From: Oscillospiraceae bacterium | GTDB taxonomy: Bacteria > Bacillota > Clostridia > Oscillospirales > CAG-382 | NCBI GenBank assembly: GCA_015063885.1 | Contig: SVTH01000007.1 | Coordinates: forward strand, 41,566 to 105,565 | Direction: 5' to 3' | DNA length: 64,000 nucleotides | Shown here: positions 1 to 64,000 of the stretch, piece by piece | Numbering within the stretch: position 1 is the stretch's first letter | Layout of the letters: each line of letters opens with the position of its first letter | Notes under the pieces: model-generated | Told to the model about the DNA's origin: nothing | The model's input: only the letters and a program-made list of their open reading frames with translations | Databases searched by the model: none | Program-made: the position numbers and the translations under genes

Positions 1-424
1 GGGTAGCGGCTGTGCTATACGTAGCGTTTTCGCCCTTCACACCCCAGGACTGTCATTCTGAGCGGAGCCGCGGAGAAGGGCGCAAGGATAGAAAAGAAAA
101 GGCAATCCCGCGGCGGAGTCGAAGTTTTGCGGAGAAGGAAAGGTGCGTCAGCACCGTTCGGAGCAAAACCGAAGCCTGCGATAGCGGGCTGAGGGATATG
201 GTTGGGAGTTAGATCAACCTTTCTGTAACGTAAGAACTGTTTATAGTAACTGACGGAACGGGAAAAGACGGTATAGCAAATGTGTAACCATACCCTCAAA
301 AAATGCTTGGCATTTTTTGACTCTTATTCGGGCTCACGCCGCTCATAAGAGTTCGACTCGTGCGGGTTGTTTCCTTGTGCACCGCCGCGACGGCTCTATC
401 CCGCACTCGCTCAGAGTGACCATC

Positions 425-600
425 GGGCGCTGTAGCGGCCGATATAAAGGTTACGTTTCTTGCGTCCTATACAAAACGCCGCTAACGCGTCGTTTTGCGA
501 CTGCGGTGCTGTTTGCGAGGCGCTGTAGCGGCCGATATAAAGGTTACGTTTCTTGCGCCCTATACAAAACGCCGCTAACGCGTCGTTTTGCAACCGCAGT
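425..600. repeat. Two tandem copies of an ~83-bp non-coding unit (GCGCTGTAGCGGCCGATATAAAGGTTACGTTTCTTGCG.CCTATACAAAACGCCGCTAACGCGTCGTTTTGC...)
   Basis: Read directly. The unit starting near 428 recurs near 511 with a few substitutions, in the non-coding region upstream of coaX. Confidence 0.8.
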
Positions 601-795
601 ACCGTTTGAAGGGCGATTGGGTGCGGACTTAAAGGTAGCATCAGTACGCCGACTTGGTCATCTCTAAGCACACCAACCCTGCGGGTTGGCGACCCGCGGC
701 GTCTTCCATAGCGCTTTTATCCTTCAACCCCCACTTGACTTTTTCCCGAAAATATGCTACTATATCCCCGCAAGAAAAGGAAAGGACATCCCACC

Positions 796-1560
796 ATGAT
801 CCTCACCGTAGACATCGGCAACACCAATATCGGGCTGGGCGGCTTTTCGGAGGGCAATTTGACCTTCGTGGCAAAGATCGCCTCCAATCCTCACCTGACG
901 GGTGACGAATACGCCTGCAAGCTTTTGGAGATCCTGTCTTTGCACGGCGTGGAAAAGGACGCCGTGGAGGGTGCCATCCTCTCTTCCGTCGTCCCTCTCA
1001 TCACCGACGTGATGAAGCAAGCCCTTTCCATCGCCTACGGCGTCACCCCCATGACGGTGGGGCCGGGGATCAAAACGGGGCTGGGCATCCGTTGTGACGA
1101 CCCCGTTTCCGTGGGAGCGGATCTCATCTGCGCCTGTGTGGCGGCAAAACAGCTTTACGGCTGTCCCGCCTTGATCGTGGATATGGGTACCGCCACCAAG
1201 ATGATGGTGGTGGATAACAAGGGCGCCTTCATCGGCGTTTCCATCATTCCCGGGGTCTCCATGGGGCTGAACGCCCTGTCTGCGGGGACGGCACAGCTTC
1301 CCCAGGTGAGCCTCCAGGCACCGCCTGCCGCCATCGGCAAGAACACGGCGGACTGTATGCGCTCCGGGGTGGTGTACGGCAACGCCGCCATGGTGGACGG
1401 CATGATCCGCCGCATGAACAGGGAGTACGGCGAGACCCTCCCCGTCATTGCCACGGGAGGCGCCGCAGAAACGGTGATCCCTCATTGCGAAAGCGAGATC
1501 ACCTGTGATCGGCATTTGGTGCTGAAGGGCTTGCACCTTCTGTACCTGCGTAACAATTGA
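796..1560 (+). CDS. coaX: Type III pantothenate kinase
   Basis: N-terminus MILTVDIGNTNIGLG and a ...DMGTATK...ATGG... pattern typical of CoaX/Bvg accessory factor family. ATG at 796 was chosen over the 754 ORF start because of homology and an upstream AAAGGAAAGGA. Confidence 0.9.
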   Translation: MILTVDIGNTNIGLGGFSEGNLTFVAKIASNPHLTGDEYACKLLEILSLHGVEKDAVEGAILSSVVPLITDVMKQALSIAYGVTPMTVGPGIKTGLGIRCDDPVSVGADLICACVAAKQLYGCPALIVDMGTATKMMVVDNKGAFIGVSIIPGVSMGLNALSAGTAQLPQVSLQAPPAAIGKNTADCMRSGVVYGNAAMVDGMIRRMNREYGETLPVIATGGAAETVIPHCESEITCDRHLVLKGLHLLYLRNN

Positions 1561-1633
1561 ATCAAAAAAAGAAACATAAAAAAAGCGTTGTACCGCCTTT
1601 TGCGGCGGACGACAGCAAGGAGGAAACTTTTTT

Positions 1634-2221
1634 ATGCAAACACAAAAGAGGCAGAGAATGTCCACCGAGACCATGGTCTTCGGCGCCATCCTGACCGCAT
1701 TGGTGGTGGTTCTGCAGATGATGGGCTCCTTCATCCATTTGGGGATGTTTTCCATCTCCCTGGTATTGGTTCCCATCGTCATCGGCGCTTCCGTAGGGGG
1801 CGCAAAGCTGGGCGCCTGGCTTGGCGGCGTCTTCGGCATCGTGGTGCTGATCAGCGGAGACGCGGCGGCGTTCCTGGCCATCAACGTTCCCGGTACCATC
1901 ATCACCGTTATGGTCAAAGGCATCGCCTGCGGATTGGTGGCAGGGGTGGTGTACAAATGGCTCTCCAAGTACGACCGCTACGCATCCGTGATCATTTCCG
2001 CACTGGTCTGCCCCGTGGTGAACACGGGCGTGTTCCTGTTGGGTTGCAGCGTGTTCTTTATGGACACCATCAAGACCTGGGCGCTGGCAGACTTCGGCGA
2101 GAATTTTATGGCCTACCTGTTTTTGGGCCTGGCAGGCGTGAACTTCCTGGTGGAGGTGGCCATCAACGTTTTGCTGACCCCCGCCATCGTCAGACTGCTG
2201 GATCTTCGGAAAAAGAAATAA
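1634..2221 (+). CDS. ECF transporter S component (vitamin-type; the coaX neighbour suggests a pantothenate-related substrate)
   Basis: About 195 aa with a multi-TM small-protein pattern typical of ECF S components. AAGGAGG lies 9 nt upstream of the ATG. The substrate is an inference from context only. Confidence 0.75.
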   Translation: MQTQKRQRMSTETMVFGAILTALVVVLQMMGSFIHLGMFSISLVLVPIVIGASVGGAKLGAWLGGVFGIVVLISGDAAAFLAINVPGTIITVMVKGIACGLVAGVVYKWLSKYDRYASVIISALVCPVVNTGVFLLGCSVFFMDTIKTWALADFGENFMAYLFLGLAGVNFLVEVAINVLLTPAIVRLLDLRKKK

Positions 2222-2228
2222 ACAGAGA

Positions 2229-2261
2229 AAACCTTCCGTGTCAAAAACGGAAGGTTTTTTG
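2229..2261 (+). terminator. Rho-independent terminator after the ECF S gene
   Basis: ACCTTCCG-N9-CGGAAGGT followed by a T-run. Confidence 0.8.
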
Positions 2262-2586
2262 TGTGGATGAGGAGCCTCATCCACCGTCTGCAAGCATCCG
2301 GTTCCCCGAAAGTAATCGACCGAAGGGAGATTTCTTTTCCCCTTTGGGGAGGCAAGAAACTCCCTGCGGGAGTTGAGAATGATCGTATGCCCCTTCGGGG
2401 CGTGAATCGGATTTGCATATACGCTCGACAGATCATTGGCTACGAAGGATTGAAATCAATTTTTCGCACGCCGAAGGCGGGCTCTTACCTTCCCCTTTGG
2501 GGAAGGGGGACCATTGCGGGGATAAGTGAGTAAGAAAAACGGGTCTTGGCAATCTCCCCGCAATGGTGGATGAGGTTCTGTTCCCC

Positions 2587-3858
2587 TCACTTCACCCGCT
2601 CCCTTAACTTAAACAGCAAAAACAAATTGGGGAAGATCATCACCCCGCCCAAAACGTCCGCCAGGGTCAGCAGGCTTTCCAGGGGCAGCAGCGCCCCCAA
2701 AAAGGCGCAGACCACACTGCAAAGGGAATACACCGTCTCTCCTGCGGGGAGGCGCAGAAACTGCAGGCACACGCGGCTGTAATAGCACCAGCTGAGAATG
2801 GATGCGAAGGCAAACACCGCAGAAAGCAGGGCAAACAGCCCGCTTCCCCACCCCCAAAGCATGGGCGCAAACAGGGCGTGGATGCTGTTTTCTCCCGTCA
2901 CCAACAGCGCCAGCGCAGTCAAGGTGGACACCAAAAAGGTATCCGCAAACACCTCAAAGATCCCCCACTCCCCCTGACGGCGGGGATCCCCCTCTCCGGA
3001 GGCGGCGTGGGCAAGGGGAGAGGAGCCCACGCCCGCTTCGTTGGAGAACACCCCCCGGGCAAAGCCCTCCCGCATGGAGGCGGCAATGAGACTTCCGGAG
3101 ACCCCTCCCGCTAAGGGACGGATGCCGAAGGCGCCTGCAAGGATCCTGCCCAAGGCATCGGGCAGGGCGGAAGCGTGGGTCAACACCACCCACGCCGTGA
3201 CGGCCACGTACAAAAAGGAGGCCGCAGGCACCAATACCCCGTTCCACCTGCCGATCCGCTCCCTGCCTCCCCACAGGCAGTACGCCAACAGCAGTCCGCA
3301 CACCCCGCCGCACAGCAGGGGAGAGATCCCCATAGCGGAGGCGGTCTCCGTAAGGGCGCCGATCTGGGTGAGATTCCCCACCCCGAAGGATGCCAGAACG
3401 CACAGCAGGGCAAAGAACACCGCCGTTTTGGGGTGCCCCAGGTCCCGCAGGATGTAGGGCGCCCCGCCCACGTAGCCGTTCTTCGTCTGTTTGCGGTGCT
3501 TCACCGCCAAGAATACCTCGGCGTATTTCAGCGCCATACCGCCCAATCCGCTGACCCACATCCAGAACACGCTTCCCGCTCCTCCCACGGCAATGCCGTA
3601 GGCAACTCCCGTGATGCTCCCGATGCCTACGGTGCCTCCCAGGGCGGTGGCCACGGCACGGAGCAGGGCTTTTCCGTCCTTCCCACGGGGAAGACTGCCA
3701 ACCGTCCGCTTCAAGACCCCGCACAAACGCAAGGGCAGAAAGCGGGTCTTCACGGTGAAATACCCCCCGAAGGACAGAAGAAGCCCGATGAGGGGCATCC
3801 CCCAAAGGGCGTTACGAATCATATCCAGCATCCAAAAAAGCTCCTTTCGGGTTGACAA
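2587..3858 (-). CDS. Sodium:alanine (amino acid) symporter family protein (AGCS)
   Basis: 423 aa polytopic protein with AGCS-like motifs (GGAGSVFWMW, FSNEAGVGSSPLAHAA). Confidence 0.85.
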   Translation of the reverse strand: MSTRKELFWMLDMIRNALWGMPLIGLLLSFGGYFTVKTRFLPLRLCGVLKRTVGSLPRGKDGKALLRAVATALGGTVGIGSITGVAYGIAVGGAGSVFWMWVSGLGGMALKYAEVFLAVKHRKQTKNGYVGGAPYILRDLGHPKTAVFFALLCVLASFGVGNLTQIGALTETASAMGISPLLCGGVCGLLLAYCLWGGRERIGRWNGVLVPAASFLYVAVTAWVVLTHASALPDALGRILAGAFGIRPLAGGVSGSLIAASMREGFARGVFSNEAGVGSSPLAHAASGEGDPRRQGEWGIFEVFADTFLVSTLTALALLVTGENSIHALFAPMLWGWGSGLFALLSAVFAFASILSWCYYSRVCLQFLRLPAGETVYSLCSVVCAFLGALLPLESLLTLADVLGGVMIFPNLFLLFKLRERVK

Positions 3859-3912
3859 AGGGCGGAAAATATGCTACCATGAAGAAAATCGTGAAAGGAA
3901 ACCGCCGTCGAG

Positions 3913-4437
3913 ATGAGATCGTTGTACGTTGCGGAAGCCTCCCTGTGGCTTCCCACCCTGAAAGCAGGGGAGACCATTCTGCTGAGCGGCAGAGTATATA
4001 CCGCCAGGGACGCGGCGCACAAGCGCCTGGACGGACTGCTGGACGCAGGGGAGGCATTGCCCTTTGACCTGCAGGGCGCCTTCGTGTATTACGCAGGTCC
4101 CACCCCCGCCCCCGCAGGGAAGGTATGCGGCTCCTTCGGCCCCACCACCTCCTGCCGTATGGACGGCTTTGCTTCCCGCCTGTACCGCAGGGGGCTGGCA
4201 GGCACCATTGGCAAAGGGGGCAGATCTCCCGCGGTGGCGGACGCCATCAAGGAAACGGGGGGCACCTACCTCATCGCCGTAGGCGGTGCGGGCGCCTTCT
4301 GCGCCTCCAAGATCACCTCCTGCCGTGAGATCGCCTTCCACGACCTGGGGTGCGAATCCATCAAGGAGCTCACCTTCAAGGACTTCCCCCTCACCGTGGC
4401 CATCGACAGCAAGGGGAACGACCTCTTCGCCCGCTAA
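3913..4437 (+). CDS. Fe-S type hydro-lyase beta subunit (class I fumarate hydratase / L(+)-tartrate dehydratase C-terminal domain)
   Basis: LKAGE..LLSG.VYTARDAAHKRL and GPTTS.RMD...IGKG motifs. TTGACA at 3852 is a plausible promoter. Confidence 0.8.
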   Translation: MRSLYVAEASLWLPTLKAGETILLSGRVYTARDAAHKRLDGLLDAGEALPFDLQGAFVYYAGPTPAPAGKVCGSFGPTTSCRMDGFASRLYRRGLAGTIGKGGRSPAVADAIKETGGTYLIAVGGAGAFCASKITSCREIAFHDLGCESIKELTFKDFPLTVAIDSKGNDLFAR

Positions 4438-5654
4438 AGAATGGGATCCGGCGGCTTCACCTGGGGAGGCGGCTGCTCGCCCACCTCCAAGGGGAGATCC
4501 ATCCCGATATTTTCCAAAACCGTAGCGCTTACGTTCAATACGTAAGCGTTTTGTATTTTGTCAAAAAGAAAGGTCTCCTCCCAGGCAAGCACCTCTCCCA
4601 GGGAGGCCAGCCATTGCTCCCGCTCAAGCCTTGCGTCGGCTTTCAGCATGGCCTCCGTGAAGGGCACGGTCTCCTTTTTGTATTCCCGATAGGTCACCTT
4701 GGTCACCGTCACGGGGGTCTCGATAAAGCCCAACAGCATCACGGGGGTCTCTTCCACCACCGTATCGAACCGCAAATACGGGCTTTCGGAGCTGACGGCG
4801 AACTCCTTCCCCAAAACGGACACCACCCGCCGTACCTTTTCCCGCCCGGTGTAGTGCTTCACCTCCCTTTCCACGGGGAACACAGCGGAATGGGTCTCGT
4901 ACACCCGGGCAAGAACCTCTCCCCGTGCGTGGTGCACCCGATACACGTTCCGCTTCCCCACGGAAAAGGCGGAGATCAAAATCTGCCCCGCCTCCACCAC
5001 CTCCCCGGGGGAGACGATGACGGTGCCTGCGGCAGATTTTGCGGAGACGATGATCCCGTCGCGGGTGGCCGCCACGTTGCAGTACCCCGACGTGTCCTGC
5101 CGCGGGGGCTCGTGGACCCGCTCCAGAACCTCCACTTGAATATGGGTGCCCTTCACGTTGATGGCCACGGAGGAAAGGTCGTGAAACTGCAAAAGAAAAC
5201 GGTTCTGCACCTCCAAAACGGGGATGGCGGGGATGTAGCTCCCCACGGCCACCCCTTGGGCCTCCAGAGCGTCCAGAATGACTCCGTCGGGCACCGTCGT
5301 ATTGCCGTTCACCGTCACCTTCCAAACGAACAGCTCACTGTAAAACAAAAGGGCCAGCCCCAAAAACAGCCCCAGCAGGAGCCCGGGACGCTTTTTGTAT
5401 TTGGCCGCAAAGAAGGGGAGCCCCCGCGTCTTCACGATCTCCCCCGGGATCCCCGCCTCCCGTGCGTTGTTCAAAAGCAGCTCCCCGCAGGAAAGGGTGG
5501 TCTTCAGATACCAAACCCCGTCCCCGCCGCAGAGGCTCCAGAACAGCACCCGATGGGCGGTCAGCCGCCGCAGAAAGGGCAGGGGATCGACGCAGGACAG
5601 CTTCACGGTGTATTCCCCCGTGATGGGGCGTAACAGCTTATACACGATCGGCAT
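4434..5654 (-). CDS. yqfD: Sporulation protein YqfD
   Basis: 406 aa with one central TM segment. Typical YqfD layout, placed directly downstream of yqfC. Confidence 0.85.
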   Translation of the reverse strand: MPIVYKLLRPITGEYTVKLSCVDPLPFLRRLTAHRVLFWSLCGGDGVWYLKTTLSCGELLLNNAREAGIPGEIVKTRGLPFFAAKYKKRPGLLLGLFLGLALLFYSELFVWKVTVNGNTTVPDGVILDALEAQGVAVGSYIPAIPVLEVQNRFLLQFHDLSSVAINVKGTHIQVEVLERVHEPPRQDTSGYCNVAATRDGIIVSAKSAAGTVIVSPGEVVEAGQILISAFSVGKRNVYRVHHARGEVLARVYETHSAVFPVEREVKHYTGREKVRRVVSVLGKEFAVSSESPYLRFDTVVEETPVMLLGFIETPVTVTKVTYREYKKETVPFTEAMLKADARLEREQWLASLGEVLAWEETFLFDKIQNAYVLNVSATVLENIGMDLPLEVGEQPPPQVKPPDPIL

Positions 5655-5928
5655 CCTCCGGCAGGTAGCACACCTTGCGGATCTCTCCTTCGATCACGAT
5701 GCAGGTCTCGGAAAGAAACCGCATCTCCAGATCCTTCCCGAACACGCCGATGCGGTGCTCCCCGCCCCCCAGGGTCATGCGGGTGTCTCCGTATTCCAGA
5801 AGCCCGTCAATGCCCTCCGCCACCAAACGGTGAAAGCCCCGCCATTCCAGGAAGATCCCCGCGGATCTTTGGGGCAGGAGCTTTTGCGCCAGCCGTTCCA
5901 GGCTGTTTTTTCTTTGGTTTTCCATCAT
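5638..5928 (-). CDS. yqfC: Sporulation protein YqfC (YabP family)
   Basis: The C-terminal 96 aa of the long 5638..6993 ORF (MMENQRKNSLERLAQ...IEGEIRKVCYLPE) matches the YabP/YqfC pattern. The rest of that ORF is antisense to the ylbJ-like gene. Confidence 0.8.
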   Translation of the reverse strand: MMENQRKNSLERLAQKLLPQRSAGIFLEWRGFHRLVAEGIDGLLEYGDTRMTLGGGEHRIGVFGKDLEMRFLSETCIVIEGEIRKVCYLPEDADRV

Positions 5929-5971
5929 ATCATCCCCTGTAACACAAGTATATTGTAGGGGAGATGGTTTT

Positions 5972-6838
5972 ATGAGGCTTTTGAAGGGGCTTGCCCCCGG
6001 GCTGCCCTTGGCGTTTTTTGCCTTCCTGCTGGCGGAGCCCGCCTTCACGGCGGAGACGGTCTTACAGCGCACGGTGTTCTTTCTTTGCAAGGTGTTTCCC
6101 ACCCTGTTTCCCGCCCTGTGCCTTTCGGGGATGCTGGCGGAGTCCCCCTGGGCGGAAAAGCTGTACAGGCTCCCCCTGGGTGCGGAGCTGACGGTTTGGG
6201 TGCTGGGGATGCTCTGCGGCTTCCCCGTGGGGGCAAAATGCGCCTTCCGCCTGTACGAAGGGGGCAGGATCACCAAACGGCGGGCGGAGCTTCTCTGCGC
6301 CTTCTCGTCCCTCGCCTCAACCCCCTTTCTCCTGGGCGTGGTTGGGAGCTCCTTGTTCGGAGATCCTGCCTTCGGATGGCTTCTTGCGGCCTTACAGGGG
6401 GTCAGCTCCCTGCTGACGGCAGGGATCCTGTATACCGTCTTCCGCCCGGGGTGGCAGGGCGTCCTTTCCGTAGGGAGAGGGAACGCTTCCTTCCTCTCGC
6501 GGATCACCTCCGCCACCCGCACCGCAGGGGAGGTGGGAGGCATGCTCATCTTCTTCGGCACGGCGGCGGATTGCCTGGAACGGCTTTGCGGCTTGGAGGG
6601 CAAGGCGGGGGTGCTGGTCACCTCCTTGCTGGAATTTTCCGCAGGCTGCGGCAAGGCGGCGGAGCTGGGAGAGGGCGGGAAGCTGCTTGCCGTCCTGGCG
6701 GTGGGCTTTTCCGGACTTTGCGTCCTGGGGCAGGTGTCCGCCGTCACCAAGGGGAAGCTTTCCCTTTTGCCATATCTGGGGGGAAAACTGATCCACACCG
6801 CCTTGATGGGCGTGCTGTTTCTGACGGTCACGGGCTGA
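5972..6838 (+). CDS. Sporulation integral membrane protein, YlbJ-like (nucleoside-recognition-domain membrane protein)
   Basis: 288 aa polytopic membrane protein next to yqfCD. The family call is by resemblance only. Confidence 0.6.
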   Translation: MRLLKGLAPGLPLAFFAFLLAEPAFTAETVLQRTVFFLCKVFPTLFPALCLSGMLAESPWAEKLYRLPLGAELTVWVLGMLCGFPVGAKCAFRLYEGGRITKRRAELLCAFSSLASTPFLLGVVGSSLFGDPAFGWLLAALQGVSSLLTAGILYTVFRPGWQGVLSVGRGNASFLSRITSATRTAGEVGGMLIFFGTAADCLERLCGLEGKAGVLVTSLLEFSAGCGKAAELGEGGKLLAVLAVGFSGLCVLGQVSAVTKGKLSLLPYLGGKLIHTALMGVLFLTVTG

Positions 6839-6963
6839 AAACTTTTTCTCATAAAAATTCCGTAAAAGCCTTGACAAAACGGAATATTTGTGTATAATAG
6901 TTTTTGCGCGTTTGGAGAGTGACCTCGCTTTCCGCAAAAACAAAATGCGCAAAATATGGATCT

Positions 6964-7048
6964 GCGGCTGTGGCGGAATTGGCAGACGCGCACGTTTGAG
7001 GGGCGTGTGGAGTACTCCGTATGGGTTCAAGTCCCATCAGCCGCACCA
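6964..7048 (+). tRNA. tRNA-Leu (anticodon GAG), CCA encoded
   Basis: Hand-folded. Acceptor GCGGCTG/CAGCCGC, anticodon stem CACGT/GCGTG with loop TTGAGGG, long variable arm, T-arm TGGG-TTCAAGT-CCCA, 3' ACCA. Confidence 0.9.
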
Positions 7049-7050
7049 GT

Positions 7051-7086
7051 AAAAAAGAACGAAGCAAACGCTTCGTTCTTTTTTTA
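7051..7086. terminator. Bidirectional rho-independent terminator
   Basis: AAGAACGAAGC-AAAC-GCTTCGTTCTT flanked by an A-run and a T-run. Confidence 0.85.
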
Positions 7087-7132
7087 TCCAATCCAAAGAA
7101 AGAAACGGCTTGCCGCGGGCAAGCCGTTTTCG

Positions 7133-7534
7133 TTATTTCATCCATTCTTCCGTGAGCCGCAGGATCTCCGGGGCCACACGGGCTTTTTCTTTTTGCAGAA
7201 CACGGTTGTAGACAGGGTAGGCCAGGCAGATCAGAGCGATCCCCGGCAGAGCCACGGGGATCCCGATGAGCATTCCCATCTCACGGGTGAGCCCAAAGAA
7301 GTCCGCCAGTTCCGACAGGGCAAGGCTCATACCAAAGCCTAAGATCAAGGCCCCGATCACACCTAAGGTGAGGGCGATCACCCGTGCCTTGTTCCCCACG
7401 GAGGCGTCCAGACGGCGGATCCGCTGTAAGGGAGACTCCTCCTCGGCGGGGGCGTATTTCTTGCGGATGGCCCTGATCTCCGCTTGTTCCTTTGCGGAAT
7501 AGGTATAGGAAAAGGTCTCTTTTTCTCGGCTCAT
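7133..7534 (-). CDS. Small membrane protein, unknown function
   Basis: 133 aa from MSREKETF. Two predicted TM helices. Last gene of the RR-HK operon. Confidence 0.6.
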   Translation of the reverse strand: MSREKETFSYTYSAKEQAEIRAIRKKYAPAEEESPLQRIRRLDASVGNKARVIALTLGVIGALILGFGMSLALSELADFFGLTREMGMLIGIPVALPGIALICLAYPVYNRVLQKEKARVAPEILRLTEEWMK

Positions 7535-8412
7535 TTTGCTAAGCCTCCTTCTTTCAGCTTTTGAACGCTTTGAACGATCATAAACACCGCCATGGCAAGG
7601 ATCACCAAGGAAACGGCGCCTCCCGTCAGTCCAAGAAGCAGCTTCTTTCCAAACAGATCCATCTCCCCGCGGTCGAACACGGTGAGGAGGGTGGTGGTGA
7701 GGGTGAGCATGGAAACGCAGGCCGCCGCCAGGCTGACGCATTTGGAGGCGGTGAACACGGGGCTTTGATGCTTGCAGTAACGGATCAGGTTCACGATGGC
7801 CAGGGTCATGGCGGTAAAGGTGTACGCCGCCAGGGTGATGGCGGTGATCTCATGGTGGCGGAAGGTCCTGCCCCAATACACCATGAAGAAGATCATCAAG
7901 GAGATGGCCAGGTTCATCACCAGGAAGACGATGCCGCAGGCGCGGTATTTCTTCCATTCCAACAGCGGATTTTCCCCGGGACGGTTCTTCCCCATGTACC
8001 GCGCCAGAAAGAGACGCATGGCAGCAAGGGAGATATAGTACCCCGCCAGGGAAAAGAACCAAAAGGAACGGTGGGTGAACCCCAGCCCTACTTGCAATAC
8101 GGCGTAGGCCACGTTGATCCCCAAGGAGAACCAAAGGCTTATCCGTACCCGCAGTCTCGGATCGGCTTGCCACCGCAGAGCATACTTATTTCCCTGTTTG
8201 AAAGCCTTCCAGAACCCGATGATACGGGGGATACGGAAACACCAAACCGTGAGGGTATAGGCCGCCAGAACGTACGAGGGGACGGCATAGAGGGATTCGG
8301 GCCCCGCCAGGAGCATGGAAGCTCCCATCAAGCCTCCCCCGAGGGGAAGCAGTAGCCGGCAAAGCCACGTAGGCGGGAACAAAATTCTCCGCAGCAGCTC
8401 AGGCATCTTCAT
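7531..8412 (-). CDS. Polytopic membrane protein, unknown function
   Basis: 293 aa with multiple hydrophobic helices. Overlaps the stop of the histidine kinase gene, suggesting translational coupling. Confidence 0.65.
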   Translation of the reverse strand: MKMPELLRRILFPPTWLCRLLLPLGGGLMGASMLLAGPESLYAVPSYVLAAYTLTVWCFRIPRIIGFWKAFKQGNKYALRWQADPRLRVRISLWFSLGINVAYAVLQVGLGFTHRSFWFFSLAGYYISLAAMRLFLARYMGKNRPGENPLLEWKKYRACGIVFLVMNLAISLMIFFMVYWGRTFRHHEITAITLAAYTFTAMTLAIVNLIRYCKHQSPVFTASKCVSLAAACVSMLTLTTTLLTVFDRGEMDLFGKKLLLGLTGGAVSLVILAMAVFMIVQSVQKLKEGGLAK

Positions 8413-9490
8413 GGGGTGCTCTCCTGATCCGTACGGTGAAGGTACTGCCCGCGCCGGGAGTGCTTTCCACGGAGATCTCCCCGCGGAGAATGTCCACCAC
8501 CCGTTTTACCAGGGCAAGCCCCAGCCCGTTGCCCCGTGTGGCGCGGGAGGTATCTCCCTGGTAGAATTTCTCAAAAATATGGGCGCCCACCTCGGGGGTC
8601 ATACCGCATCCCGTGTCCTTCACCTTCACCACCGCGTGATGTGCCGTGGCGGTGAGGGTCACGGAGACCGTCCCTCCCGAAGGGGTGAACTTAAAGGCGT
8701 TGGAAAGGAGATTGTTCCATACCAGGGCAAGGAGCTCGCCGTCTGCCTTCACGGTGACGTTTTCTTCGATCTCCGTCTCGATGTGGATGTTTTCCTTTTC
8801 CCAAACGCTTTCAAACTGCAAAAGGCTTTCGCAAAGCTGTTCTCCCAGGTCGAATTCCGAAGTCTTCGGGAAGATCTGCTGGTTCTCCAGGCGGTTCAGC
8901 TTCAGAATGTTGGTCATCATATCCGCCATGCGGCGGGCGGCCTCCGTTACCCCTGCGGCGTATTCCTTCCGCTTTTCCTCGGAAAGATCCTCCGTTTGCA
9001 ACAGGGTGCCGTAATTCTGCATCACCGCCAAGGGGGTCTTCATCTCGTGGGACACGTTGGCGATGAAATCCGTGCGCAACGTCTCCACGCTGCTTAGCTC
9101 CTCCGCCATGCGGTTGAAGCAATCCGTCACCTGCCCGAAAGCGTCGTCGGAGCCCACGTGGGCAGGGCGGGGGATCCGTACGGAGAAATCTCCGCTGATG
9201 ATCTTTTCCGCCGCCTCGGTGATCCGCTTCACAGGGCGCTCCACCGTGAGCCTTCTGCGGATCAGATCCGCCCCGAAGAACACAAAGCTCAACAGCACCA
9301 CGTTCCAGAAGGTCAGCTTTGCCGCCGTGCCGATCATCTCGTCGGTGAAGACGATCCCCAGGGAATCTCTCAGCAGGGAAACGAACAGCATGGTACAGCA
9401 GGTGATCACGAAGGCCACCAGCAAAAAGAACACGAAGAACCCGCTGAGATACTTCAGCACCGTTCGGGTCTTGCTTTTTCTCTCCCTCAT
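8399..9490 (-). CDS. Sensor histidine kinase (TM-HAMP-HisKA-HATPase_c)
   Basis: H-box FIANVSHEMKTPL, N-box LLSNAFKFT, G-boxes DTGCGM and GLGLALV. Confidence 0.9.
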   Translation of the reverse strand: MRERKSKTRTVLKYLSGFFVFFLLVAFVITCCTMLFVSLLRDSLGIVFTDEMIGTAAKLTFWNVVLLSFVFFGADLIRRRLTVERPVKRITEAAEKIISGDFSVRIPRPAHVGSDDAFGQVTDCFNRMAEELSSVETLRTDFIANVSHEMKTPLAVMQNYGTLLQTEDLSEEKRKEYAAGVTEAARRMADMMTNILKLNRLENQQIFPKTSEFDLGEQLCESLLQFESVWEKENIHIETEIEENVTVKADGELLALVWNNLLSNAFKFTPSGGTVSVTLTATAHHAVVKVKDTGCGMTPEVGAHIFEKFYQGDTSRATRGNGLGLALVKRVVDILRGEISVESTPGAGSTFTVRIRRAPHEDA

Positions 9491-10158
9491 TTGATCACCG
9501 CCTTGTAGCCCAGCCCGTGAACGGTCTTGATCTCAAAATCGTCACAGTCCGCCAGCTTCCCCCGGAGCTTGGTCATATAGACGTCTACGGCACGGGGGGC
9601 GGTATCCGTATCCGCATCCCAGAACTCGTCCATGAGCTGAGTGCGGGTGAAGGTCTTCTTGGGGTAGGAGAGCAGCTTGTACAGAATGGAAAACTCACGG
9701 TTGGTGAGAGGGATCTCCTCCTCTCCCAGGTAAGCCGTATGCTCGTCGGCGTCCATCACGAAGCTTCCGATCTCCAGCTTGCGTCTGGAGGCGATCTTGG
9801 CACGGCGCAGCAACGCCCCGATACGCAAGAACAGCTCGTCCAGGTCGATGGGCTTCACCATATAATCGTCCACACCGATGCGGAAGCCCCTCTGCTTGGA
9901 GGCGATGTCGTCTCTGGCGGTCATAAACAGAATGGGGATGTCGCTGTTCAGCTCCCGCACGTTTCTTGCAAACTCAAAGCCGTCCACACCGGGCATCATA
10001 ATATCGGAAATAATGCAGTCGAACACCGTCTCGTAAAGGGCGTCGTAAGCCTCTGCGGCGGAAAGACAGCCCACGGCACGGTAGCCGCTGTGGTTCAGAA
10101 AGGAACAGACCGTTTTGTTCAGGTCCTTGTCGTCTTCAACGATGAGTATATGGAACAT
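9487..10158 (-). CDS. OmpR-family response regulator
   Basis: MFHILIVEDD...DIMMPGVDG...winged-helix C-terminus (TVHGLGYK). ATG at 10158 was chosen because of an upstream GGGAGGG. Confidence 0.9.
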   Translation of the reverse strand: MFHILIVEDDKDLNKTVCSFLNHSGYRAVGCLSAAEAYDALYETVFDCIISDIMMPGVDGFEFARNVRELNSDIPILFMTARDDIASKQRGFRIGVDDYMVKPIDLDELFLRIGALLRRAKIASRRKLEIGSFVMDADEHTAYLGEEEIPLTNREFSILYKLLSYPKKTFTRTQLMDEFWDADTDTAPRAVDVYMTKLRGKLADCDDFEIKTVHGLGYKAVIK

Positions 10159-10248
10159 ACTGCACCCTCCCATGGTATCGTTGCCTTTATCATAGCAGGC
10201 AAATGTTAAGATTTTGTTTCCGTTTTGATTTTTTGATAAAAAAAGACG

Positions 10249-10327
10249 CTTAAGAACCTTTCTTGAAAGAAAGGTTCTTAAGAATCTCCAAAGAACTTTT
10301 CGTGCCAAAAACTGACGTTTTTGGGAG
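10249..10327 (+). repeat. REP/MITE-like palindromic element, copy 1
   Basis: CTTAAGAACCTTTCTT-loop-AAGAAAGGTTCTTAAG AATCTCCAAAGAA ... CCAAAAACTGACGTTTTTGG. The same architecture occurs at 4 other sites. Confidence 0.85.
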
Positions 10328-10858
10328 TTAAAGAATACCTGCGTAGTCCTCTGCGCGGATGGCATCTCCCAACAGCTCCACCAGCTTGTCCGTGCTTTCC
10401 TCCACGGTTTCACCGTCCAAGGGCAAAATATAGTCTGCGTGGCGTTCATACAAGGGCGCCCGTTCCTCGTACAGATCCCGCAGGGTAAAGCCCTCCTGCA
10501 ACACCACGCCCCGGCGCTTGTAGTCTCCCAAGCGTTTTGCCATCTCCTCGTAGGAGATCTTAAGATACACCACCACGCCGTTTTTCTTCATCTTCTCGAT
10601 CACGTCCCCCCGGTAGATGGCACTGCCCCCCGTGGAGATCACACAGCTCCGCACGTCCAGGGAAGCGTTTACACGGGCCTCCAAGGCAAGAAACCCCTCG
10701 TTCCCCAGCTCCGCGATCAGATCGGGCAATAACTTTCCCGCCCCCGCCACGATGACGCTGTCGCTGTCGATGTAGCCGTAATGGATCTTTTTTGCCAACA
10801 GAATGCCCAAGGTGCTCTTTCCCGAGCCGGGCATCCCCACCAAAATAACGTTCTTCAT
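10328..10858 (-). CDS. aroK: Shikimate kinase
   Basis: MKNVILVGMPGSGKSTLG P-loop, DSD motif, about 176 aa. Confidence 0.9.
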   Translation of the reverse strand: MKNVILVGMPGSGKSTLGILLAKKIHYGYIDSDSVIVAGAGKLLPDLIAELGNEGFLALEARVNASLDVRSCVISTGGSAIYRGDVIEKMKKNGVVVYLKISYEEMAKRLGDYKRRGVVLQEGFTLRDLYEERAPLYERHADYILPLDGETVEESTDKLVELLGDAIRAEDYAGIL

Positions 10859-11105
10859 AATGACCTCGCAATTTTTCTGAAGGCAGTGTACCACATTTGA
10901 AGCAAAATGTCAACAAGCAGAGAAGGGTGTGATTGGATCCCTTTCCTTGATTCGGGCTTGTAGGGGGCGACGTCTCACCGCCGCAGGCGGTATCGGCGCC
11001 CCGCTTGCGTTGAGGGATCAAACGACTTTTTGCCGGCCGACCTGCGTGGGGTTTGCTTTGTTCTTTACGTAGATGATGTACCTTTTCCAAATGCTTTTCC
11101 TTCCT

Positions 11106-11189
11106 CTCCCGAAAACGACAGTTTTCGGCAATCGGTTTCTTTGGGGATTTTTAAGGGGTGTTTCTTTTTCCGAAAGAAACACCCCTTAA
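11106..11189 (-). repeat. REP/MITE-like palindromic element, copy 2 (inverted orientation)
   Basis: The reverse complement reads TTAAGGGGTGTTTCTTTCGGAAAAAGAAACACCCCTTAA AAATCCCCAAAGAA..TGCCGAAAACTGTCGTTTTCGGGAG. Confidence 0.75.
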
Positions 11190-11205
11190 ACGTTCTCTTA
11201 TTCTC

Positions 11206-11526
11206 TTATTCCAACCCCAAAGCCTTCAAAAGGTCTGCCTTGGGTAAGTACCCCACGGAGGTGGCAACGGTGCGCCCCTCCTTGATGAGCAACACCGTAG
11301 GAATGCTGTTGATGCCGAAGCGGGCCGCCAGGGTGCCCTCCTCGTCCACGTCCACCTTGCACACCTTCCACTCGGGATGCTCTTCTGCGATCTCTGCGAT
11401 CACGGGGGCGATCATCTTGCAGGGTCCGCACCAGGTGGCCCAAAAATCGATGATCACGGGTCTGTCACTGCAAAGCACCTCCGAAGAGAAGGCCTCTGCC
11501 GTCAGTTTTACTTCTGCCATTTTCAT
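11206..11526 (-). CDS. trxA: Thioredoxin
   Basis: WATWCGPCK active site, about 106 aa. Confidence 0.95.
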   Translation of the reverse strand: MKMAEVKLTAEAFSSEVLCSDRPVIIDFWATWCGPCKMIAPVIAEIAEEHPEWKVCKVDVDEEGTLAARFGINSIPTVLLIKEGRTVATSVGYLPKADLLKALGLE

Positions 11527-11539
11527 TTTCTCCTTTTCT

Positions 11540-11737
11540 TTATTTCTCTTTGTAATACAGCAAGCAGTGGCAGTACCCCTCAAAATCGGGATCCTTGATC
11601 TGCTCGCGGAACTCCTTGCACATACACTTGTATTCCTCTGCCTTGCCCATGCGGCAGGGGCAGTAGCCGTCCTTCTTCTCAAGCCCTTCCTTGATGGTAC
11701 GGACGATCTCTTCGTTTTCGTTCAATCGGATCTTCAT
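11540..11737 (-). CDS. Ferredoxin:thioredoxin reductase catalytic-subunit-like small protein
   Basis: 65 aa with CPC...CMC...CHC cysteine spacing, reminiscent of the FTR catalytic subunit. Lies directly upstream of trxA. Confidence 0.7.
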   Translation of the reverse strand: MKIRLNENEEIVRTIKEGLEKKDGYCPCRMGKAEEYKCMCKEFREQIKDPDFEGYCHCLLYYKEK

Positions 11738-11996
11738 ACCGTTTTCACATCCTTTCGACTCAGTATAGCACAGAGACAGGAAAAAAGAAAGAGAATCCTG
11801 TCAGCCTTTTCAAAAAATTCACATTTGTAACCGTCTTGTAAAACTGCGGTTTCTGCAACAGATGGGTGTCACGCAAACCCCTCTTTTTTTTACAAAATGC
11901 AGGGTTCTTAGGGGGATCATCCCCCTAAGCGGTTAAATCGTTCCTTCTCTCTAAAAGGGAAAGCACCCCCGAGGGAATCGGAGGTGCCCATAAAGC

Positions 11997-14591
11997 TTAG
12001 TTGCCGTAGTAAGCGTCCAGATACATCTGCTTCAGCTCGCTCATCAAGGGATAGCGGGGGTTAGCGCCGGTGCACTGGTCGTCGAAGGCCTGCTCCACCA
12101 TGTCGTCCAGGCGGGCAAGGAAGTCGGCCTCGTCGACGCCGTAGTCCTTGATGGTCTTCTTGATGCCTACCCTCTCCTTCAGCTCCTCCAGCTTGGCAAT
12201 CAGCTTCTCCAGCTTTTCGCCGTCGTCTGCGCCGGTGATGCCCAAAGCGGTGGCAACCTCAGCGTAACGAGCCAGGGTGTGAGGGTGATCGTACTGGGGG
12301 AAGGTACCCATCTTGACGGGAACCTCTGCGGCGTTGTACCGCATGATATGGGGCAGCATCAAGGCGTTGGCAACACCGTGGGGCAGGTGATGGAAGGAGC
12401 CCAGCTTGTGTGCCATGGAGTGGCAGATGCCCAGGAATGCGTTTGCAAAGGCCATACCTGCCATGGTGGCGGCGTTGGCCATCTTCTCACGGGCAACGGG
12501 ATCGTTGGGACCGTTGTCGTAGGCCTTGGGCAGATACTCAAAGATCATCTGCAAAGAGCGGATGGCCAGACCGTCGGTGTAATCCGTCGCCATGATGGAA
12601 GCGTAAGCCTCCAAAGCGTGGGAAACGGCGTCGATACCGGAAGCGGAGGTCAAGCCCTTGGGGGCGTTCATCATCATGTCCGCGTCTACGATGGCCATGT
12701 CGGGCATTAGCTCGTAGTCAGCCAGAGGATACTTGGTGTCGCCGTCGGTGATGACTGCGAAGGGGGTCACCTCGGAGCCGGTACCTGCGGAGGTGGGCAC
12801 CGCAATGAAGTATGCCTTCTCGCCCATCTTGGGGAAGGTGTAAACACGCTTACGGATATCCATAAAGCGCATCGCCATATCCTGGAAATCAGCCTCGGGA
12901 TGCTCGTACAGCACCCACATGATCTTGGCCGCGTCCATAGCGGAGCCGCCGCCCACTGCGATGATCACGTCGGGCTTGAAGGAAGCCATCTGTGCCGCAC
13001 CTTCCTTGGCGCAGTCCAGCGTGGGGTCGGGCATAACGTTGTAGAAGGTGGTGTGGACGATGCCCATCTCGTCCAGCTTACCCGTAATGGGCTTGGTGTA
13101 GCCGTTCTGGAACAGGAAGGTGTCCGTTACGATGAAGGCTCTCTTCTTGCCAAGCACGCTGCCCAGCTCGTCAAGAGCAACGGGGAGACAGCCCTTCTTG
13201 ATATAAACCTTTTCGGGAGCGCGGAACCAAAGCATATTTTCCCTTCTTTCTGCAACCGTCTTGATGTTGATCAAATGCTTCACGCCGACGTTCTCGGAAA
13301 CGGAGTTGCCGCCCCAAGAGCCGCAGCCCAGGGTCAGGGAGGGCGTAAGCTTGAAGTTGTAGATGTCGCCGATACCGCCGTGGGAGGAGGGGGTGTTCAC
13401 CACGATACGGCAAGCCTTCATCTTTGCGGAGAAGGCGTCCAGCTTTGCCTGCTGGGTGAGCACGTTGATATACAGGGAAGCGGTGTGGCCGTAGCCGCCG
13501 TCCTGAACCAGACGGTCAGCCTTTGCCATTGCGTCCTCAAAGTCGGAAGCACGGTACATGGCCAGAACGGGGGAGAGCTTCTCGTGTGCGAAGGCTTCTT
13601 CCAGCTCTACGCTTTCCACCTCGCCGATGAGCACCTTTGCGGCCTCGGGGCAATCAATGCCTGCCATGGTGGCGATCTTGTAAGCGGTCTGACCAACGAT
13701 GCCTGCGTTCAGCTTGCCGCCGGGCAGGATGGTGTTGCGGACAGCGTCCAGATCCTTTTCGGGAATGAAGTAAGCGCCTCTTGCGGCGAACTCTGCCTTC
13801 ACGGCGTCGTAAATGCTGTCAAGCACCACGACGGACTGCTCGGAAGCACAGATCATACCGTTGTCGAAGGTCTTGGAATGGAGAATGGAGCTGACGGCCA
13901 GCACGATGTTTGCGCTGTCGTCGATCACTGCGGGAGTGTTACCTGCGCCAACGCCTACGGCGGGCTTGCCGGAGGAGTAAGCCGCCTTTACCATGCCGGG
14001 ACCGCCGGTGGCAAGGATCAGATCCGCTTCCGCCATGATCATGTTGGTCAGCTCCAGGCTGGGCTGGTCGATCCAGGCGATGAGGCCCTCGGGAGCGCCT
14101 GCCTTCACAGCCGCCTCATTAACGATCTTGGCCGCCTCGATGGTGCTGGCCTTTGCACGGGGATGGGGGCTGATGACGATGGCGTTGCGGGTCTTCAGCG
14201 CCAAAAGGCACTTGAAGATGGCGGTAGAGGTGGGGTTGGTGGTGGGAATGACCGCCGCCAGAACGCCCACGGGCTCGGCGATCCGCTTCACGCCGTATGC
14301 CTTGTCTTCCTCGATGACACCGCAGGTCTTGGTGTTCTTGTATGCGTTGTAGATATATTCGGATGCGTAATTGTTCTTGATCACCTTATCTTCTACCACA
14401 CCCATGCCGGTCTCGGCAACTGCCATCTTTGCCAGGGGAAGTCTGGCCTTGTTGGCCGCCAGGGAAGCCGCCTTGAAGATGGCGTCCACCTGTTTCTGGG
14501 TAAAGGTGCTGTAGATCTGCTGGGCAGAGCGGACCTCTGCGAGAGTTTCCCGCAGGGTATCGGGCGTATTGACGATGCGATCCGTGCTCAT
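11997..14591 (-). CDS. adhE: Bifunctional acetaldehyde-CoA/alcohol dehydrogenase
   Basis: About 864 aa. N-terminal aldehyde dehydrogenase and C-terminal iron alcohol dehydrogenase motifs (GGGSAMDAAK, histidine cluster). The first ATG (14591) is preceded by GGAG. Confidence 0.95.
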   Translation of the reverse strand: MSTDRIVNTPDTLRETLAEVRSAQQIYSTFTQKQVDAIFKAASLAANKARLPLAKMAVAETGMGVVEDKVIKNNYASEYIYNAYKNTKTCGVIEEDKAYGVKRIAEPVGVLAAVIPTTNPTSTAIFKCLLALKTRNAIVISPHPRAKASTIEAAKIVNEAAVKAGAPEGLIAWIDQPSLELTNMIMAEADLILATGGPGMVKAAYSSGKPAVGVGAGNTPAVIDDSANIVLAVSSILHSKTFDNGMICASEQSVVVLDSIYDAVKAEFAARGAYFIPEKDLDAVRNTILPGGKLNAGIVGQTAYKIATMAGIDCPEAAKVLIGEVESVELEEAFAHEKLSPVLAMYRASDFEDAMAKADRLVQDGGYGHTASLYINVLTQQAKLDAFSAKMKACRIVVNTPSSHGGIGDIYNFKLTPSLTLGCGSWGGNSVSENVGVKHLINIKTVAERRENMLWFRAPEKVYIKKGCLPVALDELGSVLGKKRAFIVTDTFLFQNGYTKPITGKLDEMGIVHTTFYNVMPDPTLDCAKEGAAQMASFKPDVIIAVGGGSAMDAAKIMWVLYEHPEADFQDMAMRFMDIRKRVYTFPKMGEKAYFIAVPTSAGTGSEVTPFAVITDGDTKYPLADYELMPDMAIVDADMMMNAPKGLTSASGIDAVSHALEAYASIMATDYTDGLAIRSLQMIFEYLPKAYDNGPNDPVAREKMANAATMAGMAFANAFLGICHSMAHKLGSFHHLPHGVANALMLPHIMRYNAAEVPVKMGTFPQYDHPHTLARYAEVATALGITGADDGEKLEKLIAKLEELKERVGIKKTIKDYGVDEADFLARLDDMVEQAFDDQCTGANPRYPLMSELKQMYLDAYYGN

Positions 14592-14988
14592 AATGAATAA
14601 CTCCAATGGAAAAATTTCTTTTTTGAATCAAAAAACCTGTCTAATATTATTATATCGATTGTACCCTCCAAAAACAATGGTAAAAACCGAAAGTTTTCAC
14701 AAAACATAAGTCATGGTTTTGTGTATTGTGTCAAAAAACAAGGTATATCCCCGCTTTTTTGGCGGGGGAGGGGCGGCAAGAGATACGCCGCTTCTTGCAA
14801 AATGCCCGGGGCTGCGCTCCGAAACGAGCCTTGTGATCCATGAGAAATCCCGCCTCTTTTCCACTCTGAAAATGCAAGAAAACGGAAGTGTCTTGCAAAA
14901 ATACAATTTTCGTCAAAAATCTCCTTGTGCAATTTTACCATAACGAAAACGTCCCTCCCGCATGGGGAGGGAACGTCTTGCTTTTGTG

Positions 14989-17547
14989 TTATTGTACCAA
15001 GGTAACGGTGTAGCCCGCTTCCTTCAGTTGGTCGATGATCCCGCCCTCGCCGATGACGTGGGCAAGACCTACGGCAACGAATACCGTCTCCCCGGAGGAA
15101 AGATAGGCCTTGATGCCATCCACCATGATCTTGTCACGCCGGGTGATCATTTTGTCCGTGTATTCCTCGTAGTACGCCTTTTCCTCGGGAGTGGCGTCCT
15201 CAGGCAGGGGAGCGGACACAGCCTCTTTTAAAAGCTCTTCGTCCCCGCCGCACCAAAGCTGGTAAAGGTACCCGTTGGACATATAGCTTTCATACCGTCC
15301 CGCTTCTAAAGAGGATTTCAACAGGTAGATCTGAGTTTCCTTGGAGTAATCGGAAATTGCCGATAAATGTTCTTTGATATCTTCGATCTCGTAGATCTTT
15401 TTATCCTGCTCGTAGGCCAAGGTTAACAGACGCATATCTACCCCTTGCTCGGAGCTTATCAGATTGATGGAATCCAGATACCAGCTGTCCATGATTGAAG
15501 CGATGGCGGCCGGCTTCATGGTGTCTGTCTGCGCCCCATAGCCCATGGCAAACATGAGATCGGCTGTTCGTTGATAGAGCTCCTCATTCCCTAAATAAGT
15601 ACGTAGATCTGTGCCGTCGGAGAAGTAGTAGGAATTTTGGTAAATGTTATCAAGTTCCGGATTCTCTTCCAGAGCAGATTCAAAGGCTAACAGATCCATT
15701 TCCACTGCCATAGCATCTGCAGATTTCAAAGCACTGTAAATACTGTCCGGCAGGGCGGCTGTCAAGCCGTCTCCCACGTGGATGGTGCCAAGGAGGTAAG
15801 CTTCGTTCCCTTTGCCGTCAGTAACCTTATAGAACAAAGGCGCGGGTTTTTCCTCCTCGGGGAGTTGAGGATCGGCAGCAAACGTGCCGAATAGGGCGTG
15901 GTAAGCGGAGAGATCTCCTACTTCCGTATAGACATAACGTTCCATGGAAATATCCCCCTTGACTAGCCAGTGATCAAGAGTGGCTTCCATTACGTAATAC
16001 ATTGCGGTAAGATATCCGGTATCTTTATCCAAAGAAACTCTGCATTTAACGGTTTTGACGGACGCCGTTTGGATCACATGGTCGGACAAATCAAATTTGT
16101 CCCTCAGTGTCACCAAGCCTGCTGCGGCATATTGAGTGACCAGATCCCCCTCCAACAGAAGGAAATCTCCTAAGTCTTTGACGGTGAGGTTTTTAAATTC
16201 GCCGTATTGAGGAACGGGGATCGATGCTGCATGGTTATGCTCCAGATAATGCTTGAACATGCTTCCGAATGACGGAGAAATCTCTCCGGTTTCACTGATG
16301 GAGAAGCCTTGCCCGTTGAAATATGCCGAATAACTGACGGTGGGAGCATTGAAGGTAGAACGATTATGATAATGGGAACAGAACATAGCAAGGGATCCGT
16401 TTTCGTCGGGACAGGTGTTGACGGCGAGTTCTTCGTCTCTGGTCTCGCCATCGTGGTTGTGCAAATGGTCCGACATCACGGTGCGACCCACGGTGAATTG
16501 ATCCAGATGGATCGCAGCATACCGTAGCATGTATGGCAAAGAGAAGTCCGTTACGGAGATCGTTTCCCCCTCAATGGAGGTATGGAGCGTATTTGGATCT
16601 ATTGACTCCAAAGAAAGCGTTATGCGGTACGTCATCGTATAGCTGGCGGCTCCTTGGATGAAGGTGGCGGAGTATTCCATCTCCACATCAGAGTTTTTGG
16701 CGATCTGCAGCCACCCTTCGGCGCTGAAGGAGAACTCAGAATAGTCTTCTGTAATATAGGGCACCCAAAATTCGGGCGCATTGGCGTCTGAAAACAGGAT
16801 GCGGCCGCCACTGGATTCCATCACGCCGTATCGCTTTGGATCAAAGACACGGTAGGGGATCTGCCGCTCCATAAACTGCTCAAAGCTTTCCTCTGCTTGG
16901 TAGGTATAGTTCTCTCCTTCGATGTAATAGAGGGAGCTTCCGTTTTGATGGCATTCCGTGGCGGTGAATCCGGCGGATTCGACAGAAACGTTGGCGTATT
17001 TTGTAATGATTTGTGCGGTGGGTGTGTCGGTGTGCAAACCGGCAAATTTAGCGGTGGCGTTTGTCGTTTCGGTGATCAACGCGATTCCCACGTACTTTTC
17101 TGTGGAGACGGAGAGGGTCAAGGAAAAACTGTCTGCGTCCCGAAAAGCTTCAAAGGCCTCTTCATATGCTTGCAGAACCGCAGGGTCGTGGCTTACTTCC
17201 GGCAGGGAAACATCGTCTTCCTCTTCGGAAACGTCGCTTTCTTCTTCGGAAGTATCGCTTTCTTCTTCGGAAGTATCGCTTTCCTCGTCCGAGGTATCGC
17301 TTTCCTCGTCTAATGGATCGCTTACCTCTTCGGAAACGTCACTTCCTTCATCGGAGGGCTCGTCTGTTTCTGCAGGGAGAGAGCTTTCCGTGTCGGAGGG
17401 TTTATTTTCTTCGCGGGAGGTCAGGCTTTCCGCAAAGCTGCTTTCTCCCAAAGAGTCTTCTTGCTCGGGCTTTGCTTCGCAGGAAACCAACGCAAACAGC
17501 ATCAAGAGAGACAGAAAAAGTGCGAGTGATCTTCGGAACAGGCGCAT
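14989..17547 (-). CDS. Lipoprotein with a large unknown N-terminal region and a C-terminal TraB/GumN-family domain
   Basis: Lipobox LFALVSC. Acidic EESDTS(E/D) repeats. C-terminal YLLGTIHVGD...VAVGLAHVIGEGGI typical of TraB/GumN. AGGAGG RBS. Confidence 0.8.
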   Translation of the reverse strand: MRLFRRSLALFLSLLMLFALVSCEAKPEQEDSLGESSFAESLTSREENKPSDTESSLPAETDEPSDEGSDVSEEVSDPLDEESDTSDEESDTSEEESDTSEEESDVSEEEDDVSLPEVSHDPAVLQAYEEAFEAFRDADSFSLTLSVSTEKYVGIALITETTNATAKFAGLHTDTPTAQIITKYANVSVESAGFTATECHQNGSSLYYIEGENYTYQAEESFEQFMERQIPYRVFDPKRYGVMESSGGRILFSDANAPEFWVPYITEDYSEFSFSAEGWLQIAKNSDVEMEYSATFIQGAASYTMTYRITLSLESIDPNTLHTSIEGETISVTDFSLPYMLRYAAIHLDQFTVGRTVMSDHLHNHDGETRDEELAVNTCPDENGSLAMFCSHYHNRSTFNAPTVSYSAYFNGQGFSISETGEISPSFGSMFKHYLEHNHAASIPVPQYGEFKNLTVKDLGDFLLLEGDLVTQYAAAGLVTLRDKFDLSDHVIQTASVKTVKCRVSLDKDTGYLTAMYYVMEATLDHWLVKGDISMERYVYTEVGDLSAYHALFGTFAADPQLPEEEKPAPLFYKVTDGKGNEAYLLGTIHVGDGLTAALPDSIYSALKSADAMAVEMDLLAFESALEENPELDNIYQNSYYFSDGTDLRTYLGNEELYQRTADLMFAMGYGAQTDTMKPAAIASIMDSWYLDSINLISSEQGVDMRLLTLAYEQDKKIYEIEDIKEHLSAISDYSKETQIYLLKSSLEAGRYESYMSNGYLYQLWCGGDEELLKEAVSAPLPEDATPEEKAYYEEYTDKMITRRDKIMVDGIKAYLSSGETVFVAVGLAHVIGEGGIIDQLKEAGYTVTLVQ

Positions 17548-17568
17548 AAGCGTTCCTCCTTCTATAAG

Positions 17569-19875
17569 TTATTGTACCCGTGTAACGGTATACCCCAAGG
17601 CCGTCAATTGGTCCACGATGCCGCCTTCGCCGATGACGTGGGCAAGGCCGACGGCCACGAATACCGTCTCGCCGGACTCCAGGTAGCCGCAGATGCCGTC
17701 CGTCATGATCTTATCCCGTTCTACCACCATCTTTTGGCGGTATTCCTCGAAGTAAGCCTTCTCCTCGGGGGTGGCGTCGGGAGGAAGCTCCATGGCCACG
17801 GACTGCTTCAGATACTCCGGGATCCCGCTGCACCAGAATTGGTTCATAAATTCCGCGGAGAGGTAGTATTCATACCGCCCGCCTGCCAAAGCGGATTCCA
17901 GCAGGTAGATCTGCGTCTCGCGGGAATACCCGGAAAGGGCGTCGTAATGCTTGATGGGATCCTCGATCTCCAGGACCTTTATATCTTTCCCCATCGCCAG
18001 ATCCAAAAGGGTCTGATCCACACCCTTTTCGGGGGTGAACCAGTTGATGGAATCCAAATACCATTCCTCTATCACCGAGGCAACGGCGGCGGGCTTCATG
18101 GCGTCTCCGTACCCGCCGTAGCCCATGGCGAACAGCAGATTGGAGACCTTCTTGTACAGAGCGGGATCTTCCAAGTAGTCCTTCAACAGGGTGCCGTCGG
18201 AGAAGAAATAGGAATCGTCGTAGGCCTTGGCCAGCTCCTCGTCCTCCAAAAGCCGTTGCTCAAAGGTGTTCAGATCCAATTCCACCGCCAGGGCGTCGGA
18301 AGCGTAGAAGGCGTCCAGCACGTAATCGGGCAGATTGCTTGTGAGGCCGTTCCCCACGTGGATGGTGCCCAAAAGATAGGCGGTGTTGCCCTTGCCGTCC
18401 TCCACACGGTACAGCAAGGGGGAGGACTTGGGGCCTTGGGAGGGGTCGATCTCTCTGTAAGGCTCCCTATTGATGCGGTAGTAGGCGGAGGTGTCTCCCT
18501 TTTCCATGTACACGTTCCGCACCAGGTCAAAACCGCGGGGAGCATCGGTTGCGGGGAATGCGGCGGACAGGGCGTATTCCATGGCGGTGAAGTAGCCTGT
18601 GTCCCTGTCCATGGCAAGCCTGCAGGTGAGGCTTGAGACCACGGCGGTCTCGTAGCAGAATCCGTCGGAATCGTCCAGCTCCTCTGCCAAAGCGGTTCCG
18701 TAGGCGGCAAAGGACTCCTTCAGCTTTCCCTCCAGAATGAGGAATTCCCCTTCCTCCATAACGGCGACGCTCTCAAAATCCCCCAAGGTGGGGAGAGGGA
18801 TCTGCTGTAAGATCTCTCCGTTGAGATAGCGGTCAAAGTCCTCCGTCTGCTGTACGGGGGAGAAGTCCTCCTGCCCTTGGGCGTAATAGGCCTGCCCGTT
18901 TGTGTACTTACGGCGGGTGACCTCTGTCCTGACGCTTTCAAAGCCGGTATGGCGCTGAACCGTTTCCATGGAAAGCATGGAGGGGTTGCCGTCCCCATCC
19001 TTGCAGGTGTCCGTCAGCACTTCTCTGCTGATAAACCGAACGCCGCTGCCTGCGAATTGATCCAGGACCTGCACCCTCCCCCCGGAGAAAGCTTCAAAAT
19101 ATCCCGCGGCATAGGCCAGCTTGCAGGGCAGGGAAGCGTCTGAAACGGAGATGACCTCCCCCCGGGACGGGAGGGTCAGCTCCTCCGCCTTATGCTCGGC
19201 GGGGGAGAGGGTGACCCGATAGGTCATGGCGTAGTCAGCAGGACCCTGGGTAAAATTGACGGTGTATTCCATCTCTGCGGCCACGCCGTCCTTCAGCAGT
19301 ACCCATCCTTCTGCGGAGAAGGCGAAGATCCCCGCGGCGTATTCCGGGGTGATATAAGGCACCCAGGCCTCGGGGGCACTGCCTTCCGTAAAGAGAATAC
19401 GGCTGTCGTCCCTGGGATCCGGCTTGATCCTGCCGTAAAGATCCGGGTCAAGCATACGGTAAGGGATCTGCCGTGCCGAAAATTGGGCAAAGCTTTCCCG
19501 AGCCTGATAGGTGTACTCCTCCTCACTGATCCGACAGGTGGTGGTCCCCGATGCAAAATGCTCCTCGGTGGTCCATTCCTCGGGTGAGGTGTGATTCCCC
19601 GTGATCAGTACCGCAGGGGCATCGGAGGTCATCCCGCTGTACTTGGCGGTGTATTCCGACGTCTCCGTGAGATATTCCATCCCCACGCACTTCTCCGTGG
19701 TAACGGAAATCTCCATGGTGTAAGCGTCTGCCGTTGCATAATAGGACAGCCCCGCCTCATAAGCCTCCTCGGCGGCAGGATCCTTTTTGTATACCACCTG
19801 AGGATCGCAGGCGGACAAAGCAAGCAGTACCGCCAGCACCAAACAAATGGAAATCGTTCGTTTGAAAAGCTTCAT
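17569..19875 (-). CDS. Paralogous lipoprotein with a C-terminal TraB/GumN-family domain
   Basis: Lipobox LLALSAC. Collinear similarity to the neighbouring gene along its whole length (YLLGTIHVGNG...VAVGLAHVIGEGGI). Confidence 0.8.
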   Translation of the reverse strand: MKLFKRTISICLVLAVLLALSACDPQVVYKKDPAAEEAYEAGLSYYATADAYTMEISVTTEKCVGMEYLTETSEYTAKYSGMTSDAPAVLITGNHTSPEEWTTEEHFASGTTTCRISEEEYTYQARESFAQFSARQIPYRMLDPDLYGRIKPDPRDDSRILFTEGSAPEAWVPYITPEYAAGIFAFSAEGWVLLKDGVAAEMEYTVNFTQGPADYAMTYRVTLSPAEHKAEELTLPSRGEVISVSDASLPCKLAYAAGYFEAFSGGRVQVLDQFAGSGVRFISREVLTDTCKDGDGNPSMLSMETVQRHTGFESVRTEVTRRKYTNGQAYYAQGQEDFSPVQQTEDFDRYLNGEILQQIPLPTLGDFESVAVMEEGEFLILEGKLKESFAAYGTALAEELDDSDGFCYETAVVSSLTCRLAMDRDTGYFTAMEYALSAAFPATDAPRGFDLVRNVYMEKGDTSAYYRINREPYREIDPSQGPKSSPLLYRVEDGKGNTAYLLGTIHVGNGLTSNLPDYVLDAFYASDALAVELDLNTFEQRLLEDEELAKAYDDSYFFSDGTLLKDYLEDPALYKKVSNLLFAMGYGGYGDAMKPAAVASVIEEWYLDSINWFTPEKGVDQTLLDLAMGKDIKVLEIEDPIKHYDALSGYSRETQIYLLESALAGGRYEYYLSAEFMNQFWCSGIPEYLKQSVAMELPPDATPEEKAYFEEYRQKMVVERDKIMTDGICGYLESGETVFVAVGLAHVIGEGGIVDQLTALGYTVTRVQ

Positions 19876-19979
19876 GGAATCCTCCTTTTTCTCCCTTTTT
19901 TGACAGTATAACAAAAAAACCGCACCTCGTCAAGATTTTCGGGACGAGATGCGGATTTTAGGGGCGAAAAGTAAAAATC

Positions 19980-20771
19980 TTATTCCTCGGGAATATAATC
20001 GGGGTAGGGGTAGAACAGCATTTTTCCTTCGGAAATACGGTATTCAAAGATCCCCACGGCACAGCCGGTAAAATAACTGTCCCCAAGCTTCACAATGGAA
20101 TTTGGGCGCGCAATGCTCCAGATCGCATTGTCGTAAAGAACGGTGGTTTCCCCGGTGTTTACGTCTACGGTGATAAGTCCCTCGGACGCGGCGATTACAA
20201 GCTTGTCGTTGTCCAAAAGAGCGGCTTTGGGAAGGATATCAAGCTCAGCCACGATTTCCAGCTTCCAGCCCTCTTCTTTCAGATCGGTGAAACGGTAGAC
20301 CGTATGAGGCATGTAGACTCCTGACAAAATATACGCCACGGGGTCTCCCATTGCTTTTTGATACAGGCCGATGACTTCTTGCCCGGTGATGACGGTCTCG
20401 GGATTGAAGATCCCTTGGGAAAGCTCACTATAGAAATTCGCAGTGGCAACCCAGCCTCCCCATTCCCCAAGAGAATCCGCGAAAAGCTGACGATAACCGG
20501 TGTATATCGAAAGAGTCGACATGGAGTCGGATGCTCCGGGGTTCAGCCAAAGCTCTCCGTGGTCTTTGCATACGTAATATATAGGCCCCTTGTAGACGTG
20601 TTCGGTATTGTAGAAAGCACGTAGCAGCATCTGTTCCTCGGTGTACTCTTCGGCCGCCAATTTGTCAAAATTTCTCCCCTTGATGTGGAGGATCTCCCCT
20701 TTTTGACAGCCCTGCAAAAGCAAGCATCCTGCTATCAAAAGAAAAACCATTGCTATCCGTAAAGCTTTCAT
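19980..20771 (-). CDS. Lipoprotein, unknown function
   Basis: MKALRIAMVFLLIAGCLLLQGC signal/lipobox. 263 aa. Start set at 20771. Confidence 0.65.
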   Translation of the reverse strand: MKALRIAMVFLLIAGCLLLQGCQKGEILHIKGRNFDKLAAEEYTEEQMLLRAFYNTEHVYKGPIYYVCKDHGELWLNPGASDSMSTLSIYTGYRQLFADSLGEWGGWVATANFYSELSQGIFNPETVITGQEVIGLYQKAMGDPVAYILSGVYMPHTVYRFTDLKEEGWKLEIVAELDILPKAALLDNDKLVIAASEGLITVDVNTGETTVLYDNAIWSIARPNSIVKLGDSYFTGCAVGIFEYRISEGKMLFYPYPDYIPEE

Positions 20772-20885
20772 AAAACCCCTCCTTGTATTCTTTTCTTCAT
20801 TGTACCACGATTTGTATATTTTGTCAATAGGGGGGGTAAAAAAGCGAAGAGATGTTAGCACAAAAGACGAAAGAAGCTCCGAATC

Positions 20886-20936
20886 AAAAAGAAAAGACTC
20901 GCCAAGGAGTCTTTTCTTTTTGGAGCGGGCGACGGG
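20886..20936 (-). repeat. Duplicated terminator hairpin plus a 17-nt copy of the tRNA-Gly 3' end (non-functional fragment)
   Basis: TGGAGCGGGCGACGGGA at 20920-20936 is identical to 21019-21035. Both are preceded by AAAAAGAAAAGAC..hairpin..TCTTTTCTTTT. The period is about 99 bp. Confidence 0.8.
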
Positions 20937-21018
20937 AGATCAGAAGGGTCCGATTCCCTCCATTGTCATATTCCAAAAAGAAAAGACCCACCAAGGGTCT
21001 TTTCTTTTTGGAGCGGGC

Positions 21019-21092
21019 GACGGGAATCGGACCCGCACGGTCAGCTTGGGAAGCTGAAGTTCTACCACTAAACTACGCCCGCGTATGTAAGA
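21019..21092 (-). tRNA. tRNA-Gly (anticodon CCC), CCA encoded
   Basis: The reverse complement GCGGGCGTAGTTTAGTGGTAGAACTTCAGCTTCCCAAGCTGA...CGCCCGCTCCA folds as a cloverleaf. The anticodon loop is TTCCCAA. Confidence 0.9.
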
Positions 21093-21098
21093 GGCTTT

Positions 21099-21605
21099 TT
21101 ACGCCTCTTTTTTCAAAGTAACGAACCGATACCGCAAGCCGGAAACGGAGGTCTCCCACTCGGTGGTCTCTACCACCTGCCAGCCGTCCTCGGGGAGGAG
21201 GCGGGGGAAGAAGGCGTCCGCATCTTCGGTTTCCGCATCGATCTCGGTGAGAATGGCGCCGTCGCAAGCACCGCAGAAGGCCTTGTAAACGCTTTCGCCG
21301 CCGCAGAGATACACCGTTTTGCCCTGGGAATGCTGCTCCAACAGGGTGAACAGCTCCAAAGCACCTCTGGCAACCAACAGATTGTCGTAGCCCTCGGTAT
21401 TCTCATAACGGGAAGAAAGCACCACGTTCAAGCGGTTGGGGAGCGGCTTCCCCTCGGGAAAGCTTTCCAAGGTCTTACGACCCAGCACCACCACGTTGCC
21501 GGTGGTGAGCCTGCGGAAATTCTTCATATCCTCGGGGATGCGGTAGATCAGACCGTTGTTCTTGCCGATGGCACCCTTACGGTCCACTGCTGCCAAAATT
21601 ACCAT
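21099..21605 (-). CDS. folA: Dihydrofolate reductase
   Basis: IGKNNGL.YRIPEDMKNFRRLT..VVLGRKT motifs. Sits downstream of thyA. Confidence 0.9.
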   Translation of the reverse strand: MVILAAVDRKGAIGKNNGLIYRIPEDMKNFRRLTTGNVVVLGRKTLESFPEGKPLPNRLNVVLSSRYENTEGYDNLLVARGALELFTLLEQHSQGKTVYLCGGESVYKAFCGACDGAILTEIDAETEDADAFFPRLLPEDGWQVVETTEWETSVSGLRYRFVTLKKEA

Positions 21606-21623
21606 AGAAATCCTTCTGTATGT

Positions 21624-22466
21624 TTAAATTGCTACGGGAATGCCTTTGATCTGGGGATGGGTCACGTAATCCTCCAGCCACACGTCCTCAACCTTGAAGT
21701 CGTAGAAATCCTTCACCTCGGGGTTGATATGGAACTTGGGGGCGGGGAGCGGCTCTCTTTGGAGCATCTCCTTGATAAGATCCACGTGACGGTCGTAAAT
21801 GTGTGCGTCCGCAATGACGTGCACGAATTCCCCTGCCACCATGCCGGAGACCTGGGCAAACATATGCAACAGCACTGCGTACTGGCAAACGTTCCAGTTG
21901 TTAGCCGTCAGGACGTCCTGACTGCGCTGGTTCAGGATCCCGTTGAGCACCAGCTGTCCGTCCTCCTGGGTGACGTTGAAGGTCATGCTGTAGGCACAGG
22001 GATACAACGCCATGGAATGGAGATCGTGATGGTTGTAAAGGCTGGTCATGATCCGACGGGAAAAGGGGTTGTGCTTCAGATCGTAAAGCACACGGTCCAC
22101 CTGGTCGAACATGCCCTCTTTATACTGATGCTTCACACCCAGCTGATAGCCGTAGGCAGTGCCGATGGAGCCTTCCTCGTCTGCCCAGGAATCCCAGATG
22201 TGGGAATTCAGCTCATGGATGTTGTTGGACTTCTTCTGCCAGATCCACAGAAGCTCATCCACACAGTTCTTGAGGTTGGTCTTCCGCAAGGTCAACGCAG
22301 GGAATTCCTTCCGCAGGTCGTAGCGGTTCACCACACAGAACTTCTTGATGGTGTAAGCAGGGGTGCCGTCCTCCCAAACGGGACGCACCTTCTCCCCCTT
22401 GGTATCCGTGCCGTTTTCCAGAATGTCGCGGCACATATTGATGAATAGGGTATCTGCATAGCTCAT
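21624..22466 (-). CDS. thyA: Thymidylate synthase
   Basis: 280 aa ThyA-like (…LYPCAYSMTFNV…, NQRSQD…). Confidence 0.9.
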   Translation of the reverse strand: MSYADTLFINMCRDILENGTDTKGEKVRPVWEDGTPAYTIKKFCVVNRYDLRKEFPALTLRKTNLKNCVDELLWIWQKKSNNIHELNSHIWDSWADEEGSIGTAYGYQLGVKHQYKEGMFDQVDRVLYDLKHNPFSRRIMTSLYNHHDLHSMALYPCAYSMTFNVTQEDGQLVLNGILNQRSQDVLTANNWNVCQYAVLLHMFAQVSGMVAGEFVHVIADAHIYDRHVDLIKEMLQREPLPAPKFHINPEVKDFYDFKVEDVWLEDYVTHPQIKGIPVAI

Positions 22467-22558
22467 GGGGATACCTCCGAAGGTTTTCTGCCAACAAATG
22501 GTATTTTACCACATCCGTCGGGAATTTGCAAGGGGTTTTCGGAAAAAATCTTTCGACT

Positions 22559-23122
22559 TTATGCTTCCTTCTCCGGCAAAGGCTTCCGCTTGCCCCCGGC
22601 GTAATCCTTCAACAGCAGGGCAAGCATCACGCAGAAGGAGAGGAAAGCGCCGCCCGCCACCCAGATACAGGCAGGGTGATCGGTGGTGGTCTCTGTGAAA
22701 TCACGGTTGAGAATGGCGATCTTTTGCATCTCGGCGTAATCCTCTGCTCGTCCCCCTTCGGGAACGATCAGTAAGCCGGAGCCTGCGGGATCCTCTAAGG
22801 GATCCAGGAAATTGATGATCCCCGTGAAGGTCACGGGTTTTTCAAAGACCTCGTTATAATACTTCACGCGGGAGCAGACTGCCCCGCGGGAGCCGTCCTC
22901 CTGGGTGACCCAGTAGTAGTGCACCAAATTTTCCTTCATGTCGATCATGGAAAAGGCGTGGGTGATCTCCGTAAAGGTCACCTTCTGCATAGCGGTCTTT
23001 TCCCCGGTGGGGGAATAGGGCGCAAACTCCAAGGGCACGGGGAAAAAGCCCAGAACCATCCGCACCGCCAAAAATACCAGCGTCACTCCCAACGCGATCT
23101 TCACCTTCAACGTACGATCCAT
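22559..23122 (-). CDS. Membrane protein, unknown function
   Basis: 187 aa with N- and C-terminal TM helices. Confidence 0.6.
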   Translation of the reverse strand: MDRTLKVKIALGVTLVFLAVRMVLGFFPVPLEFAPYSPTGEKTAMQKVTFTEITHAFSMIDMKENLVHYYWVTQEDGSRGAVCSRVKYYNEVFEKPVTFTGIINFLDPLEDPAGSGLLIVPEGGRAEDYAEMQKIAILNRDFTETTTDHPACIWVAGGAFLSFCVMLALLLKDYAGGKRKPLPEKEA

Positions 23123-23257
23123 GGCTTCCCGTTCCTTTCGTTTCTTTCTTTTCTATTATAAAGCACCTTCCGCCGTTTGTCAAGAGGAAAAAGGTCTTGC
23201 ATTTTTTTGCGGATGCGGTATAATGATAAGGCATCCGATCACGAAAGGAGTCATTTT

Positions 23258-23776
23258 ATGACCTATTATATCGCCCAGGCTGTGGGCTTCGGGGGGATGA
23301 CCCTGGCGTTCATCTCCTTTCAGCAAAACAAGCGGGAAAGGATCACCTTCCTGCAAATGCTTTCCTCCATGGTGTGGACGTTGCACTTCGGGCTTTTGGG
23401 CGCCTATTCCGGCATGGCTATGAACGCCATCGGGGTGGCAAGGGGATTCGTGTATTCCAAGAAGGGTTCTGCCCCCTGGGCTTCCCGTTCCTTCTGGCCC
23501 TATCTGTTCTCTATCGTTTCCGCAGGGTGCTGTATCGCCACCTGGGAAAATTGGCTGTCCTTGCTTCCCACGGTAGCCATGGTGGTCACAAGCTTCGGGC
23601 TGTGGGTGGATCAGCCAAAGACCGTCCGCCGTCTCACCCTTCCCGGCTCCTGGATGTGGCTGGCGTACAATTTGGTGAAGGTCTCCTGGGCAGGGGTGAT
23701 CACCGAGTGCTTCAATACCGCCTCCATCTTCATCGCTATGTGGCGTTTTGACCGCAAGGGTGCAAAAAAGTCTTGA
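23258..23776 (+). CDS. YgjV-like inner membrane protein
   Basis: About 172 aa multi-TM protein. AAAGGAG RBS before the ATG at 23258. The family call is by resemblance. Confidence 0.6.
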   Translation: MTYYIAQAVGFGGMTLAFISFQQNKRERITFLQMLSSMVWTLHFGLLGAYSGMAMNAIGVARGFVYSKKGSAPWASRSFWPYLFSIVSAGCCIATWENWLSLLPTVAMVVTSFGLWVDQPKTVRRLTLPGSWMWLAYNLVKVSWAGVITECFNTASIFIAMWRFDRKGAKKS

Positions 23777-23830
23777 CATCCCCCGGCTTTTCCTATATAA
23801 TAAAGAAAAAGCAAAAACAAGAAGGAGAAT

Positions 23831-25153
23831 ATGAAAATGAAAAGATTTCTGACCCTGCTGCTGGCGGCTGTCATGGTATTCGCTCTGGCGGCCTGCGGTG
23901 AGACCGAGGAAACGAGCAACACCGCTTCCTCTTCCGCTCCCGTAAGCAGCGAAGCCCCCGCAACCTCCTCCGAGGCCGAGTCTTCCGAGGCTGAGTCCTC
24001 CGAAGAACCCTCCGAAGCACCTTCCGAAGCACCTTCCGAATCCCCCTCCGAGGACGTGTCCTCTGACGCCTCTACCGAGGAGCCCGATGACCAGACTCCT
24101 CCCGAGACCATTAACAAGTTCGTCTCCATCGGCACCGTTACCGTGAACGACCGCGCTACCGGCACCAACGCCATCCCCCTGACCGGTGTGGACGTGGAGC
24201 CCTCCTACGGCGCCGTGGTCCTCTACACCGATGAATACGGCCTGCTGGACGCAGAAGAGCTGGCTGACTTTGCCGTAGCGGTCTTCACCTACGACCACGA
24301 GTATTTCGGCTACGTCAAGACCGCCTTCTACGAGGTTGGCGAGGCCGAGGAGATCTCCGCAGACGAGGACGGCTTCCTCATCGCCATCCATTCCTGCCAG
24401 GAGACCTCCATCTCCCGCGCTAAGGGCATTGCAGACGGCACCACCGTGTTCCCCCACGGTCTCCACCTCTACGACGGCGTTGACTACGACGTAGAAAAGG
24501 CCGGCACCGCTCCCACCATCGACGGCGTGGTTACCGACGGCGAATGGGACGAGTATTTCATCGACCACATCGACGCCGAGAACGAGGCTTGGTCCTACGC
24601 ACAGTTCGAGAAGGACAACTACTACGCCACCGCAGATTACTACGTCACCTACGACGATACCTATCTGTACCTCTGCGTGGTGGTACAGTCTCCCTATCAC
24701 TATTGCCCCATCACCCAGGATAAGGCAGGGGATATGTGGCAGTACGAGTGCATCCAGGTGAAGTACTCTTCCGAGAGCCCTGCCGGGGACTACATCTCCG
24801 AGCATTTTGACCGCGTGATCGACAAGACTGCCGATAACGAGAAGGTGGTTATTTCCTCCGGCTTTGCCGTGAACGACAGCGGCGAGACCTGCTATTACGG
24901 CGTCACCGACGCAAAGGTTGCTTGCTCCCGTGACGACGGCGAGCAGATCACCGTTTACGAGGTTGCCGTTTCCTTCGCAGAGCTGGGTGTTACCCCCGAG
25001 AAGGGCACCGAAATGGGTCTGGCCTTCTCCGTCAACTCCACCAACGACGAAGACGTTGCCAAGAAGGTATGGAAGAACATCACTGCCCGTAACGGCGGCG
25101 GTATCATCGGCAGAAACGACTACGCCAAGATCCCCGTGATCACTTTGAACTGA
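23831..25153 (+). CDS. Lipoprotein with an S/E-rich linker and a carbohydrate-binding (CBM9/DOMON-like) region
   Basis: Lipobox ALAAC. TTGACA-17-TATAAT promoter at about 23774-23802. APTIDG..DGEWDEY motif. Confidence 0.7.
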   Translation: MKMKRFLTLLLAAVMVFALAACGETEETSNTASSSAPVSSEAPATSSEAESSEAESSEEPSEAPSEAPSESPSEDVSSDASTEEPDDQTPPETINKFVSIGTVTVNDRATGTNAIPLTGVDVEPSYGAVVLYTDEYGLLDAEELADFAVAVFTYDHEYFGYVKTAFYEVGEAEEISADEDGFLIAIHSCQETSISRAKGIADGTTVFPHGLHLYDGVDYDVEKAGTAPTIDGVVTDGEWDEYFIDHIDAENEAWSYAQFEKDNYYATADYYVTYDDTYLYLCVVVQSPYHYCPITQDKAGDMWQYECIQVKYSSESPAGDYISEHFDRVIDKTADNEKVVISSGFAVNDSGETCYYGVTDAKVACSRDDGEQITVYEVAVSFAELGVTPEKGTEMGLAFSVNSTNDEDVAKKVWKNITARNGGGIIGRNDYAKIPVITLN

Positions 25154-25220
25154 CACTTGTAATTTTTGCGGGGGAAGCCCATAGCTTCTCCCGCTTTTTT
25201 ATGGAAAGGAAGAATCCCTT

Positions 25221-25991
25221 ATGACAGCAAGAGAATTGATGGAACAGCTCATGGCAGGTGCCGACCTGGGCAGACCCACCGTGGATACCTGCAAGCACGG
25301 CGACCCGGAAAAGGAAGTCCGCAAGGTTGCCATCTGCATGACAGCCACCCCCGACGTGCTGAACCAGGCCAAAAAGTGGGGCGCCGACATGGTGATCACC
25401 CACGAGCCCACCTTCCACGACCATTTCGAAAACCCCAGAGAAGACGCCGTGACCCTGCAAAAGCGCGCCTTCGTTTCGGAAATGCCCTTCACCCTGTACC
25501 GTTTCCACGACTATATCCATTGGGGCGTGGATTTTGACCACATCAACGAGGGGTTCCTGCGCCTTGCGGGCTGGCAGGGCACCTTCGACGGCAGAAACAG
25601 CTTCGTTCTGGACACTCCTGCCACGGTGTACGACCTGGCAAAGAGCGTGCAGGACACCCTGGGCATCCGCCATCCCCGTATCATCGGGGACCCCGATCTC
25701 CTCGTGACCCACATCAATATGATGCTTGGGGCAGGGGGAAGCGGTGCGGCGGATAAGTTCCTTGGGGACGATAACCAGCTGATGATCACCGGGGAGATCT
25801 GCGAATGGCGGGACGGTGAGCCCATCCGGGATGCCTCCCAGCTGGGTATTCCCAAGGCCATGCTGGTGCTGGGACATTGTGCCTGCGAGGCCCCGGGTAT
25901 GGAGACCTTTGCTTCCGACCTGGCGGAAAAATACCCTGCGCTTGAGATCTGCTACATCGAAAGCGGCGATTTGTTCTCCTATGTGGACTGA
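25221..25991 (+). CDS. Nif3-like dinuclear metal centre protein
   Basis: 256 aa; ...GADMVITHEPTFHDH... NIF3 family pattern. Confidence 0.75.
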   Translation: MTARELMEQLMAGADLGRPTVDTCKHGDPEKEVRKVAICMTATPDVLNQAKKWGADMVITHEPTFHDHFENPREDAVTLQKRAFVSEMPFTLYRFHDYIHWGVDFDHINEGFLRLAGWQGTFDGRNSFVLDTPATVYDLAKSVQDTLGIRHPRIIGDPDLLVTHINMMLGAGGSGAADKFLGDDNQLMITGEICEWRDGEPIRDASQLGIPKAMLVLGHCACEAPGMETFASDLAEKYPALEICYIESGDLFSYVD

Positions 25992-27303
25992 CCTGCCAAT
26001 TCAGGTCACGGAGGCCTTGGAACGGCTGAATTCCCACGGACACCAAGGCTTTTTGGTAGGGGGCTGCGTGCGGGACATCCTGCGGGGGGTGAAGCCTGTG
26101 GATTACGACCTCACCACCTCCGCCACTCCCGAGGAAGTGAAAAAGCTGTTCTCCGACAAAAACGTGGTGGAAACGGGCATCCGTCACGGCACCGTCACGG
26201 TGTTTTCCCACCACCTTCCCTTGGAGATCACCACCTTCCGCACCGAAAGCACCTATTCCGACGGACGCCATCCCGACGGGGTGACCTTCGCCTCCACCTT
26301 GGAAGAAGACCTTTCCCGCAGGGATTTCACCGTCTGCGCCATGGCCTGGAGCCCAAAGACGGGACCGGTGGATCTGTTCGGCGGCAGGGAAGACCTGCAA
26401 AACGGGATCATCCGCTGTGTGGGAGAGCCCGCCCGCCGCTTTGAAGAGGACGCCCTGCGGATCCTGCGGGGGGCACGGTTTGCCTCCGCCTTGGATTTTA
26501 CCGTGGAGGAGGCCACAAAGACCGCCATGCTGGAGGGGATCCCCCTGCTGGCACATATTTCCATGGAGCGGATCTCCTCGGAGTTTCTCAAGCTCCTTTG
26601 CGGAAAGGGCGCCAAGAGGATCCTCTCGGAATACCGTGAGCTGATCGCCTTCTTCCTGCCGGAGATCCGCCCTGCCTTCGGGTTCGATCAGCAGTCTCCC
26701 CACCATCTTTACGACGTGTATACCCATACCCTGCAGGTGGTGGAAAATATGCCGCCGGATCCCATGCTGCGCCTTGCCGCCTTCTTTCACGATCTGGGCA
26801 AGCCGCAGACGGCCGACGGCGGCCGCTTCCCGGGGCATCCCGCCGTAAGCGCCCAAATGGCGGAGGCGGCCATGCACCGCCTGCGGATGGAAAAGAAGCT
26901 GATCCGCCCTGTCACCGCCTTGATCCGTGAGCACGATACCCTTCTGCGGAAGTGGGACACCCCTCGCGTGCTCCGCCTGCTTTCACGGATCACCCCGGAG
27001 CTGGCATTGCCCCTTTTGACCCTGATGGAAGGGGATGCCGCCGCCAAAGCCAACCCCGAAGCCTACCCGGCCGCCGCAAAGGAACGCCGTGCCGCCCTGG
27101 AGGCGGTGCTGGAAAGCAACCCCTGCCTGTCCGTTTCCCGGCTTGCCATCGGGGGCAAGGAGCTGTTGGAATCGGGCGTTCCCCCGGGGGAAGCGGTGGG
27201 GAAGACCCTGCAGCTTCTTCTGGAGGGCGTGTTCGACGGCAAGTGGCAAAACACCCCCGAAGACCTGCTTTCTGCCGTAAAAAATCAGCACACTCTGTGC
27301 TGA
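25981..27303 (+). CDS. cca: CCA-adding tRNA nucleotidyltransferase (with HD domain)
   Basis: GFLVGGCVRDILRG, DYDLTT, RDFT motifs. The ATG at 25981 overlaps the previous stop codon. Confidence 0.85.
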   Translation: MWTDLPIQVTEALERLNSHGHQGFLVGGCVRDILRGVKPVDYDLTTSATPEEVKKLFSDKNVVETGIRHGTVTVFSHHLPLEITTFRTESTYSDGRHPDGVTFASTLEEDLSRRDFTVCAMAWSPKTGPVDLFGGREDLQNGIIRCVGEPARRFEEDALRILRGARFASALDFTVEEATKTAMLEGIPLLAHISMERISSEFLKLLCGKGAKRILSEYRELIAFFLPEIRPAFGFDQQSPHHLYDVYTHTLQVVENMPPDPMLRLAAFFHDLGKPQTADGGRFPGHPAVSAQMAEAAMHRLRMEKKLIRPVTALIREHDTLLRKWDTPRVLRLLSRITPELALPLLTLMEGDAAAKANPEAYPAAAKERRAALEAVLESNPCLSVSRLAIGGKELLESGVPPGEAVGKTLQLLLEGVFDGKWQNTPEDLLSAVKNQHTLC

Positions 27304-27372
27304 AACCATTGACAAGGGCGGAAAATTGTGGTATACTGTGACTGCAAAACAAAGAGACAAGGAGTTTTTCCC

Positions 27373-28233
27373 ATGGCTGAATTTGTTATTTTTGCGGATT
27401 CCTCTGTGGATCTGCCTTTAGAAGAGATCAACCGCTACGGCTTGCAGATCATCAACCTGCACCTGTTCGTCAGCGGTAAGGAGGAAGATATCGATACTCT
27501 GGACAGCCACGCCTTCTATGAGCGTCTCCGCGCCGGGGATGTGGCCTCCACCTCCGCTCCCTCTCCCGAGGAATATTCCGAGAAGATGCTTCCCGTGCTG
27601 GAGAGCGGCAAGGACATTCTGTACCTTGGCTTCTCCGAGGGGTTGAGCTGTTCCTACAACAACGGCAAGCTGGCAATGGAAGAGCTGGCAGAAAAATATC
27701 CCCACCGTAAGCTGTACCACGTCAGCACCGGTTGCGCCTCTACCGGCCACGGACTTCTCACCGTGCTGGCGGCAAGAAAACAGCAGGCAGGCGCCACCAT
27801 CGAGGAGGTGCGGGATTGGGTCAACGAGAACCTGCCCCACCTGGTGCACTGGTTCACCGTGGACGACCTGATGTTCTTAAAGCGCGGGGGCAGAATCTCC
27901 GCCGTGACCGCCGTTGCGGGCACCATGCTGGGCATCAAGCCCATCCTCCACGTGGACGACGAGGGCCATCTCATCAATATGTCCAAGGTGAGAGGCAGAA
28001 AGGCCTCCCTGGAGACCATGGTGGATAAGGTAAAAGAATACGCCATCAAGCCCGAAACCCAGACCATGGCCATCTGCCACGGCGACTGCCCGGAGGAGGC
28101 TGAGTGGATCGCAGAGAAGTTGAAGGCGGAGCTGAAGGTTCCCGAGGTCATCATCTCTCCCACCGGTACCGTCATCGGCGCACACTCCGGCCCCGGCACC
28201 ATCGCCGTGTTCTTCCTGGGCACCCAAAGATAA
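27373..28233 (+). CDS. DegV family fatty-acid-binding protein
   Basis: MAEFVIFADSSVDLP... DegV pattern. Consensus promoter TTGACA..TGGTATACT upstream. Confidence 0.85.
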   Translation: MAEFVIFADSSVDLPLEEINRYGLQIINLHLFVSGKEEDIDTLDSHAFYERLRAGDVASTSAPSPEEYSEKMLPVLESGKDILYLGFSEGLSCSYNNGKLAMEELAEKYPHRKLYHVSTGCASTGHGLLTVLAARKQQAGATIEEVRDWVNENLPHLVHWFTVDDLMFLKRGGRISAVTAVAGTMLGIKPILHVDDEGHLINMSKVRGRKASLETMVDKVKEYAIKPETQTMAICHGDCPEEAEWIAEKLKAELKVPEVIISPTGTVIGAHSGPGTIAVFFLGTQR

Positions 28234-28341
28234 GAGAATACTTACCAAAAAGCTTCGGTGTTTTCCATCGGAGCTTTTTTCGTTGACAAGCGTGTGCATC
28301 TATGCTATAATAAACAAAATACTGTTTTTTGCGAGGTCTGT

Positions 28342-30261
28342 ATGAAAAGATTCCTTTCCGTCACCTTAACGGTTTTGCTGGTGTTGCCAATGCTTTTGTG
28401 CATTCAGCCTGCGGCGGCATCCAAGGTCCCCACCGCCGACGACCTGGAGGGCTACGAGAACGTCTGTCTCACCTACACCTTCCGCCGTTCGGGGGCTGAC
28501 AACGGCAGACATTACGAAAAGGACCTGCTGCCCTACACCGCTTACCTGGATACCAAGGGCAATATCAAGGACTTTTTCTTCGACAGCTACCTGTTCCTCC
28601 CCTGTATGGACTACGGTCCCTCCGGGGCGAGAATGCATTTGGACGAGAGCAACCCCACCAAAGCCATCGACTGGACCTCTTACGTGGACGACACCTTTGC
28701 AAAGGGTGCCAACGTGGACGCCCTGGAAAAGGCTTACGGCACCACCAAGGAGGCCTTGGGGAACACGGACAGTAAGGCGGGTGTGTTCTTTACCCTGCTG
28801 TACCCCGGCAAGAGAGCCACCGACTTCGGCACCCTGGGGGGCAGAAGTCTGAACTTCTCCAAAACAGAGGACAGAAAATACGCCGTCAAATGGATGATCG
28901 ACGAGCAGATGGCCCGCTTTGAGCAGGCAGGCTACAAGCACCTGGATCTGGTGGGCTTCTATTGGCTGGAGGAGTATATCGCCGCAGGGGATGACGCCGA
29001 GATCCTGAACTATGCCGCCGACTATCTCCATTCCAAGGGGCTGAAGTTCATCTGGATCCCCTGGTACAAGGCCAACGGCTACGAGCGTTGGGAAAGCTTC
29101 GGCTTCGACGTGGCCTGTATGCAGCCCAACCTGATGTGGATCGGCTACAACGACCCCACCCGTGTGAAGTCCAGCATCGCCGCCTCCGAGCAGTACGGCC
29201 TTTCCATGGAGATGGAGTGCGACGGCAGAGTTTACACCGACGAGTACTTTGCAAGATACCTGAACTATCTGGAGGGCGGGTTGAATTCCTCCATGATGAA
29301 CGCCGTGAAGATGTATTACCAGGACGGTAAGACCGCCGTGTATTACAAGGCCTGCTATTCCACCGATCAGCGTTACCGCCTGGTCTACGACCTCACCTAC
29401 AAATACGCCAAGAAGACTCTGACCCAATCGGATATCGACGCCGTCCGCCCGGAGCAGACGGAAAACAGCTATATCGTGGTGGACGACATCGGCAGAGACG
29501 CCCTGAAGGACCCCGAGGTGGATTGGATCTCCATCGGTAAGAAGTATACCGCCAGCAGATCCTACGTGGACGGCAACGGGGCAGAGTATCAGCAGGTGGA
29601 CGGTAAGGAGCTCACCGACGGTAAACTTGCCGATACCCCTCTCAGCACCGATTGGCACGCATACCACCACTCCCTGCTGGACAGCGACGGCAAAATGAGC
29701 GTCACCATCGACCTTGGGGAGGTGCGTAAGGACCTGACCCACTTCTACGCCCATTTCGACAACCGCCTGGAATACGGCATCGGCTCTCCCACGGGAATCA
29801 ACCTCTATATTTCCGAGGACGGCAGAAGCTTCCGTAAGCTGACAACCCCTCTGCACATCATGGATTCCAAGGATTCCTGCATCAAGTTCGAAACCGCACC
29901 CGTTACCGCAAGATACGTGAAGATGTCCTTCGGCGTGGCGGGAGGAAACTTCGTGTTCTGCTCGGAATTCCTGGTAGGCGTGAAGGAGGGCTTCGTTCCC
30001 GAGACCTCCGCCCCCGAGGAATCCGCCCCCGAAGAATCCACTCCCGAAGAGTCCGCCCCCGAAGAGTCCGCTCCCGAGGAGTCTACCCCCGAGGAATCCG
30101 CTCCCGCTGAGTCTCAGCCCGAGACCTCCGCTCCCGCAGGATCCTCCCCAGCAGCGCAGCCCGAGGAAGGCAATGCCCCGTGGCTTTGGATATCCATCAT
30201 CGCCGTGGTGCTCGTCGCGGCCGTGGTGCTCCTGCCTATCTTCAAGAAAAAGAAAGCATAA
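28342..30261 (+). CDS. Secreted, C-terminally membrane-anchored protein: glycoside-hydrolase-like domain plus discoidin/F5-8 type C-like domain and (PEES[A/T])n linker
   Basis: Signal peptide MKRFLSVTLTVLLVLPMLLCIQPAAAS. Seven copies of a 15-nt repeat at about 30003-30115. Terminal TM helix followed by KKKKA. Confidence 0.7.
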   Translation: MKRFLSVTLTVLLVLPMLLCIQPAAASKVPTADDLEGYENVCLTYTFRRSGADNGRHYEKDLLPYTAYLDTKGNIKDFFFDSYLFLPCMDYGPSGARMHLDESNPTKAIDWTSYVDDTFAKGANVDALEKAYGTTKEALGNTDSKAGVFFTLLYPGKRATDFGTLGGRSLNFSKTEDRKYAVKWMIDEQMARFEQAGYKHLDLVGFYWLEEYIAAGDDAEILNYAADYLHSKGLKFIWIPWYKANGYERWESFGFDVACMQPNLMWIGYNDPTRVKSSIAASEQYGLSMEMECDGRVYTDEYFARYLNYLEGGLNSSMMNAVKMYYQDGKTAVYYKACYSTDQRYRLVYDLTYKYAKKTLTQSDIDAVRPEQTENSYIVVDDIGRDALKDPEVDWISIGKKYTASRSYVDGNGAEYQQVDGKELTDGKLADTPLSTDWHAYHHSLLDSDGKMSVTIDLGEVRKDLTHFYAHFDNRLEYGIGSPTGINLYISEDGRSFRKLTTPLHIMDSKDSCIKFETAPVTARYVKMSFGVAGGNFVFCSEFLVGVKEGFVPETSAPEESAPEESTPEESAPEESAPEESTPEESAPAESQPETSAPAGSSPAAQPEEGNAPWLWISIIAVVLVAAVVLLPIFKKKKA

Positions 30262-30309
30262 CGTAAACAACGACCCCCGATGTGCTCCATCAGGGGTCGT
30301 TTCATATCC

Positions 30310-31557
30310 TCACAGCACGTAGTCCGTGATGCAATCGTACCAATGCACGTAGGTCTCGCCGTTCACGGTGAGCCGCTGATTATCGGGAAGTATTTCCGTC
30401 CAAAGCTTCCCGTAGCGGTCAAACTGCCAATCGTCCTTGTTGAACCGGCGCCACAACACCGTTCTTCCGTGAACGTCCAGGTAGTACTCACACAGCATCC
30501 CGCCGCCGCTTCCTACCTGGAAGTCCACAAGCTTCACCGTGTCGTAGCGTTTGCCGTCCAGCGCCACCGTATAGCGTCCCACCACGTCGGAAAGATCTCC
30601 CGTTCCCATGGCGATCTCTCCCGCCGAACTTTCGGTGATCAGCCCGCGGGGGATCCGTTCTACGGGGAAACCGCAGTTGTTCTCCCCGATGCCGTAGCTT
30701 TCCTCAAAACCCCCGTCCAGGAAGGTGGTGAGCTTGGTTACCCCTTGGCTGTCGGTATACATCCCGCCCAGGTACTTGCAATGGGTGTCCGACAGGGCGG
30801 CGTAAACCGTTTCGCAGGCGTATTCCTTGCCGTTTTCATAGCGCTTTTTGATGGCAACGCCCTCCACGCCGTGAATGCTGACCTTGCCCACCGCTTCCAT
30901 GGCGTACTTGCCGTTTTGGACCCTCTCGGGGAAGTCGTACATGGCAAAGCTGAGCTTTTCTCCCATGCAGGGGATGATAAACATCCCGGGGAGCTCCTCG
31001 TGGCGCAGGGGGAAGGGGGCGCCTTCTCCCTTTTCGATGGTGTATGCGGGCATCGTCTTGGGAAATTCCTTCATACAATTCGTTCCTTTCTCCGTGAAGC
31101 GTTCTTTGAACGCTTCTTTTGCGTGATGGAGGCGGCTTTTCACCGTTCCTACCGGGATATGAAGCCTTGCGGCGATCTCCTTTTGGGAAAGCTCTCCGAA
31201 ATAGGCGAGGTACAAGATCTGCCGATCCCTTTCGGGAAGCCGTTCCAGGGTGTCCCTCACGGGATTGCCGTGGGTCAGCCCTCTTGCGCCCGCGGCGAGG
31301 ACGCCTTCGCCTACCTCGTCTAAAGATACCTTCCCGGGCTCACCCTTTTTGCGGTAGTGATCGTTGCATTTGTTCCGCACAATGGCAAGCAGCCAACTCT
31401 TAAAGGCGGCAGGATCCTTCAAGTCGGGAAAATGCCTGTAAGCCGATAAGCACACCTCTTGCAAAACGTCCTCGCCGTCTGCGGGGTTGCCGATTTTGTA
31501 CTTCACAAAGCGTTCCAAAACGCCCATGTGCTGTTTCAGCAAATCTTCGAATTCCAT
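30310..31557 (-). CDS. ECF-type sigma-70 factor fused to a ~240-aa C-terminal domain of unknown function
   Basis: Region 2 (DVLQEVCLSAYRHF) and region 4 (LSQKEIAARLHIPVGTVKSRLHHAK) lie in the first ~170 aa. No TM segment afterwards. Confidence 0.8.
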   Translation of the reverse strand: MEFEDLLKQHMGVLERFVKYKIGNPADGEDVLQEVCLSAYRHFPDLKDPAAFKSWLLAIVRNKCNDHYRKKGEPGKVSLDEVGEGVLAAGARGLTHGNPVRDTLERLPERDRQILYLAYFGELSQKEIAARLHIPVGTVKSRLHHAKEAFKERFTEKGTNCMKEFPKTMPAYTIEKGEGAPFPLRHEELPGMFIIPCMGEKLSFAMYDFPERVQNGKYAMEAVGKVSIHGVEGVAIKKRYENGKEYACETVYAALSDTHCKYLGGMYTDSQGVTKLTTFLDGGFEESYGIGENNCGFPVERIPRGLITESSAGEIAMGTGDLSDVVGRYTVALDGKRYDTVKLVDFQVGSGGGMLCEYYLDVHGRTVLWRRFNKDDWQFDRYGKLWTEILPDNQRLTVNGETYVHWYDCITDYVL

Positions 31558-31643
31558 TTTGGCACGCCTCCGTTGTTTTTTTCTTTGAAAACGTTTTCAC
31601 CTATTAAGACGAAAAAAGGGGGAGAAAGGTTCATTTTTACAGA

Positions 31644-31710
31644 AAAATCCCCCGCGTTTTTTTGCACGGGGGAGAATTTGTTAGTAGAAGGTTGCTACGT
31701 AATATTTCTT
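31644..31710 (-). repeat. Degenerate duplicate of the tyrS 3' end plus terminator hairpin (direct repeat of 32742-32815)
   Basis: CACGGGGGAGAATTTGTTAGTAGAAGGTTGCTACGTAATATTTCTT versus CACGGGGGAGAACTTGTTAGCAGAAGGTCGCTACGTAGTACTTCTT. Confidence 0.85.
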
Positions 31711-31741
31711 TTTTGAAAAATATAGCCACAGCTACATATTA

Positions 31742-32548
31742 TTACGTTTGATAGATTGCTAAAACGATCAGCTGCGAAAATCCATCTTCAACAATTTTTA
31801 CAGAATACAAAATCGCCGGCAAATTATTACAATATGATAATATCTCTGACTGAATTGTATATTCTATGCCGTCAAGCGTATCGACTCCTAAATGTTCGCG
31901 GATCTTTTCTTCCAGCAATTCATCTCGTTGGTGAGAACTTATAAAGGATTTTATAGCTGTGCTTGGGCACGCTTCTGTTTTGGAGAAACTCGTTATCGAT
32001 CCTTCGGAGTTGATAGATATTTCTACTTTGATGTTGCACATCAATTCTCGCTTGACCTGCCATACCATATAATAATTAGATGTTGAAGAATCGGGGCGTG
32101 TCATTTCGAAGTGATTGTATTGTTCAAAATTGACCAACTCAGCGAGGGTTAACTCAGCGGCTTGTTTTAACTCTTCATCAGACAGCTTATTTATATTTTT
32201 AATTGCCGGGAGTGGGCTTATGTTGGAAAAACCAATGATTTCCCCCGTTTTGGCATTTACTTTGATGCGTTTCCATGTGAGAGTGGATGATTCCTCAGCG
32301 ATTCCGTAAATGTCAAATGTATCGTTTGTCAATTTTGATTTTTTGCTAGAAAGATATATTGTGTTGTATTTTGATTGCCCGATTTGCAGGACGTAATTTT
32401 GCGTGTTGCCTTTTTCGGAAGCAACGTCTATCGATTCGCTTTCGATAACTTCGCAAGCGTAAGCATGTTGAGAACAGCCAACGAAGGAAAAAGCCGGTAA
32501 TACACCAATGATTAACAGTATTAGTGAGCGTGCTAAGTTCTTCTTCAT
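31742..32548 (-). CDS. Lipoprotein, unknown function (AT-rich islet cargo)
   Basis: MKKNLARSLILLIIGVLPAFSFVGC lipobox. Codon usage is visibly AT-rich compared with the neighbours. Confidence 0.7.
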   Translation of the reverse strand: MKKNLARSLILLIIGVLPAFSFVGCSQHAYACEVIESESIDVASEKGNTQNYVLQIGQSKYNTIYLSSKKSKLTNDTFDIYGIAEESSTLTWKRIKVNAKTGEIIGFSNISPLPAIKNINKLSDEELKQAAELTLAELVNFEQYNHFEMTRPDSSTSNYYMVWQVKRELMCNIKVEISINSEGSITSFSKTEACPSTAIKSFISSHQRDELLEEKIREHLGVDTLDGIEYTIQSEILSYCNNLPAILYSVKIVEDGFSQLIVLAIYQT

Positions 32549-32784
32549 ATTGTTTTCCTTTCTCCCTTTTTGCATCCTTGTAATTACAGTATAACAAGTA
32601 AATAATGGGCTTGTCAATAATTAGTTATATAAAAAATGTGATCTTGTTTTGTACAAGCTATACGAAAAATGTGCGAGACAAAGAAGGCCATCCTCTCCCA
32701 AATATATATGTCGTAAATTGGCAAAATGTCTATTTGAAAATGAAAAACTCCCCCGTGCTTTTTTTAAACACGGGGGAGAACTTG

Positions 32785-34011
32785 TTAGCAGAAGGTCGCT
32801 ACGTAGTACTTCTTCTTACCTCTGCGGATGACGATGAACTTACCGTCAATGGCGTTTTCCTTGGTGAGCAATACGTTGCCGTCCTTCTCGATGTCGCCGT
32901 TGAGAGAGACAGCGCCTGCCTTCAGGAAATCGTTGCCCTCGCGGTTAGAGGATGCGGCACCGCCCAGCTTCAAAGCGTCCAGCAGACGGGTGCCCTCGGG
33001 AATCTCAAAGTGGGGAACGTTCTTCAGCCCTGCCAGCAGATCCTGGGGAGGGATGGACTTGATGTCCCCGGAGAACAGCTGCTCGCTGATGCGGACGGCT
33101 TCCTCGTATGCGCCATCGCCGTGGAGGTCGGTGATGATCTCCTTGGCCAGAGCCTTCTGTGCCAAACGGAGATGGGGCTGCTCGTTGTGCTGACGCTCGA
33201 TCTCCTCGATCTCCTCACGGGAGAGGAAGGTCAGACGCTTCAGATAGGGAACCGCCATCACGTCCTCTGCGTTCAACAGGAACTGATACAGCTCGTAAGA
33301 GGAGGTCTTGCTCTTATCCAGCCAAACGGCGTTGCCCTCGGACTTGCCGAACTTGTTGCCCTGGGAGTCGGTGATCAGAGGCATGGTCATGGCGTAGACC
33401 GTCTCGCCGGTGGTCTTGCGGATCAGCTCGATGCCGGTGGTGATGTTGCCCCACTGGTCGGAGCCTGCCACCTGAAGATCCACGTTCATATGCTCGTGGA
33501 GATACTTGAAGTCGTAGCCCTGGATGAGCATATAGGAGAACTCGGCGTAGGAGATGCCCGTCTCCATCTGACGCTTTACGTGATCCTTGCTGAGCATATA
33601 GCCCACGTTGATGAACTTACCGATGTCACGGAAGAAGTCCAGAACGTTCATATCCTTGATCCAGTCGTAGTTGTTTACCACGGGGTAGGGGAACAGCTTC
33701 TGTACCTGTGCCTTCAGCGCCTCAAAGTTGCGGAACACCACTTCCTTCTGGGAAAGAGCACGCTCCACGGTACCTCTGGGGTCGCCCACCAGGCCGGTGG
33801 CACCGCCCACCAGGATCAGGGGGTGATGGCCTGCCTCTGCCAGACGGCGGGTGATGAGGAAGGAGGAATAATGCCCCAAATGCAGGCTGTCTGCCGTGGG
33901 GTCGGTACCGATATAGAAGGTGAGACCGCCTTCGTTCAATTTGTCGATCAGGGCGGGATCGGAGATGCTCTCGATCAAGCCGCGCCACTGAAGATCTTCA
34001 TAGACTGTCAT
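32785..34011 (-). CDS. tyrS: Tyrosine--tRNA ligase
   Basis: HLGH (HIGH) motif, KFGKS (KMSKS) motif, C-terminal S4-like domain. Start at MTVYEDLQWRG. Confidence 0.95.
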   Translation of the reverse strand: MTVYEDLQWRGLIESISDPALIDKLNEGGLTFYIGTDPTADSLHLGHYSSFLITRRLAEAGHHPLILVGGATGLVGDPRGTVERALSQKEVVFRNFEALKAQVQKLFPYPVVNNYDWIKDMNVLDFFRDIGKFINVGYMLSKDHVKRQMETGISYAEFSYMLIQGYDFKYLHEHMNVDLQVAGSDQWGNITTGIELIRKTTGETVYAMTMPLITDSQGNKFGKSEGNAVWLDKSKTSSYELYQFLLNAEDVMAVPYLKRLTFLSREEIEEIERQHNEQPHLRLAQKALAKEIITDLHGDGAYEEAVRISEQLFSGDIKSIPPQDLLAGLKNVPHFEIPEGTRLLDALKLGGAASSNREGNDFLKAGAVSLNGDIEKDGNVLLTKENAIDGKFIVIRRGKKKYYVATFC

Positions 34012-34052
34012 AACAATTACCATTCCTTGTGTGTTACTGTTTATACCAAAGC

Positions 34053-34082
34053 AGTATACCACAGAAACAGGCAATTTGTCAA
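34053..34082 (-). promoter_or_regulatory. Sigma-A-type promoter for tyrS (TTGACA-N18-TATACT)
   Basis: Read on the minus strand. The short leader to the tyrS ATG leaves no room for a T-box. Confidence 0.6.
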
Positions 34083-34158
34083 CAGAAAATCGGAAAAACC
34101 CCTTGACGAACGGCGAAAAAAGGCGTATAAATGAGAGAATCCTTTTGGAGGTGGCAGT

Positions 34159-35472
34159 ATGCTCCTTACCGTTCTCATTGCCGCCGCGGCGTGTATCGCC
34201 ATGCTGGTGCTGGTATTCTTCTTCCCCTCGGTGTCGATCCGCCGTCATTTTATCAGTACCTATTGGTTCGCCCCCCTCGTCGGCGGGGTGCTTTTGTGGC
34301 TCCTGGGCAGGATCAGCGGGGGAGAGATCCTGGAGGGCCTTACCCAAAGCGGCGGGATCAATCCCATACAGCTTTTGGTGCTGTTCCTTTCCATGACCTT
34401 GCTTTCCGTATTTCTGGACCAGGCAGGCTTCTTCAGCTGGCTGGCCTCCAAGGTATTGCGCCGTGCGGGGAGCAGTCAGAAAAAGCTGTTTATCAGCCTG
34501 TACCTGATGGTCTCGGTGCTCACCGTCTTCACCTCCAACGACGTGGTGATCCTCACCTTCACCCCCTTCCTGTGCTTCTTTTCCAAAGGGGCCAAGATCG
34601 ACCCTCTGCCCTTCTTAGTGGCGGAGTTCGTGGCGGCCAATACCTGGAGCATGGGGCTCCTCATCGGCAACCCCACCAACATCTGCCTTTGCACCGCGGG
34701 GAACGTGGAGTTCCTTGCCTACCTACGGGTGATGTGGTTCCCAACCCTCCTTGCGGGGACGGTCTCCTTCTTCGTCCTGCGGCTGATGTTTCGTAAGAGC
34801 TTGCAAAAGCCCATGGAGCCCTGCGAAGAGGAAGCCCGCCTTTCCGACGTGCCTGCGGTGGTGGTCGCCATCCTTCACTTGGCGGTGTGTATTGTGCTGC
34901 TGGTATTCTCCAACTTCCTGGCGATGCCCATGTGGCTGATCACCCTGGTGTGCTTTATCAGCCTGTACGTTTCCATGACGTTGTACCTCCTTGCCCGTAA
35001 GAAGGGCTTACGGATGATCACCGATTCCTTCCGAAGAGCGCCCTGGGAGATCGTCCCCTTCGTGCTTTCCATGTTCGTGGTGGTGCTGGCGCTGGAAAAG
35101 GCAGGGGCGACGGAAGCCCTGGCCGCCCTCCTTTCCAAAGGGGAAAGCATCCTCACCTTCGGGGTCTCCTCCTTCTTTGCCGCCAATCTGGTGAACAACA
35201 TTCCCATGAGCGTGTTCTATTCCGCCGTGGTGGAGGCTGTGCCCTCCTCACAGACCGCAGGTGCCCTTTACGCCGCCGTGGCAGGGTCCAACTTAGGCGC
35301 CTATCTCACGCCAATCGGCGCCCTTGCGGGGATCCTGTGGATGAGCCTCCTTTCCCGCTACGGGGTGAAGATGTCCTTCGGCAAATTTATCCGCTACTGT
35401 GCCCCCGTGTCCCTCTGCTCCATGGCCGCCGCTTTGCTGGGGCTTTGGTTGGTGATTTATGGGGGCACTTAA
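34159..35472 (+). CDS. ArsB/NhaD-superfamily anion permease (citrate-transporter-like)
   Basis: 437 aa polytopic protein; ...NDVVILTFTP...NLVNNIPM... pattern. Confidence 0.75.
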   Translation: MLLTVLIAAAACIAMLVLVFFFPSVSIRRHFISTYWFAPLVGGVLLWLLGRISGGEILEGLTQSGGINPIQLLVLFLSMTLLSVFLDQAGFFSWLASKVLRRAGSSQKKLFISLYLMVSVLTVFTSNDVVILTFTPFLCFFSKGAKIDPLPFLVAEFVAANTWSMGLLIGNPTNICLCTAGNVEFLAYLRVMWFPTLLAGTVSFFVLRLMFRKSLQKPMEPCEEEARLSDVPAVVVAILHLAVCIVLLVFSNFLAMPMWLITLVCFISLYVSMTLYLLARKKGLRMITDSFRRAPWEIVPFVLSMFVVVLALEKAGATEALAALLSKGESILTFGVSSFFAANLVNNIPMSVFYSAVVEAVPSSQTAGALYAAVAGSNLGAYLTPIGALAGILWMSLLSRYGVKMSFGKFIRYCAPVSLCSMAAALLGLWLVIYGGT

Positions 35473-35550
35473 GAACCTTTCTTTTTAGAAGAAAGGTTCT
35501 TAAGAATCTCCAAAGAAAATCCAATGCCAAAAACTGTCGTTTTTGGGAAG
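35468..35550 (+). repeat. REP/MITE-like palindromic element, copy 3
   Basis: CTTAAGAACCTTTCTTTTTAGAAGAAAGGTTCTTAAGAATCTCCAAAGAA..TGCCAAAAACTGTCGTTTTTGGGAAG. Overlaps the permease stop codon. Confidence 0.85.
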
Positions 35551-35668
35551 AGAAACACAAAGAACCTTCTGCTTTTTGCGGAAGGTTCTTTTCACAGGAA
35601 AAGTTTTTGGGGAAGGGTACGGGGAACCCCTTTTTTCAAAAAGGGGTTCCCCGTCTATCGTTCCTTCT

Positions 35669-36430
35669 CTATCCCCTCGGTACCAGCGTAACCAAACACA
35701 GCTCCGGCGGGTTGCCGATGCGGGGAACGCGGGTGTTCTTCACAGCCAGCCCCCGGCTGACCAGAAGCTTGGTACCCTCCAGGTCGTAGACCCCGCCGGT
35801 GTACTTGGGGAAGAATCCCACGTCGGGAGCCAAAAAGCCGTCCTTCAGGAAGGGGAACCGCCATTGTCCGCCGTGGGCGTGCCCGGTGAGCACTGCGTCG
35901 AAGGGTGTACCCGTATACTCCTCCACCCGCTCGGGACGGTGGGTGATCAACAGGGAACAGCCGCCCTTTTCTGCCGCCTTGCAGGCGCTTGCCAACTGCT
36001 TGCGGTGGATCTCCTCCTGATGCAAAGGATCCTCCACGCCGCAAAGGAGCAGGGTGTTACCCTCTGCGGAGAACAAGGCGTTCTCTCCCGCCAAAAGGTA
36101 TGCCCCCGTGGAGGCGGCCGCCCGCTTCACCAGGCCGTAGCGCCCGGTCTTGATCTCGTGATTTCCCGGCACGTAAAAGGTGGGGTAGCGCCCTGAAAAG
36201 GCTGTCAGCGCCTCCAGGCCTCCCGTCAGAGGGATCCGTTCGTCGAAGGTATCTCCGCCGAAGATCACCAGATGGGGCTGAAACGCCTCCGTCAATTCCA
36301 GGCATTTTTCGTGCCCTTCTCCGTGAAGGTCGGAGAGAAACGCCAGCCTCACGGGGGACTGTAACCCTTTTACGGACAGGGAATAGGGAACCGCCATAAC
36401 CGACGGTTCCCAAAAAAGTCTGCCTATCAT
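35669..36430 (-). CDS. Metallophosphoesterase
   Basis: LSDLHGE, GGDTFDE, GNHE, GHAHGGQ motifs. Confidence 0.85.
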   Translation of the reverse strand: MIGRLFWEPSVMAVPYSLSVKGLQSPVRLAFLSDLHGEGHEKCLELTEAFQPHLVIFGGDTFDERIPLTGGLEALTAFSGRYPTFYVPGNHEIKTGRYGLVKRAAASTGAYLLAGENALFSAEGNTLLLCGVEDPLHQEEIHRKQLASACKAAEKGGCSLLITHRPERVEEYTGTPFDAVLTGHAHGGQWRFPFLKDGFLAPDVGFFPKYTGGVYDLEGTKLLVSRGLAVKNTRVPRIGNPPELCLVTLVPRG

Positions 36431-38970
36431 TTCTTGCGCAGGACCAGGATGACCACCACGGCACCTGCCAAAACCACTGCCACGCAGATCACGATGATGA
36501 TCGTGGTGGAAGAGCCGCCGTCATCGACGGGATCGATCAGCGTGCTTTCGGCGGTGGATTCCTCTTGGGAGGATTCCTCGGAAGGCTTGCTGCTTTCCTC
36601 GTCGTCCTCGTCCTTGCTCGTCTCGCCCGGGCCGGGCGCGGGATGAGGGTCAAAGGGCTCGCCCTCGGGCAGCTCCAGCTCCCCGTAAAGCTTGTTCTGA
36701 TCCACTCTGTAGGTCACGCAGGTGATCTGCTCCGCTCTGTAAAGGTCGCTTTCCAAAGCCGCCTTGGCCTTCTTGCCGGAAATGGCCTTCAGCGCCATAT
36801 GGAGCTCCTTCAGCTTCTCACCGTCCATTTTACCCTGAGAAACGGTTTCCTTCAAGCCGTCGATGAGTGCGGAGATCTTCTCTCCCTCGTCTGCGGTAAT
36901 GCCCTCGCAGGGAACCAAAACGTCCTTGATCCTGCCCTTCATGTAGTCCAGACAGGCCTTGATGGAAGCGTCGGGATCCAGGAAGGGAGAGATGGCCCGG
37001 TTGCGGTAAACGGTTTCCATCAGCGCAGGGCCTGCCATATCCTTCAGATAAGCGGAGCCCTCGAAGAAGCAATCGCCGTAAGCGCCGTTTTGGTTGTCCT
37101 CCGCCGCCTGGCGTACCATCTCGGTAGCGCCCAGCTCTGCCATGAACACGCCCAGACCGGTGACGATCATGCACTGATCCCCGGCCAGCTTCACCTGCTG
37201 ACGGATATCGTCACCGTAGCCGTCGCCGTAGGCCATGGGATGGAGGATATCCAGCCAATCCTTTTCCAGCCAGGTCACGAAGTCCTGGTAGTTGTATTCG
37301 GTAGCACCGTTCACGGTGGCAACCACGTCTGCGGAGAGAAGCACCTCGGGACGGACGCGGTCGATCATCTCGCGGACGGCCTTCACCATCTCGGTGACCT
37401 GGGACATACGGAACTTCTTCCAATCCTCCCAGTAGGCCGCCTTGGTGTCGTAAGTGGGGGTCACGCCGTAGTGGTACTGCTCCTCAAACTTCTTGAAGGC
37501 CGCTTCGGTGTAGCCGAAGTCCAGGTCGGAGCGGGAATAGTAACGGATGTAGTCCAGCTCAAAGCAGTCGATGTCGTAGTTGCGGATGATGTATTCGTAG
37601 AAATTCACCAGATATTCCCGTGCCTCGTCGTTGGCAGGATCGATCATCATGAAGTCGTCGGGGTTGTGAGGGGTGCCGTTCTGATTCAAAGAGAGCCACT
37701 CAGGCTTCTTGTAAGCGATGTTGTCGGAGTAATACTGCCCCTTGCTGTGGCCCACCTCCATGATGGCCATCCAAAGATGGCATTCCATACCGTACTTGTG
37801 GCAGGCGTCCACGTATGCCTGGAGCACGTCGTAGTTGAAGGTCTTGATCCGCTGGAACAGGCAATCCTTGGGGGTGTTCATGATCACGCCGTTGTTGAAG
37901 TTGCCCTCCACGCAGATGGTGTTGATCCCCGCATCGTGAAGCTCCTTCACGTAGGCGTCCACCTCTTTTGCGCTCTTCTGAGAGGGGCGTACCCAAACCG
38001 CACGGTACTGTACGGTGTAGCTTTCGGAGATGGAGCTGCGGATAACGGCCACCTTGTCGGTGACCACGTCGCACACCGTGGCAAACTCCCGGTCGGAGCC
38101 GTCGTTTTGGTGTGCCGCCAGAGCGTCTGCAAACAGCTTTTTCGCTTCGGCGATCTGCTGCTCCAGAACGTCATACTGCAGATACATGAAGTTTTCCTTG
38201 GCATCCTCCAGGGCAGGGGACAGGGATTCCAGAATCGCCGCCATACCCCGCTCCAGGCTTTCGGCGTTGTAGCTGAACTTGACGGTCTTTGCGGAAGCGT
38301 CGTAGGAAGCGGTCATGCCCAGCTGTACGTAGGTCTTCAGCCAGTCGATGGAAGAACCGTGGGCAGAGACCACGAAACCGTTCTTGGGGATAGCGGTATC
38401 GTTGCCCCCCAGGGAGACCACCAGGCCGTCCTCAACCGTCGCCTCGTAGCCGAATTCGTTGGTGCCGGTGGTTTTCCCTTTGGAAGGGGTGTAGACCACC
38501 AAAAAGTTCTCACCGCGGGTAACGTTAACGCCGTTGAAGGCTCTTTCCGCATCGTAGAACACCTCTGCGCTCATGTCGATGGGCTCGGTGGAAACGGTCA
38601 ACAGCATGGTGCGGTCGTTGTAGTAAACGTAATCGCCTACGTGTACGTTTTGCTGGATCCAGGTGCGCATCTTGCCGTCGGTGTCGGATTCGTGACCGGA
38701 GACCACAAACCCGCCTGCGGGGATGGCGTTATCGTTCCCGCCCACGGAAACGACCTTGTTGTCGGGGCCTACCACTGCCTCTACGCCCCATTCGTTGGTG
38801 TTGGTCTTGGGACCGTAGGCTTCGGTGTAGACGATCAGGTTGCCGCTGTTGCGGAAGCAGTCGAAGCCGTTGATCTTCACCGTCACCACCTCGGCGGATA
38901 CCGCAGTGGGCAGGGAAACTGCCAGCAGGATCACCGCCAACAGCGCAGGGAGAAGTCTTTTCAAATGCAT
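36427..38970 (-). CDS. Secreted, membrane-anchored glycoside-hydrolase-like family 10 (GHL10/DUF187-type) protein
   Basis: Signal peptide MHLKRLLPALLAVILLAVSLPTAVSA. TIM-barrel-like core (RAVWVRPS..., INTICVEG). C-terminal TM anchor. Confidence 0.7.
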   Translation of the reverse strand: MHLKRLLPALLAVILLAVSLPTAVSAEVVTVKINGFDCFRNSGNLIVYTEAYGPKTNTNEWGVEAVVGPDNKVVSVGGNDNAIPAGGFVVSGHESDTDGKMRTWIQQNVHVGDYVYYNDRTMLLTVSTEPIDMSAEVFYDAERAFNGVNVTRGENFLVVYTPSKGKTTGTNEFGYEATVEDGLVVSLGGNDTAIPKNGFVVSAHGSSIDWLKTYVQLGMTASYDASAKTVKFSYNAESLERGMAAILESLSPALEDAKENFMYLQYDVLEQQIAEAKKLFADALAAHQNDGSDREFATVCDVVTDKVAVIRSSISESYTVQYRAVWVRPSQKSAKEVDAYVKELHDAGINTICVEGNFNNGVIMNTPKDCLFQRIKTFNYDVLQAYVDACHKYGMECHLWMAIMEVGHSKGQYYSDNIAYKKPEWLSLNQNGTPHNPDDFMMIDPANDEAREYLVNFYEYIIRNYDIDCFELDYIRYYSRSDLDFGYTEAAFKKFEEQYHYGVTPTYDTKAAYWEDWKKFRMSQVTEMVKAVREMIDRVRPEVLLSADVVATVNGATEYNYQDFVTWLEKDWLDILHPMAYGDGYGDDIRQQVKLAGDQCMIVTGLGVFMAELGATEMVRQAAEDNQNGAYGDCFFEGSAYLKDMAGPALMETVYRNRAISPFLDPDASIKACLDYMKGRIKDVLVPCEGITADEGEKISALIDGLKETVSQGKMDGEKLKELHMALKAISGKKAKAALESDLYRAEQITCVTYRVDQNKLYGELELPEGEPFDPHPAPGPGETSKDEDDEESSKPSEESSQEESTAESTLIDPVDDGGSSTTIIIVICVAVVLAGAVVVILVLRKK

Positions 38971-39009
38971 AGTGTCTGTCTCCTTGTTTTTATTTGGATT
39001 GGAGGGACG

Positions 39010-39090
39010 CTTAAGAACTTTTCTTTGGAAAGAAAAGTTCTTAAGAATCTCAAAAGAAACTTCATTGCCGAAAACTGCCGTTTTCGGGAA
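39010..39090 (+). repeat. REP/MITE-like palindromic element, copy 4
   Basis: CTTAAGAACTTTTCTTTGGAAAGAAAAGTTCTTAAGAATCTCAAAAGAA..TGCCGAAAACTGCCGTTTTCGGGAA. Confidence 0.85.
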
Positions 39091-39167
39091 ACCCTTTATG
39101 ATTTCTCGAAATAGGGTTTCTTGGAGGGTGCGGGAACCTTCTTTTTCCGGAAAAGAAGGTTCCTGCG

Positions 39168-40262
39168 TCAAACGTTAAATCTAAAAAGAACGATGTCGCC
39201 GTCCTGCATAACGTATTCCTTGCCCTCGGAGCGGACCAGCCCCGCCTCCTTGCAGGCCACGTAGGAGCCCTTTTCCATCAAGGCGTCGAAGGCCACCACC
39301 TCTGCGCGGATGAAGCCCCGCTCAAAATCGGAGTGGATCTTACCTGCCGCCTGGGGCGCCTTGGTGCCCTTCACGATGGTCCAGGCACGTACCTCCGGCT
39401 CTCCCGCGGTGAGGTAGCTGATGTAGCCCAGCAGATGATAGGAAGCACGGATCAGCTTGGCCAAGCCTGCTTCGGTAACGCCCAGATCCTCCAGGAACGC
39501 CTGCTGCTCCTCCTCGTCCAGCTCTGCCAATTCCGCCTCGATACCGGCGCAAACGGTGATGATCTCCGCGCGTTCACCCTCAACTGCCTTGCACAGGGCG
39601 TTGTAGTAGGGGTTCTCCGTGGGATCCTTTGCCAGATCGCCCTCGGCCACGTTGGCGCAGTAGATCACGGGCTTCCAGGAAAGCAAGGGCAGGTCGAACA
39701 GCTCCGCCTTCTCGTCGTCGGTCAGCTCCACGCTTCTGGCAGGCTTGCCGTTCTGCAAAGCCTCCCCGATGCGCTCCAATGCGGGAAGAATGGCCAGGGC
39801 AGACTTGTCTCCCTTTCCCGCCTTCTTCACACGGTCCACACGGCGCTCAAGCAGCTCCATGTCGGAAAGGATCAGCTCGGTGTTGATGATGTCCACGTCT
39901 CTTGCGGGATCCACGCTGTCCTCCACGTGGATGACCTCGGATCCGCCGAAGCAACGTACCACGTGCACGATGGCGTCCACCTCACGGATGTGGGAAAGGA
40001 ACTTGTTCCCCAAGCCCTCGCCCTGGGAGGCGCCCTTCACCAGGCCTGCGATGTCTACGAACTCAATGACGGCGGGGGTCACCTTCTTGGGGTGATACAT
40101 CTCCGCCAGCTTATCCAGCCGCTCGTCGGGAACGGCAACGATGCCCACGTTGGGGTCGATGGTACAAAAAGGATAGTTTGCGCTTTCCGCACCCGCCTTG
40201 GTCAGGGCGTTGAACAGGGTGCTTTTTCCCACGTTGGGAAGACCGACAATGCCAAGTTTCAT
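39168..40262 (-). CDS. ychF: Redox-regulated ATPase YchF
   Basis: MKLGIVGLPNVGKSTLFNALT... with a C-terminal TGS-like domain, 364 aa. Confidence 0.95.
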   Translation of the reverse strand: MKLGIVGLPNVGKSTLFNALTKAGAESANYPFCTIDPNVGIVAVPDERLDKLAEMYHPKKVTPAVIEFVDIAGLVKGASQGEGLGNKFLSHIREVDAIVHVVRCFGGSEVIHVEDSVDPARDVDIINTELILSDMELLERRVDRVKKAGKGDKSALAILPALERIGEALQNGKPARSVELTDDEKAELFDLPLLSWKPVIYCANVAEGDLAKDPTENPYYNALCKAVEGERAEIITVCAGIEAELAELDEEEQQAFLEDLGVTEAGLAKLIRASYHLLGYISYLTAGEPEVRAWTIVKGTKAPQAAGKIHSDFERGFIRAEVVAFDALMEKGSYVACKEAGLVRSEGKEYVMQDGDIVLFRFNV

Positions 40263-40483
40263 AACAAAAAGATACCTCTTTTTCCTCTGTGTGCTTAAAA
40301 ATCTCTATCTTATACTATACACCATTTCCGCCGTAATTGCAATATACAATTTTATTTCACAAAACTTTTTGAATAAAATTTATCATATTTTTGAAAAACC
40401 TATTGACAATAGGCGAATTGTATGGTATATTGTTATCGAAAAGAGATCTGAAAATAACAAAAGTTTGAATAGGAGGCTTCTCT

Positions 40484-41173
40484 ATGGCAACCCGTATTCT
40501 TTGTATCGACGACGACAGCAATATTTGCGATCTTCTCTGTATGTATCTTCAGAAGGAGGGCTACGAGGTCCGCACCGCGCAGGACGGTATGGAGGGCGTC
40601 AGCCTGTTCCGCACCTACGAGCCCGATCTGGTGCTTTTGGACATTATGATGCCCCGTATGGACGGCTGGCAGGTCTGCCAGGAGATCCGCAAGCAATCCT
40701 CCAAGCCCATCATTATGGTCACCGCAAAAGGGGAGACCATCGACAAGGTTCTGGGTCTGGAGCTGGGTGCCGACGATTTCATCGTCAAGCCCTTTGATAT
40801 GAAGGAGGTCTGCGCCCGCATCAAGGCGGTTTTGCGCCGCTACGCCAAGCACGACAACGCCGACGGCGAGGTCATCAAGTTCGACAACCTGGAGATCTCT
40901 CTCCAGAAGTACGAGCTGAAGATCAAGGGCAAGGCCATCGACCTTCCCCCCAAGGAGCTGGAGCTGATCTACTTCCTGGCCTTCAATTACAACCGCGTCT
41001 TCACCAGAGACCAGCTGTTGGATAAGGTCTGGGGCTTTGATTACCTGGGCGACAGCCGTACCGTGGACGTACACATCAAGCGTCTCCGCGAGAAGCTGGA
41101 GGGCGCCTCCGAAAAATGGACGCTGAAGACCATTTGGGGCGTGGGGTATAAGTTCGAAGTGGCAGAAGAATAA
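40484..41173 (+). CDS. OmpR-family response regulator (no adjacent kinase)
   Basis: RILCIDDD...DIMMPRMDG...winged helix WGVGYKF. Confidence 0.9.
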   Translation: MATRILCIDDDSNICDLLCMYLQKEGYEVRTAQDGMEGVSLFRTYEPDLVLLDIMMPRMDGWQVCQEIRKQSSKPIIMVTAKGETIDKVLGLELGADDFIVKPFDMKEVCARIKAVLRRYAKHDNADGEVIKFDNLEISLQKYELKIKGKAIDLPPKELELIYFLAFNYNRVFTRDQLLDKVWGFDYLGDSRTVDVHIKRLREKLEGASEKWTLKTIWGVGYKFEVAEE

Positions 41174-41205
41174 GTTCTGCCCCGGGAACGTAATCTTGTT
41201 TTACC

Positions 41206-42705
41206 GTGCGGGGCATCTTTGGGGGTGCTCCGCATTTTTTCCTCAATGAAAGGGGAGTGTTGCCATTGTTTAAAACCTTTGCGGAAGGGCTATATGCTGC
41301 TTCCCCCTCGGCGGGTGTGGTGGTCTCCATCGCCGCCATTCTGTTCTGCGGCTTTGCCATGACCAGGCTCACCAAGCTTTGCCGCCTGCCCAACGTCACC
41401 GCCTACATCCTGACGGGGATCCTGCTGGGTCCTTATTGCCTGGCGCTCATCCCCGCTCCCGTGGCGGAGGGGATGGACTTTTTATCCGACGTGGCCTTGT
41501 CCTTCGTGGCCTTTTCCATCGGGGAATTCTTCCGCCTTTCCGTTTTGAAGAAAAACGGGGGAAGGGTGCTGGTCATCGCTTTGCTGGAGGCCACCCTGGC
41601 GTCCGCCTTGGTGTTCGTCTTATTGTATTTCGTTTTGAAGCTGCACTTAGCCTTCTCCGTGGTCCTTGCCGCCCTGGCGGCGGTGACGGCACCCACCTCC
41701 ACGGCGGTGACCATCCGTCAGACGGGGGCAAAGGGGGAGTTCGTGAACACTCTGCTTCAGACGATGGCGCTGGACGACATCATCGGATTGGCAGGCTACA
41801 GCGTGGCGGTCTCCCTGGCGCTGTCCCTGCTGTCTCCCGGGGGAGACGTAGCCCTTTGGGACGTGCTGTACCCCTTGCTTGCCAACCTGGGCGCCTTGCT
41901 GTTGGGCGGGGTGTTCGGGATCCTGATGAAATGGCTTATGCCCACAAAGCGCTCCACGGATAACCGCCTCATCATCTCCGTGTCTCTTTTGGCGGCCTTC
42001 TGCGGGGTGTGCGCCGTTCTGAACATCTCACCGCTTTTGGGGTGTATGTCCATGGGTACGGTGTATATCAACACCACCGACGACGGCAAGTTGTTCAAGC
42101 AGCTGGGGTATTTCAGCCCGCCCATCCTGCTGATCTTCTTCGTGGGGAGCGGCCTGCGCTTTGACCTGGGGGCCTTGCTGTCCCCCGTGGGAGCCGTGGG
42201 AAGCGTTTCCCTGTTGACGGTGGGCATCCTGTATTTCGCCGTGCGCATCCTTGGGAAATACCTGGGCGCCTTCCTGGGCTGTCAATTGGTGCACAGCTCA
42301 AAAAAGACCCGCAATTACTTAGGCCTTGCCCTGATCCCCCAGGCGGGGGTGGCCATCGGTCTTGCCGCCATCGGCGCCCGTGCCATCGGCGGGGAGGTGG
42401 GGAGTGCTTTGCACACCGTGATCCTGGCGGCAGGCATTCTTTACGAGCTAACGGGCCCTGCCCTGGCAAAGCTTGCCCTGTTCCTTTCCGGCTCCTATTC
42501 CGAAAAGCTGGAGGATCTGGTCCCCGCAGAGGAAGTGAACGGGGGAGAACAGCTTTCCGACGCAGAGCTTCTCATCCGCCGCATCCGCAAGATCCAGGAG
42601 ACCCTGCCGCCCCCCCACGAGGAGGAGCAGGCCTTCACGGAAGCCGCCGAGGAGCATTGGGAGGCTTACCGTATTCGCCGCAGAAACTTCGGCAGACTTC
42701 GCTGA
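41206..42705 (+). CDS. Cation:proton antiporter (CPA family) with a short cytoplasmic tail
   Basis: Polytopic protein; ...LPNVTAYILTGILLGP... The true start may be a TTG near 41266, after GGGGAG. Confidence 0.75.
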   Translation: MRGIFGGAPHFFLNERGVLPLFKTFAEGLYAASPSAGVVVSIAAILFCGFAMTRLTKLCRLPNVTAYILTGILLGPYCLALIPAPVAEGMDFLSDVALSFVAFSIGEFFRLSVLKKNGGRVLVIALLEATLASALVFVLLYFVLKLHLAFSVVLAALAAVTAPTSTAVTIRQTGAKGEFVNTLLQTMALDDIIGLAGYSVAVSLALSLLSPGGDVALWDVLYPLLANLGALLLGGVFGILMKWLMPTKRSTDNRLIISVSLLAAFCGVCAVLNISPLLGCMSMGTVYINTTDDGKLFKQLGYFSPPILLIFFVGSGLRFDLGALLSPVGAVGSVSLLTVGILYFAVRILGKYLGAFLGCQLVHSSKKTRNYLGLALIPQAGVAIGLAAIGARAIGGEVGSALHTVILAAGILYELTGPALAKLALFLSGSYSEKLEDLVPAEEVNGGEQLSDAELLIRRIRKIQETLPPPHEEEQAFTEAAEEHWEAYRIRRRNFGRLR

Positions 42706-42724
42706 CAAAAGGAGGAATTCATTT

Positions 42725-43429
42725 ATGATCGTAGATCCCATCGCCGATCTCTTGGGCACTTGGTCCACGGAGATCAATCTCTGTTCCGTACTGCTCCGTG
42801 TGGCAGTCTCGGTGATCCTGGGCATGCTCATCGGCTGTGAGCGCTCCAGCAAGCGTCACGCCGCGGGGCTTCGCACCTTTATGCTGGTGTCCCTGGCCAG
42901 TACCGTGGCCATTCTGATGGATCTGTACTTAGGGCGGGACCTGTTCCTGCTGTCCGCCGCTTCCGTCATCGGCATCGCCATCATCACCGTGAACTCCGTG
43001 CTGTTCACCTCCCGCAATCAGATCAAGGGGCTCACCACCTCCGTGGGACTTTGGGCCTGCGGGATCCTGGGGCTGGCCATCGGCGCAGGGCTGTATACCG
43101 TCACCATCGTGGCGTTTTTGGCCTTGCTTTGCAGTCTCTCCCTGTTCCCCCACGTGGAAGGGTATCTGAAAAACCGTTCCAACCACTTTGAGGTGCACCT
43201 GGAGCTGAAGAACGTGGCGTACCTGCAAAACTTCGTGGCCACCATCCGTGAGCTGGGGCTGACCATCGACGAGATCGAGGCCAATACCGCGTACCTGAAT
43301 TCGGGGCTGGCGGTGTACTCCCTGGCACTGACCATCACCGGCAAGGAGCTGCGGAAGTACAAGACCCACATCGAGATCATCCGTGCCCTGGGCTCTTTGG
43401 AGTACGTCAACCACATCGAAGAGATCTGA
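42725..43429 (+). CDS. MgtC/SapB family protein with a C-terminal ACT-like domain
   Basis: ...GMLIGCERSSKRHAAGLRTFMLV... MgtC signature. Confidence 0.85.
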   Translation: MIVDPIADLLGTWSTEINLCSVLLRVAVSVILGMLIGCERSSKRHAAGLRTFMLVSLASTVAILMDLYLGRDLFLLSAASVIGIAIITVNSVLFTSRNQIKGLTTSVGLWACGILGLAIGAGLYTVTIVAFLALLCSLSLFPHVEGYLKNRSNHFEVHLELKNVAYLQNFVATIRELGLTIDEIEANTAYLNSGLAVYSLALTITGKELRKYKTHIEIIRALGSLEYVNHIEEI

Positions 43430-43485
43430 AAAATATGCAAAACAAAAGCGACCTGCAAACGCAGGTCGCATTTTTTTGAAAACTT

Positions 43486-43959
43486 TTACGTGTTGGTGAA
43501 TACCGTGGAAAGATAGCACATCAATGCCAGAACCAGGGTAATCACGCCGGGCAGGTAGCTGAGAAGCTTCTTGTCCTTTTTGATGTAGTTACGCACCAAA
43601 CCCACGGCGGTGCTGATAAAGCCCAGTGCCAAAGCCACGATAGAGCAGAGGGAGGTGGTCAGGAAGGGGAGATCCCAAGCCTGCTCGGTCCACTCGGTGG
43701 TGACCTCGCCGGTCTTTCTGTTGGTAACCTCTTCAAACCAATGGTAGCTCAGGGAAGCGTAGCCTTCTTTATTGTTCATGGCATTCTGTCCCAGCAGAGC
43801 GAACAGCAGTGCAACCACGGCGATGATCCAAGCGGCGGCAAACAGAATGCTGTGGAGTTCTCTTTTATCCTTGCCTGCCTTCTTTTTCTTCTCCACTACG
43901 GGAGCAACGGCTTCATTCTGTTCCAGAACTTCCTCGGCAGCGACGTTTTTATTCTTCAT
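43486..43959 (-). CDS. Membrane protein, unknown function
   Basis: 157 aa with about 3 TM helices. A bidirectional terminator lies at about 43444-43477. Confidence 0.6.
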   Translation of the reverse strand: MKNKNVAAEEVLEQNEAVAPVVEKKKKAGKDKRELHSILFAAAWIIAVVALLFALLGQNAMNNKEGYASLSYHWFEEVTNRKTGEVTTEWTEQAWDLPFLTTSLCSIVALALGFISTAVGLVRNYIKKDKKLLSYLPGVITLVLALMCYLSTVFTNT

Positions 43960-44078
43960 GGCAAAATAACTCCTTATGATCGTTTCCTATATGTTACCAC
44001 ATTTCCCGCAGGATGTCAACCGTTATTTTGTAGAAACAGATGTCAAAAAATTGTCGGATTTGACGGAAAACCCCTGTT

Positions 44079-46382
44079 TTATTTCCCTTTCAGCTCCACG
44101 CGGCGGATCTTGCCGGAGATGGTCTTGGGCAATTCGGAGACGAATTCCACCACTCTGGGATACTTGTAGGGTGCGGTATGGGTCTTCACGTAAGTCTGGA
44201 TCTCCTTCACCAGAGCGTCGCTTTCTTGGGTCCCCTTGGTAAGGACGATGGTGGCCTTGACCACCTGGCCGCGGACGGGATCGGGAACGCCGGTAACGGC
44301 ACATTCCAGCACGTAGGGGAGCTCCATAAGGACGCTTTCGATCTCGAAGGGCCCGATACGGTAGCCGGAGGACTTGATGAGGTCGTCGGTTCTGCCCACG
44401 TACCAGTAGAAGCCGTCCTCGTCCTTCCAGGCGGTGTCGCCGGTGTGGTAGAATCCGTCGTGCATAGCGGCCCGGGTCTTTTCAAGATCTCTGTAATAGC
44501 CCATGAACAGACCGTAGGGCTTGTTGCCTTCCTCGTAGCGGATGCAGATCTCGCCCACTTCGCCCACGGCGCAGGGAGTGCCGTCCTCGTGGAAGATGTC
44601 CACGTCGTAAGCAGGGGAGGGAACGCCCATGGAGCCGGGACGGGGTGTCTCACCGTAAAGATTACCGATGGTGAGGGTGGTCTCCGTCTGTCCGAAGGCC
44701 TCCATGATCTTCAAGCCCGTAGCCTCGTGGAACTTGTTCCAAACCTCGGGGTTCAGAGCCTCGCCGGCGGTGCAGGCGTAACGGATGGTGGAAAGATCGT
44801 ATTTGGTCAGATCGCACTTGATCAGGAAGCGGTAGATGGTGGGAGGTGCGCAGAAGGTGGTCACGCCGCACTGTGCAAACAGGGGGAGCATCTTCTCGGG
44901 ATCAAACCGATCGTAGTTGTAAACGAACACAGCGCACTCGCAGAACCAACAGCCGTAAAGCTTGCCCCACAGCGCCTTACCCCAGCCGGTATCGGAGGCG
45001 GTGAAATGCAATCCCTCGGGATCCACGCAATGCCACCAGCGGGCGGTGATGAGATGCCCCAGGGCGTAGCCGTGGTCGTGGGTGGCGATGCGGGGGTAGC
45101 CCGTGGTACCGGAGGTGAACAGCTGGATCATAGGCTCCTCCAGCTTGGTGTCCACTCTGTCGAAATGCTTGGAGAAGCGGCGTACCTCGGTGTCGTAATC
45201 GTGCCAGCCCTCACGGCTGCCGTTGACCAGCACCAGGGTCTTCACCGTCTCGCACTTGGCGGCTGCGTTTTCCGCCTCTTCGGCAACCTTGCCGTCGGCG
45301 GTACAGCAGATGGCGGAGACGCCCGCCGCATCAAAGCGGTAAACGAAGTCCTTTTCCACCAGCTGATTGGTGGCGGGGATGGCAACCGCCCCCAGCTTGT
45401 GAAGGGCCAGAATTGCAAACCAGAACTGATAGTGGCGCTTCAGCACCAGCATCACACGGTCGCCCTTCTTGATGCCCAGGGACGCAAAATAGTTGGCGGT
45501 GCGGTTCACCTCGTCCTGGAGCTCCTTGAAGGTGAAATCTCTCCGGGAAAGGTCGTTGTCCACCCAGACCATGGCACGCTTGGAGGGGCATTTTTCCGCC
45601 AGGGCGTCCATGACGTCGTAGGCGAAGTTGAAGTTTTCGGGCGGGGTGAAGCGGATGTTCTTCAGCCTGCCGTTTTCGTCGATCTCCTCCTCCACGAATC
45701 TCTTGTAGATGCAGTTCTCGTATCTCTTGTTGTAGGCTACGGGATCCGCAAAGGAATCCACCTCTTTTGCAAGGAAGGGAGTCTCCTGCAAAACGGGCTG
45801 GTTTTCGGGGGTCTCCCCCTCCTTGTGGACGATGGCCAGGAACTTACAGTCTCTCCCCCCCATGGCAACCATACCGTGGGCGTGCTCGGACTCGTAGAAG
45901 ATGCTGTCTCCCTCGTTGAGGATGAATACGTGATCGTCCAGCTGGATGCGGAGCTGACCCTCCAGCACCATATCGAACTCCTGCCCGGGGTGGGTGGCCA
46001 GCTCGATGGGTGCGTTTTCCTTGGCGGCGTCGTATACCGCGGTGACCACGAAGGGCTCGGAAAGACGGTTCTTCAAGAAGGGCGCCACGTGGCGGTAATG
46101 GAAGCCGTCCCCCTTACGGATGGGCATGCCGCCTCCCGCACGGGTAAGTGTAAAGAAGCCCAGCTTGGGATCCGTGCCGGAGACCAGCTCGGAAAGGTCC
46201 ATCTGCAGCGTCAAAGCGCAGTTGTACAAAAAGTTAAAGTAAAAATCCTTTTCCCCTTTTTCCAGCTCCAGATACTCCTCTGCGGTGATCCCGCAGGCGG
46301 AGGCCAGGGCCTCGGGGGAGACGTCGGCGTTGATACGCGCCCACTTCAATCGTTCGGCGATGAGTTTGGTCTGCTGTTCCAT
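44079..46382 (-). CDS. Fusion protein: XRE-type HTH + cupin domain fused to an AMP-forming (medium/short-chain) acyl-CoA synthetase
   Basis: N-terminus IAERLKWARINADVSPEALASACGITAEEYLELEKG (HTH), then cupin (GDSIFYESEHAHG). This is followed by adenylate-forming motifs (FTSGTTGYPR, YGQTE, GDTAWKDEDGFYWYVGRTDD, ISGKIRR). Confidence 0.85.
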   Translation of the reverse strand: MEQQTKLIAERLKWARINADVSPEALASACGITAEEYLELEKGEKDFYFNFLYNCALTLQMDLSELVSGTDPKLGFFTLTRAGGGMPIRKGDGFHYRHVAPFLKNRLSEPFVVTAVYDAAKENAPIELATHPGQEFDMVLEGQLRIQLDDHVFILNEGDSIFYESEHAHGMVAMGGRDCKFLAIVHKEGETPENQPVLQETPFLAKEVDSFADPVAYNKRYENCIYKRFVEEEIDENGRLKNIRFTPPENFNFAYDVMDALAEKCPSKRAMVWVDNDLSRRDFTFKELQDEVNRTANYFASLGIKKGDRVMLVLKRHYQFWFAILALHKLGAVAIPATNQLVEKDFVYRFDAAGVSAICCTADGKVAEEAENAAAKCETVKTLVLVNGSREGWHDYDTEVRRFSKHFDRVDTKLEEPMIQLFTSGTTGYPRIATHDHGYALGHLITARWWHCVDPEGLHFTASDTGWGKALWGKLYGCWFCECAVFVYNYDRFDPEKMLPLFAQCGVTTFCAPPTIYRFLIKCDLTKYDLSTIRYACTAGEALNPEVWNKFHEATGLKIMEAFGQTETTLTIGNLYGETPRPGSMGVPSPAYDVDIFHEDGTPCAVGEVGEICIRYEEGNKPYGLFMGYYRDLEKTRAAMHDGFYHTGDTAWKDEDGFYWYVGRTDDLIKSSGYRIGPFEIESVLMELPYVLECAVTGVPDPVRGQVVKATIVLTKGTQESDALVKEIQTYVKTHTAPYKYPRVVEFVSELPKTISGKIRRVELKGK

Positions 46383-46443
46383 GTCTTTTGTTCCTTTCTG
46401 TTCCTTGGAGAGTTTTCCTGTGCTTGGCGTTGCCTGTGAGAGG

Positions 46444-46700
46444 AAAAAAGAAAGACTTTATCTGCAACGAGATAAAGTCTTTGAAACCAAAGGTACTTTA
46501 CAACCACTCATTTGACACGTCAACCAACGTTTTTCCCTTTCTACGGCGGAAACTCCGTCAACACCTGACCAAAAACAGGCTCGGCGTTGCGGCTCGGAGG
46601 TGATAAGCATCCACGTCGGCTCCTGCCTCGCACCAAACGGCAGGTCTCTGAAAACCGAAGAAGGCGAACGCCCTTGTCCTCGTCATAGCTTTTATGAAGT
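46444..46700 (-). promoter_or_regulatory. T-box riboswitch leader, candidate specifier AUC (Ile)
   Basis: GA/K-turn motif, AGAGA bulge and GGUGCGA distal loop. ..UUAUC-A-CCUC specifier context. UGGU-bulge antiterminator sharing its 3' arm with the terminator AAAGACUUUAUCU/AGAUAAAGUCUUU plus a U-run. Confidence 0.7.
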
Positions 46701-46707
46701 TGTGGAG

Positions 46708-46736
46708 ATTATAGCACGGCTTTTTTTATTTGTCAA
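46708..46736 (-). promoter_or_regulatory. Consensus sigma-A promoter (TTGACA-N17-TATAAT) driving the T-box leader
   Basis: Read directly on the minus strand. Confidence 0.8.
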
Positions 46737-46768
46737 TAGGTTTTCGTGAGTTTTCTATCATTTTTTTC

Positions 46769-48193
46769 TTATCGAACGTAGCCCATCCATTGATCCATGG
46801 CGGAAAGGCGGGTCTGGATATAGCGGGAGAGGGTCTCCGCCGTGACGGCGTTTTCCGCGATCTCCGGCTGCAAGGTGCTTTCCGTCTCCAAAAGCCCCGC
46901 TTCGATCCCCTTTTGCTGCTGCAGGAAGCTTTCGTAAAGGATGGCGGGGGAGCGGAGAACGGTGGCACGGAGCTGGGCGTAACGGGTCTTCAATTCCTCC
47001 CCGAACACCTTGCAAAGCCGTTGCCACAGCAGGCTGTCCCCTTGGTAGGACACGCCGCCCTCCCCATCGGGAGCGGGCACGCCCAGGGTGGCAGAGGTCT
47101 GCACGCCCTTCTCCGTCAGCCCGTAGGCGGTGTGGAGGGGGGAGAAGGAGGGGATCCAATGGACCCCGTCCGCCGTGGACCAAAGGGTACCCGTGGTATC
47201 TCCGTTGCCGGAGCCGAAGTATACCGTCAAAAGGAAATGATCCATCAAGGCGGTGACGTCGGTATATTGGGAAAGCTGTTTCTTCATTTCATCGTCGGAG
47301 GCCTGGCGGATAAAGCGGGAGAAGCCGCCGAAGCTCTCCTTGGCCCAATCTGCGCTTTCCGTGGAGCAATGGAGCACCGCAAAGCCGCTGTCCCCTTCGC
47401 CATAGGCGGGGTTTGCCAGGAACAGGGTTCCTTCGTTCTGCACGACGGCGGAAAGCACCGCCGTGGGACTGCCGTGGAAGCCGCTGAAGGCGCAGGCCCA
47501 ATCTCCCGGAGGCGGGGTCAAGCGGTAAAGACCCAGGTAGACCTCCCCGCTGTAGACCTGTACGGGGAAACCGCCCTGCAAGGGCGCGGCGTACCACTCC
47601 GGCGCATCAGAGGCGCTTTCACGCAGCTGCTTGCAGGCGTTCAAAACCACCTCTGCAGCGGCGGCACGGGCGTAGGTCAGGTCGGGAATACAGGGATCCA
47701 AGCGGTAAACGCTTTGCTCGCCCCAGCCCAGATCCACCGGGAAGGGGGCGCCGTTTTTAGAGAGGGAAAGGGTGATTGCAGGCTTGTCCGTGCCCTGCTC
47801 GGCGGCCGCACCGCTTTCGCAGGTGAACTGCAGGTCGCCGTGGGAATAGGAAAGAACGCCCTCGGCACCGAGATACACCTTGGGGAGTGCGGAGGTGCTT
47901 TCCGTGTCCTTGGTCTGGAGGTTCCCGCAGGTCTTGCAGATGCGGTAGGATTCTCCTCCGGAGGTCAACGTGGCCTCCACCCCTGCCACCCAGTCCCCGT
48001 AGGTGTGGGGCACCGTGGCGCGGTAATCGGAAAAATAGGTGTCTCCGCATGCACAGGTGTGGGCGGTGTAGCCCATTTCCGTGCAGGTGGGGAGGATCAC
48101 CGTATCGGTATAGGAATGCTCGTGGGGAGCGCATCCCGCCAACAGCAGGAGGCTCGCCAGCGTCAGGCAGGCAAATTTCTTCAAGGAGCTCAT
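46769..48193 (-). CDS. Lipoprotein with an N-terminal Cys-rich (C..C / TC..CG) module and a large domain of unknown function (faint CotH-like impression)
   Basis: MSSLKKFACLTLASLLLLAGC lipobox. About 474 aa. Confidence 0.65.
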   Translation of the reverse strand: MSSLKKFACLTLASLLLLAGCAPHEHSYTDTVILPTCTEMGYTAHTCACGDTYFSDYRATVPHTYGDWVAGVEATLTSGGESYRICKTCGNLQTKDTESTSALPKVYLGAEGVLSYSHGDLQFTCESGAAAEQGTDKPAITLSLSKNGAPFPVDLGWGEQSVYRLDPCIPDLTYARAAAAEVVLNACKQLRESASDAPEWYAAPLQGGFPVQVYSGEVYLGLYRLTPPPGDWACAFSGFHGSPTAVLSAVVQNEGTLFLANPAYGEGDSGFAVLHCSTESADWAKESFGGFSRFIRQASDDEMKKQLSQYTDVTALMDHFLLTVYFGSGNGDTTGTLWSTADGVHWIPSFSPLHTAYGLTEKGVQTSATLGVPAPDGEGGVSYQGDSLLWQRLCKVFGEELKTRYAQLRATVLRSPAILYESFLQQQKGIEAGLLETESTLQPEIAENAVTAETLSRYIQTRLSAMDQWMGYVR

Positions 48194-48212
48194 CCTTTCC
48201 TCAGAGTAAAAG

Positions 48213-48713
48213 TCAATTCTTTTTGCGCAGGGCACGCATCATCAAAAGCACCAAGGTCACCGCAATGGCAAAGGAGAGGAAGGCGATGACGTAGAAGGCC
48301 GCCCCCTGTACGGGATCCTGCGTCCCGTCCTGCTCCTCCTTGGAGACCATGTCCGCAATGGAGCCGGCCGTTTCCTCGTCCTCTTCGGCGTACAGGTATT
48401 CCAGCCCGCTGATGACGATGTTTTCACCGTTTTGCTCAAAGGGGAACACGTCGGCCTTGCCGTCCCCCACGGCGATGTAGATATTCCCCTCGTAAACGCC
48501 GTAGCGGATGGGGTTCACCGTACTGCCGATGAACTGATACCCGCCGCCGTCGGGGAAGAAGTTGTACCCTACGTTCAAACCCAAAACGGGGTTGGAATGG
48601 TACCAGGCGCCGTCCAGATAGGTCTCTCCCTCGTTGATGGGACCGGGGGCGCACCCGCAAAGCAAAAGCAGGGCGAATAGGGCAAGAAGTGCCGCAGAAA
48701 GGAATCTTTTCAT
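48213..48713 (-). CDS. Small lipoprotein with a C-terminal TM anchor
   Basis: MKRFLSAALLALFALLLLCGC lipobox. 166 aa. Confidence 0.65.
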   Translation of the reverse strand: MKRFLSAALLALFALLLLCGCAPGPINEGETYLDGAWYHSNPVLGLNVGYNFFPDGGGYQFIGSTVNPIRYGVYEGNIYIAVGDGKADVFPFEQNGENIVISGLEYLYAEEDEETAGSIADMVSKEEQDGTQDPVQGAAFYVIAFLSFAIAVTLVLLMMRALRKKN

Positions 48714-49345
48714 TTTCTTTTGAACTCCTGCAGGAAGGGATTGTGAGCGATCTCGTCGGAGAGGGTGGTTCTTTCGTCGTGACCGGGATAAACGGCGTAA
48801 TCCCCCGGCAGGTTGCAAAGCATCCGCAGGGTGGACCGCATATCCCCGGCGTCGCCTCCGAAATTCAAGGTGCCGATCCCTCCCTTGAACAGGGTGTCTC
48901 CGGTGAACAGATTGTCGTCAAAAAGGTAGCAAACGCTCCCCTTGGTGTGCCCGGGGGAAGGGATCACGTAGAAGGTAAACCCCGCCACGGTGTAGCTGCC
49001 CTCTTTATCGAACACGTAATCCGCCGCCTCAAAGGGACGGGGATCGTAAGGGATCAGCGTGGAAAACATATCCCGCTGTGTGAGCATATGGGCGTCCGAT
49101 TTGTGGATGCAAACGGGAGCACGCTCACTGCGGAGATCTCCCACCGCCAAAATGTGGTCGAAATGCCCGTGGGTCAGCAGAATGAGACGGCATTGGGTGT
49201 CCATACGGTGAAGCAGATCCTGGATCAGCGTCAGGTTGTCCCCCGGGTCGATGACGCAGGCGTCCCCCGTCTCCTTGTTTTTCACCACGTAGCAGTTGGT
49301 GCTCAAATCACCCACCGCCACTCTGCCGATCTCGTATCCGCTCAT
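48710..49345 (-). CDS. MBL-fold metallo-hydrolase (glyoxalase II-like)
   Basis: LLTHGHFDH motif. About 211 aa from MSGYEIG. Confidence 0.85.
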   Translation of the reverse strand: MSGYEIGRVAVGDLSTNCYVVKNKETGDACVIDPGDNLTLIQDLLHRMDTQCRLILLTHGHFDHILAVGDLRSERAPVCIHKSDAHMLTQRDMFSTLIPYDPRPFEAADYVFDKEGSYTVAGFTFYVIPSPGHTKGSVCYLFDDNLFTGDTLFKGGIGTLNFGGDAGDMRSTLRMLCNLPGDYAVYPGHDERTTLSDEIAHNPFLQEFKRK

Positions 49346-49487
49346 AAAAGACTTTCCTTTCCCGTTCCTGTATAGCCTGCCCAAAATAAGGCAAAGATAA
49401 AAGCAGGACGCTTTACTTCCTTAGTTTACCACAAAGGGAGCGGGGATGTAAAGAGGTTTTTGTAAATTTTTCAAAGGAGGACACTTC

Positions 49488-49661
49488 ATGAGCGAAAAAG
49501 AACTGCTGTATCTGGAGGACGCCCTGGGGCACGAGCAATTTCTCATGACCCAATGCACCGAGTGCGCCGCCAAGCTGACCGACCCCGGGCTGAAAAACTT
49601 CGTCAGCGGCCTGGCCGCAGGCCACGGAGAGCTGTTTAACGCCCTCTACAACGTACTGTAA
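49488..49661 (+). CDS. Small (57 aa) protein partnered with a CotF-like coat protein
   Basis: Found by hand, below the ORF-track cutoff. AAAGGAGG RBS. MSEKELLYLEDALGHEQFLMTQCTECAAKL... Confidence 0.6.
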   Translation: MSEKELLYLEDALGHEQFLMTQCTECAAKLTDPGLKNFVSGLAAGHGELFNALYNVL

Positions 49662-49684
49662 CATTTCATCGAAAGGAACCACAC

Positions 49685-49930
49685 ATGGACGACAAAAATC
49701 TCATGGAGAGCCTTCTCCTGACCACCAAAGGGGTAGGGGACCTCTACCTCCACGGCTCCATCGAATCCTCCACCGCCAAGGTGAGAGGGGTCTTCGATTC
49801 TTCCCTCACCCGTACCCTGCAGATGCAGAAGGAGATCTACGACAAAATGAAAGAAAAGGGCTGGTACCCCACCCAGAACGTGGAGCAGTCCAAGATCAAC
49901 CAAACCAAACAGAAATACGCAAGCAATTAA
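49685..49930 (+). CDS. Spore coat protein, CotF-like (Coat_F domain)
   Basis: DKNLMESLLLTTKGVGDLYLHGSIESS...R..F..SL pattern. Confidence 0.75.
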   Translation: MDDKNLMESLLLTTKGVGDLYLHGSIESSTAKVRGVFDSSLTRTLQMQKEIYDKMKEKGWYPTQNVEQSKINQTKQKYASN

Positions 49931-49937
49931 AAGAACG

Positions 49938-50034
49938 CTTAAGGGGTCTTTCTTATAAGAAAGGCCCCTTAAGAATCCCCAAAGAATTTTTGCTTTGGGG
50001 AACGAGAAAACGCCTCCTTGCCGGGAGACGTTTT
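49938..50034 (+). repeat. REP/MITE-like palindromic element, copy 5 (divergent second half)
   Basis: CTTAAGGGGTCTTTCTTATAAGAAAGGCCCCTTAAGAATCCCCAAAGAA... Marks the left edge of the AT-rich island. Confidence 0.7.
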
Positions 50035-50431
50035 TTATTTTCACTCCCGAAAACGGGCTCTTATCTATTTCGGGAGACCTATTGCAAAAAGATACAAAAC
50101 CGCCGTTTGCAAAGAAAATTAGCATTTGATTGTTTATCTTTTTGTCAATCTTCAAATACAAAACTGGCTAAAATTTTCTCTGCCCGTTTTTCAAAAACGA
50201 TTTGTATGCAAAAGTGCGCCGCAACAACACAATTGTGTAAGTTTGTTTGTATGCAAACGTCGAAAAATTATTATATACTTGAACTTTCGAAGGGGCGTAG
50301 CGAAACCGATACTTGTCAATAGCGTTAGCGATACAGAAATGTATTGTTAACGCTACTTTTTTGTGCCAGAATATTGAAATTCGATATTTTTGTGGTATAA
50401 TGTATTCGTAAAAAACTATTTGGAGGTATTT

Positions 50432-50857
50432 ATGAAATCTCGACTGGTTGAATACAAGGGTGCTCTTTCCCTTTTACTGCAAAACGGGAAGATATTACTT
50501 GTCAATATCGCAGAAGCGCGCGCCTATCTAATTGATTTTAACAATCCCGACTATTCAAACGTCCCCAACAAGTTGGGTCCCGAAGAGCTTGCGATGGAGT
50601 CCTATCCCGGAGATACGGTTGCCTACGTTTGCGACGAAGGCTTTTTGCACATTGTGCACGCAGAAAAGTATAAGGAACTTCTTTCGGATAAAGAGTGCAG
50701 ATATTTAACGGTTCCGGAATTTGCGGAACGCCACGGTAGACAAATTGCTATTGTTCGCCGCATGTGTCAAAACGGAAGAATTGAGGGAGCCATCCAAAAA
50801 GGCAAAACGTGGCTCATCCCTGCAACAAGTCCGTACCCGACAGATATAAAGTCTTAA
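50432..50857 (+). CDS. Small protein with a C-terminal excisionase/MerR-type HTH
   Basis: RYLTVPEFAERHGRQIAIVRRMCQNGRIEGAIQKGKTWLIP. GGAGG RBS. Promoter TTGAAA-N16-TGGTATAAT at 50374-50401. Confidence 0.7.
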   Translation: MKSRLVEYKGALSLLLQNGKILLVNIAEARAYLIDFNNPDYSNVPNKLGPEELAMESYPGDTVAYVCDEGFLHIVHAEKYKELLSDKECRYLTVPEFAERHGRQIAIVRRMCQNGRIEGAIQKGKTWLIPATSPYPTDIKS

Positions 50858-50881
50858 TATAAGTCTCAATGAGGTTTCAAC

Positions 50882-51457
50882 ATGGAAGAATGCTCACGTT
50901 TTAACCGCGCCATCGATTTTCATCCACTCTGTAATCCTCCCCTTAGAAAAGGAACTTGTTTTCCTACCTTATCATCCTTGAAACTTGAGCTTCGAAAACA
51001 GCGAAAGCATCTTTTGGGTTCTCACATTTCTTTACGTTCGTTCGTCTGCGATAACAATGGAGTAAACGAGGCTCTAATCGAGAAAATGTGCGACGTCCTC
51101 TCCGGATACACGCTTCTGTTTTGGATATACAGAAACAAAAACGCCGAGGAGTTTTGCCATCATTTTTACGACATAGTTATTCATTCCCTTACCTACGAAC
51201 ATTTGCGTGACGAATCTGTTGACGACATAATTGAGCTTGCCGGATGCCTATCTTTTTCTAAAGATGTTTTTGAAACCGTGATTAAGGAACTGATGCCCCC
51301 GGATAGAATCGGAGATTTGTTCTACTTCACGGAATCGTACGATGCAGCATTCTATACATCCGCCTTTGCTGATGCTGTGTTGGGCGCTGTATCTGTCTTT
51401 TTAGGAGCATTGAAGAATCCCATAGCGGAGAACTCTGGTAAGGAGGAGCACGTATGA
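50882..51457 (+). CDS. Hypothetical protein
   Basis: 191-aa ORF in an operon. Its stop overlaps the next start (ATGA). Confidence 0.6.
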   Translation: MEECSRFNRAIDFHPLCNPPLRKGTCFPTLSSLKLELRKQRKHLLGSHISLRSFVCDNNGVNEALIEKMCDVLSGYTLLFWIYRNKNAEEFCHHFYDIVIHSLTYEHLRDESVDDIIELAGCLSFSKDVFETVIKELMPPDRIGDLFYFTESYDAAFYTSAFADAVLGAVSVFLGALKNPIAENSGKEEHV

Positions 51458-52776
51458 GTTTGATTTACGACCAAGCCAGAGTTATCCTGCGTTCCGACGG
51501 AAGCGTACATATTGGTTTCCGAAGCAAGAGAACTATTTTCGCTACTGCGGAGAATATTCTTGCTTTGTTCGCCGACCCCAACGAGTTTGTCGAAACCGGA
51601 TATCTCTCATACGAAGATTCCACTTTCATTGCCAACCGCAAAGAATTTGAGTTGCGGGATATGTTGGGTTTAACCTTAGCAGCCGTTACCAACGACAAGC
51701 AAATCGTTTGTCATTTCCCCGAACTCTTCCGATATATCAATATTGCATGTTCCTCTGCTGAAACGAAAAATGCCCATTTGAATATGACGGATTTTGCATT
51801 TGAAGAGGTTTTGTCCGACGAGAAATCTTTCTTACTGAGGCACTACCTTGAACTTGCAGGAAGCGTGCGGGCTCCTTTGACCATCAAAAAGAATATTCAG
51901 CTGAGGGACGAGGTTCAGTTCGCAATCATTCGAGAAATTCTCAACGCCTTTTTTGACGAGGAGCTTCCCGAGCCCAAATCGTCAGATGACATTTCGAAAC
52001 GTATTGAAAACATACAGCAGGCATCTCTTTTGAAAAAGGAAATGGTTCCCGACGAAGAGTATGTAACCGTTCTTCAGTATGCGCAAATACATAATTTATC
52101 TGAGAATGCCGTACGAAGCCATTTGAAAGCCGGACATATAGCCGGTGCTAAACGAAACGAACGGGGACGTTGGTTGATTCCAAGGAACGTACAACCGGAA
52201 TCTCCCAATATGCTTATCGGCAGAACAAGGAAACAAAAAAACGAAGAAAAGGCTTATAGACGTCCGGCAAACGGCAGTGCCGCAGATGTGGAGGCGCACA
52301 TTATCAAGCAACGGCTGTTCACACACGCGATTGCTCCGTTTATACATACTTTCCAGGAGCTGGATTACTATACCAAACGAAGCTATCACGAGGTTAGGTG
52401 GAACGGACGCCCTTGCTTAATTATCGATGTCAATCCGGATTATCGGTGTACCATCGATAACAAAACCAATCGGGAGCGAATGATGGCAGGAGAAGCGCCC
52501 AGAGTGCCTCAAAAAAACAAAGAGGACCGCAGCTTTGACCTCCATCACGTAGGCAGAAACGCCGCTTCTCCCTTCGCTTGTATTCCGGATTACGACCACA
52601 ACGGCTCCGGTTTTTCCTCTATTTTTCATCAGGGGTCTCACGATAAAAATTTGCATGATACCGTCTTTGCCGGTGACCGCAAGCAATTTTGGCAGACCTA
52701 TATCGAAGAGTACGATAAGGCCGGAAGGTTTGAAAAAATTCCGTATTTGAATCCTCGCGCTAAAAGAAAGAAATAG
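51454..52776 (+). CDS. Multidomain protein: unknown N-terminal region, central excisionase-type HTH, C-terminal LHH-type HNH/EndoVII nuclease-like domain
   Basis: HTH: YVTVLQYAQIHNLSENAVRSHLKAGHIAGAKRNERGRWLIP. Nuclease-like: SFDLHHVGRN...IPDYDHNG..FH. Confidence 0.65.
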   Translation: MSLIYDQARVILRSDGSVHIGFRSKRTIFATAENILALFADPNEFVETGYLSYEDSTFIANRKEFELRDMLGLTLAAVTNDKQIVCHFPELFRYINIACSSAETKNAHLNMTDFAFEEVLSDEKSFLLRHYLELAGSVRAPLTIKKNIQLRDEVQFAIIREILNAFFDEELPEPKSSDDISKRIENIQQASLLKKEMVPDEEYVTVLQYAQIHNLSENAVRSHLKAGHIAGAKRNERGRWLIPRNVQPESPNMLIGRTRKQKNEEKAYRRPANGSAADVEAHIIKQRLFTHAIAPFIHTFQELDYYTKRSYHEVRWNGRPCLIIDVNPDYRCTIDNKTNRERMMAGEAPRVPQKNKEDRSFDLHHVGRNAASPFACIPDYDHNGSGFSSIFHQGSHDKNLHDTVFAGDRKQFWQTYIEEYDKAGRFEKIPYLNPRAKRKK

Positions 52777-52781
52777 TTTCT

Positions 52782-54752
52782 ATGGGACGAAAAAAGAAAG
52801 AAACGTTCACAACAGAACTGGAAGCTCGGAAACAAGACCTAATGAGACGATTTGCCGACGAATCACCCTTGATAAGGGATAGCCTGGTTAAGGATTTGCC
52901 GGCTTTTAACGCAGTGTTAAATATCCACGCCGAATCGTTCGAAGAAATCGCTTTGCGGTATCTGGCTAAGCGGCTAGACATTGCTTACAATCCGCAGAAA
53001 CCGCCCACTCCCCCTTGTCCGTTTTGTCACCAAACTGATACGGTAGGTAGAAAAACAGGGTTCATGTTCCGTTGCAAGCATTGCGAGAAAACCTTTTCTG
53101 CTACCCATGAAAGTATCGCTTCTGGAACAAAATGCGATGCGTTAACCTGGATGAAGATTTTGCAGAGCCTTTTAAATAATGTCAGTATCACCCAAACCTG
53201 CGAATACTGCGGAATATCGGAAAACACTTATTACAACATTCGGAACAGATTGTTTTACGCAATGTCTATTTTGCTAAAGGAATTGAGGCTGTACGGGAAC
53301 ATCGAAGTAGATAACACCTTTGTCCGAGTCAGTTACAAGGGAGTCAATTTGCAAGAAAGCGAATTTCCGGAGGACAGCATCTTTTTTGACGATACTTTTA
53401 AGCCGCGAGCTGCTAGGGACCGAGGCAGCGCGGTGCCATCGAGCGTAAAAAATGCTAATCACATCTGCATTTTCACCGGTATCGATGACCGGGGGCACGT
53501 TTTGGCTCGGTTTGTGGGCGTGGGAAACATCAGCTATCTTTCGTTGAAGCATTACATCCCGTCAGAGCTCTTCCTTTCTCAGGTGCCTCAAACAGACCCG
53601 TTTGCACTGGCTAAAAAGCAACGCAAGGATAAAAAAGAGCCCGAGACAAAGCCGTTGCAAAAGTCCAGGATAATTGCGGACAAAGAGGGGGCTATCCAGC
53701 GTTACGCCCAAACGCTCGACGTTGAATTCGAGTCTCACGTATATCGAAAGGACGGCATCCAGCGCCGATTGTCCAAGGATGCTTTGGGCATCCAACACGT
53801 TAACGCCCTGCATCGCCGTTTGAAAACCTTTCTTCGGATGCATGGATACATGTCTTCTAAATACCTTCCTGGTTTTTTAACGCTGTTTGAGTTTGTAGAA
53901 AACACGCGAGCCTCTCAGGAAGCAATCGCCGAATTGTTTCGGATTATTGCCTGCCCCGGCTTAGGAAAACCGCCTTCATTTTTCAAAAACATGTTTACGG
54001 TTCCCAACTACCTCGTGGAGTGGTTGCATAGCGAGCATCCTCTGAAGAAACTACCGCACAACAAAATGCTTGCGTTTTACATGATGGATATCATGAAGCA
54101 TCCGGACCTGTATCCGGATGAAAAGGTTACCATGGCGCAAATCGAGGAGGAAACCCAATATACGGCTCCAACAATTCGCAAAATATATCGAGAGCTCAAT
54201 GACGCCGGATACCGAGACTTGATTATTCAGTACTTCTCTCCTTCGAAGAAAAAGAAGGAGACGGAGAAACAAGGAAAGAAAAAGGCGCCTGCGCCGACCA
54301 CTATCAATCCAACGGTCCTTGCTATTTACGATGCGTATGCCGAGGTATGTAAAATCCCCCAGTGGAAACGGCCAACCTTCGAGCAATTCTTGGCAGAGAA
54401 AAACAAGGAGCTTAACACCAATTACAAACGAACCAACATGATGGCGAAATTCAAGTACATACAAAACAGCGGGTTGAGGCAGCCATTCGAAAAGCGTAAC
54501 AAGGAAGAGCCACGCGACTTAGCGTTTGAATTGCTTCGCGCTTATGAGGAACTGAGAGCGAGTTATCAGGAAAAAGGCGAACCATTGCCTCGTGTGGAGA
54601 GCATGACTGCCACTATTGGGGAGCGATATAATGTGTCTGCTCATACTGTTAAAGCTCAGGTTTCAACCGCCAGAGCTTATTTAAGCCGGCAAAGAGAACT
54701 TGATGCGCAATCCGAGACTACAGCGACGGTTGAGGCAGAGAACAAAAATTAA
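52782..54752 (+). CDS. IS1595-family (ISXO2-like) DDE transposase homolog with an N-terminal zinc ribbon and a ~250-aa C-terminal extension; operon-embedded
   Basis: CPFC..(N15)..CKHCEKTFSA zinc ribbon. IEVDNTF (D), IIADKEG (D), HVNALHRRLKTFLR (N..K), matching the DDNK arrangement of IS1595. No terminal inverted repeats seen. Confidence 0.65.
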   Translation: MGRKKKETFTTELEARKQDLMRRFADESPLIRDSLVKDLPAFNAVLNIHAESFEEIALRYLAKRLDIAYNPQKPPTPPCPFCHQTDTVGRKTGFMFRCKHCEKTFSATHESIASGTKCDALTWMKILQSLLNNVSITQTCEYCGISENTYYNIRNRLFYAMSILLKELRLYGNIEVDNTFVRVSYKGVNLQESEFPEDSIFFDDTFKPRAARDRGSAVPSSVKNANHICIFTGIDDRGHVLARFVGVGNISYLSLKHYIPSELFLSQVPQTDPFALAKKQRKDKKEPETKPLQKSRIIADKEGAIQRYAQTLDVEFESHVYRKDGIQRRLSKDALGIQHVNALHRRLKTFLRMHGYMSSKYLPGFLTLFEFVENTRASQEAIAELFRIIACPGLGKPPSFFKNMFTVPNYLVEWLHSEHPLKKLPHNKMLAFYMMDIMKHPDLYPDEKVTMAQIEEETQYTAPTIRKIYRELNDAGYRDLIIQYFSPSKKKKETEKQGKKKAPAPTTINPTVLAIYDAYAEVCKIPQWKRPTFEQFLAEKNKELNTNYKRTNMMAKFKYIQNSGLRQPFEKRNKEEPRDLAFELLRAYEELRASYQEKGEPLPRVESMTATIGERYNVSAHTVKAQVSTARAYLSRQRELDAQSETTATVEAENKN

Positions 54753-54804
54753 CCTCTCTGCCAAGAGGTTAAATTATAGATTTCGTGTTTTTTCGTTTTC
54801 CCTC

Positions 54805-54833
54805 TTGATTTTTACTGCGTTGCGTGGTAAAAT
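54805..54833 (+). promoter_or_regulatory. Promoter TTGATT-N17-(TG)GTAAAAT
   Basis: Read directly. Lies downstream of the hairpin TTAACCTCT..AGAGGTTAA that follows the DDE gene. Confidence 0.65.
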
Positions 54834-54839
54834 ACAGTC

Positions 54840-55053
54840 ACTGCAAGCGAACGGCTTGTAAATATACGCCAGACGTTGGCCAGGGTAAGACGCTATCAAT
54901 CGGCTCCCTTGAATGGGGCGTAGCTTACATGTGAGCCAACCTACTGAAATAGTAACAGCGCTGATTTAGGATTGAGTTTACAACTCTGAGTATTTGGCTG
55001 TGCGCTCGGAAACATAGATGCCATGAAACGTCTTATACGGTTGACGTTTTTTT
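54840..55053 (+). ncRNA. Candidate ~215-nt structured non-coding RNA (unknown class)
   Basis: Bounded by the promoter above and the terminator AAACGTC-N10-GACGTTT+T7. Has several internal hairpins and no credible ORF or RBS. Confidence 0.5.
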
Positions 55054-55095
55054 GGTGTGCTTGTTTCCAATCTCAAAAACATATTTATGGTTTCA

Positions 55096-55127
55096 AGCCC
55101 GATGGCATCTATGCTGTCGGGCTTTTT
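55096..55127 (+). terminator. Second terminator hairpin; its loop is complementary to 55013-55024
   Basis: AGCCCGA-N14-TCGGGCT+T5. ATGGCATCTATG (55102-55113) is the exact reverse complement of CATAGATGCCAT (55013-55024). Confidence 0.65.
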
Positions 55128-55213
55128 GTCGTTCGTATGCAGGGAAAGGAGGCACGATGCATCGCAGCGCAAATATGTATGCGCCCCACAAAAAGGATGA
55201 GGAATAAGGAAGC

Positions 55214-55771
55214 ATGAGCATTATAAGCAAAATCAAAGCCTTCTTTTCCGTAGGCGGAAACCAATTCTCATTGGACCTCAAATCTGCGGAAGTAAGGCAA
55301 GACAGGACGTTTTTACATCCTGCCGACAACGACAACGTGACTTACGTGGTAAAGGCAAGCAACGTACAGCTTCTTCTGAACGACGGAGAAGACATAGCAC
55401 CGGAGGATTTTATGGTGGTGGAAGGAGCCGTTGACCCGGCTACGAAGCCTAAGATTTTGCCTCCTACGACCCCGAAACCCCGTGGGCCCCAAACGCCGGA
55501 TTGTTTGCGGACACCGCGAGACCCCGAAGATACTCCGCCGCACCTTACCAAACGGAAAATCACCTTTACTGTCTATGAAGACGAGTTTTCTCTCATAAAC
55601 AGGTTGGTTAAGGAATCCGGATACAAACGCTCAATATTTTTCGTGGCTTGTATCCAGAACTCGCAGAAGAAGTCTGTGGCAGGTAGCTTATCCGTAGAAT
55701 GCAACCGCGTGCAAAAATCTTTAGAAAGGAGAGAGCAGGAGCAAAAAGAACGATTGCTGACTGACCGATAA
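55214..55771 (+). CDS. Protein with a Pro-rich linker and a C-terminal ribbon-helix-helix (MobC-like) domain
   Basis: KRKITFTVYEDEFSLINRLVKESGYKRSIFFVACI resembles RHH/MobC-type domains. AAGGAAG RBS. Confidence 0.6.
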   Translation: MSIISKIKAFFSVGGNQFSLDLKSAEVRQDRTFLHPADNDNVTYVVKASNVQLLLNDGEDIAPEDFMVVEGAVDPATKPKILPPTTPKPRGPQTPDCLRTPRDPEDTPPHLTKRKITFTVYEDEFSLINRLVKESGYKRSIFFVACIQNSQKKSVAGSLSVECNRVQKSLERREQEQKERLLTDR

Positions 55772-55842
55772 TACGTTATTTGTCAGGGACGCAATCACTC
55801 ATTCGTACATTTATATCTTATTTACTACAAAGAGGTGCAAAA

Positions 55843-57441
55843 ATGAAGAGAATTCGTTACCATTCCGCAACGGAGCTTTTGGAAAAGGCGCGCCAAAAGA
55901 TGGTTCCGTTGCCGAACCAATGGGCGGCACAGAAGAGGATTGCGTCCCTAATTGCCATGCACTTGAGCAAGCTGCAAGCCCTTGATAAAGGCGCAGACCC
56001 GGGGGAGCTGGTCAGCTGCTCGGCGTTCTTGGTTGGTCCCACCGGCAACGGGAAGACCTACATCATCAAATGTCTGGCAGAGGCCTGCGGTCTGCATTTC
56101 GCTGCCATTGACTGCACGTCCATCACCCAGGCAGGTGTCCGTGGGAAAAATCTGGGAGACAATCTGGCCGCCATCAAAAGCGAGAACCCTGCCTTTTTCG
56201 AGGGTGGAATTCTTCTCTTGGATGAAGCAGACAAGGCGTTCTACAAAGGCGACCCGCACTACGATGCCTACTCGCCGATGCAGGAATTTTTGAAGCTGAT
56301 GGAGGGCGGGGAGTACTCCTTCCGGTCGGATGGCATAAGTGGAACCGTCAATCTGGATAAGACCCTCATCCTATTGGCGGGCGCTTGCGCCAACATCGTA
56401 CATATTCTAAAAAGGCGGTACAATCCGCGCCCCGTCATTGGCTTTTCGTCGCAAAGCCCCGGGTCTGAGATTGACATTGAGAACTACGGCCCGTACGTCA
56501 CCCTTGATGACCTGATTGCTTACGGCATGATGCCCGAGCTTGCCTCTCGTATCAACACAGTCATTGCGATTCCCAAAATTGACGAGGCAGGGTATCAGCG
56601 GTTACTTATCGACACCGCTAAGACATCTGCGTTGAATCGTTTTCGCAATCAGTTCGCCATGCGGGGTGTCGCACTGGATATCGCTCCCGAGGCGGTTCAA
56701 AGGATTGCCGAACTGTGTGTTGAGAGAAACGTGGGGGCTCGCTCTATCAACGCCATTCTCTTCGAGAAGCTTTCTGAGGCTTACAGCGCCGTAGACGATA
56801 CCCCAACCCACGGCAGAGTCATTCTTCAAACAGACGAACTTGGAGAACTCCAAACAGTGTATCAGGAGGGGGAGCGTCTTTCCTTCCCGATGTTCACGGA
56901 ACGAGCCTGCTTTGATGGGGATTTCTCCATCAAGGACAAACTCCGGGATGAAGACTCCATCAATCGACTTTGCGATGATATATGCGCAAAGGCGTCCTTG
57001 GAAGACGTGTCTGCCGAGCCATTACTCTATTACTTCCTGCAAACAGCGTGTCGCTACATGGCGGAGGAGGTTCGCCCGGAGGACAGGAGCATGGTCAACC
57101 TATGCAGGCTCGCTGGCGCCACGGAGAAACCGGATAGTTCTAAAGCCGGTAAGTCTCCCTTTGACATCGTCTGCGAGGACTACCTTTTGAAAATCATCTC
57201 CAAGGCGGAGGACAGTTTGAAGCACCAAGAGGAGGAAGCTCCTCTGTCGCGTGTATCGAAAAACCGGATGTGGGCGACCTCCAAAGACCATTTCAAGTAC
57301 GCCATTTTTAATCATTATTACTCGGCGTTCTGCCGGACGGAGAGACAGCACGCAGACGTACCAAAGGTGTTGGCGGAAGCCATCGATACTGCAAGGAAAC
57401 ATTACATATCCAATAAAAAAGAAAAGAGCAGCACTATATAA
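55843..57441 (+). CDS. ClpX/HslU-like AAA+ ATPase lacking the zinc-binding domain, with a ~180-aa C-terminal extension
   Basis: Walker A GPTGNGKT, Walker B ILLLDEADK. PELASRIN...IPKIDEAGYQRLL and VGARSINAIL align with ClpX sensor and arginine regions. Confidence 0.75.
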   Translation: MKRIRYHSATELLEKARQKMVPLPNQWAAQKRIASLIAMHLSKLQALDKGADPGELVSCSAFLVGPTGNGKTYIIKCLAEACGLHFAAIDCTSITQAGVRGKNLGDNLAAIKSENPAFFEGGILLLDEADKAFYKGDPHYDAYSPMQEFLKLMEGGEYSFRSDGISGTVNLDKTLILLAGACANIVHILKRRYNPRPVIGFSSQSPGSEIDIENYGPYVTLDDLIAYGMMPELASRINTVIAIPKIDEAGYQRLLIDTAKTSALNRFRNQFAMRGVALDIAPEAVQRIAELCVERNVGARSINAILFEKLSEAYSAVDDTPTHGRVILQTDELGELQTVYQEGERLSFPMFTERACFDGDFSIKDKLRDEDSINRLCDDICAKASLEDVSAEPLLYYFLQTACRYMAEEVRPEDRSMVNLCRLAGATEKPDSSKAGKSPFDIVCEDYLLKIISKAEDSLKHQEEEAPLSRVSKNRMWATSKDHFKYAIFNHYYSAFCRTERQHADVPKVLAEAIDTARKHYISNKKEKSSTI

Positions 57442-57517
57442 TGCTACAAAACTTAGGAGGAGAAGCACACATCAGCCATCAATTTCCCCAAACAACCAAA
57501 CTTAAGCACGACAACGA

Positions 57518-57702
57518 TTGAAAAAATATGACGTTAGTTGTATACTGCGTACGCTACACAATTCTAATCTACAGTTGTCGGGAACCACTTTGGTAAAAGG
57601 TGCGTTCTCTTTTCGTCATACCCGGCAACTGGTACGAATTGTGTAGCAACAATGAGGAGAGCACTTTTTCGGTGTGCTCCCTCGTTGGAGCACACTTTTT
57701 TT
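57518..57702 (+). promoter_or_regulatory. Promoter plus riboswitch-like structured leader with alternative antiterminator/terminator
   Basis: TTGAAA-N17-TATACT. Nested helices GCTACACAATTC/GAATTGTGTAGC and AGTTGTCGGG/CCCGGCAACT. GAGCAC..GTGCTC overlaps the terminator GTGTGCTCC..GGAGCACAC+T7. Confidence 0.55.
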
Positions 57703-57727
57703 ATTCTCAAGAAAGGGACACCTAAGT

Positions 57728-59155
57728 ATGAACACCAAAAAAATGAAGAAACTGTGTTTTGCCGCTACAGCTTGCTTGCTATTCGCCTTCGTTACCCTGT
57801 TGGCAAGCTGTGCTCCGGATAACACTCCCGCCTCCTCTTCTGCGGAAAGCTCGAACAACGAAAATTCCGAGTTATCCAAACACGAAAGCACTATCTCTGA
57901 CGAAAGTTTTTCGCCATCATCCTCCGAAACCGAATCCGGCTCCTCCTCAGATGCTTCCGACGAGGAATCTTCTGAGCCTTCCGATGACATTTCAACAGAG
58001 CCATCGGCTTCTCCGGAAGAATCCGATGTCACATCTTCACAAGACAATTCACCGGAACCCTCCAGCGAACCCGGCGAACAGGAGAACTCAGAAGACATCT
58101 CAGAGCCTCCTGTACACGTGCACGAATGGGAAGAAGCCGATTGCGAAAACCCAAAAACCTGCGTGACGTGCGGCGAGACGACCGGCACTGTCGCAGGACA
58201 TGATTGGCAGATTGCTACGTGCACGTCTGCTAAGACCTGTGCGACCTGCGGAAAGACCGAAGGCTCTGCCAAGGGCCATAATTGGAAAGCCGCCACCTGC
58301 GTCTGTGCTAAGACCTGCCAGGTCTGTGGGGCAACCGAAGGGGAAGCCAACGGACACGATTGGCAAGGGGCCACCTGCACAATCGCAAAAACGTGCAAGA
58401 CCTGTCAACAAACAACCGGCAACGCGAACGGTCATCAATATCTCGACGGCGTATGTGAAACATGCGGTGAAAGGGACCCTGACTACCAAGAACCGATTAC
58501 ATATTCGCAAGGTTTGGCCTATCAAGTAAATGAAGATGGAAAAACCTGCTCGGTCAGTATCGGAACGTGCACCGACGCTGACATAAGCATCCCGCCGACA
58601 ATCGACGGATATATCGTTACTGAAATTGGCGAAGATGCCTTTGCAAACTGCGCAAACATAACAAGCATCACCATTCCGGATAGCGTGACCACTATCTCTT
58701 ATTATCCCTTTGCACGTTGCCCAAATTTGGTTTTTACGCAATACGAGCAAGGGCTATATTTAGGAACCAGCACCAATCCATACCATGCATTGGTGGGGAT
58801 TGCCTCTGATGACACGGGTTCTGTCGTTTCGTTTAAGGTTCACGAAGATACTAAGTGTATTGCCGACAACACGTTCGGCGGCTGCTTTAATATGGTGAGC
58901 ATCGAGCTTCCGAATGGCATAACTCGTATTGGACGCCGTATGTTCGAAGACTGCGAAAGATTAGAAAGCGTGCACGTGCCCGGCAACGTGACACAGATTG
59001 CAGCTGGAGCATTCCAGGGTTGCCGCAACTTAGAGCGTGTAACCTTTGAAGGAACGGTAACCCAGTGGGACGTCATCACCAAGGGCAATTTCTGGAACGA
59101 CAACGTTCCCGCCGCCGAAGTGGTTTGCTCTGATGGCACTGTGAGTCTGGCGTGA
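57728..59155 (+). CDS. Lipoprotein with an S/E-rich linker, four Cys-rich ~24-aa repeats and BspA-type leucine-rich repeats
   Basis: Lipobox LLASC. Repeats GH.W..ATC...KTC..CG.T.G at about 58112-58474. LRR segments (ITSITIPDSVTTI..., ITRIGRRMFEDC...). Confidence 0.75.
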   Translation: MNTKKMKKLCFAATACLLFAFVTLLASCAPDNTPASSSAESSNNENSELSKHESTISDESFSPSSSETESGSSSDASDEESSEPSDDISTEPSASPEESDVTSSQDNSPEPSSEPGEQENSEDISEPPVHVHEWEEADCENPKTCVTCGETTGTVAGHDWQIATCTSAKTCATCGKTEGSAKGHNWKAATCVCAKTCQVCGATEGEANGHDWQGATCTIAKTCKTCQQTTGNANGHQYLDGVCETCGERDPDYQEPITYSQGLAYQVNEDGKTCSVSIGTCTDADISIPPTIDGYIVTEIGEDAFANCANITSITIPDSVTTISYYPFARCPNLVFTQYEQGLYLGTSTNPYHALVGIASDDTGSVVSFKVHEDTKCIADNTFGGCFNMVSIELPNGITRIGRRMFEDCERLESVHVPGNVTQIAAGAFQGCRNLERVTFEGTVTQWDVITKGNFWNDNVPAAEVVCSDGTVSLA

Positions 59156-59226
59156 ATTTCCAGCTTCTGCTCACCATGACGCAAAAGCAATAGTCTTAAG
59201 AGCACACAATAAAATGGAGCACGTAT

Positions 59227-60168
59227 ATGAAAGAATTTTACATAGTTGACCTGGTCAAGAATCTGGTACACAACAAGAATCTCTTTGCGTTGACGTATCT
59301 GTTTTTGAATCTCTTCGTGGTTTGCGGGTTGTTTTTCGTGTTATTCGGCGAATCCTTTGCCGGCGTTATAATAGGATTGGTTATATATCTGATTTCGGCA
59401 TTGATTGGTCTGTCTCCCGTGGGGGAATGGTTCTTACGGCGTTCACACAAATGCATTCCCATAGAGCGTTATGAGGACCGAAGCGCTGGGAAACGGCTTT
59501 CTGCGCTTTTTGGCGAGGTTTGTTCTTCGGCTGATAAAAGCGGCATTTCTGTACGTGAGAAGGAGAAAATCTCTCTTTTTATTCACGAGGGCGATGACCT
59601 GAACGCCTTTGCGATTGGTCGCAAAACCATTTGCGTAACGAGCGCACTTTTAGAACTTCCTGATGATGAAATCAAAGCCATCTTCGGGCATGAGCTGGGG
59701 CATCTGACTACGCACGATACGGACTTGGTGCTCCTTGTCTCGGCAGGTAACTTTATCGTTTCTGCCATCGTGACAGTTTTCAAACTGTTCGTTATGCTTT
59801 TCCAGCTGATAGTTACTATCGCAATCGCTTTCTGCGGAGACGAGGGAGCGATAGTTAACGTCTTCACGAAAGTTGCGAGCTTCCTCTCGCTGGTTCTGGT
59901 TAACTTCGTGATGTTCGTTTGGACGAAAATCGGCATTTGGATGGTAATGAAAACCTCCCGTAATGCAGAATTTGAAGCAGACGCCTTTTCCTGTCGCCTT
60001 GGCTACGCCGACGGTTTGCTTTCATTCTTCCAGAGGATATATAATGACGAACCGACGTATAGCGTGAAAAAGGGCTCCGACCTCTTTGCTGCGCTTTCGG
60101 ATTCCCATCCCGCGACAGCCCACCGGGTACGGAAGGTGGTTGAATACGTGAAGCGTACGACAGTGTAA
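59227..60168 (+). CDS. M48-family (HtpX-like) membrane zinc metalloprotease
   Basis: HELGHLTTHD (HEXXH), four TM helices, downstream E...D motif (NAEFEADAF). Confidence 0.8.
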   Translation: MKEFYIVDLVKNLVHNKNLFALTYLFLNLFVVCGLFFVLFGESFAGVIIGLVIYLISALIGLSPVGEWFLRRSHKCIPIERYEDRSAGKRLSALFGEVCSSADKSGISVREKEKISLFIHEGDDLNAFAIGRKTICVTSALLELPDDEIKAIFGHELGHLTTHDTDLVLLVSAGNFIVSAIVTVFKLFVMLFQLIVTIAIAFCGDEGAIVNVFTKVASFLSLVLVNFVMFVWTKIGIWMVMKTSRNAEFEADAFSCRLGYADGLLSFFQRIYNDEPTYSVKKGSDLFAALSDSHPATAHRVRKVVEYVKRTTV

Positions 60169-60259
60169 CACGGATACTTGTTAGTCGGCGAAACGAACCA
60201 CCCCTAAAGATATTGCAAGCAAAAACAGGGCCGATTGCAACTCTACTTTCCCACTCCCG

Positions 60260-60343
60260 TTTTGACATAAAAACCCATTTTGCTTCATTTTCCTGTAAAA
60301 AATAGCGCCAGCTTGATTGAAAATGGGATTTTTATGTCAAACG
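60260..60343. repeat. Long imperfect hairpin (22-bp stem, 38-nt loop)
   Basis: TTTTGACATAAAAACCCATTTT ... AAAATGGGATTTTTATGTCAAA(C). One bulged base. Confidence 0.8.
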
Positions 60344-60384
60344 TTCTCTCTGAAAATCCAAAAAATGCCCCGAAAGGATTGACT

Positions 60385-60802
60385 GTGCGCCCAGCATGGG
60401 CGATAACTTGGTGGAGAAAGTCCACTATACGCTCAGTAGCAGGAAGTGTTAGCCGAAGCAAGGGTGTACATCGCAAGGTGGAATCCGAAGGAAGCCGTGT
60501 CGAAAGGCAGCGGTTGAGCTCGCAGAAGTCAGCTCCACTCGTAGTACCAAAGGAGTGACTAGCCACCACGAAGGGAGGGAAGAAGTTGTGTGAAATTAAA
60601 GTCGAAAGATTGTGCTTGAAAACAGTTGCTCTGCAGAGATTGAATGACTGAGGGTAGGTTGGGAACCGAGAGTCGAAGTCAAGAGTGTTTAGCAATCATC
60701 AAAAGAGGAGTCGCAAGCGACGACTTATCGAAGCACCGCGTACGGTTCCGTACGCACGGTGTTGCGGGAGGACGGGGGGAGTCGCCCCCCCACCAGCCCG
60801 AT
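60385..60802 (+). ncRNA. ORF-less group II intron-like ribozyme, class C (IIC)-like, ~418 nt
   Basis: 5' GTGCGCCCAGCATGGGCG. Domain I-like GTTAGCCGAAGCAAGGGTG...GGAATCCGAAGGAAGCC. Domain V AGCACC-GCGTACG-GTTC-CGTACGC-AC-GGTGTT at 60732-60763 (AGC triad, AC bulge). A G6/C6 domain VI-like hairpin with an unpaired A. No room for a reverse-transcriptase ORF. Confidence 0.75.
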
Positions 60803-61342
60803 TGGCGTTTTTTCTTCGTCACACTTCATGCGCACCTCATACTCGCTCGACTTCTGTTGCTTTTTATCGGATGGCAATCTTTCAAAAAACAACCATCGGC
60901 TTTTTATAAGTGGAGGGATTTCTACAGAACTCTTTCGACCATCTGCTCGTGCTGTCTATTAAGAGCCGGGGCATAAGAAAATTGCCATTGTCGCAAGGTC
61001 TGATATATTTCGCAACAAACTTATGGTATAATCCAGCATTCGTATAATATAGCAAAATACGTTTCGATAAAGTTTCTTAAAACAGGTGATTTTTTGTCAA
61101 AAAAACACAAAAATGAAAAAAATGGTCAGCGCCTATTGAAAACGAAAAAGTATTATGATAAAATAGTACATCTGGTGTTATATCGTGAAGCAACTCAAAT
61201 ATACATAAAATTACACTTTAGCACAGGCTTCGACAATATGGGGTCGAAGATGTTGTCCAAACGAAAGTTCCTGTCTAACCGGTGTCTTTCTAAAACAACA
61301 TCTCTGCATTTGTGCAGCCATGAGCAAGATTGTGAGGAGAGA

Positions 61343-61924
61343 ATGAATTTACCTGCTATTGAAGTCGCGAAATACCTTATACGTTTGTATTTTCAGTCGA
61401 GTATTCGATATCATTGCACATTGACAAAAATTGAGAAGCTGATGTTTATTGCAGAATTGGTATGTTTAAAGAATGATGCCAGTCTATTTTCCGAAGATAT
61501 TTTAGACAAGAATTGTGGTGTCGGGATTGACGGGTTGGAGCTCGAGTTGCCAAACGAAATTTTAAATATTCGGGAACAAAACCAAGACAATGACACAGGC
61601 GAAACGGATATCCCCATTGGAGATGTTACATTTTGCGGAAATTCTGTTCCGGATTTGTTTCAAATTGGCGCGGATATTTCGTTTGAACCGTCTGTTGAAC
61701 GTTTGTTGGTTGATGTATTCAGATATTTTGGGAATTATAAAGCGAGAACATTGGGTAGTCAAATCGATGAACTTAAGCCTTACATAATCAGAACCTTAGA
61801 CCCGTTGACCCAAAACAAAAGCATCGACAGAAGTATAATCAAAACCGGCTTTGATACTATTCCAGTCTCAAAACTCGAGAATAATGAAATTTATATCTTC
61901 GCAAAAAACATTAAGGAACTTTAA
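61343..61924 (+). CDS. Hypothetical protein with weak Panacea/DUF4065 (SocA-type antitoxin)-like N-terminus
   Basis: AIEVAKYLI...CTLTKIEKLMFIAELV resembles the (A)KYFL..ITNLKLQKLLYYAQ motif. GAGGAG RBS. The listed 61094 TTG start was rejected. Confidence 0.5.
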   Translation: MNLPAIEVAKYLIRLYFQSSIRYHCTLTKIEKLMFIAELVCLKNDASLFSEDILDKNCGVGIDGLELELPNEILNIREQNQDNDTGETDIPIGDVTFCGNSVPDLFQIGADISFEPSVERLLVDVFRYFGNYKARTLGSQIDELKPYIIRTLDPLTQNKSIDRSIIKTGFDTIPVSKLENNEIYIFAKNIKEL

Positions 61925-61927
61925 ATT

Positions 61928-63046
61928 ATGGCTACTTGTTCCGCCAACGATTCTCTCTTGAAATTTTGCAATTGCGTCTTTGAAGTTATGGATACCTGTT
62001 CTTCAATTAGTGAATTGCCAAAGTGTTGCAAAGATTTTATTGACACATGCTACGTTTCGTTCGGAGAAATCAACCAGCGCTTTGATGCCGCAGCGTACTT
62101 GTCGCTATCTCTTTACATAGATGAATTATTCAACAAGCAAATAAACACAGATATTCGTGACAAAAATGTTTCTACTTTAAGATTTGATACCGATAGTTTG
62201 TACGACATGACTTTGTTCATGGAGGAATACTGCAAAGCCAATCAAATTTGCGATTTTCCCAAAACCATTTTAGAGGACATTTGTTCATTGATTCTTCAGC
62301 GGTTTCGCTCTTTCAAGAATATGGTTCTTTACTCTCAAAATGTGGCTAATAAGCAGTCTAGGGCGCATGTTGCCTCTATGACTCGTATTGTTGAATCTCG
62401 CCAGAACGAGTTGCTGAAACAAATTGACACTCGTTTTAAAGACACACAACAAGCAGTCGATGTTTTGGAAAGCGAACTGGCGGCTCGGGAAAAAGATGCG
62501 CATGACCATAGCATTACTATTCTTGGTGTTTTCTCCGCAATTGTCTTAGTTTTTAATGCAGCAGTTAGTTTTTTTACGTCTGCATTTGGTGCATTCAGCA
62601 ACGCCAGTATATATAAAATACTGACGATTCTCTTGATTATCGGCGTGATTTTTGTTGGCGCAATGATGGGGCTGTTTTTCTATCTTGATAGAATTCGCCC
62701 TTCCGACAAATTCGAGTTTCTTAAGAACAAAAAAGAGAAGCAATCCTCAAGTGAAATGATATATGTTGTAGATAAAGCCGAAAGCGGCGTTAGAATATTA
62801 AAACTGCTTTTGCCTTTTTTGATTACATTAGTGATATTGATAATAATGCTTCTTATCGTTCTTTACTCGTGGGAAGTAGGCTTAGTAGAGGCAAGGAATC
62901 AATCTCTTTTTGCACAAGAATCTAAAACGGATTCTGAAACGGGTTTTGAAACGGATTCTGAAACGGATGTAGTAACATCCATTCAAGAAGAGTTGTCGCA
63001 GCCGGAAGACGAATCTGAAGAGACAACTTCTGCAATTGCCGAATGA
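61928..63046 (+). CDS. Membrane protein (coiled-coil region, 3 TM helices, acidic tail), unknown function
   Basis: 372 aa. Starts 4 nt after the previous stop, suggesting coupling. Confidence 0.6.
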   Translation: MATCSANDSLLKFCNCVFEVMDTCSSISELPKCCKDFIDTCYVSFGEINQRFDAAAYLSLSLYIDELFNKQINTDIRDKNVSTLRFDTDSLYDMTLFMEEYCKANQICDFPKTILEDICSLILQRFRSFKNMVLYSQNVANKQSRAHVASMTRIVESRQNELLKQIDTRFKDTQQAVDVLESELAAREKDAHDHSITILGVFSAIVLVFNAAVSFFTSAFGAFSNASIYKILTILLIIGVIFVGAMMGLFFYLDRIRPSDKFEFLKNKKEKQSSSEMIYVVDKAESGVRILKLLLPFLITLVILIIMLLIVLYSWEVGLVEARNQSLFAQESKTDSETGFETDSETDVVTSIQEELSQPEDESEETTSAIAE

Positions 63047-63070
63047 CAAGTAAAACTATCTTTCAAAATA

Positions 63071-63234
63071 TTGACAAAGCATCCCGAATATGGTAATATA
63101 CCCCTGTAATCCAAATAAAGTAGGTACGAAGCATGAAGGAAAGGTGTTTAAGCTCCGCACCGTATAAGCCAATCAATCGAATCAAACAAATTTTTAGCAC
63201 GAGGTTGCCCCAAGGGGTCATCTCGTGCTTTTTC
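63071..63234 (+). ncRNA. Candidate small RNA with its own promoter and terminator
   Basis: TTGACA-N17-(TGG)TAATAT. Terminator AGCACGAG..CTCGTGCT+T5. Only an 11-codon ORF lies inside. Confidence 0.45.
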
Positions 63235-63323
63235 GTTGTCCGCAAACAACAGGATAGGTCAGGCTTGTCACCTTGCCCTATTTGACATAGAAAAACAAAA
63301 AATAAAATAAGGAGATTTACGCT

Positions 63324-64000
63324 ATGAAAACCACGACAACCAGACTTTTGTCAGTGCTTCTCTGCCTTGCCATGATTTTCGTGACTATTCCTCATTCAAT
63401 CCTGGCGCAGATTTCCGAAACACTGAACGACACCACTGATGCCGAAGCAACCGAAACGGTTGCCCAGGACGTTTACGTCCTCGGCGAGGTCATCGACAAC
63501 CGAACCGAAACCAGCAAGACCTTCCGCATGTCAGACGGCAGCTTCATTGCCGCCGATTACGGACAGGTCATCCATTACGCTGGAGAAGACGGCACATGGA
63601 CCGATTACGACAACACCCTGACCTTCTCCGAAGCGTCTGCCAGAGATGTCGACGATATGGCGGGGTACGGCAATACCGGTTCCGACCTTCGCATCAAGCT
63701 GGCGAACAACTCCAACTCCAACAACCTTGTGAAGCTCACCATGGGCAACTACAAAATCAGCCTGCACCTGGTAGGCGCAGACAAGAGCAAGGCGTTGGAA
63801 GTTTATCCCGCTATGGAAGACCCGGAGGGCAACGACATTGACTCCGCGGCTACCCTTCATAAATTCTCTTCTGGTGCTATCTATGAGGATATCCTGCCCG
63901 ACGTGGACCTGGAATACATTATTTCCGGTGGCACCGTTAAGGAAAACATCATCATCAAGGATACCGCCGACAGCTATACGTATACCTTCGAGCTGAAACT
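63324..64000 (+). CDS. N-terminus of a large secreted RHS/wall-associated polymorphic-toxin-type protein (runs off the window)
   Basis: Not in the ORF track because there is no stop. Hand translation gives MKTTTTRLLSVLLCLAMIFVTIPHSILAQ...NRTETSKTFRMSDGSFIAADYGQVIHYAGEDGTWTDYDNTL. GGAG RBS. Confidence 0.65.
   Translation, partial: MKTTTTRLLSVLLCLAMIFVTIPHSILAQISETLNDTTDAEATETVAQDVYVLGEVIDNRTETSKTFRMSDGSFIAADYGQVIHYAGEDGTWTDYDNTLTFSEASARDVDDMAGYGNTGSDLRIKLANNSNSNNLVKLTMGNYKISLHLVGADKSKALEVYPAMEDPEGNDIDSAATLHKFSSGAIYEDILPDVDLEYIISGGTVKENIIIKDTADSYTYTFELK

Follow-up and report, generated by a model that had tools for sequence, protein, structure and literature searches.

A leader on the minus strand of the 64,000-nucleotide stretch of Oscillospiraceae DNA analysed here (the window) is very likely a functional class-I transcriptional T-box riboswitch specific for tRNA-Ile(GAU), as judged from its sequence and that of its relatives. 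The leader occupies positions 46736-46444 and comprises a promoter, a full T-box and a terminator; it precedes the gene for an acyl-CoA synthetase fusion. We consider it probable that the whole forms a salvage system, in which the T-box induces activation of 2-methylbutyrate for the synthesis of isoleucine by reductive carboxylation. The analysis shows the architecture of the RNA with its conservation and covariation, the invariance of the Ile codon, the family of the enzyme, and the co-occurrence of the genes.

Architecture and conservation of the leader

The leader begins with a sigma-70 promoter (Table 1), and a consensus scan found no other perfect TTGACA-N17-TATAAT site within 43000-47500. 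In a local permissive-filter scan, the Rfam T-box model RF00230 aligned over its whole length (1-219) to 46695..46489 with 52 bits (E=1.5e-10). This score falls short of the Rfam gathering score of 93 bits, and a default Rfam scan reports no T-box. Two other T-boxes of the same genome are also under 93, at 77 and 68 bits; because the former is a canonical Trp T-box carrying GGGUGGCACCGC, the failure of the leader reflects the cut-off and not the element. The alignment gives high posterior probability to the K-turn, AGAGA, the GGUG distal loop and the specifier columns, and places A46601 in the conserved purine column. The GUUUGGUGCGA distal loop together with the AGAGA bulge qualifies as a tRNA-elbow platform (a GGUGNRA-like loop). 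The S-turn, AGUA/GAA in the T-box consensus, reads AGGG/GCU in this leader.

Table 1. Features of the leader, the regulated gene and its product. Nucleotide positions refer to the window, residues to the 767-aa protein.
Feature	Position	Strand	Remarks
Sigma-70 promoter	46708..46736	-	TTGACA 46736-46731, N17, TATAAT 46713-46708; 12/12 matches; TG upstream of -10
T-box Stem I	46592..46689	-	Rfam alignment; K-turn, base helix, AGAGA, distal hairpin, specifier loop
Stem I K-turn	UGA 46685-46683 / GAG 46595-46593	-	Sequence and RF00230 alignment
Stem I base helix	GAGG 46681-46678 with CCUC 46600-46597	-	Beside specifier AUC-A
AG bulge AGAGA	46649-46645	-	RF00230 alignment
Distal hairpin CCUGCC-GUUUGGUGCGA-GGCAGG	46644-46622	-	Loop is GUUUGGUGCGA; RF00230 alignment
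Specifier AUC and 3' purine	AUC 46604-46602, A46601	-	On RF00230 specifier columns
Stem II, Stem IIA/B, Stem III	46512..46591	-	RF00230 positions; boundaries approximate
Stem III UUGAC-GU-GUCAA	46523-46512	-	Lower posterior probability in RF00230 alignment
T-box sequence and antiterminator	46469..46513	-	AAAUGAG-UGGU-U-GUAAAGU ... ACUUUAU-CUC
Antiterminator helix A1	GAG 46509-46507 / CUC 46471-46469	-	Flanks bulge with UGGU
UGGU bulge	46506-46503	-	T-box sequence
Intrinsic terminator	46444..46482	-	13-bp stem 46482-46451, 6-nt loop, CUUUUUU
Regulated gene, 767 aa	44079..46382	-	RBS GAAAGGA 46398-46392
HTH_19	residues 10-71		Pfam
Cupin_2	residues 127-185		Pfam
AMP-binding	residues 262-630		PF00501, 7e-60
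AMP-binding_C	residues 680-758		PF13193, 3e-23

The 5' arm of the terminator overlaps the 3' arm of the antiterminator, the common strand being ACUUUAUCU, and the two structures therefore compete. Folded sequence by sequence, the antiterminator has a predicted energy of -7.4 kcal/mol, with UGGU held single-stranded, and the terminator one of -18.5 kcal/mol. An antiterminator weaker than the terminator is the usual hierarchy, and on these predicted energies tRNA binding would be needed to tip the balance.

A sequence-only reading of this DNA had identified the element as a T-box, listing a perfect promoter, a K-turn, an AGAGA bulge, a CCUGCC/GGCAGG hairpin, an AUC specifier, a GAG-UGGUU-GUAAAGU...ACUUUAU-CUC antiterminator and a strong terminator sharing a strand with it; each of these lies on the minus strand where that reading had placed it. 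The T-box identity itself is borne out by the full-model match, which had E=1.4e-10 in the genome-wide search at a score below the gathering cut-off, and by covariation among relatives.

More than 587 full-length relatives of the downstream ORF were found among species-representative genomes, nearly all of them gut or rumen Clostridia MAGs labelled Oscillospiraceae, Acutalibacteraceae, Ruminococcus or Christensenellaceae; they include one cultured organism, Neglectibacter timonensis (strain SN17, locus L045). A T-box leader with canonical AAUUUGAGUGGUACCGCGGG is present in about 60 of the 72 fetched homologous loci that had enough upstream DNA. Across 61 aligned leaders upstream of homologous genes, the specifier ATC and the AGAGA bulge are both invariant (61/61), as are several further signature bases. 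The base following AUC is A in 49 leaders, C in 11 and G in one, and the base preceding it may be C, U or A.

Helices vary in sequence and keep their pairing. The Stem I base helix is fully paired in 57 of 60 leaders, chosen solely by the T-box motif about 200 nt downstream and not by the helix, as GAAG/CUUC (46 leaders), GAGG/CCUC (10, including this leader) or GGGA/UCUC (1). Compensatory changes occur in all six pairs of the distal helix (6/6) and, in a 9-sequence alignment, in five of 11 terminator pairs. The inner helix of the antiterminator is UAAAGU/ACUUUA here and is compensated among family members, which have AUGAAG/CUUCAU or AUGAUG/CCUCAU. RNAalifold run on MAFFT alignments, in which variable-length segments misalign, missed the antiterminator and most of Stem I; the antiterminator was judged instead by per-sequence folding, and Stem I by a count of the named structures. 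Stem I, antiterminator and terminator all covary, and the structure is supported.

The synthetase fusion and its probable part in isoleucine supply

From its domains and closest relatives we infer that the product of the regulated gene is an AMP-forming acyl-CoA synthetase of the MacsMa/MbcS type, acting on short or branched-chain acids and bearing an HTH-cupin region at its N-terminus. The closest PDB structure, by a wide margin, is 3ETC (MacsMa, the medium-chain acyl-CoA synthetase of Methanosarcina acetivorans; 667 bits, 55% identity over residues 240-767), with which the synthetase region aligns end to end. MacsMa adenylates C3-C8 acids; its preferred acyl substrate is 2-methylbutyrate, and no other acid is carried efficiently through the thioester step. 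Its pocket depends critically on an alternate Trp259 and on a Gly that stands where Acs has a Trp (PMC10455477). Both pocket residues are identical in the fusion, where ARWWH aligns with AKYWQ and FGQTET is conserved. Extrapolating from 55% identity, the most likely substrate is 2-methylbutyrate. The fusion differs from MacsMa in its extra N-terminal HTH-cupin of about 230 residues, in its bacterial host and in its T-box control, and its substrate is a prediction.

The top-scoring curated family, the NCBIfam model MbcS (NF047394), gave 468.6 bits against an equivalog cut-off of 850, and the fusion is thus not an MbcS equivalog. MbcS is the methylbutyryl-CoA synthetase of Staphylococcus aureus; it activates 2-methylbutyrate and isobutyrate, but lacks the HTH-cupin, feeds fatty-acid synthesis and has no reported T-box regulation. 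No conserved neighbours of the fusion gene were found in 80 loci, and the gene is apparently monocistronic. The next feature downstream in the window is a small membrane ORF, which has a promoter-like site of its own; a bidirectional terminator comes after it.

Searches of the genome by tblastn with E. coli queries found IlvE and the IlvI/IlvH pair and did not detect IlvC, IlvD, IlvA or LeuA/B/C/D. As the assembly is 85% complete, absences in this genome alone are weak, and the argument is carried by the family-wide pattern. IlvD is also absent from the close relatives G013, G015 and G016 (97-98% complete). Among 83 genomes of the family, 81 of them at least 90% complete, 42 have the fusion without IlvD, 15 have both, 24 have IlvD without the fusion, and two have neither, one of these having a partial fusion. 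The fusion is thus present in 42 of 44 IlvD-less genomes (Fisher p=1e-8, kinship ignored). Within the genus g1 it is present in 20/20 IlvD-less genomes and missing from two of the four IlvD-positive ones. As IlvD persists in 15 of the fusion-bearing genomes, the route cannot be called a strict replacement.

The type of oxidoreductase that the proposed route needs for carboxylating 2-methylbutyryl-CoA closely co-occurs with the fusion. This genome encodes a 2-oxoacid:ferredoxin oxidoreductase of the four-subunit type, the alpha subunit of which is VorB (542 bits, NCBIfam cut-off 399), with delta and beta subunits alongside. VorB orthologs occur in all 57 fusion-bearing genomes (57/57), and the places where they are absent (G021, G024, genera g5 and g13, and most of g12) are genomes with IlvD and no fusion. 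VorB, a stand-alone paralog of the synthetase, the fusion, and a second synthetase fusion lie within 10 kb of one another in G001:C15, with similar clustering in G002:C116 and G019:C245; in genera g6 and g11 VorB adjoins the stand-alone paralog. Ligase, VOR and IlvE are the exact enzyme set for converting 2-methylbutyrate and CO2 to isoleucine. The idea of a 2-methylbutyrate/reductive-carboxylation route, raised in the sequence-only reading, thus gains computational support from the MacsMa/MbcS likeness, the pattern of IlvD absence and the co-occurrence of VorB.

The second synthetase fusion has a T-box of its own. At C22:146364-146572 this genome carries a T-box with GAA-CUC-A at the specifier position, which reads Leu, in front of the gene for an 843-aa fusion of a TIM-barrel domain to a different AMP-binding enzyme. 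Of the 83 family genomes, 64 contain this TIM-barrel fusion; ...GAACUCACCC... is retained in its leaders from genus to genus, and in some genomes the TIM-barrel fusion adjoins the Ile-controlled one. The stand-alone paralog, of about 555 aa, is present in most relatives, and none of 16 such loci has a T-box upstream (0/16); it is therefore specifically the HTH-cupin form that is paired with a T-box.

The gene had originally been contrasted with biosynthetic genes, as an acyl-CoA synthetase placed under a T-box in their stead. It is a synthetase, but the contrast does not stand: the fusion gene is best seen as biosynthetic, in the sense of salvage, and so fits the ordinary logic of T-box control with no exception needed.

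The same enzyme might instead serve lipid synthesis under a genuine Ile T-box, with 2-methylbutyryl-CoA chiefly priming the synthesis of anteiso branched-chain fatty acids. Induction would then occur when isoleucine, which supplies the primer via IlvE and VOR, is scarce, and would spare isoleucine for protein. The role of MbcS in S. aureus, the top model for the fusion, is the synthesis of branched-chain fatty acids from exogenous acids (PMC10026030, PMC11167679), and VorB co-occurrence and IlvD loss fit this account equally well, so that the co-occurrence data do not separate it from isoleucine salvage. However, T-box regulons otherwise consist of aaRS, biosynthesis and transport genes that raise the pool of charged tRNA (PMC2494555), a lipid role would leave the IlvD-less genomes without any route to isoleucine, and the parallel Leu T-box on a second synthetase is more simply explained as amino-acid supply. 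We regard a mainly lipid function as unlikely; neither role excludes the other, and the enzyme may serve both.

An isoleucine route starting from propionate is known in clostridial physiology. Here the synthetase would make propionyl-CoA, reductive carboxylation would yield 2-oxobutyrate, and IlvBCDE would complete the synthesis, in keeping with the range of acids that MacsMa adenylates (PMC10455477) and with the IlvI/H acetolactate synthase homologs retained in this genome. This route is very unlikely, as it needs IlvC and IlvD, neither of which was detected here and the latter of which is absent in 42/57 fusion-bearing genomes, and as the thioester step of MacsMa is efficient with 2-methylbutyrate only (PMC10455477). 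Salvage of 2-methylbutyrate is the reading that we carry forward.

The cognate tRNA and the integrity of the switch

The Ile reading of the specifier holds up on several counts: AUC lies on the RF00230 specifier columns and is invariant while its flanking bases vary, and UGGU fits A73 of tRNA-Ile(GAU). The sequence-only reading had pointed to the discriminator base of the genome's own tRNA-Ile(GAU). That base was found to be A73 in another member of the family, but the gene was not found in this genome. The family member is G062, the most contiguous of the family and of another genus, in which tRNA-Ile(GAU) ends GAGCCC-A-CCA and adjoins tRNA-Ala(UGC); the U of UGGU is the Watson-Crick partner of its discriminator A. 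No tRNA-Ile(GAU) was found in the present assembly (85% complete) or in 30 genomes of the same genus, and the missing gene probably sits in unassembled rRNA operons.

Read in another register, the leader could sense a different tRNA. The -1 register is not conserved. The +1 triplet, by comparison, is a serine codon in all 61 leaders (UCA in 49, UCC in 11, UCG in one), and 11 of the 61 do not have the usual purine after AUC. We nevertheless consider a serine or other non-isoleucine specifier extremely unlikely: RF00230 places AUC, not UCA, in the specifier columns, a specifier in the +1 register would lie directly against the helix and leave no spacer purine, the invariant UGGU would face G73 in each of the five tRNA-Ser genes of this genome (5/5) where tRNA-Ile has A73, and the enzyme family has no link to serine.

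The antiterminator departs from the consensus. This leader lacks ACCGCG, which forms the 3' half of the consensus T-box sequence, and has another helix in its place; ACCGCG is present in the leaders of the L004-L083 set, and the variant, CAAAUGAG-UGGU-(bulge)-helix-CUC, is common to leaders from the same taxonomic family (loci L106-L118). As it is both shared across the family and covarying, the ACCGCG-less form represents a variant particular to the family, not decay of the element. A T-box that no longer switches, being stuck off or leaky since the loss of ACCGCG, would account for the 52-bit Rfam score, the non-consensus antiterminator, the GAGCGGU in place of GAGUGGU in one relative (G020, L110) and the few relatives without any leader, but it is scarcely credible given that the variant antiterminator is family-wide and covaries with the terminator, that GAG-UGGU and CUC are conserved, and that a perfect promoter and a strong terminator are retained.

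Proposed regulation and its significance

We suggest the following scheme for a tRNA-Ile-controlled salvage of isoleucine. Transcription would start from the strong constitutive promoter and, with tRNA-Ile charged, the 13-bp terminator would form and stop RNA polymerase before the gene. Under isoleucine shortage, uncharged tRNA-Ile would contact the leader at three places, through its anticodon at the AUC of the Stem I specifier loop, through its elbow on the platform of AGAGA and distal loop, and through its free ACCA end at the UGGU of the antiterminator bulge; the bound uncharged tRNA would stabilise the weaker antiterminator and let RNA polymerase read into the gene. The fusion synthetase would then convert exogenous 2-methylbutyrate to 2-methylbutyryl-CoA, the VorB-type oxidoreductase would reductively carboxylate this to 2-oxo-3-methylvalerate, and IlvE would transaminate the 2-oxo acid to isoleucine. 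2-Methylbutyrate is an abundant fermentation acid of gut and rumen, and the salvage route would stand in for the classical ilv pathway missing in this lineage. Read-through that depends on tRNA, 2-methylbutyrate as the substrate and flux towards isoleucine are the inferred parts of this scheme.

The leader shares with the Ile class-I T-boxes of Bacillota (RF00230; ileS and ilv-leu leaders) the full architecture, a UGGN bulge and a competing terminator, and it would share their logic, by which a gene that replenishes the amino acid is switched on when its charged tRNA runs short. It differs in its sub-cut-off score, its non-consensus S-turn, the exchange of the ACCGCG half for an unrelated covarying helix, and its target, since acyl-CoA synthetase fusions are a class absent from the regulon survey of PMC2494555, an open-access work that mentions neither CoA nor acyl. 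A full-text literature search, which did not cover every main T-box survey and so leaves an earlier mention possible, found nothing relevant on the pairing of a T-box with an acyl-CoA synthetase. The RNA class is well known; the target is new. Also new here are the findings that the fusion and IlvD are anticorrelated across the family, that VorB co-occurs perfectly with the fusion, that the stand-alone paralogs lack a T-box, that the antiterminator variant covaries, and that a Leu-specific twin precedes the TIM-barrel fusion.

It has been known for decades that rumen and gut anaerobes need branched-chain volatile fatty acids and carboxylate them to branched-chain amino acids. The proposed path is that of classical reductive carboxylation, from 2-methylbutyrate to the acyl-CoA, to the 2-oxo acid by VOR and to isoleucine by IlvE. 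To our knowledge the literature on it is physiological and has not pinned down either the gene for activation or the way it is regulated; this locus offers a candidate for each.

The restriction of the T-box to the HTH-cupin form, in contrast to the stand-alone paralogs, raises a further possibility, which we offer tentatively and hold to be doubtful. The fusion may also act as a second-tier regulator, its HTH-cupin controlling other salvage genes (VOR, ilvE, uptake) with the acid or its CoA ester as ligand, and with the Leu twin it may form a modular tRNA-sensed salvage regulon. If this were true, such a regulon would replace the ilv/leu pathway in hundreds of species of gut and rumen Clostridia.

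The leader ties the demand for isoleucine, read as the charging of tRNA-Ile, to a particular CoA ligase that co-occurs with VOR and is found precisely where ilv has been lost, and brings a new class of target into the T-box regulon. The ligase, VOR and IlvE make up a directly testable gene set for the pathway, with a bearing on isoacid supplementation of ruminants and on models of cross-feeding in the gut microbiome. The salvage route would explain where IlvD-less Oscillospirales-like gut bacteria obtain their isoleucine.

T-box leaders of the genome

A genome-wide search found only three T-boxes in the genome that holds the window (G000), and none of the three precedes an aminoacyl-tRNA synthetase gene. 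Besides the isoleucine leader of the HTH-cupin-acyl-CoA synthetase fusion, these are a leucine and a tryptophan T-box (see table). The leucine T-box lies upstream of a second fusion, an 843-aa protein joining a TIM barrel to an AMP-binding enzyme, which is present in 64 of the 83 family genomes and whose T-box leaders keep CUC-A. The canonical T-box sequence is missing from most of these Leu-specifier leaders; its place is taken by a small hairpin that covaries and has a loop of the UG(C/U)UGG type, and a terminator follows at a greater distance. AAGAGUGGUACCGCGG is retained in the Leu leaders of genus g8 members. The tryptophan T-box lies upstream of a gene for a TrpB-like pyridoxal-phosphate enzyme.

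Features in the window and at other loci
Feature	Position	Strand	Remarks
Leu T-box and fusion gene (L002/L120)	G000:C22:146364-149215		outside the window; CUC specifier
Trp T-box (L001)	G000:C9:30512-30758		UGG specifier; canonical GGGUGGCACCGC
AUUUGAAUAUCACAAA element	between -10 element and Stem I		L005, L009, L017, L018, L022, L036, L037 and others
Predicted membrane protein, 157 aa	window 43486-43959	-	just 3' of synthetase gene
Promoter-like site of the 157-aa ORF	window 44019-43991
Bidirectional terminator at the 157-aa ORF	window 43448-43469
Stand-alone synthetase paralogs	G015:C47:3813-5390; G013:C7:88494-90071		examples, among L089-L104
AMP-binding and oxidoreductase-like genes (L088)	G000:C6:52434-54654
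IlvI/IlvH	G000:C16:264-2284		at contig edge

Leaders and surroundings of the HTH-cupin fusion

Most leaders of the fusion homologues (loci L004-L083) carry the strongly conserved AUUUGAAUAUCACAAA at their extreme 5' end, of which the leader in the window has only a weak counterpart, CUCCACAAC. The element might serve the HTH-cupin domain as an operator, or it might belong to the RNA itself. At about 11 'Ruminococcus sp.' loci of this set the leader is short and different. Among relatives, GAGCGGU replaces the antiterminator motif GAGUGGU at L110 (G020:C1), possibly an inactivating change, and the fusion gene of two others, L113 (G051:C74) and L117 (G023:C3), lacks a T-box leader. The membrane protein encoded beyond the synthetase gene in the window has no Pfam match, and its ORF is not conserved beside the fusion gene at other loci.

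Stand-alone paralogs and proposed acid salvage

A stand-alone synthetase paralog (~555 aa, ~50% identical), missing the HTH-cupin domain, is also found in most family genomes; none of 16 such loci (L089-L104) has a T-box upstream, and in genera g6 and g11 the paralog adjoins the VOR (2-oxoacid:ferredoxin oxidoreductase) operon. In G000 itself IlvC and IlvD were undetectable, despite retained homologs of the large and small acetolactate synthase subunits, IlvI and IlvH. In the same genome a 593-aa indolepyruvate-ferredoxin-oxidoreductase-like gene is immediately preceded by another AMP-binding gene, and the two possibly form an aryl-acid salvage pair of an analogous kind.

Follow-up and report, generated by a model that had tools for sequence, protein, structure and literature searches.

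The island in the 64,000-nt stretch analysed here (the window) is most probably part of a single IS1595-family complex cargo transposon that carries an RHS toxin cassette. The element forms one insertion of 22,455 bp, beginning at window position 50056 and ending near 72510 in extended coordinates, which follow near-identical contigs beyond the window; the island is its left 13.3 kb (the left 60%), and about 9.2 kb continues past the window end. Its right end, outside the window, was taken from other contigs (L020 and L021, 99.9-100% identical; contigs and loci are given as L numbers). The terminal inverted repeats, which are perfect over 23 bp, match at about 33 of 36 positions when both element ends are aligned; the partner of the left repeat lies at L020 20561-20583 on the minus strand, and the 23-bp repeat is present as a single copy at each element end against a chance expectation of 0. 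The right copy of the 8-bp target-site duplication, at L020 20584-20591 (extended 72511-72518), matches the left one perfectly, and in the relative L004 the empty site, CCCCCGAAAACGACAGTTTTCGG, holds the duplication sequence once. The insertion target, uninterrupted in related genomes, is a terminator hairpin that separates cotF from a gene for an Ig-like surface protein, and synteny with relatives picks up again at L020 20582. The earlier note had described this hairpin as the fifth copy of a REP element, a description that does not hold, as no other copy exists in the window at up to 3 mismatches.

Comparison of presence and absence across 29 contigs revealed that the block is limited to one near-clonal lineage (contigs 99.9-100% identical), in which all copies of the exact element occupy one site, and is missing from 80-90% identical relatives, which preserve the exact empty site; this bears out the earlier proposal of horizontally acquired accessory DNA. 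The block is also absent from L002, a contig 99.1% identical over the cotF flank whose similarity ends 118 bp short of the left repeat, so that it gives no clean empty site. The site downstream of cotF is strain-variable, holding a 923-aa gene in L003, a 174-aa gene in L005 and unrelated content in L002. The shift in base composition noted earlier was recovered: GC is 0.52-0.63 (mean 0.559) over window positions 1-50000 and 0.36-0.54 over 50001-63000, with a mean of 0.455 for 50056-63323. The left edge proposed in the earlier note (50040) lies only 16 bp from the true element end, but its right edge (63300) is no boundary, since the insertion also takes in the RHS gene and the roughly 9.2 kb past the window. 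GC in the RHS gene is 0.507, and host-like GC (0.57) is regained only past extended position 72510; the whole element has a GC of 0.47 versus 0.56-0.57 in the host, and is itself heterogeneous (0.365 to 0.52).

Table 1. Features of the element, in window coordinates.
Feature	Position	Strand	Description
Target-site duplication, left copy	50048..50055	.	8 bp, CGAAAACG
Left terminal inverted repeat	50056..50091	+	23 bp perfect, GGCTCTTATCTATTTCGGGAGAC, at 50056-50078
g1	50432..50857	+	141 aa; C-terminal excisionase/MerR-like HTH; first gene inside left repeat
g2	50882..51457	+	191-aa conserved protein; 3' end overlaps start of g3
g3	51454..52776	+	440 aa; N-terminal domain, Xis/BldC-like winged HTH, C-terminal LHH nuclease
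g4	52782..54752	+	656-aa long-form IS1595-type transposase
g5	55214..55771	+	185 aa; travels with g6
g6	55843..57441	+	532-aa ClpX-like AAA+ ATPase; recurrent accessory cargo
g7	57728..59155	+	475-aa lipoprotein-like surface protein; Cys-rich repeats, BspA-type LRR_5 (8e-29); cargo
g8	59227..60168	+	313-aa membrane M48 (HtpX-like) zinc metallopeptidase; Peptidase_M48 1.3e-20; cargo
Group II intron-like RNA	60385..60802	+	about 418 nt, ORF-less, 5' GUGCG
g9	61094..61924	+	276 aa (or 193 aa from 61343); very AT-rich, GC 0.365; cargo
g10	61928..63046	+	372 aa; coiled-coil, multi-TM membrane protein, acidic tail; GC 0.386; cargo
Candidate small RNA or attenuating leader	63071..63233	+	promoter, transcript of about 125 nt, intrinsic terminator 63196-63233
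RHS gene, 5' end	63324..64000	+	runs off-window to about 69605 (gene calls and Pfam, L020/L021)
g13	off-window, after putative immunity gene	-	WYL-like protein (L020/L021 gene calls and Pfam)
g14	off-window, between g13 and right inverted repeat	-	canonical IS1595 transposase

The island was earlier thought to lack mobility genes. The ten CDS counted at that time are indeed present, all substantial and on the plus strand; one of them, g4, encodes an IS1595-type transposase, and a second such gene, g14, lies outside the window. The g4 product combines a zinc ribbon (C79, C82, C98, C101), an HTH_23 domain and a DDE-type core (D177, D300, N341, K348) with about 270 further aa at the C-terminus, where a weak, sub-threshold HTH_36 match stands alone; C79, C82, C98, D177, D300 and N341 are invariant. 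No Pfam DDE family matched g4, and the NCBIfam model transpos_IS1595 aligned over its whole length at 72.5 bits, 2.5 bits short of its cut-off of 75. Moreover, tblastn related g4 to the ISSag10 and ISCaje5 transposases (1e-17, about 25% identity in the core), and BLASTP to g14 at the other end of the element (2e-22), which passes both Pfam DDE_Tnp_IS1595 (30.2 versus a cut-off of 27) and transpos_IS1595 (111 versus 75). By its sequence, g4 is an IS1595-type zinc-ribbon DDE transposase and a long paralogue of g14.

In every case g3 lies directly upstream of g4, with a spacing of 5 bp here (52776/52782). Its LHH domain (HNH/EndoVII, His-Me finger) scores above the Pfam cut-off (5.5e-11), with H364, H365, H382 and H392 invariant in 13 and in 31 homologues, and in an AF2 model (pLDDT 81) the predicted HTH matches Xis/BldC. 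For g2, no family match was found in searches that included Pfam and NCBIfam; its homologues are positioned alike in L030, L031, L042 and L045. The g1 product, with a weak Pfam match to HTH_17 and a PHROG match to a Cox-like excisionase/repressor (1e-6), may bind the element ends or act as a regulator; its gene adjoins the inverted repeat also in L030, L031, L034, L042, L043 and L045. Both modules, g1-g4 and g13-g14, are found again in independent elements (L030-L045) whose ends show related repeats and 8-bp duplications, and the element-end repeat motif adjoins g1 or g14 in 12 related loci. Complete elements were found in L035 (10.8 kb, both ends defined, 8-bp duplication TGATTTTG), which bears a tyrosine integrase, and in L042 (12.7 kb, 28-bp perfect repeats, duplication ACAAAAAT), while L030 holds an independent insertion in unrelated context, the element being 77-93% identical. 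Cargo varies between elements: L032 also has an RHS gene, and ToxN occurs in other family members. We found no published description of this family.

We propose that the DDE transposase or transposases would bind the repeats and integrate the element via an 8-bp staggered cut, like IS1595/Merlin elements, and that g1 and g13 may regulate transposition or recognise the element ends. Elsewhere, LHH domains are known from toxins; here, we speculate, the LHH nuclease of g3 might perform second-strand cleavage at the element ends, in a TnsA-like manner, or cut empty or donor sites. A rather doubtful, though possible, alternative is that g14 (with g13) and the repeats constitute the sole machinery, as in an IS1595 "transporter IS", and that the g1-g4 operon is cargo: a second, captured or domesticated IS1595-derived module, whose LHH nuclease might, for instance, cleave empty sites and let repair restore the element by copying, or which might form an addiction/exclusion system. 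Canonical IS1595 elements do encode only one transposase (PMC8101967), homologues of g14 (at least 238) outnumber those of g4 (84) and g3 (47), and g1-g4 may be dispensable for movement because L047 and L048 have g14/g13 beside the same repeat type with no g1-g4 detectable within 10 kb. However, g4-bearing elements with both ends visible (that of the window, L035, L042 and L045) always have g14, with g1 directly against the opposite repeat, and the order and position of g1-g4 are fixed while other cargo varies freely. Furthermore, the zinc ribbon and D-D-N-K residues of g4 and the catalytic histidines of g3 are kept over 35-90% divergence, which shows selection for activity.

It is very improbable that the block is a non-mobile acquired defence or conflict island, devoid of mobility genes and accreted in a hotspot beside a separate RHS locus, as the earlier note had suggested. 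Such an origin would fit the strain variability downstream of cotF, the RHS toxin here and ToxN in other family members, and the uneven GC, which suggests mosaic assembly; nevertheless, the perfect repeats, the 8-bp duplication and the precise empty site enclose island and RHS gene as a unit with two IS1595-type transposases. PADLOC did not detect a significant defence system, its best E-value (8e-5) falling on a zinc-ribbon/HTH stretch. Hardly credible, in turn, is descent from a prophage, phage satellite or integrative mobilisable element that decayed and lost its integrase and structural genes. Xis-like HTH domains in g1 and g3, the integrase of the L035 element and the PHROG matches (the Cox-like excisionase HTH, phrog_4339, phrog_1281 and phrog_5763) speak for such a remnant, but the element is bounded by inverted repeats and a target duplication rather than by direct att repeats, and among 50,697 phage records searched with g4 by tblastn, the only match was an ordinary IS1595 insertion in two Streptococcus phages. 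The window ORFs contain no capsid, portal, terminase, tail, relaxase or replication genes, nor, in agreement with the earlier note, tyrosine or serine recombinase domains (Pfam, PHROGs, NCBIfam), and none of these phage and mobilisation genes was found in the off-window ORFs (Pfam; for g14 also NCBIfam). The earlier view that this is not a standard prophage, ICE or IS thus needs correction as regards the IS, given the inverted repeats, duplication and transposase pair.

The IS1595 family is defined by 8-bp duplications, GG-starting repeats and a zinc ribbon with a DDE_Tnp_IS1595 core (PMC8101967). The cargo transposon resembles its ISs (ISSag10, ISCaje5; passenger groups such as ISNha5 and ISNwi1) in the duplication length, the GG-starting repeats and the transposase, g14 satisfying both curated models. 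Canonical members span about 0.7-8 kb (ISfinder). Unlike them, with their one transposase gene, the element is 22.5 kb long and encodes two transposases, divergent paralogues placed one at each end; it further encodes Xis-like and WYL-like proteins and the HTH-LHH nuclease, and carries some 14 kb of cargo. Tn7 and Tn7-like elements may offer a working analogy, as large cargo transposons with a DDE transposase gene, a separate nuclease gene and DNA-binding helpers, specific intergenic or terminator-type insertion sites and, often, an AAA+ ATPase aboard. The parts of Tn7 (TnsA endonuclease, TnsB DDE transposase, TnsC AAA+) are, however, non-homologous to those of the element: its nuclease is of the His-Me/LHH type rather than a restriction-enzyme fold, its transposase IS1595/Merlin-type rather than rve/Mu-type, its ATPase ClpX-like and missing in several family members rather than TnsC/MuB-like, and its target duplication 8 bp rather than 5 bp. 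As far as described in PMC9587614, KolobokP eukaryotic transposons combine a DDD/E transposase with a His-Me finger homing endonuclease; compared by that description, they are alike in uniting a cut-and-paste DDE transposase and a His-Me finger nuclease in one repeat-bounded element, but are eukaryotic and belong to another transposase superfamily.

The g5/g6 pair, the LRR lipoprotein, the M48 peptidase, the intron-like RNA, g9/g10 and the RHS gene with the gene that follows it are cargo. The g6 product is without the N-terminal zinc domain of ClpX and is extended by about 200 aa at its C-terminus; it contains Pfam AAA, AAA_2 and ClpB_D2-small domains, with Walker A at 65, AGVRG at 97, Walker B at 124 and VIGFS at 198, and matches ClpX in NCBIfam (1e-35, far under the equivalog cut-off) and the PDB (6e-31). 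Homologues of g6 are present in L030, L037 and L039, and a g5 homologue (44% identical) lies about 3.8 kb from that of g6 at their shared locus in L037; g5 had no family match in searches that included Pfam. The leader of g7 (57553-57700) folds strongly (z = -7.8), and LRR_5 genes occur likewise in L030, L047 and L048. For g8, NCBIfam gave weak HtpX matches, and the gene was not found in the L030 element. The sole match of g9 was PHROG 1281 (unknown function, 7e-6), and g10, which has a homologue beside the L036 element, matched PHROG 5763 (unknown function, 1.5e-10) and Pfam families below threshold only.

Structured RNAs had also been claimed for the island, but no Rfam family reached its gathering score there. 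Sub-threshold, co-linear matches (60467-60514 and 60731-60802) to group-II-D1D4-3 (24.1 of 32 bits) and Intron_gpII (22.2 of 40 bits) fall on the intron-like RNA, which folds at z = -2.3 and contains a D5-like hairpin (60732-60763; AGC triad, 2-nt bulge) followed by a D6-like one. We found no homologues of it, it is missing from L030, and the window has no second copy. ORF-less group II ribozymes measure 0.4-0.6 kb, as given in PMC11754743, citing Liu et al. 2024; relative to the ORF-less class IIC introns/HYER covered there, the RNA is similar in length, lack of an ORF, 5' GUGCG and correctly ordered D5/D6-like hairpins, but differs in its D5 loop (GUUC, not GNRA) and its low Rfam scores. Of the sigma-A promoters named earlier, 50374-50401 (11/12), 63071-63099 (10/12) and 54805-54833 (9/12) do match the consensus, each with TG, but such sites are no commoner than in shuffled sequence (21 versus 18.4 +/- 4.4), and neither are terminator-like sites (19 versus 15.8 +/- 4.6). 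The candidate leader upstream of the RHS gene folds at z = -2.9 and is 94% identical to L030, against 72% amino-acid identity for the RHS N-terminus.

The RHS product is a 2093-aa secreted RHS/YD-repeat polymorphic toxin with a signal peptide and a variable C-terminus, and an overlapping gene for a 224-aa lipoprotein-like putative immunity protein follows its gene; no Pfam family matched the C-terminal toxin domain or the 224-aa protein. In these features the pair resembles other Rhs/YD-repeat cassettes, from which it differs in being carried as cargo by a DDE transposon, in a spore-forming Gram-positive host. Both genes lie inside the element, not beside it as first described, and hence the transposon itself carries the conflict function. 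As judged from sequence comparison, the transposon moves its RHS toxin cassette among gut Clostridia, a cassette that gives its host an interbacterial-competition function.

In related genomes, the AT-rich island downstream of cotF is replaced by an uninterrupted site. Contigs were collected by lookup of the identical CotF-like, 656-aa and 372-aa proteins, which returned 29 contigs; for those that include the island, blastn gives an identity of 99.9-100% with the window, and several run past it, with L020 and L021, two near-identical contigs, adding 9 kb on the right (L020 coordinate + 51927 = window coordinate). In L003, L004, L005 and L008, contigs with flanks 80-90% identical, cotF is followed almost at once by a minus-strand gene encoding a 439-aa Ig-like surface protein. 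In the island-bearing strain, the Ig-like gene returns only at L020 20582 (extended coordinate 72509); hence, the insertion measures approximately 22.5 kb and not 13.3 kb. A perfect 23-bp inverted repeat (23/23, starting GGCTCT; approximately 33/36 when extended) stands once at each end and nowhere inside, with no copy expected by chance, and an 8-bp direct repeat lies outside both ends, while in L004 the target, CCCCCGAAAACGACAGTTTTCGG, is unbroken and contains CGAAAACG only once. Together, the terminal repeats, the 8-bp duplication and the empty site constitute the signature of DDE transposition and define a 22,455-bp element inserted in a terminator-like hairpin.

The abrupt change in base composition described in the earlier note was confirmed: GC, computed per 1 kb, ranges over 0.52-0.63 as far as 50000 and over 0.36-0.54 across 50001-63000, and the mean drops from 0.559 in the host part to 0.455 in 50056-63323. 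The left edge proposed there (50040) lies only 16 bp from the end of the element, but the right one (63300) does not hold, as the insertion continues through the RHS gene and off the window. The RHS gene has a GC of 0.507 and host-like GC (0.57) is reached again beyond the right repeat; 63300 is a mere internal shift in cargo composition, and no edge of the element. The ten coding sequences counted in the island correspond to ten substantial plus-strand ORFs. The supposed fifth copy of a REP sequence is, instead, the terminator hairpin of cotF, of which the window holds no other copy at up to 3 mismatches. An apparent occurrence of a six-gene left module in several genomic contexts was dropped, as blastn showed a single locus with differing gene calls.

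The site 3' of cotF (equivalent to window 49938 onward) is a strain-variable hotspot across L002-L009: a 923-aa gene is found there in L003, L006 and L009 and a 174-aa gene in L005, and L002, 99.1% identical over the cotF flank, carries wholly different downstream genes from 118 bp before the left end of the transposon. Moreover, the 10 bases CCCGAAAACG stand before the left repeat both in the window and in a locus from a different species with unrelated flanks (L030), CGAAAACG being found at two independent sites, and an A/T-tract core is common to the three known duplications (CGAAAACG, ACAAAAAT and TGATTTTG). The core and the shared preceding sequence, the latter seen at two sites only, hint at a target-sequence preference.

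Coordinates of the features of the element and of related loci (window positions unless a contig is named; L020 and L021 are the near-identical contigs extending past the window)
Feature	Position	Strand	Description
Left 8-bp duplication	50048-50055		CGAAAACG
Left inverted repeat	50056-50078		GGCTCTTATCTATTTCGGGAGAC
Left repeat with preceding bases	50046-50078; L030 7266-7298		CCCGAAAACG before the repeat
g4	52782-54752		656-aa long transposase
Non-coding segment	54986-55135		fold z = -4.1, far better than shuffles
g6	55843-57441		ClpX-like ATPase
Leader of g7	57553-57700		fold z = -7.8, far better than shuffles
Group II intron-like RNA	60385-60802		approximately 418 nt, ORF-less, 5' GUGCG (tentative)
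D5-shaped hairpin	60732-60763		within the intron-like RNA
Promoter-to-terminator unit	63071-63233		5' of the RHS gene
Corresponding unit in L030	18904-19156
RHS gene	off-window (L020/L021)		2093 aa
224-aa gene	off-window		overlaps the RHS stop codon
236-259-aa gene	off-window	minus
377-388-aa gene	off-window	minus
Right inverted repeat	L020 20561-20583	minus	GGCTCTTATCTATTTCGGGAGAC
Right 8-bp duplication	L020 20584-20591		CGAAAACG
ToxN/AbiQ-type toxin gene	L043 12247-12858		directly after g4
Tyrosine integrase gene	L035 13095-14180		cargo or nested element
Left-end motif	L037 8497
MITE-like unit	L045 6610-6716		approximately 105 bp
Partial repeat duplication	L045 20003-20015		at the right end

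The gene located just inside the right repeat, g14, encodes a canonical IS1595-family transposase, which scores 30.2 against Pfam DDE_Tnp_IS1595 (cut-off 27), 111 against NCBIfam transpos_IS1595 (cut-off 75) and 32.7 against the zinc-binding domain IS1_IS1595_Zn (cut-off 28), and whose homologues are labeled "IS1595 family transposase" by NCBI. The product of g4, encoded near the left end, aligns with g14 over 300 residues (BLASTP 2e-22, 23% identical), covers the whole transpos_IS1595 model at 72.5 bits, just under the cut-off of 75, and matches the transposases of ISSag10 and ISCaje5 in tblastn at 1e-17; judged by its sequence, g4 is a diverged paralogue of g14 with a borderline profile score. 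Across 17 aligned homologues (33-90% identity), C79, C82, C98, C101, D177, D300, N341 and K348 are invariant or nearly so; the cysteines form a CxxC...CxxC zinc-ribbon motif, and we take the residue spacing to fit the D-D-N-K type motif of IS1595-group transposases. The g4 family is small and unnamed, with 84 homologues in a set of 5.8 billion proteins and 57 clusters at 50% identity (E 1e-30 or better) among 1.84 billion representatives, and no full-length relative was detected in 72,556 plasmids or 50,697 phages. The earlier note, in which g4 had received only an HTH call, took the island not to be a standard prophage, ICE or IS; g4 and the off-window g14 contradict the last point. We also considered the g13/g14 end as a separate small IS with its own repeat pair and rejected it, since only two repeat copies exist in 22 kb.

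Directly 5' of g4, separated by a 5-bp gap, lies g3, which contains an Xis/BldC-like winged HTH and, at the C-terminus, an LHH nuclease of the HNH/EndoVII (His-Me) superfamily (Pfam 5.5e-11) whose H364, H365, H382 and H392 do not vary among 13 homologues taken from the loci or among 31 from databases. Catalytic residues are conserved in both transposase paralogues and in the nuclease. Foldseek comparison of the whole g3 model with the PDB recognized the Xis/BldC-like HTH alone, the N-terminal and LHH domains giving no significant match, and a sequence search of the PDB returned no match. The 47 homologues of g3 reside on the same contigs as g4 homologues. The first gene inside the left repeat, g1, encodes an excisionase-like HTH protein, and g13, adjoining g14, gives a weak WYL match.

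Relatives of g4 and g3 are carried by uncultured Eubacteriales, Oscillospiraceae and Acutalibacteraceae from the animal and human gut. According to tblastn, the order g1-(g2)-g3-g4 (g2 encoding a 191-aa protein) is kept in seven loci (L030, L031, L032, L034, L042, L043 and L045), and g13-g14 lies at the opposite end in L040, L041, L042 and L045. In L030 the element is 77-93% identical and its flank is wholly unrelated to that of the window. In a compact version (L035-L037), a 147-aa HTH protein is encoded separately from a stand-alone LHH nuclease of 170 aa, alongside a g4-like protein of 669 aa and, in convergent orientation, an IS1595 transposase of 353 aa. Two loci allowed the whole element to be delimited: L035 (10.8 kb, repeats GGCTCTATTCAAGTTTTGT... 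matching at 23/25, duplication TGATTTTG) and L042 (12.7 kb, perfect 28-bp repeats GGCTGTAGTTCATTTTAGGAGACTTTTT, duplication ACAAAAAT). The end motif GGCTSTWNTYYANKTY is located directly outside g1 or g14 in 12 loci, and both end modules hold fixed positions relative to the ends across independent elements. An internal repeat search of L036 revealed no convincing terminal repeats, and in L037 a left-end motif was detected with no right partner. An exact scan of metagenome contigs for the inverted repeat found none, and the subsequent protein scan yielded only four short loci.

In L045, the left repeat of the full element is directly adjoined by a MITE-like unit that consists of one left and one right family repeat, and the repeat is partially duplicated at the right end; the unit could represent a non-autonomous derivative, or else a junction of two repeats. 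In addition, a metagenome that also contains window-element contigs (JGI 3300018475) holds a second member of the g14/g13 pair, approximately 50% identical, on L050 and on many short contigs (22 read); thus, the transposon family may be multi-copy in this community. The cargo accompanying this second pair (L050 and L048) includes an AAA+ ATPase, an LRR_5 protein, a radical SAM enzyme and an FHA protein.

Following the definition of the IS1595 family in PMC8101967, the element shares with this family the 8-bp duplication (found also at L035 and L042), terminal repeats starting with GG, as in Merlin/IS1016 relatives, and a transposase with an N-terminal zinc finger and DDE_Tnp_IS1595 domain (g14; borderline in g4). 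However, while the family is compact and has a single transposase gene, the element comprises two paralogues together with conserved g1, g2, g3 and g13 within 22,455 bp. It resembles Tn7 in possessing a DDE transposase, a separate nuclease and a large cargo, but has no protein family in common with it, and the duplication is 8 bp rather than the 5 bp of Tn7; Pfam and NCBIfam scans of the element ORFs revealed no rve, TnsA or TnsC domain. A parallel pairing of a DDE transposase with a His-Me nuclease is presented for the eukaryotic KolobokP in PMC9587614. Literature searches uncovered no IS1595 element reported to possess an LHH/His-Me nuclease, a pair of transposases or an RHS gene as cargo; judged from the literature, the bacterial architecture is provisionally regarded as undescribed.

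We propose that the IS1595-type transposase(s) would bind to the ends (23-36 bp) and carry out integration with a stagger of 8 bp, and that the LHH nuclease would either cut the non-transferred strand, making complete excision possible in the manner of TnsA in Tn7, or cut empty or donor sites. The g1 and g13 proteins could function in regulation or end recognition. DDE transposition is the established core of this biology; the mechanistic novelty is what we infer. Tentatively, and with rather less than even confidence in the whole, we suggest that the element founds a hitherto undescribed family of large, cargo-carrying transposons of gut Clostridia, in which an IS1595/Merlin-type transposase would have been elaborated into a multi-component machine comprising two diverged transposases at opposite ends, a dedicated LHH nuclease and Xis-like and WYL-like DNA-binding proteins. 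By analogy, such a machine would have converged functionally on the heteromeric TnsA/TnsB logic of Tn7, and the family would serve to disseminate RHS toxins, ToxN and other conflict genes and would prefer terminator-like A-tract targets.

The main rival explanation is that g14 alone mobilizes the element and that g1-g4 are a conserved passenger module. It is favored by L047 and L048, where g14/g13 pairs stand beside the same repeat type with no g1-g4 detectable within 10 kb, and because of these loci the minimal machine may consist of g14 (with or without g13) and the repeats; still, we consider this explanation somewhat unlikely. The defence island postulated in the earlier note is not supported, as PADLOC found no system: the ten window proteins gave only three weak single-protein matches in PADLOC-DB v2 (E 8e-5 to 5e-3), which fall on HTH or low-complexity stretches. 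A prophage or ICE is likewise not supported, since the ends are inverted repeats rather than att sites and the scanned ORFs (the ten window ORFs in Pfam, PHROGs and NCBIfam; g12, g13, g14 and the RHS C-terminus in Pfam; g14 also in NCBIfam) contain no integrase, relaxase, capsid, portal, terminase or type IV secretion domain. The same three databases bore out the earlier statement that 50040-63300 has no serine or tyrosine recombinase, capsid, portal or relaxase gene.

The cargo between the end modules varies among elements. In the window, g6 matches ClpX in the PDB at 6e-31 but reaches only 123 bits against the equivalog-level ClpX model of NCBIfam (cut-off 359); it has no N-terminal zinc domain, possesses a unique C-terminal domain of approximately 200 aa, and is paired with the 185-aa g5. 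We take AGVRG to be its pore-1 loop, in place of GYVG, and VIGFS (residue 198) to be an IGF-like loop, which suggests docking on ClpP. Similar AAA+ genes occur in the related elements L030, L037, L039 and L048. The g7 and g8 genes encode an LRR_5 lipoprotein and an M48/HtpX-like peptidase, respectively, while the very AT-rich composition of g9 and g10 (GC 0.37-0.39) suggests that they were acquired separately. The RHS protein matches RHS_repeat at 3.9e-12 in its C-terminal third and has precomputed RHS_repeat and TEN_YD-shell matches; with its repeats, YD shell, variable C-terminus and a small immunity-type gene after it, it is a putative RHS/YD polymorphic toxin. An RHS gene occurs again in L032, L043 carries a ToxN/AbiQ-type toxin gene, L035 a tyrosine integrase gene, L042 a resolvase, a methyltransferase and an M78 peptidase, and L045 PcfJ. 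ClpX-like ATPases and LRR_5 surface proteins appear repeatedly (window, L030, L037, L039, L047 and L048), albeit not universally.

The claim that the island also holds structured RNAs is plausible in the case of two or three segments, and no known family matches any of them; at the gathering score, no Rfam family was detected within the island, and the permissive-threshold matches to MIR529, Hrs13 and plastid D5 were discarded as noise. The 925-bp gap between g8 and g9 harbors a segment with co-linear, same-strand, sub-threshold Rfam matches to group II intron domains (D1-D4, 24.1/32 bits; D5-D6, 22.2/40 bits). Its minimum-free-energy fold contains a D5-shaped hairpin with an AGC triad and a 2-nt bulge, followed by a D6-like hairpin. 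No homologues were found, and a scan of viral contigs with the D5 sequence was also empty. Since the D5 loop is not GNRA and homologues for covariation are lacking, the segment is only tentatively identified as an ORF-less group II intron-like RNA, whose size fits the 0.4-0.6 kb of ORF-less IIC/HYER ribozymes quoted in PMC11754743. The leader of g7 forms a hairpin with a long perfect stem and, after it, a second hairpin resembling a terminator; it is partly conserved (81% in L030, 77% in L034) and might act as an attenuator or represent an inverted-repeat element. The promoter-to-terminator unit 5' of the RHS gene is 94% identical to its counterpart in L030, whereas the adjacent RHS N-terminus is only 72% identical (protein); matching no Rfam family, the unit is a candidate small RNA or attenuating leader. 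The promoter-like sites quoted in the earlier note do exist, but neither promoter-like matches (21 versus 18.4 +/- 4.4 in shuffled sequence) nor terminator-like matches (19 versus 15.8 +/- 4.6) are enriched in the island.

An apparently mobility-gene-free island can thus be an artefact of a divergent transposase scoring below cut-offs and a window ending before the other end of the element. IS1595/Merlin elements have been treated as simple single-gene insertion sequences. The present case shows that transposons of 10-22 kb, in which several machinery genes are conserved and one of these encodes a separate nuclease, can arise within the superfamily, and the conserved multi-gene machinery and RHS cargo make this element of greater interest than an ordinary IS. 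The few conserved parts (the repeats, two transposases and a nuclease) are open to a direct transposition assay. If confirmed, the family would represent an independent origin of heteromeric transposition beside Tn7, as well as a vehicle for polymorphic toxins and conflict genes among uncultured gut Oscillospirales.

Follow-up and report, generated by a model that had tools for sequence, protein, structure and literature searches.

The four genes A to D at 50432-54752 of the window (the whole stretch of DNA analysed, 64,000 nt) form an operon, the conserved module at the left end of an IS1595-family transposon 22,455 bp long. Because the element has terminal repeats, a target-site duplication, a matching empty site, paralogous transposase genes (T and D) and a layout that recurs across a family, we regard it as a new multi-gene variant of IS1595 and not as a domesticated gene or defence cargo. 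The features that delimit it are listed here (coordinates are those of the window unless stated otherwise).

50056 to about 72510: the transposon, 22,455 bp; its right end is outside the window
50048-50055 (no strand assigned): left 8-bp target-site duplication, CGAAAACG; the identical 8-mer lies 3' of the right inverted repeat, at 20584-20591 of L014
50056-50091, + strand: left terminal inverted repeat (IRL), GGCTCTTATCTATTTCGGGAGAC..., 36 bp; 33 of 36 positions identical to the reverse complement of L014 20548-20583
Beyond the window, to composite coordinate 72518: a 224-aa ORF; P (236 aa, - strand); T (377-aa IS1595 transposase, - strand); the right inverted repeat (IRR); the right target-site duplication

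The right part of the element was taken from L014, which is identical to 51928-64000 of the window over all 12,073 nt (0 mismatches); IRR, T and P lie ~8.5 kb past the window edge, and the right junction is identical in three contigs from three samples. In a related genome L021 represents the empty site, with a single copy of CGAAAACG, and in the related element L006 homology to the window element starts exactly at IRL. The initial annotation had described D as a domesticated transposase with no flanking inverted repeats. The observation on repeats holds for gene D alone, which has none immediately next to it, but not for the element, which is bounded by a pair of 36-bp repeats 22.5 kb apart, the right one outside the window. 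The position of D within an operon and the lack of repeats directly at its borders would suit a protein now serving the host chromosome; the probability of this is next to negligible, however, and we rejected it given the empty-site comparison, the terminal repeats and target duplication, the GC content (47% for the element vs 56% for the host) and the presence of relatives at unrelated loci. The alternative offered at the same time, a non-canonical mobile element, was correct in spirit, though without its 'domesticated transposase' part.

The same core genes (A, C, D, P, T and, optionally, B) are found again in elements of 12-22 kb, and the layout common to the relatives is IRL–A…(B)–C–D…cargo…P–T–IRR. 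At all 11 distinct loci, with D identities of 33-95%, C and D are strictly adjacent, so the gene set does co-occur elsewhere as had been envisaged. Ten of the 11 distinct loci with D have gene A, which went undetected in L012 and comes first after the repeat at every locus where IRL was located, and homologs of B lie directly 5' of C in L001, L005, L006 and L010. The tip of the repeat (GGCT[GC]T...GAC) is seen again in L001, L003, L005, L007, L010, L011, L013 and L028. Two relatives (11.8 and 12.7 kb) have both ends and an 8-bp duplication, and a third of about 13.3 kb has both inverted repeats; the sequences of L028 and L029 end before the far end of the element. L005 has a perfect 29-bp end match (repeat proper 28 bp, duplication ACAAAAAT) and L007 a perfect 26-bp match (repeat proper 23 bp, duplication GTCTTGAC), the outermost 1 and 3 bases, respectively, belonging to the target duplications, and L001 carries the same type of repeat. 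When compared with the window element the A, C, D and T proteins of these relatives all rank in the same order (L001 equal to or above L005, and L005 above L007), with P within two points across the three. The relatives occupy unrelated chromosomal sites, including an ICE-like region and a sigma-factor gene.

The left end of the element, from IRL to the end of the operon, is arranged as follows.

50092-50319, + strand: subterminal non-coding region with short repeats, TTTGTATGCAAA (twice) and ATACAAAAC (twice)
50320-50355, + strand: operator-like palindrome, TAGCGTTAGCGATACA-N4-TGTATTGTTAACGCTA
50374-50401, + strand: sigma-70-type promoter, TTGAAA-16-TGnTATAAT, 11 of 12 positions matching
50432-50857, + strand: gene A, 141 aa, an N-terminal domain and a Xis/MerR-type winged HTH (wHTH)
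50882-51457, + strand: gene B, 191 aa
51454-52776, + strand: gene C, 440 aa, a conserved N-terminal domain (1-170), a Xis-type wHTH (~200-250) and an LHH/HNH nuclease (338-417)
52782-54752, + strand: gene D, 656 aa, a zinc ribbon, an HTH, an RNase H-like DDE core (to ~380) and a helical C-terminal extension (380-656)
55095-55124, + strand: terminator-like hairpin 3' of the A-D operon

The operon starts 376 bp inward from the left terminal inverted repeat. Its description as four coupled genes on one strong promoter agrees with both the gene coordinates and the promoter match: all four are read from the + strand, GGAGG lies 8 nt 5' of the gene A ATG, the gene C ATG overlaps the gene B stop by 4 nt and gene D begins 5 nt past the gene C stop. 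The TTTGTATGCAAA and ATACAAAAC repeats may be protein-binding sites. At the right end, a palindrome related to the left-end one (GTAGCG..CGCTAC) lies across the promoter of the T-P operon, and operator-like palindromes adjoin inward promoters at both ends of the element. The excisionase-type HTH of A and C gives weak matches to Pfam (E=0.006 and E=0.025, respectively, with HTH_17 below cut-off) but is backed by PHROGs and by Foldseek matches to Xis, BldC and MerR, the wHTH of C superposing on Xis/BldC-type folds with TM 0.65-0.77 over 40-50 residues; the HTH of A is also homologous to that of C in profile-profile comparison (probability 96%). The wHTH common to A and C resembles those of excisionases/RDFs (lambda Xis, Pukovnik Xis, RdfS) and of the MerR/BldC type, whereas the window element is without a tyrosine or serine recombinase partner and A and C carry extra domains; no tyrosine, serine or other recombinase is among the genes of the window element or of L007. 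Searches with Pfam, NCBIfam, PADLOC and PHROGs gave no known domain for gene B.

Residues 338-417 of C match the Pfam LHH family (PF14411) with E=5.5e-11 and 42.9 bits against a cut-off of 23.3, and the motif LHHVG..DHNG is present, in line with the nuclease originally proposed; a weak colicin-DNase match was also obtained. Four histidines (H364, H365, H382 and H392) and N339 are invariant among 43 homologs. LHH domains are described in Pfam as typical toxin tips, and C shares with the LHH domains of polymorphic toxins its ~100 C-terminal residues, which score above threshold, and the conserved His. It differs from those toxins in that a conserved N-terminal domain and a DNA-binding wHTH precede the nuclease in one protein, no gene resembling an immunity gene was identified next to it, and C always directly precedes a transposase paralog. 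The ORF 3' of C in the window is the DDE paralog D and not a small immunity-like ORF, and no secretion-related family was matched in C (Pfam, NCBIfam).

Protein D is IS1595-like, as first annotated: residues 117-376 match the NCBIfam IS1595 transposase with E=4e-20 and 72.5 bits, slightly short of the cut-off (75), and the motifs EVDNT, IIADKEG and VNALHRRLK are present with their key residues invariant or nearly so. A CxxC..CxxC zinc ribbon lies at 79-101 and an HTH_23 match at 122-156. Residues C79, C82, C98, D177, D300, Q338 and N341 are invariant in D homologs and H344 is nearly so, the catalytic Asp residues being invariant over D identities of 33-95%; in about 45-57 clusters D is full length, with Cys4, D177, D300 and N341 invariant. 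To go by this conservation, D is under selection. The long C-terminal extension with HTH-like segments noted earlier comprises about 280 helical, HTH-rich residues. The predicted model (pLDDT 83) has its best fold matches among DDE transposases and integrases, and the nearest named relatives are the transposases of ISSag10 and ISCaje5 (24-26% identical in the core). T is a canonical IS1595 transposase (profile scores 109-133 bits vs a cut-off of 75; 111.5 bits on NF033547) that also matches the NF050000 zinc-binding domain. Together with its small partner P, the C-terminal part of which gave a weak sub-threshold WYL match, it is read inward at the right end, where the two genes have a strong promoter of their own. 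D and T are paralogs (E=2e-22) that share the DNA-binding N-terminus and catalytic core and have both retained the catalytic residues, and in every element they have remained distinct from each other (about 23% identity). These two proteins could instead reflect a fusion of two IS1595 modules, in which D is an alternative transposase acting on T's ends, or an old partner kept for other reasons, and C is unrelated to D activity. The parts that D and T have in common and the fact that each adjoins one end and reads inward are compatible with such a fusion, which we nevertheless consider improbable: each element has a single inverted-repeat pair, neither T-P nor A-D being flanked by inner repeats, the C-D coupling is invariant, and D and T remain distinct proteins throughout.

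Members of the IS1595 family count as simple insertion sequences with a single gene; their chemistry is poorly known, and they range in length up to about 7.5 kb (ISfinder). The present element has the Zn-ribbon/HTH/DDE transposase, terminal inverted repeats and 8-bp target-site duplication of that family, but not the compact single-transposase form, since it is 22,455 bp long with two DDE paralogs and with A, B, C and P also in the core. The closest described relatives are the passenger-carrying members of the 'tIS' class: MTnSag1 and tISCpe8 are reported to make an 8-bp duplication and to have ~25-bp repeats (PMC5704250). MTnSag1/ISSag10 and tISCpe8 share with the new family the Zn-ribbon, HTH and ISXO2-type DDE transposase, repeats of about 25-36 bp, the 8-bp duplication and the possession of passenger genes; they differ in size (1-2 kb there vs 12-22 kb here), in having one conserved gene against five to six here, and in lacking the two DDE paralogs at opposite ends, the LHH nuclease and the Xis-type HTH proteins.

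Our best guess, held with about as much doubt as confidence and drawn by analogy with Tn7, is that C and D are subunits of the transposition machinery, with the nuclease in the part that TnsA plays for TnsB, cleavage of the second strand. T, and probably D, would bind the inverted repeats through their common zinc-ribbon/HTH N-termini and would carry out 3'-end cleavage and strand transfer over an 8-bp stagger. D would most likely be a second, specialised transposase subunit, as its catalytic D-D-N/H residues are kept, made in near-translational coupling with C, and cleavage of the other (5') strand at the ends would fall to the LHH nuclease of C, letting an element of this great length exit the donor as a clean double-stranded piece; the roles of A and P would lie in shaping or regulating the ends and both operator-bearing promoters. 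Several points tell against C and D as subunits. T alone looks a complete IS1595 transposase, and simple IS1595 elements move using one protein; the D score is just below the NCBIfam cut-off; the repeats at both ends are near-identical, which leaves the need for two end-binding subunits not obvious; and L005 also encodes a small serine resolvase, which would be in keeping with a replicative pathway, not with cut-and-paste. The likeness to Tn7 is one of analogy only (large cargo, a multi-protein core, a nuclease gene beside a DDE gene and a possible one-enzyme-per-strand logic). The nuclease here is of the HNH/LHH type, the DDE proteins are of the IS1595 type, the duplication is 8 bp (that of Tn7 is 5 bp), the core includes neither an AAA+ regulator nor a target selector, and there is no homology; TnsA-type (restriction-endonuclease-fold) nuclease, rve-type TnsB and TnsC AAA+ families were not detected with Pfam and NCBIfam. 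That T, D and the LHH nuclease C together make up a heteromeric transposase of a previously undescribed kind, an independent invention of the TnsA/TnsB one-enzyme-per-strand arrangement, is a more doubtful though serious possibility; if true it would explain how an IS-type enzyme moves 12-22 kb of cargo by clean cut-and-paste. Should C and D act in the reaction, transposition here would be run by machinery of a new kind, which might serve genome engineering as a scaffold for large inserts; even without such a role, the family explains the spread of such islands without integrases and corrects the annotation of 'hypothetical' operons.

The A-D genes might instead belong to the transposon while standing outside its chemistry, in regulation or in protection of the element, either by repression or target immunity through the DNA-binding domains of D or by a nuclease that cuts vacated sites, after which repair recopies the element. 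We think this rather unlikely, but it is in keeping with the apparent self-sufficiency of T, the 280-aa helical, HTH-rich extension of D, and the same Xis-type wHTH in A and C together with operator-like palindromes at both promoters. Retention is the role shown for TnpB/IscB in IS200/IS605 elements, and transposon-encoded retention nucleases have a precedent (bioRxiv 10.1101/2023.03.14.532601). On the other hand, a pure regulator would not need the catalytic Asp residues that are invariant in D across its whole range of identity, no guide RNA or known RNA family was found, and it is not evident how an HNH nuclease with a general wHTH would recognise many different empty sites. The remaining genes of the element in the window are the following.

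55214-57441, + strand: genes E (185 aa) and F (553 aa, ClpX-like AAA+), accessory or cargo, outside the family core
57674-63046, + strand: cargo comprising an LRR_5 lipoprotein, an M48 peptidase, two unknown proteins and a ~900-bp non-coding stretch
63324-64000, + strand: 5' part of an RHS-repeat toxin gene (2093 aa in full), cut by the window end

The initial annotation had also proposed a defence or addiction module, in which the quartet would be toxin-antitoxin-like cargo with the LHH nuclease as toxic effector. The usual place of LHH domains at toxin tips, the presence of other conflict genes such as the RHS toxin on the same element and weak PADLOC matches to mad1 (E=0.016) and PDC-S64 (E=8e-5), confined to HTH and zinc-ribbon parts, lend this some colour, but we judge it highly unlikely: there was no significant PADLOC match, the A-D genes are a universal, co-diverging core whereas the true cargo varies between elements, D and the transposase of the element itself are paralogs, and the family was not found in viral contigs. 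F, by comparison with that core, was seen only in copies of the window element and in the close relative L006, and E gave besides these one short weak match in L008. The hosts of the family are gut and rumen Clostridia, and the cargo includes RHS toxins, surface proteins and restriction-modification genes.

At 50 kb of the window the GC content, about 56% up to there, drops to 47%, and homology with L006, a locus at a different chromosomal site whose D protein is 89% identical to that of the window, begins exactly at 50046–50056 and continues in patches to the window end. An island thus has its left boundary about 380 bp ahead of gene A and extends past the window. Its right end was read outside the window from an identical overlapping contig (L014, found via a cargo-protein look-up), which matches window positions 51928–64000 with zero mismatches and continues 9 kb beyond, carrying the remainder of a 2093-aa RHS protein, a 224-aa ORF, genes P and T and a host gene for an Ig-like surface protein.

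Features of the window element
50056–50091: left terminal inverted repeat (IRL), 36 bp, GGCTCTTATCTATTTCGGGAGAC..., 33/36 identical to the reverse complement of L014 20548–20583 (IRR)
50374–50401: left promoter, TTGAAA-16-TGnTATAAT, 11/12 positions matched
50432–54752, + strand: operon of four genes, A to D
gene A, + strand: 141 aa
gene B, + strand: 191 aa, no domain match
gene C, + strand: 440 aa, start overlapping the B stop by 4 nt
gene D, + strand: 656 aa, beginning 5 nt past C
55095–55124: terminator-like hairpin
right end, beyond the window, − strand: gene P, 236 aa
right end, beyond the window, − strand: gene T, 377 aa

The 8-bp sequence CGAAAACG flanks both IRL and IRR as a target duplication, and the right junction is identical in three contigs from three samples. 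Pattern scans for the empty site in a metagenome collection that probably lacks these contigs gave no match, but by way of the flanking CotF-like gene an empty site was located in a related genome (L021, GCA_045589515.1), where this gene is directly followed by the Ig-like gene, with homologous flanks and a single CGAAAACG. The element is almost certainly an IS1595-family transposon of the DDE type, naturally mobile and inserting with an 8-bp stagger. The initial annotation had proposed a domesticated transposase; the empty site refutes the reading of D as a domesticated host gene. Its remark that D lacks flanking inverted repeats was borne out, as none were found around D alone (which rules out D as an ordinary IS), and the terminal repeats instead bound an element of 22,455 bp. 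A prophage or satellite was rejected because a search of IMG/VR gave no relatives of the element family and structural genes are lacking from the window element; Rfam gave no RNA family within window 49–64 kb. Site-specific recombination was considered because L006 has the same 10 bp, CCCGAAAACG, at its left flank, and was rejected as a general mechanism with this core since three elements have different 8-bp duplications and the empty site is single-copy. CCCGAAAACG lies at window 50044–50055 and at 7256–7265 of L006 (an 88%-identical relative) although the loci differ. This left flank (CTCCCGAAA) mirrors the internal portion of the repeat (TTTCGGGAG) and was already present in the empty site. 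Across eight elements, the 8-mers at the left flank show a loose fit to CNWWWWNG, a provisional consensus. A target preference is possible, and may be one for repeat-like sequence.

Residues 117–376 of D match the NCBIfam IS1595 transposase model just below its cut-off (E=4e-20, 72.5 bits against 75), and the protein additionally carries a CxxC..CxxC zinc ribbon and an HTH_23 domain. Full-length relatives of about 650 aa number 84 (33–95% identity). Aligning 43 of these shows C79, C82, C98, D177, D235, D300, Q338 and N341 to be invariant and C101 and H344 nearly so. A search of 1.84 billion representative proteins placed the D type in a discrete set of about 45–57 clusters, with ordinary IS1595-like proteins following only after a score gap. 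Among 72,556 plasmids, relatives were found only via the core (residues ~82–386, 24–26% identity), and their annotations are those of IS1595 transposases, ISSag10 and ISCaje5 among them. An AlphaFold model of D (pLDDT 83) consists of zinc ribbon, HTH, RNase H-like core and an all-helical extension (380–656). In fold comparison it best matched DDE transposases and integrases, namely ISCth4, retroviral integrases, Mos1 and Sleeping Beauty. The E-values are weak, and the probabilities, 0.95–0.99 for the top integrase matches, fall to about 0.5 with Mos1 and Sleeping Beauty. A PDB sequence search with C and D gave only zinc-ribbon/HTH noise and a weak match to a colicin DNase.

At the right end, T scores 111.5 bits against the cut-off of 75 on the same transposase model, has the zinc-binding domain of the family, and is by its sequence a bona fide IS1595 transposase. 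The D–T alignment spans the zinc ribbon, the HTH and the entire catalytic core (23% identity, E=2e-22), and invariant positions are common to both (D177/D163, D300/D261 and QHVNA[LM]H); relative to T, D has a longer N-terminus, a core insertion of ~25 aa and a helical tail of 280 aa. By this alignment D and T are paralogs, and both look catalytically competent. D might be an alternative or redundant transposase, a rival to the joint action with T proposed below.

Residues 338–417 of C match Pfam LHH above threshold (E=5.5e-11). The protein has 47 relatives; H364, H365, H382, H392 and N339 are invariant, so the nuclease site is kept. Its large N-terminal domain (1–170) is conserved as strongly as the nuclease site and gave no match to anything known. 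Foldseek with the whole protein matched only the wHTH, this middle domain superposing on the winged helices of Xis, BldC and MerR, and hhalign finds it homologous to the HTH of A (probability 96%, E=1.6e-9). Profile searches gave weak excisionase/Cox-type HTH matches in A and mid-C. The domain calls of the initial annotation were thus real (an LHH nuclease domain, an IS1595-like DDE protein and excisionase-type HTH), and its four tightly coupled genes behind a strong promoter were confirmed by the gene calls and the 11/12 promoter match.

The right end has a strong, inward-directed promoter of its own (TTGACA-17-TACAAT, 11/12 positions matched). GTAGCG..CGCTAC palindromes accompany both promoters, at the promoter itself on the right and immediately upstream of it on the left, which suggests that a single DNA-binding protein may control both operons; A and P would be the candidates. 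P is conserved in its N-terminal 120 aa, has a weak WYL match and gave no match in a PDB sequence search.

Co-occurrence of the quartet, which the initial annotation had proposed as a check, was examined over 11 distinct D loci (window, L001, L003, L005, L006, L007, L008 and L010–L013). A C homolog lies immediately upstream of D in 11/11, while A homologs occur in ten of these loci and B in five. The genomic contexts are unrelated to one another.

Contexts and ends of related loci
L001: ICE-like region with TraG and PcfJ; both repeats, of the same type; ~13.3 kb
L003: adjoins spoIIGA, within a sigma-factor gene
L005: perfect 28-bp repeat, GGCTGTAGTTCATTTTAGGAGAC...; duplication ACAAAAAT; 12.7 kb
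L006: adjoins a sortase-pilus cluster
L007: between a cation-efflux gene and nrdR; perfect 23-bp repeat, GGCTGTATTCTACTTTAGCGTAC; duplication GTCTTGAC; 11.8 kb
L008: among phage-like genes

In L005, L007 and L001 alike, A...C-D lies within the left end, and the right end holds P and T, both directed inward. The same type of left repeat as in these elements is also found ahead of A in L003, L010, L011 and L013, and ahead of T in L028, a further locus; the tip of the family repeats is GGCTSTAWTCTACTTTAGGRGAC. For each of A, C, D and T, identity to the window is at least as high in L001 as in L005 and higher in L005 than in L007, indicating that these genes diverged together; for P the three differ by only two points. 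As L005 carries cargo between A and B-C-D, the arrangement is strict in three respects: A adjoins IRL, C adjoins D and T-P adjoins IRR. The family is rare, and the locus records name only uncultured Clostridia (Eubacteriales, Oscillospiraceae). In L003 the left repeat (GGCTGTAATTTACTTTAGGGGAC, 5978 onward) begins inside a 127-aa sigma-70 region-2 ORF (5602–5985) directly after spoIIGA (Peptidase_U4), so the insertion apparently disrupts a sigE-like gene for a sporulation sigma factor. L001 has a ~105-bp miniature copy (6610–6714, IRL joined to IRR, MITE-like) directly before its true left end and a partly duplicated right tip (AGATTACAGCC, 19975–20013), which suggests that ends are used in trans or repeatedly acted on. 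In L005 a small serine resolvase gene (2967–3572) lies right behind A and would fit cointegrate resolution, if transposition can be replicative.

MTnSag1 and tISCpe8 of the IS1595 family have an 8-bp duplication and ~25-bp repeats (PMC5704250). By enzyme, ends and target duplication the window element is a member of this family, but it departs from every described member in size, and differs from them in its conserved core of five to six genes, its two DDE paralogs at opposite ends and its conserved LHH nuclease and Xis-type proteins. Our literature search found no paper on this architecture or on IS1595 combined with an LHH/HNH partner.

We judge the chances evenly balanced that C and D are direct components of transposition. 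In the mechanism we infer from the sequences for all these proteins, T, probably with D, would bind the repeats and carry out 3′-end cleavage and strand transfer. C, presumably made in fixed proportion with D because the genes are 5 nt apart, would use its intact HNH-type site and DNA-binding wHTH to cut the complementary strand at the ends, freeing the long element as a double-stranded piece, and A and P might shape or regulate the ends. In Tn7, TnsA plays this second-strand-cutting role for TnsB; the likeness lies only in the possible logic, there being no homology. The LHH domain of C is probably not employed as a toxin tip, as it is in polymorphic toxins. Alternatively, C-D could regulate or retain the element without performing chemistry. 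The defence or addiction module of the initial annotation, with the quartet as cargo, is disfavoured, since PADLOC gave no significant match, the genes belong to the core of the family, not to its variable load, and D is paralogous to T.

The element further encodes a 553-aa ClpX-like AAA+ protein (window 55780–57441) without a match for the ClpX zinc-binding N-domain; outside this element its gene occurs only in L006, a close relative, and L029, another locus, has another AAA+ gene among its cargo. Since the Mu transpososome is remodelled by host ClpX, a link of this protein to transposition is conceivable. Cargo also includes the RHS/YD-repeat protein (window 63324–64000, L014 11397–18349), likely forming a toxin–immunity pair with the overlapping 224-aa ORF behind it, and L006 has a comparable RHS gene in the equivalent place. 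About 900 bp (60169–61093) have no convincing ORF or Rfam match and contain a 21-bp inverted repeat, 86% complementary, at 60261–60281 and 60321–60341. At 62925–62972, within a 372-aa ORF, head-to-tail copies of a 12-nt unit (AAACGGATTCTG-like) encode an acidic ETDSETGFETDSETD stretch. Unrelated to the element, a low-GC patch (42–47%) in the host region at 31742–32617 holds a 291-aa lipoprotein-like ORF adjoining a tyrosyl-tRNA-synthetase-like gene.
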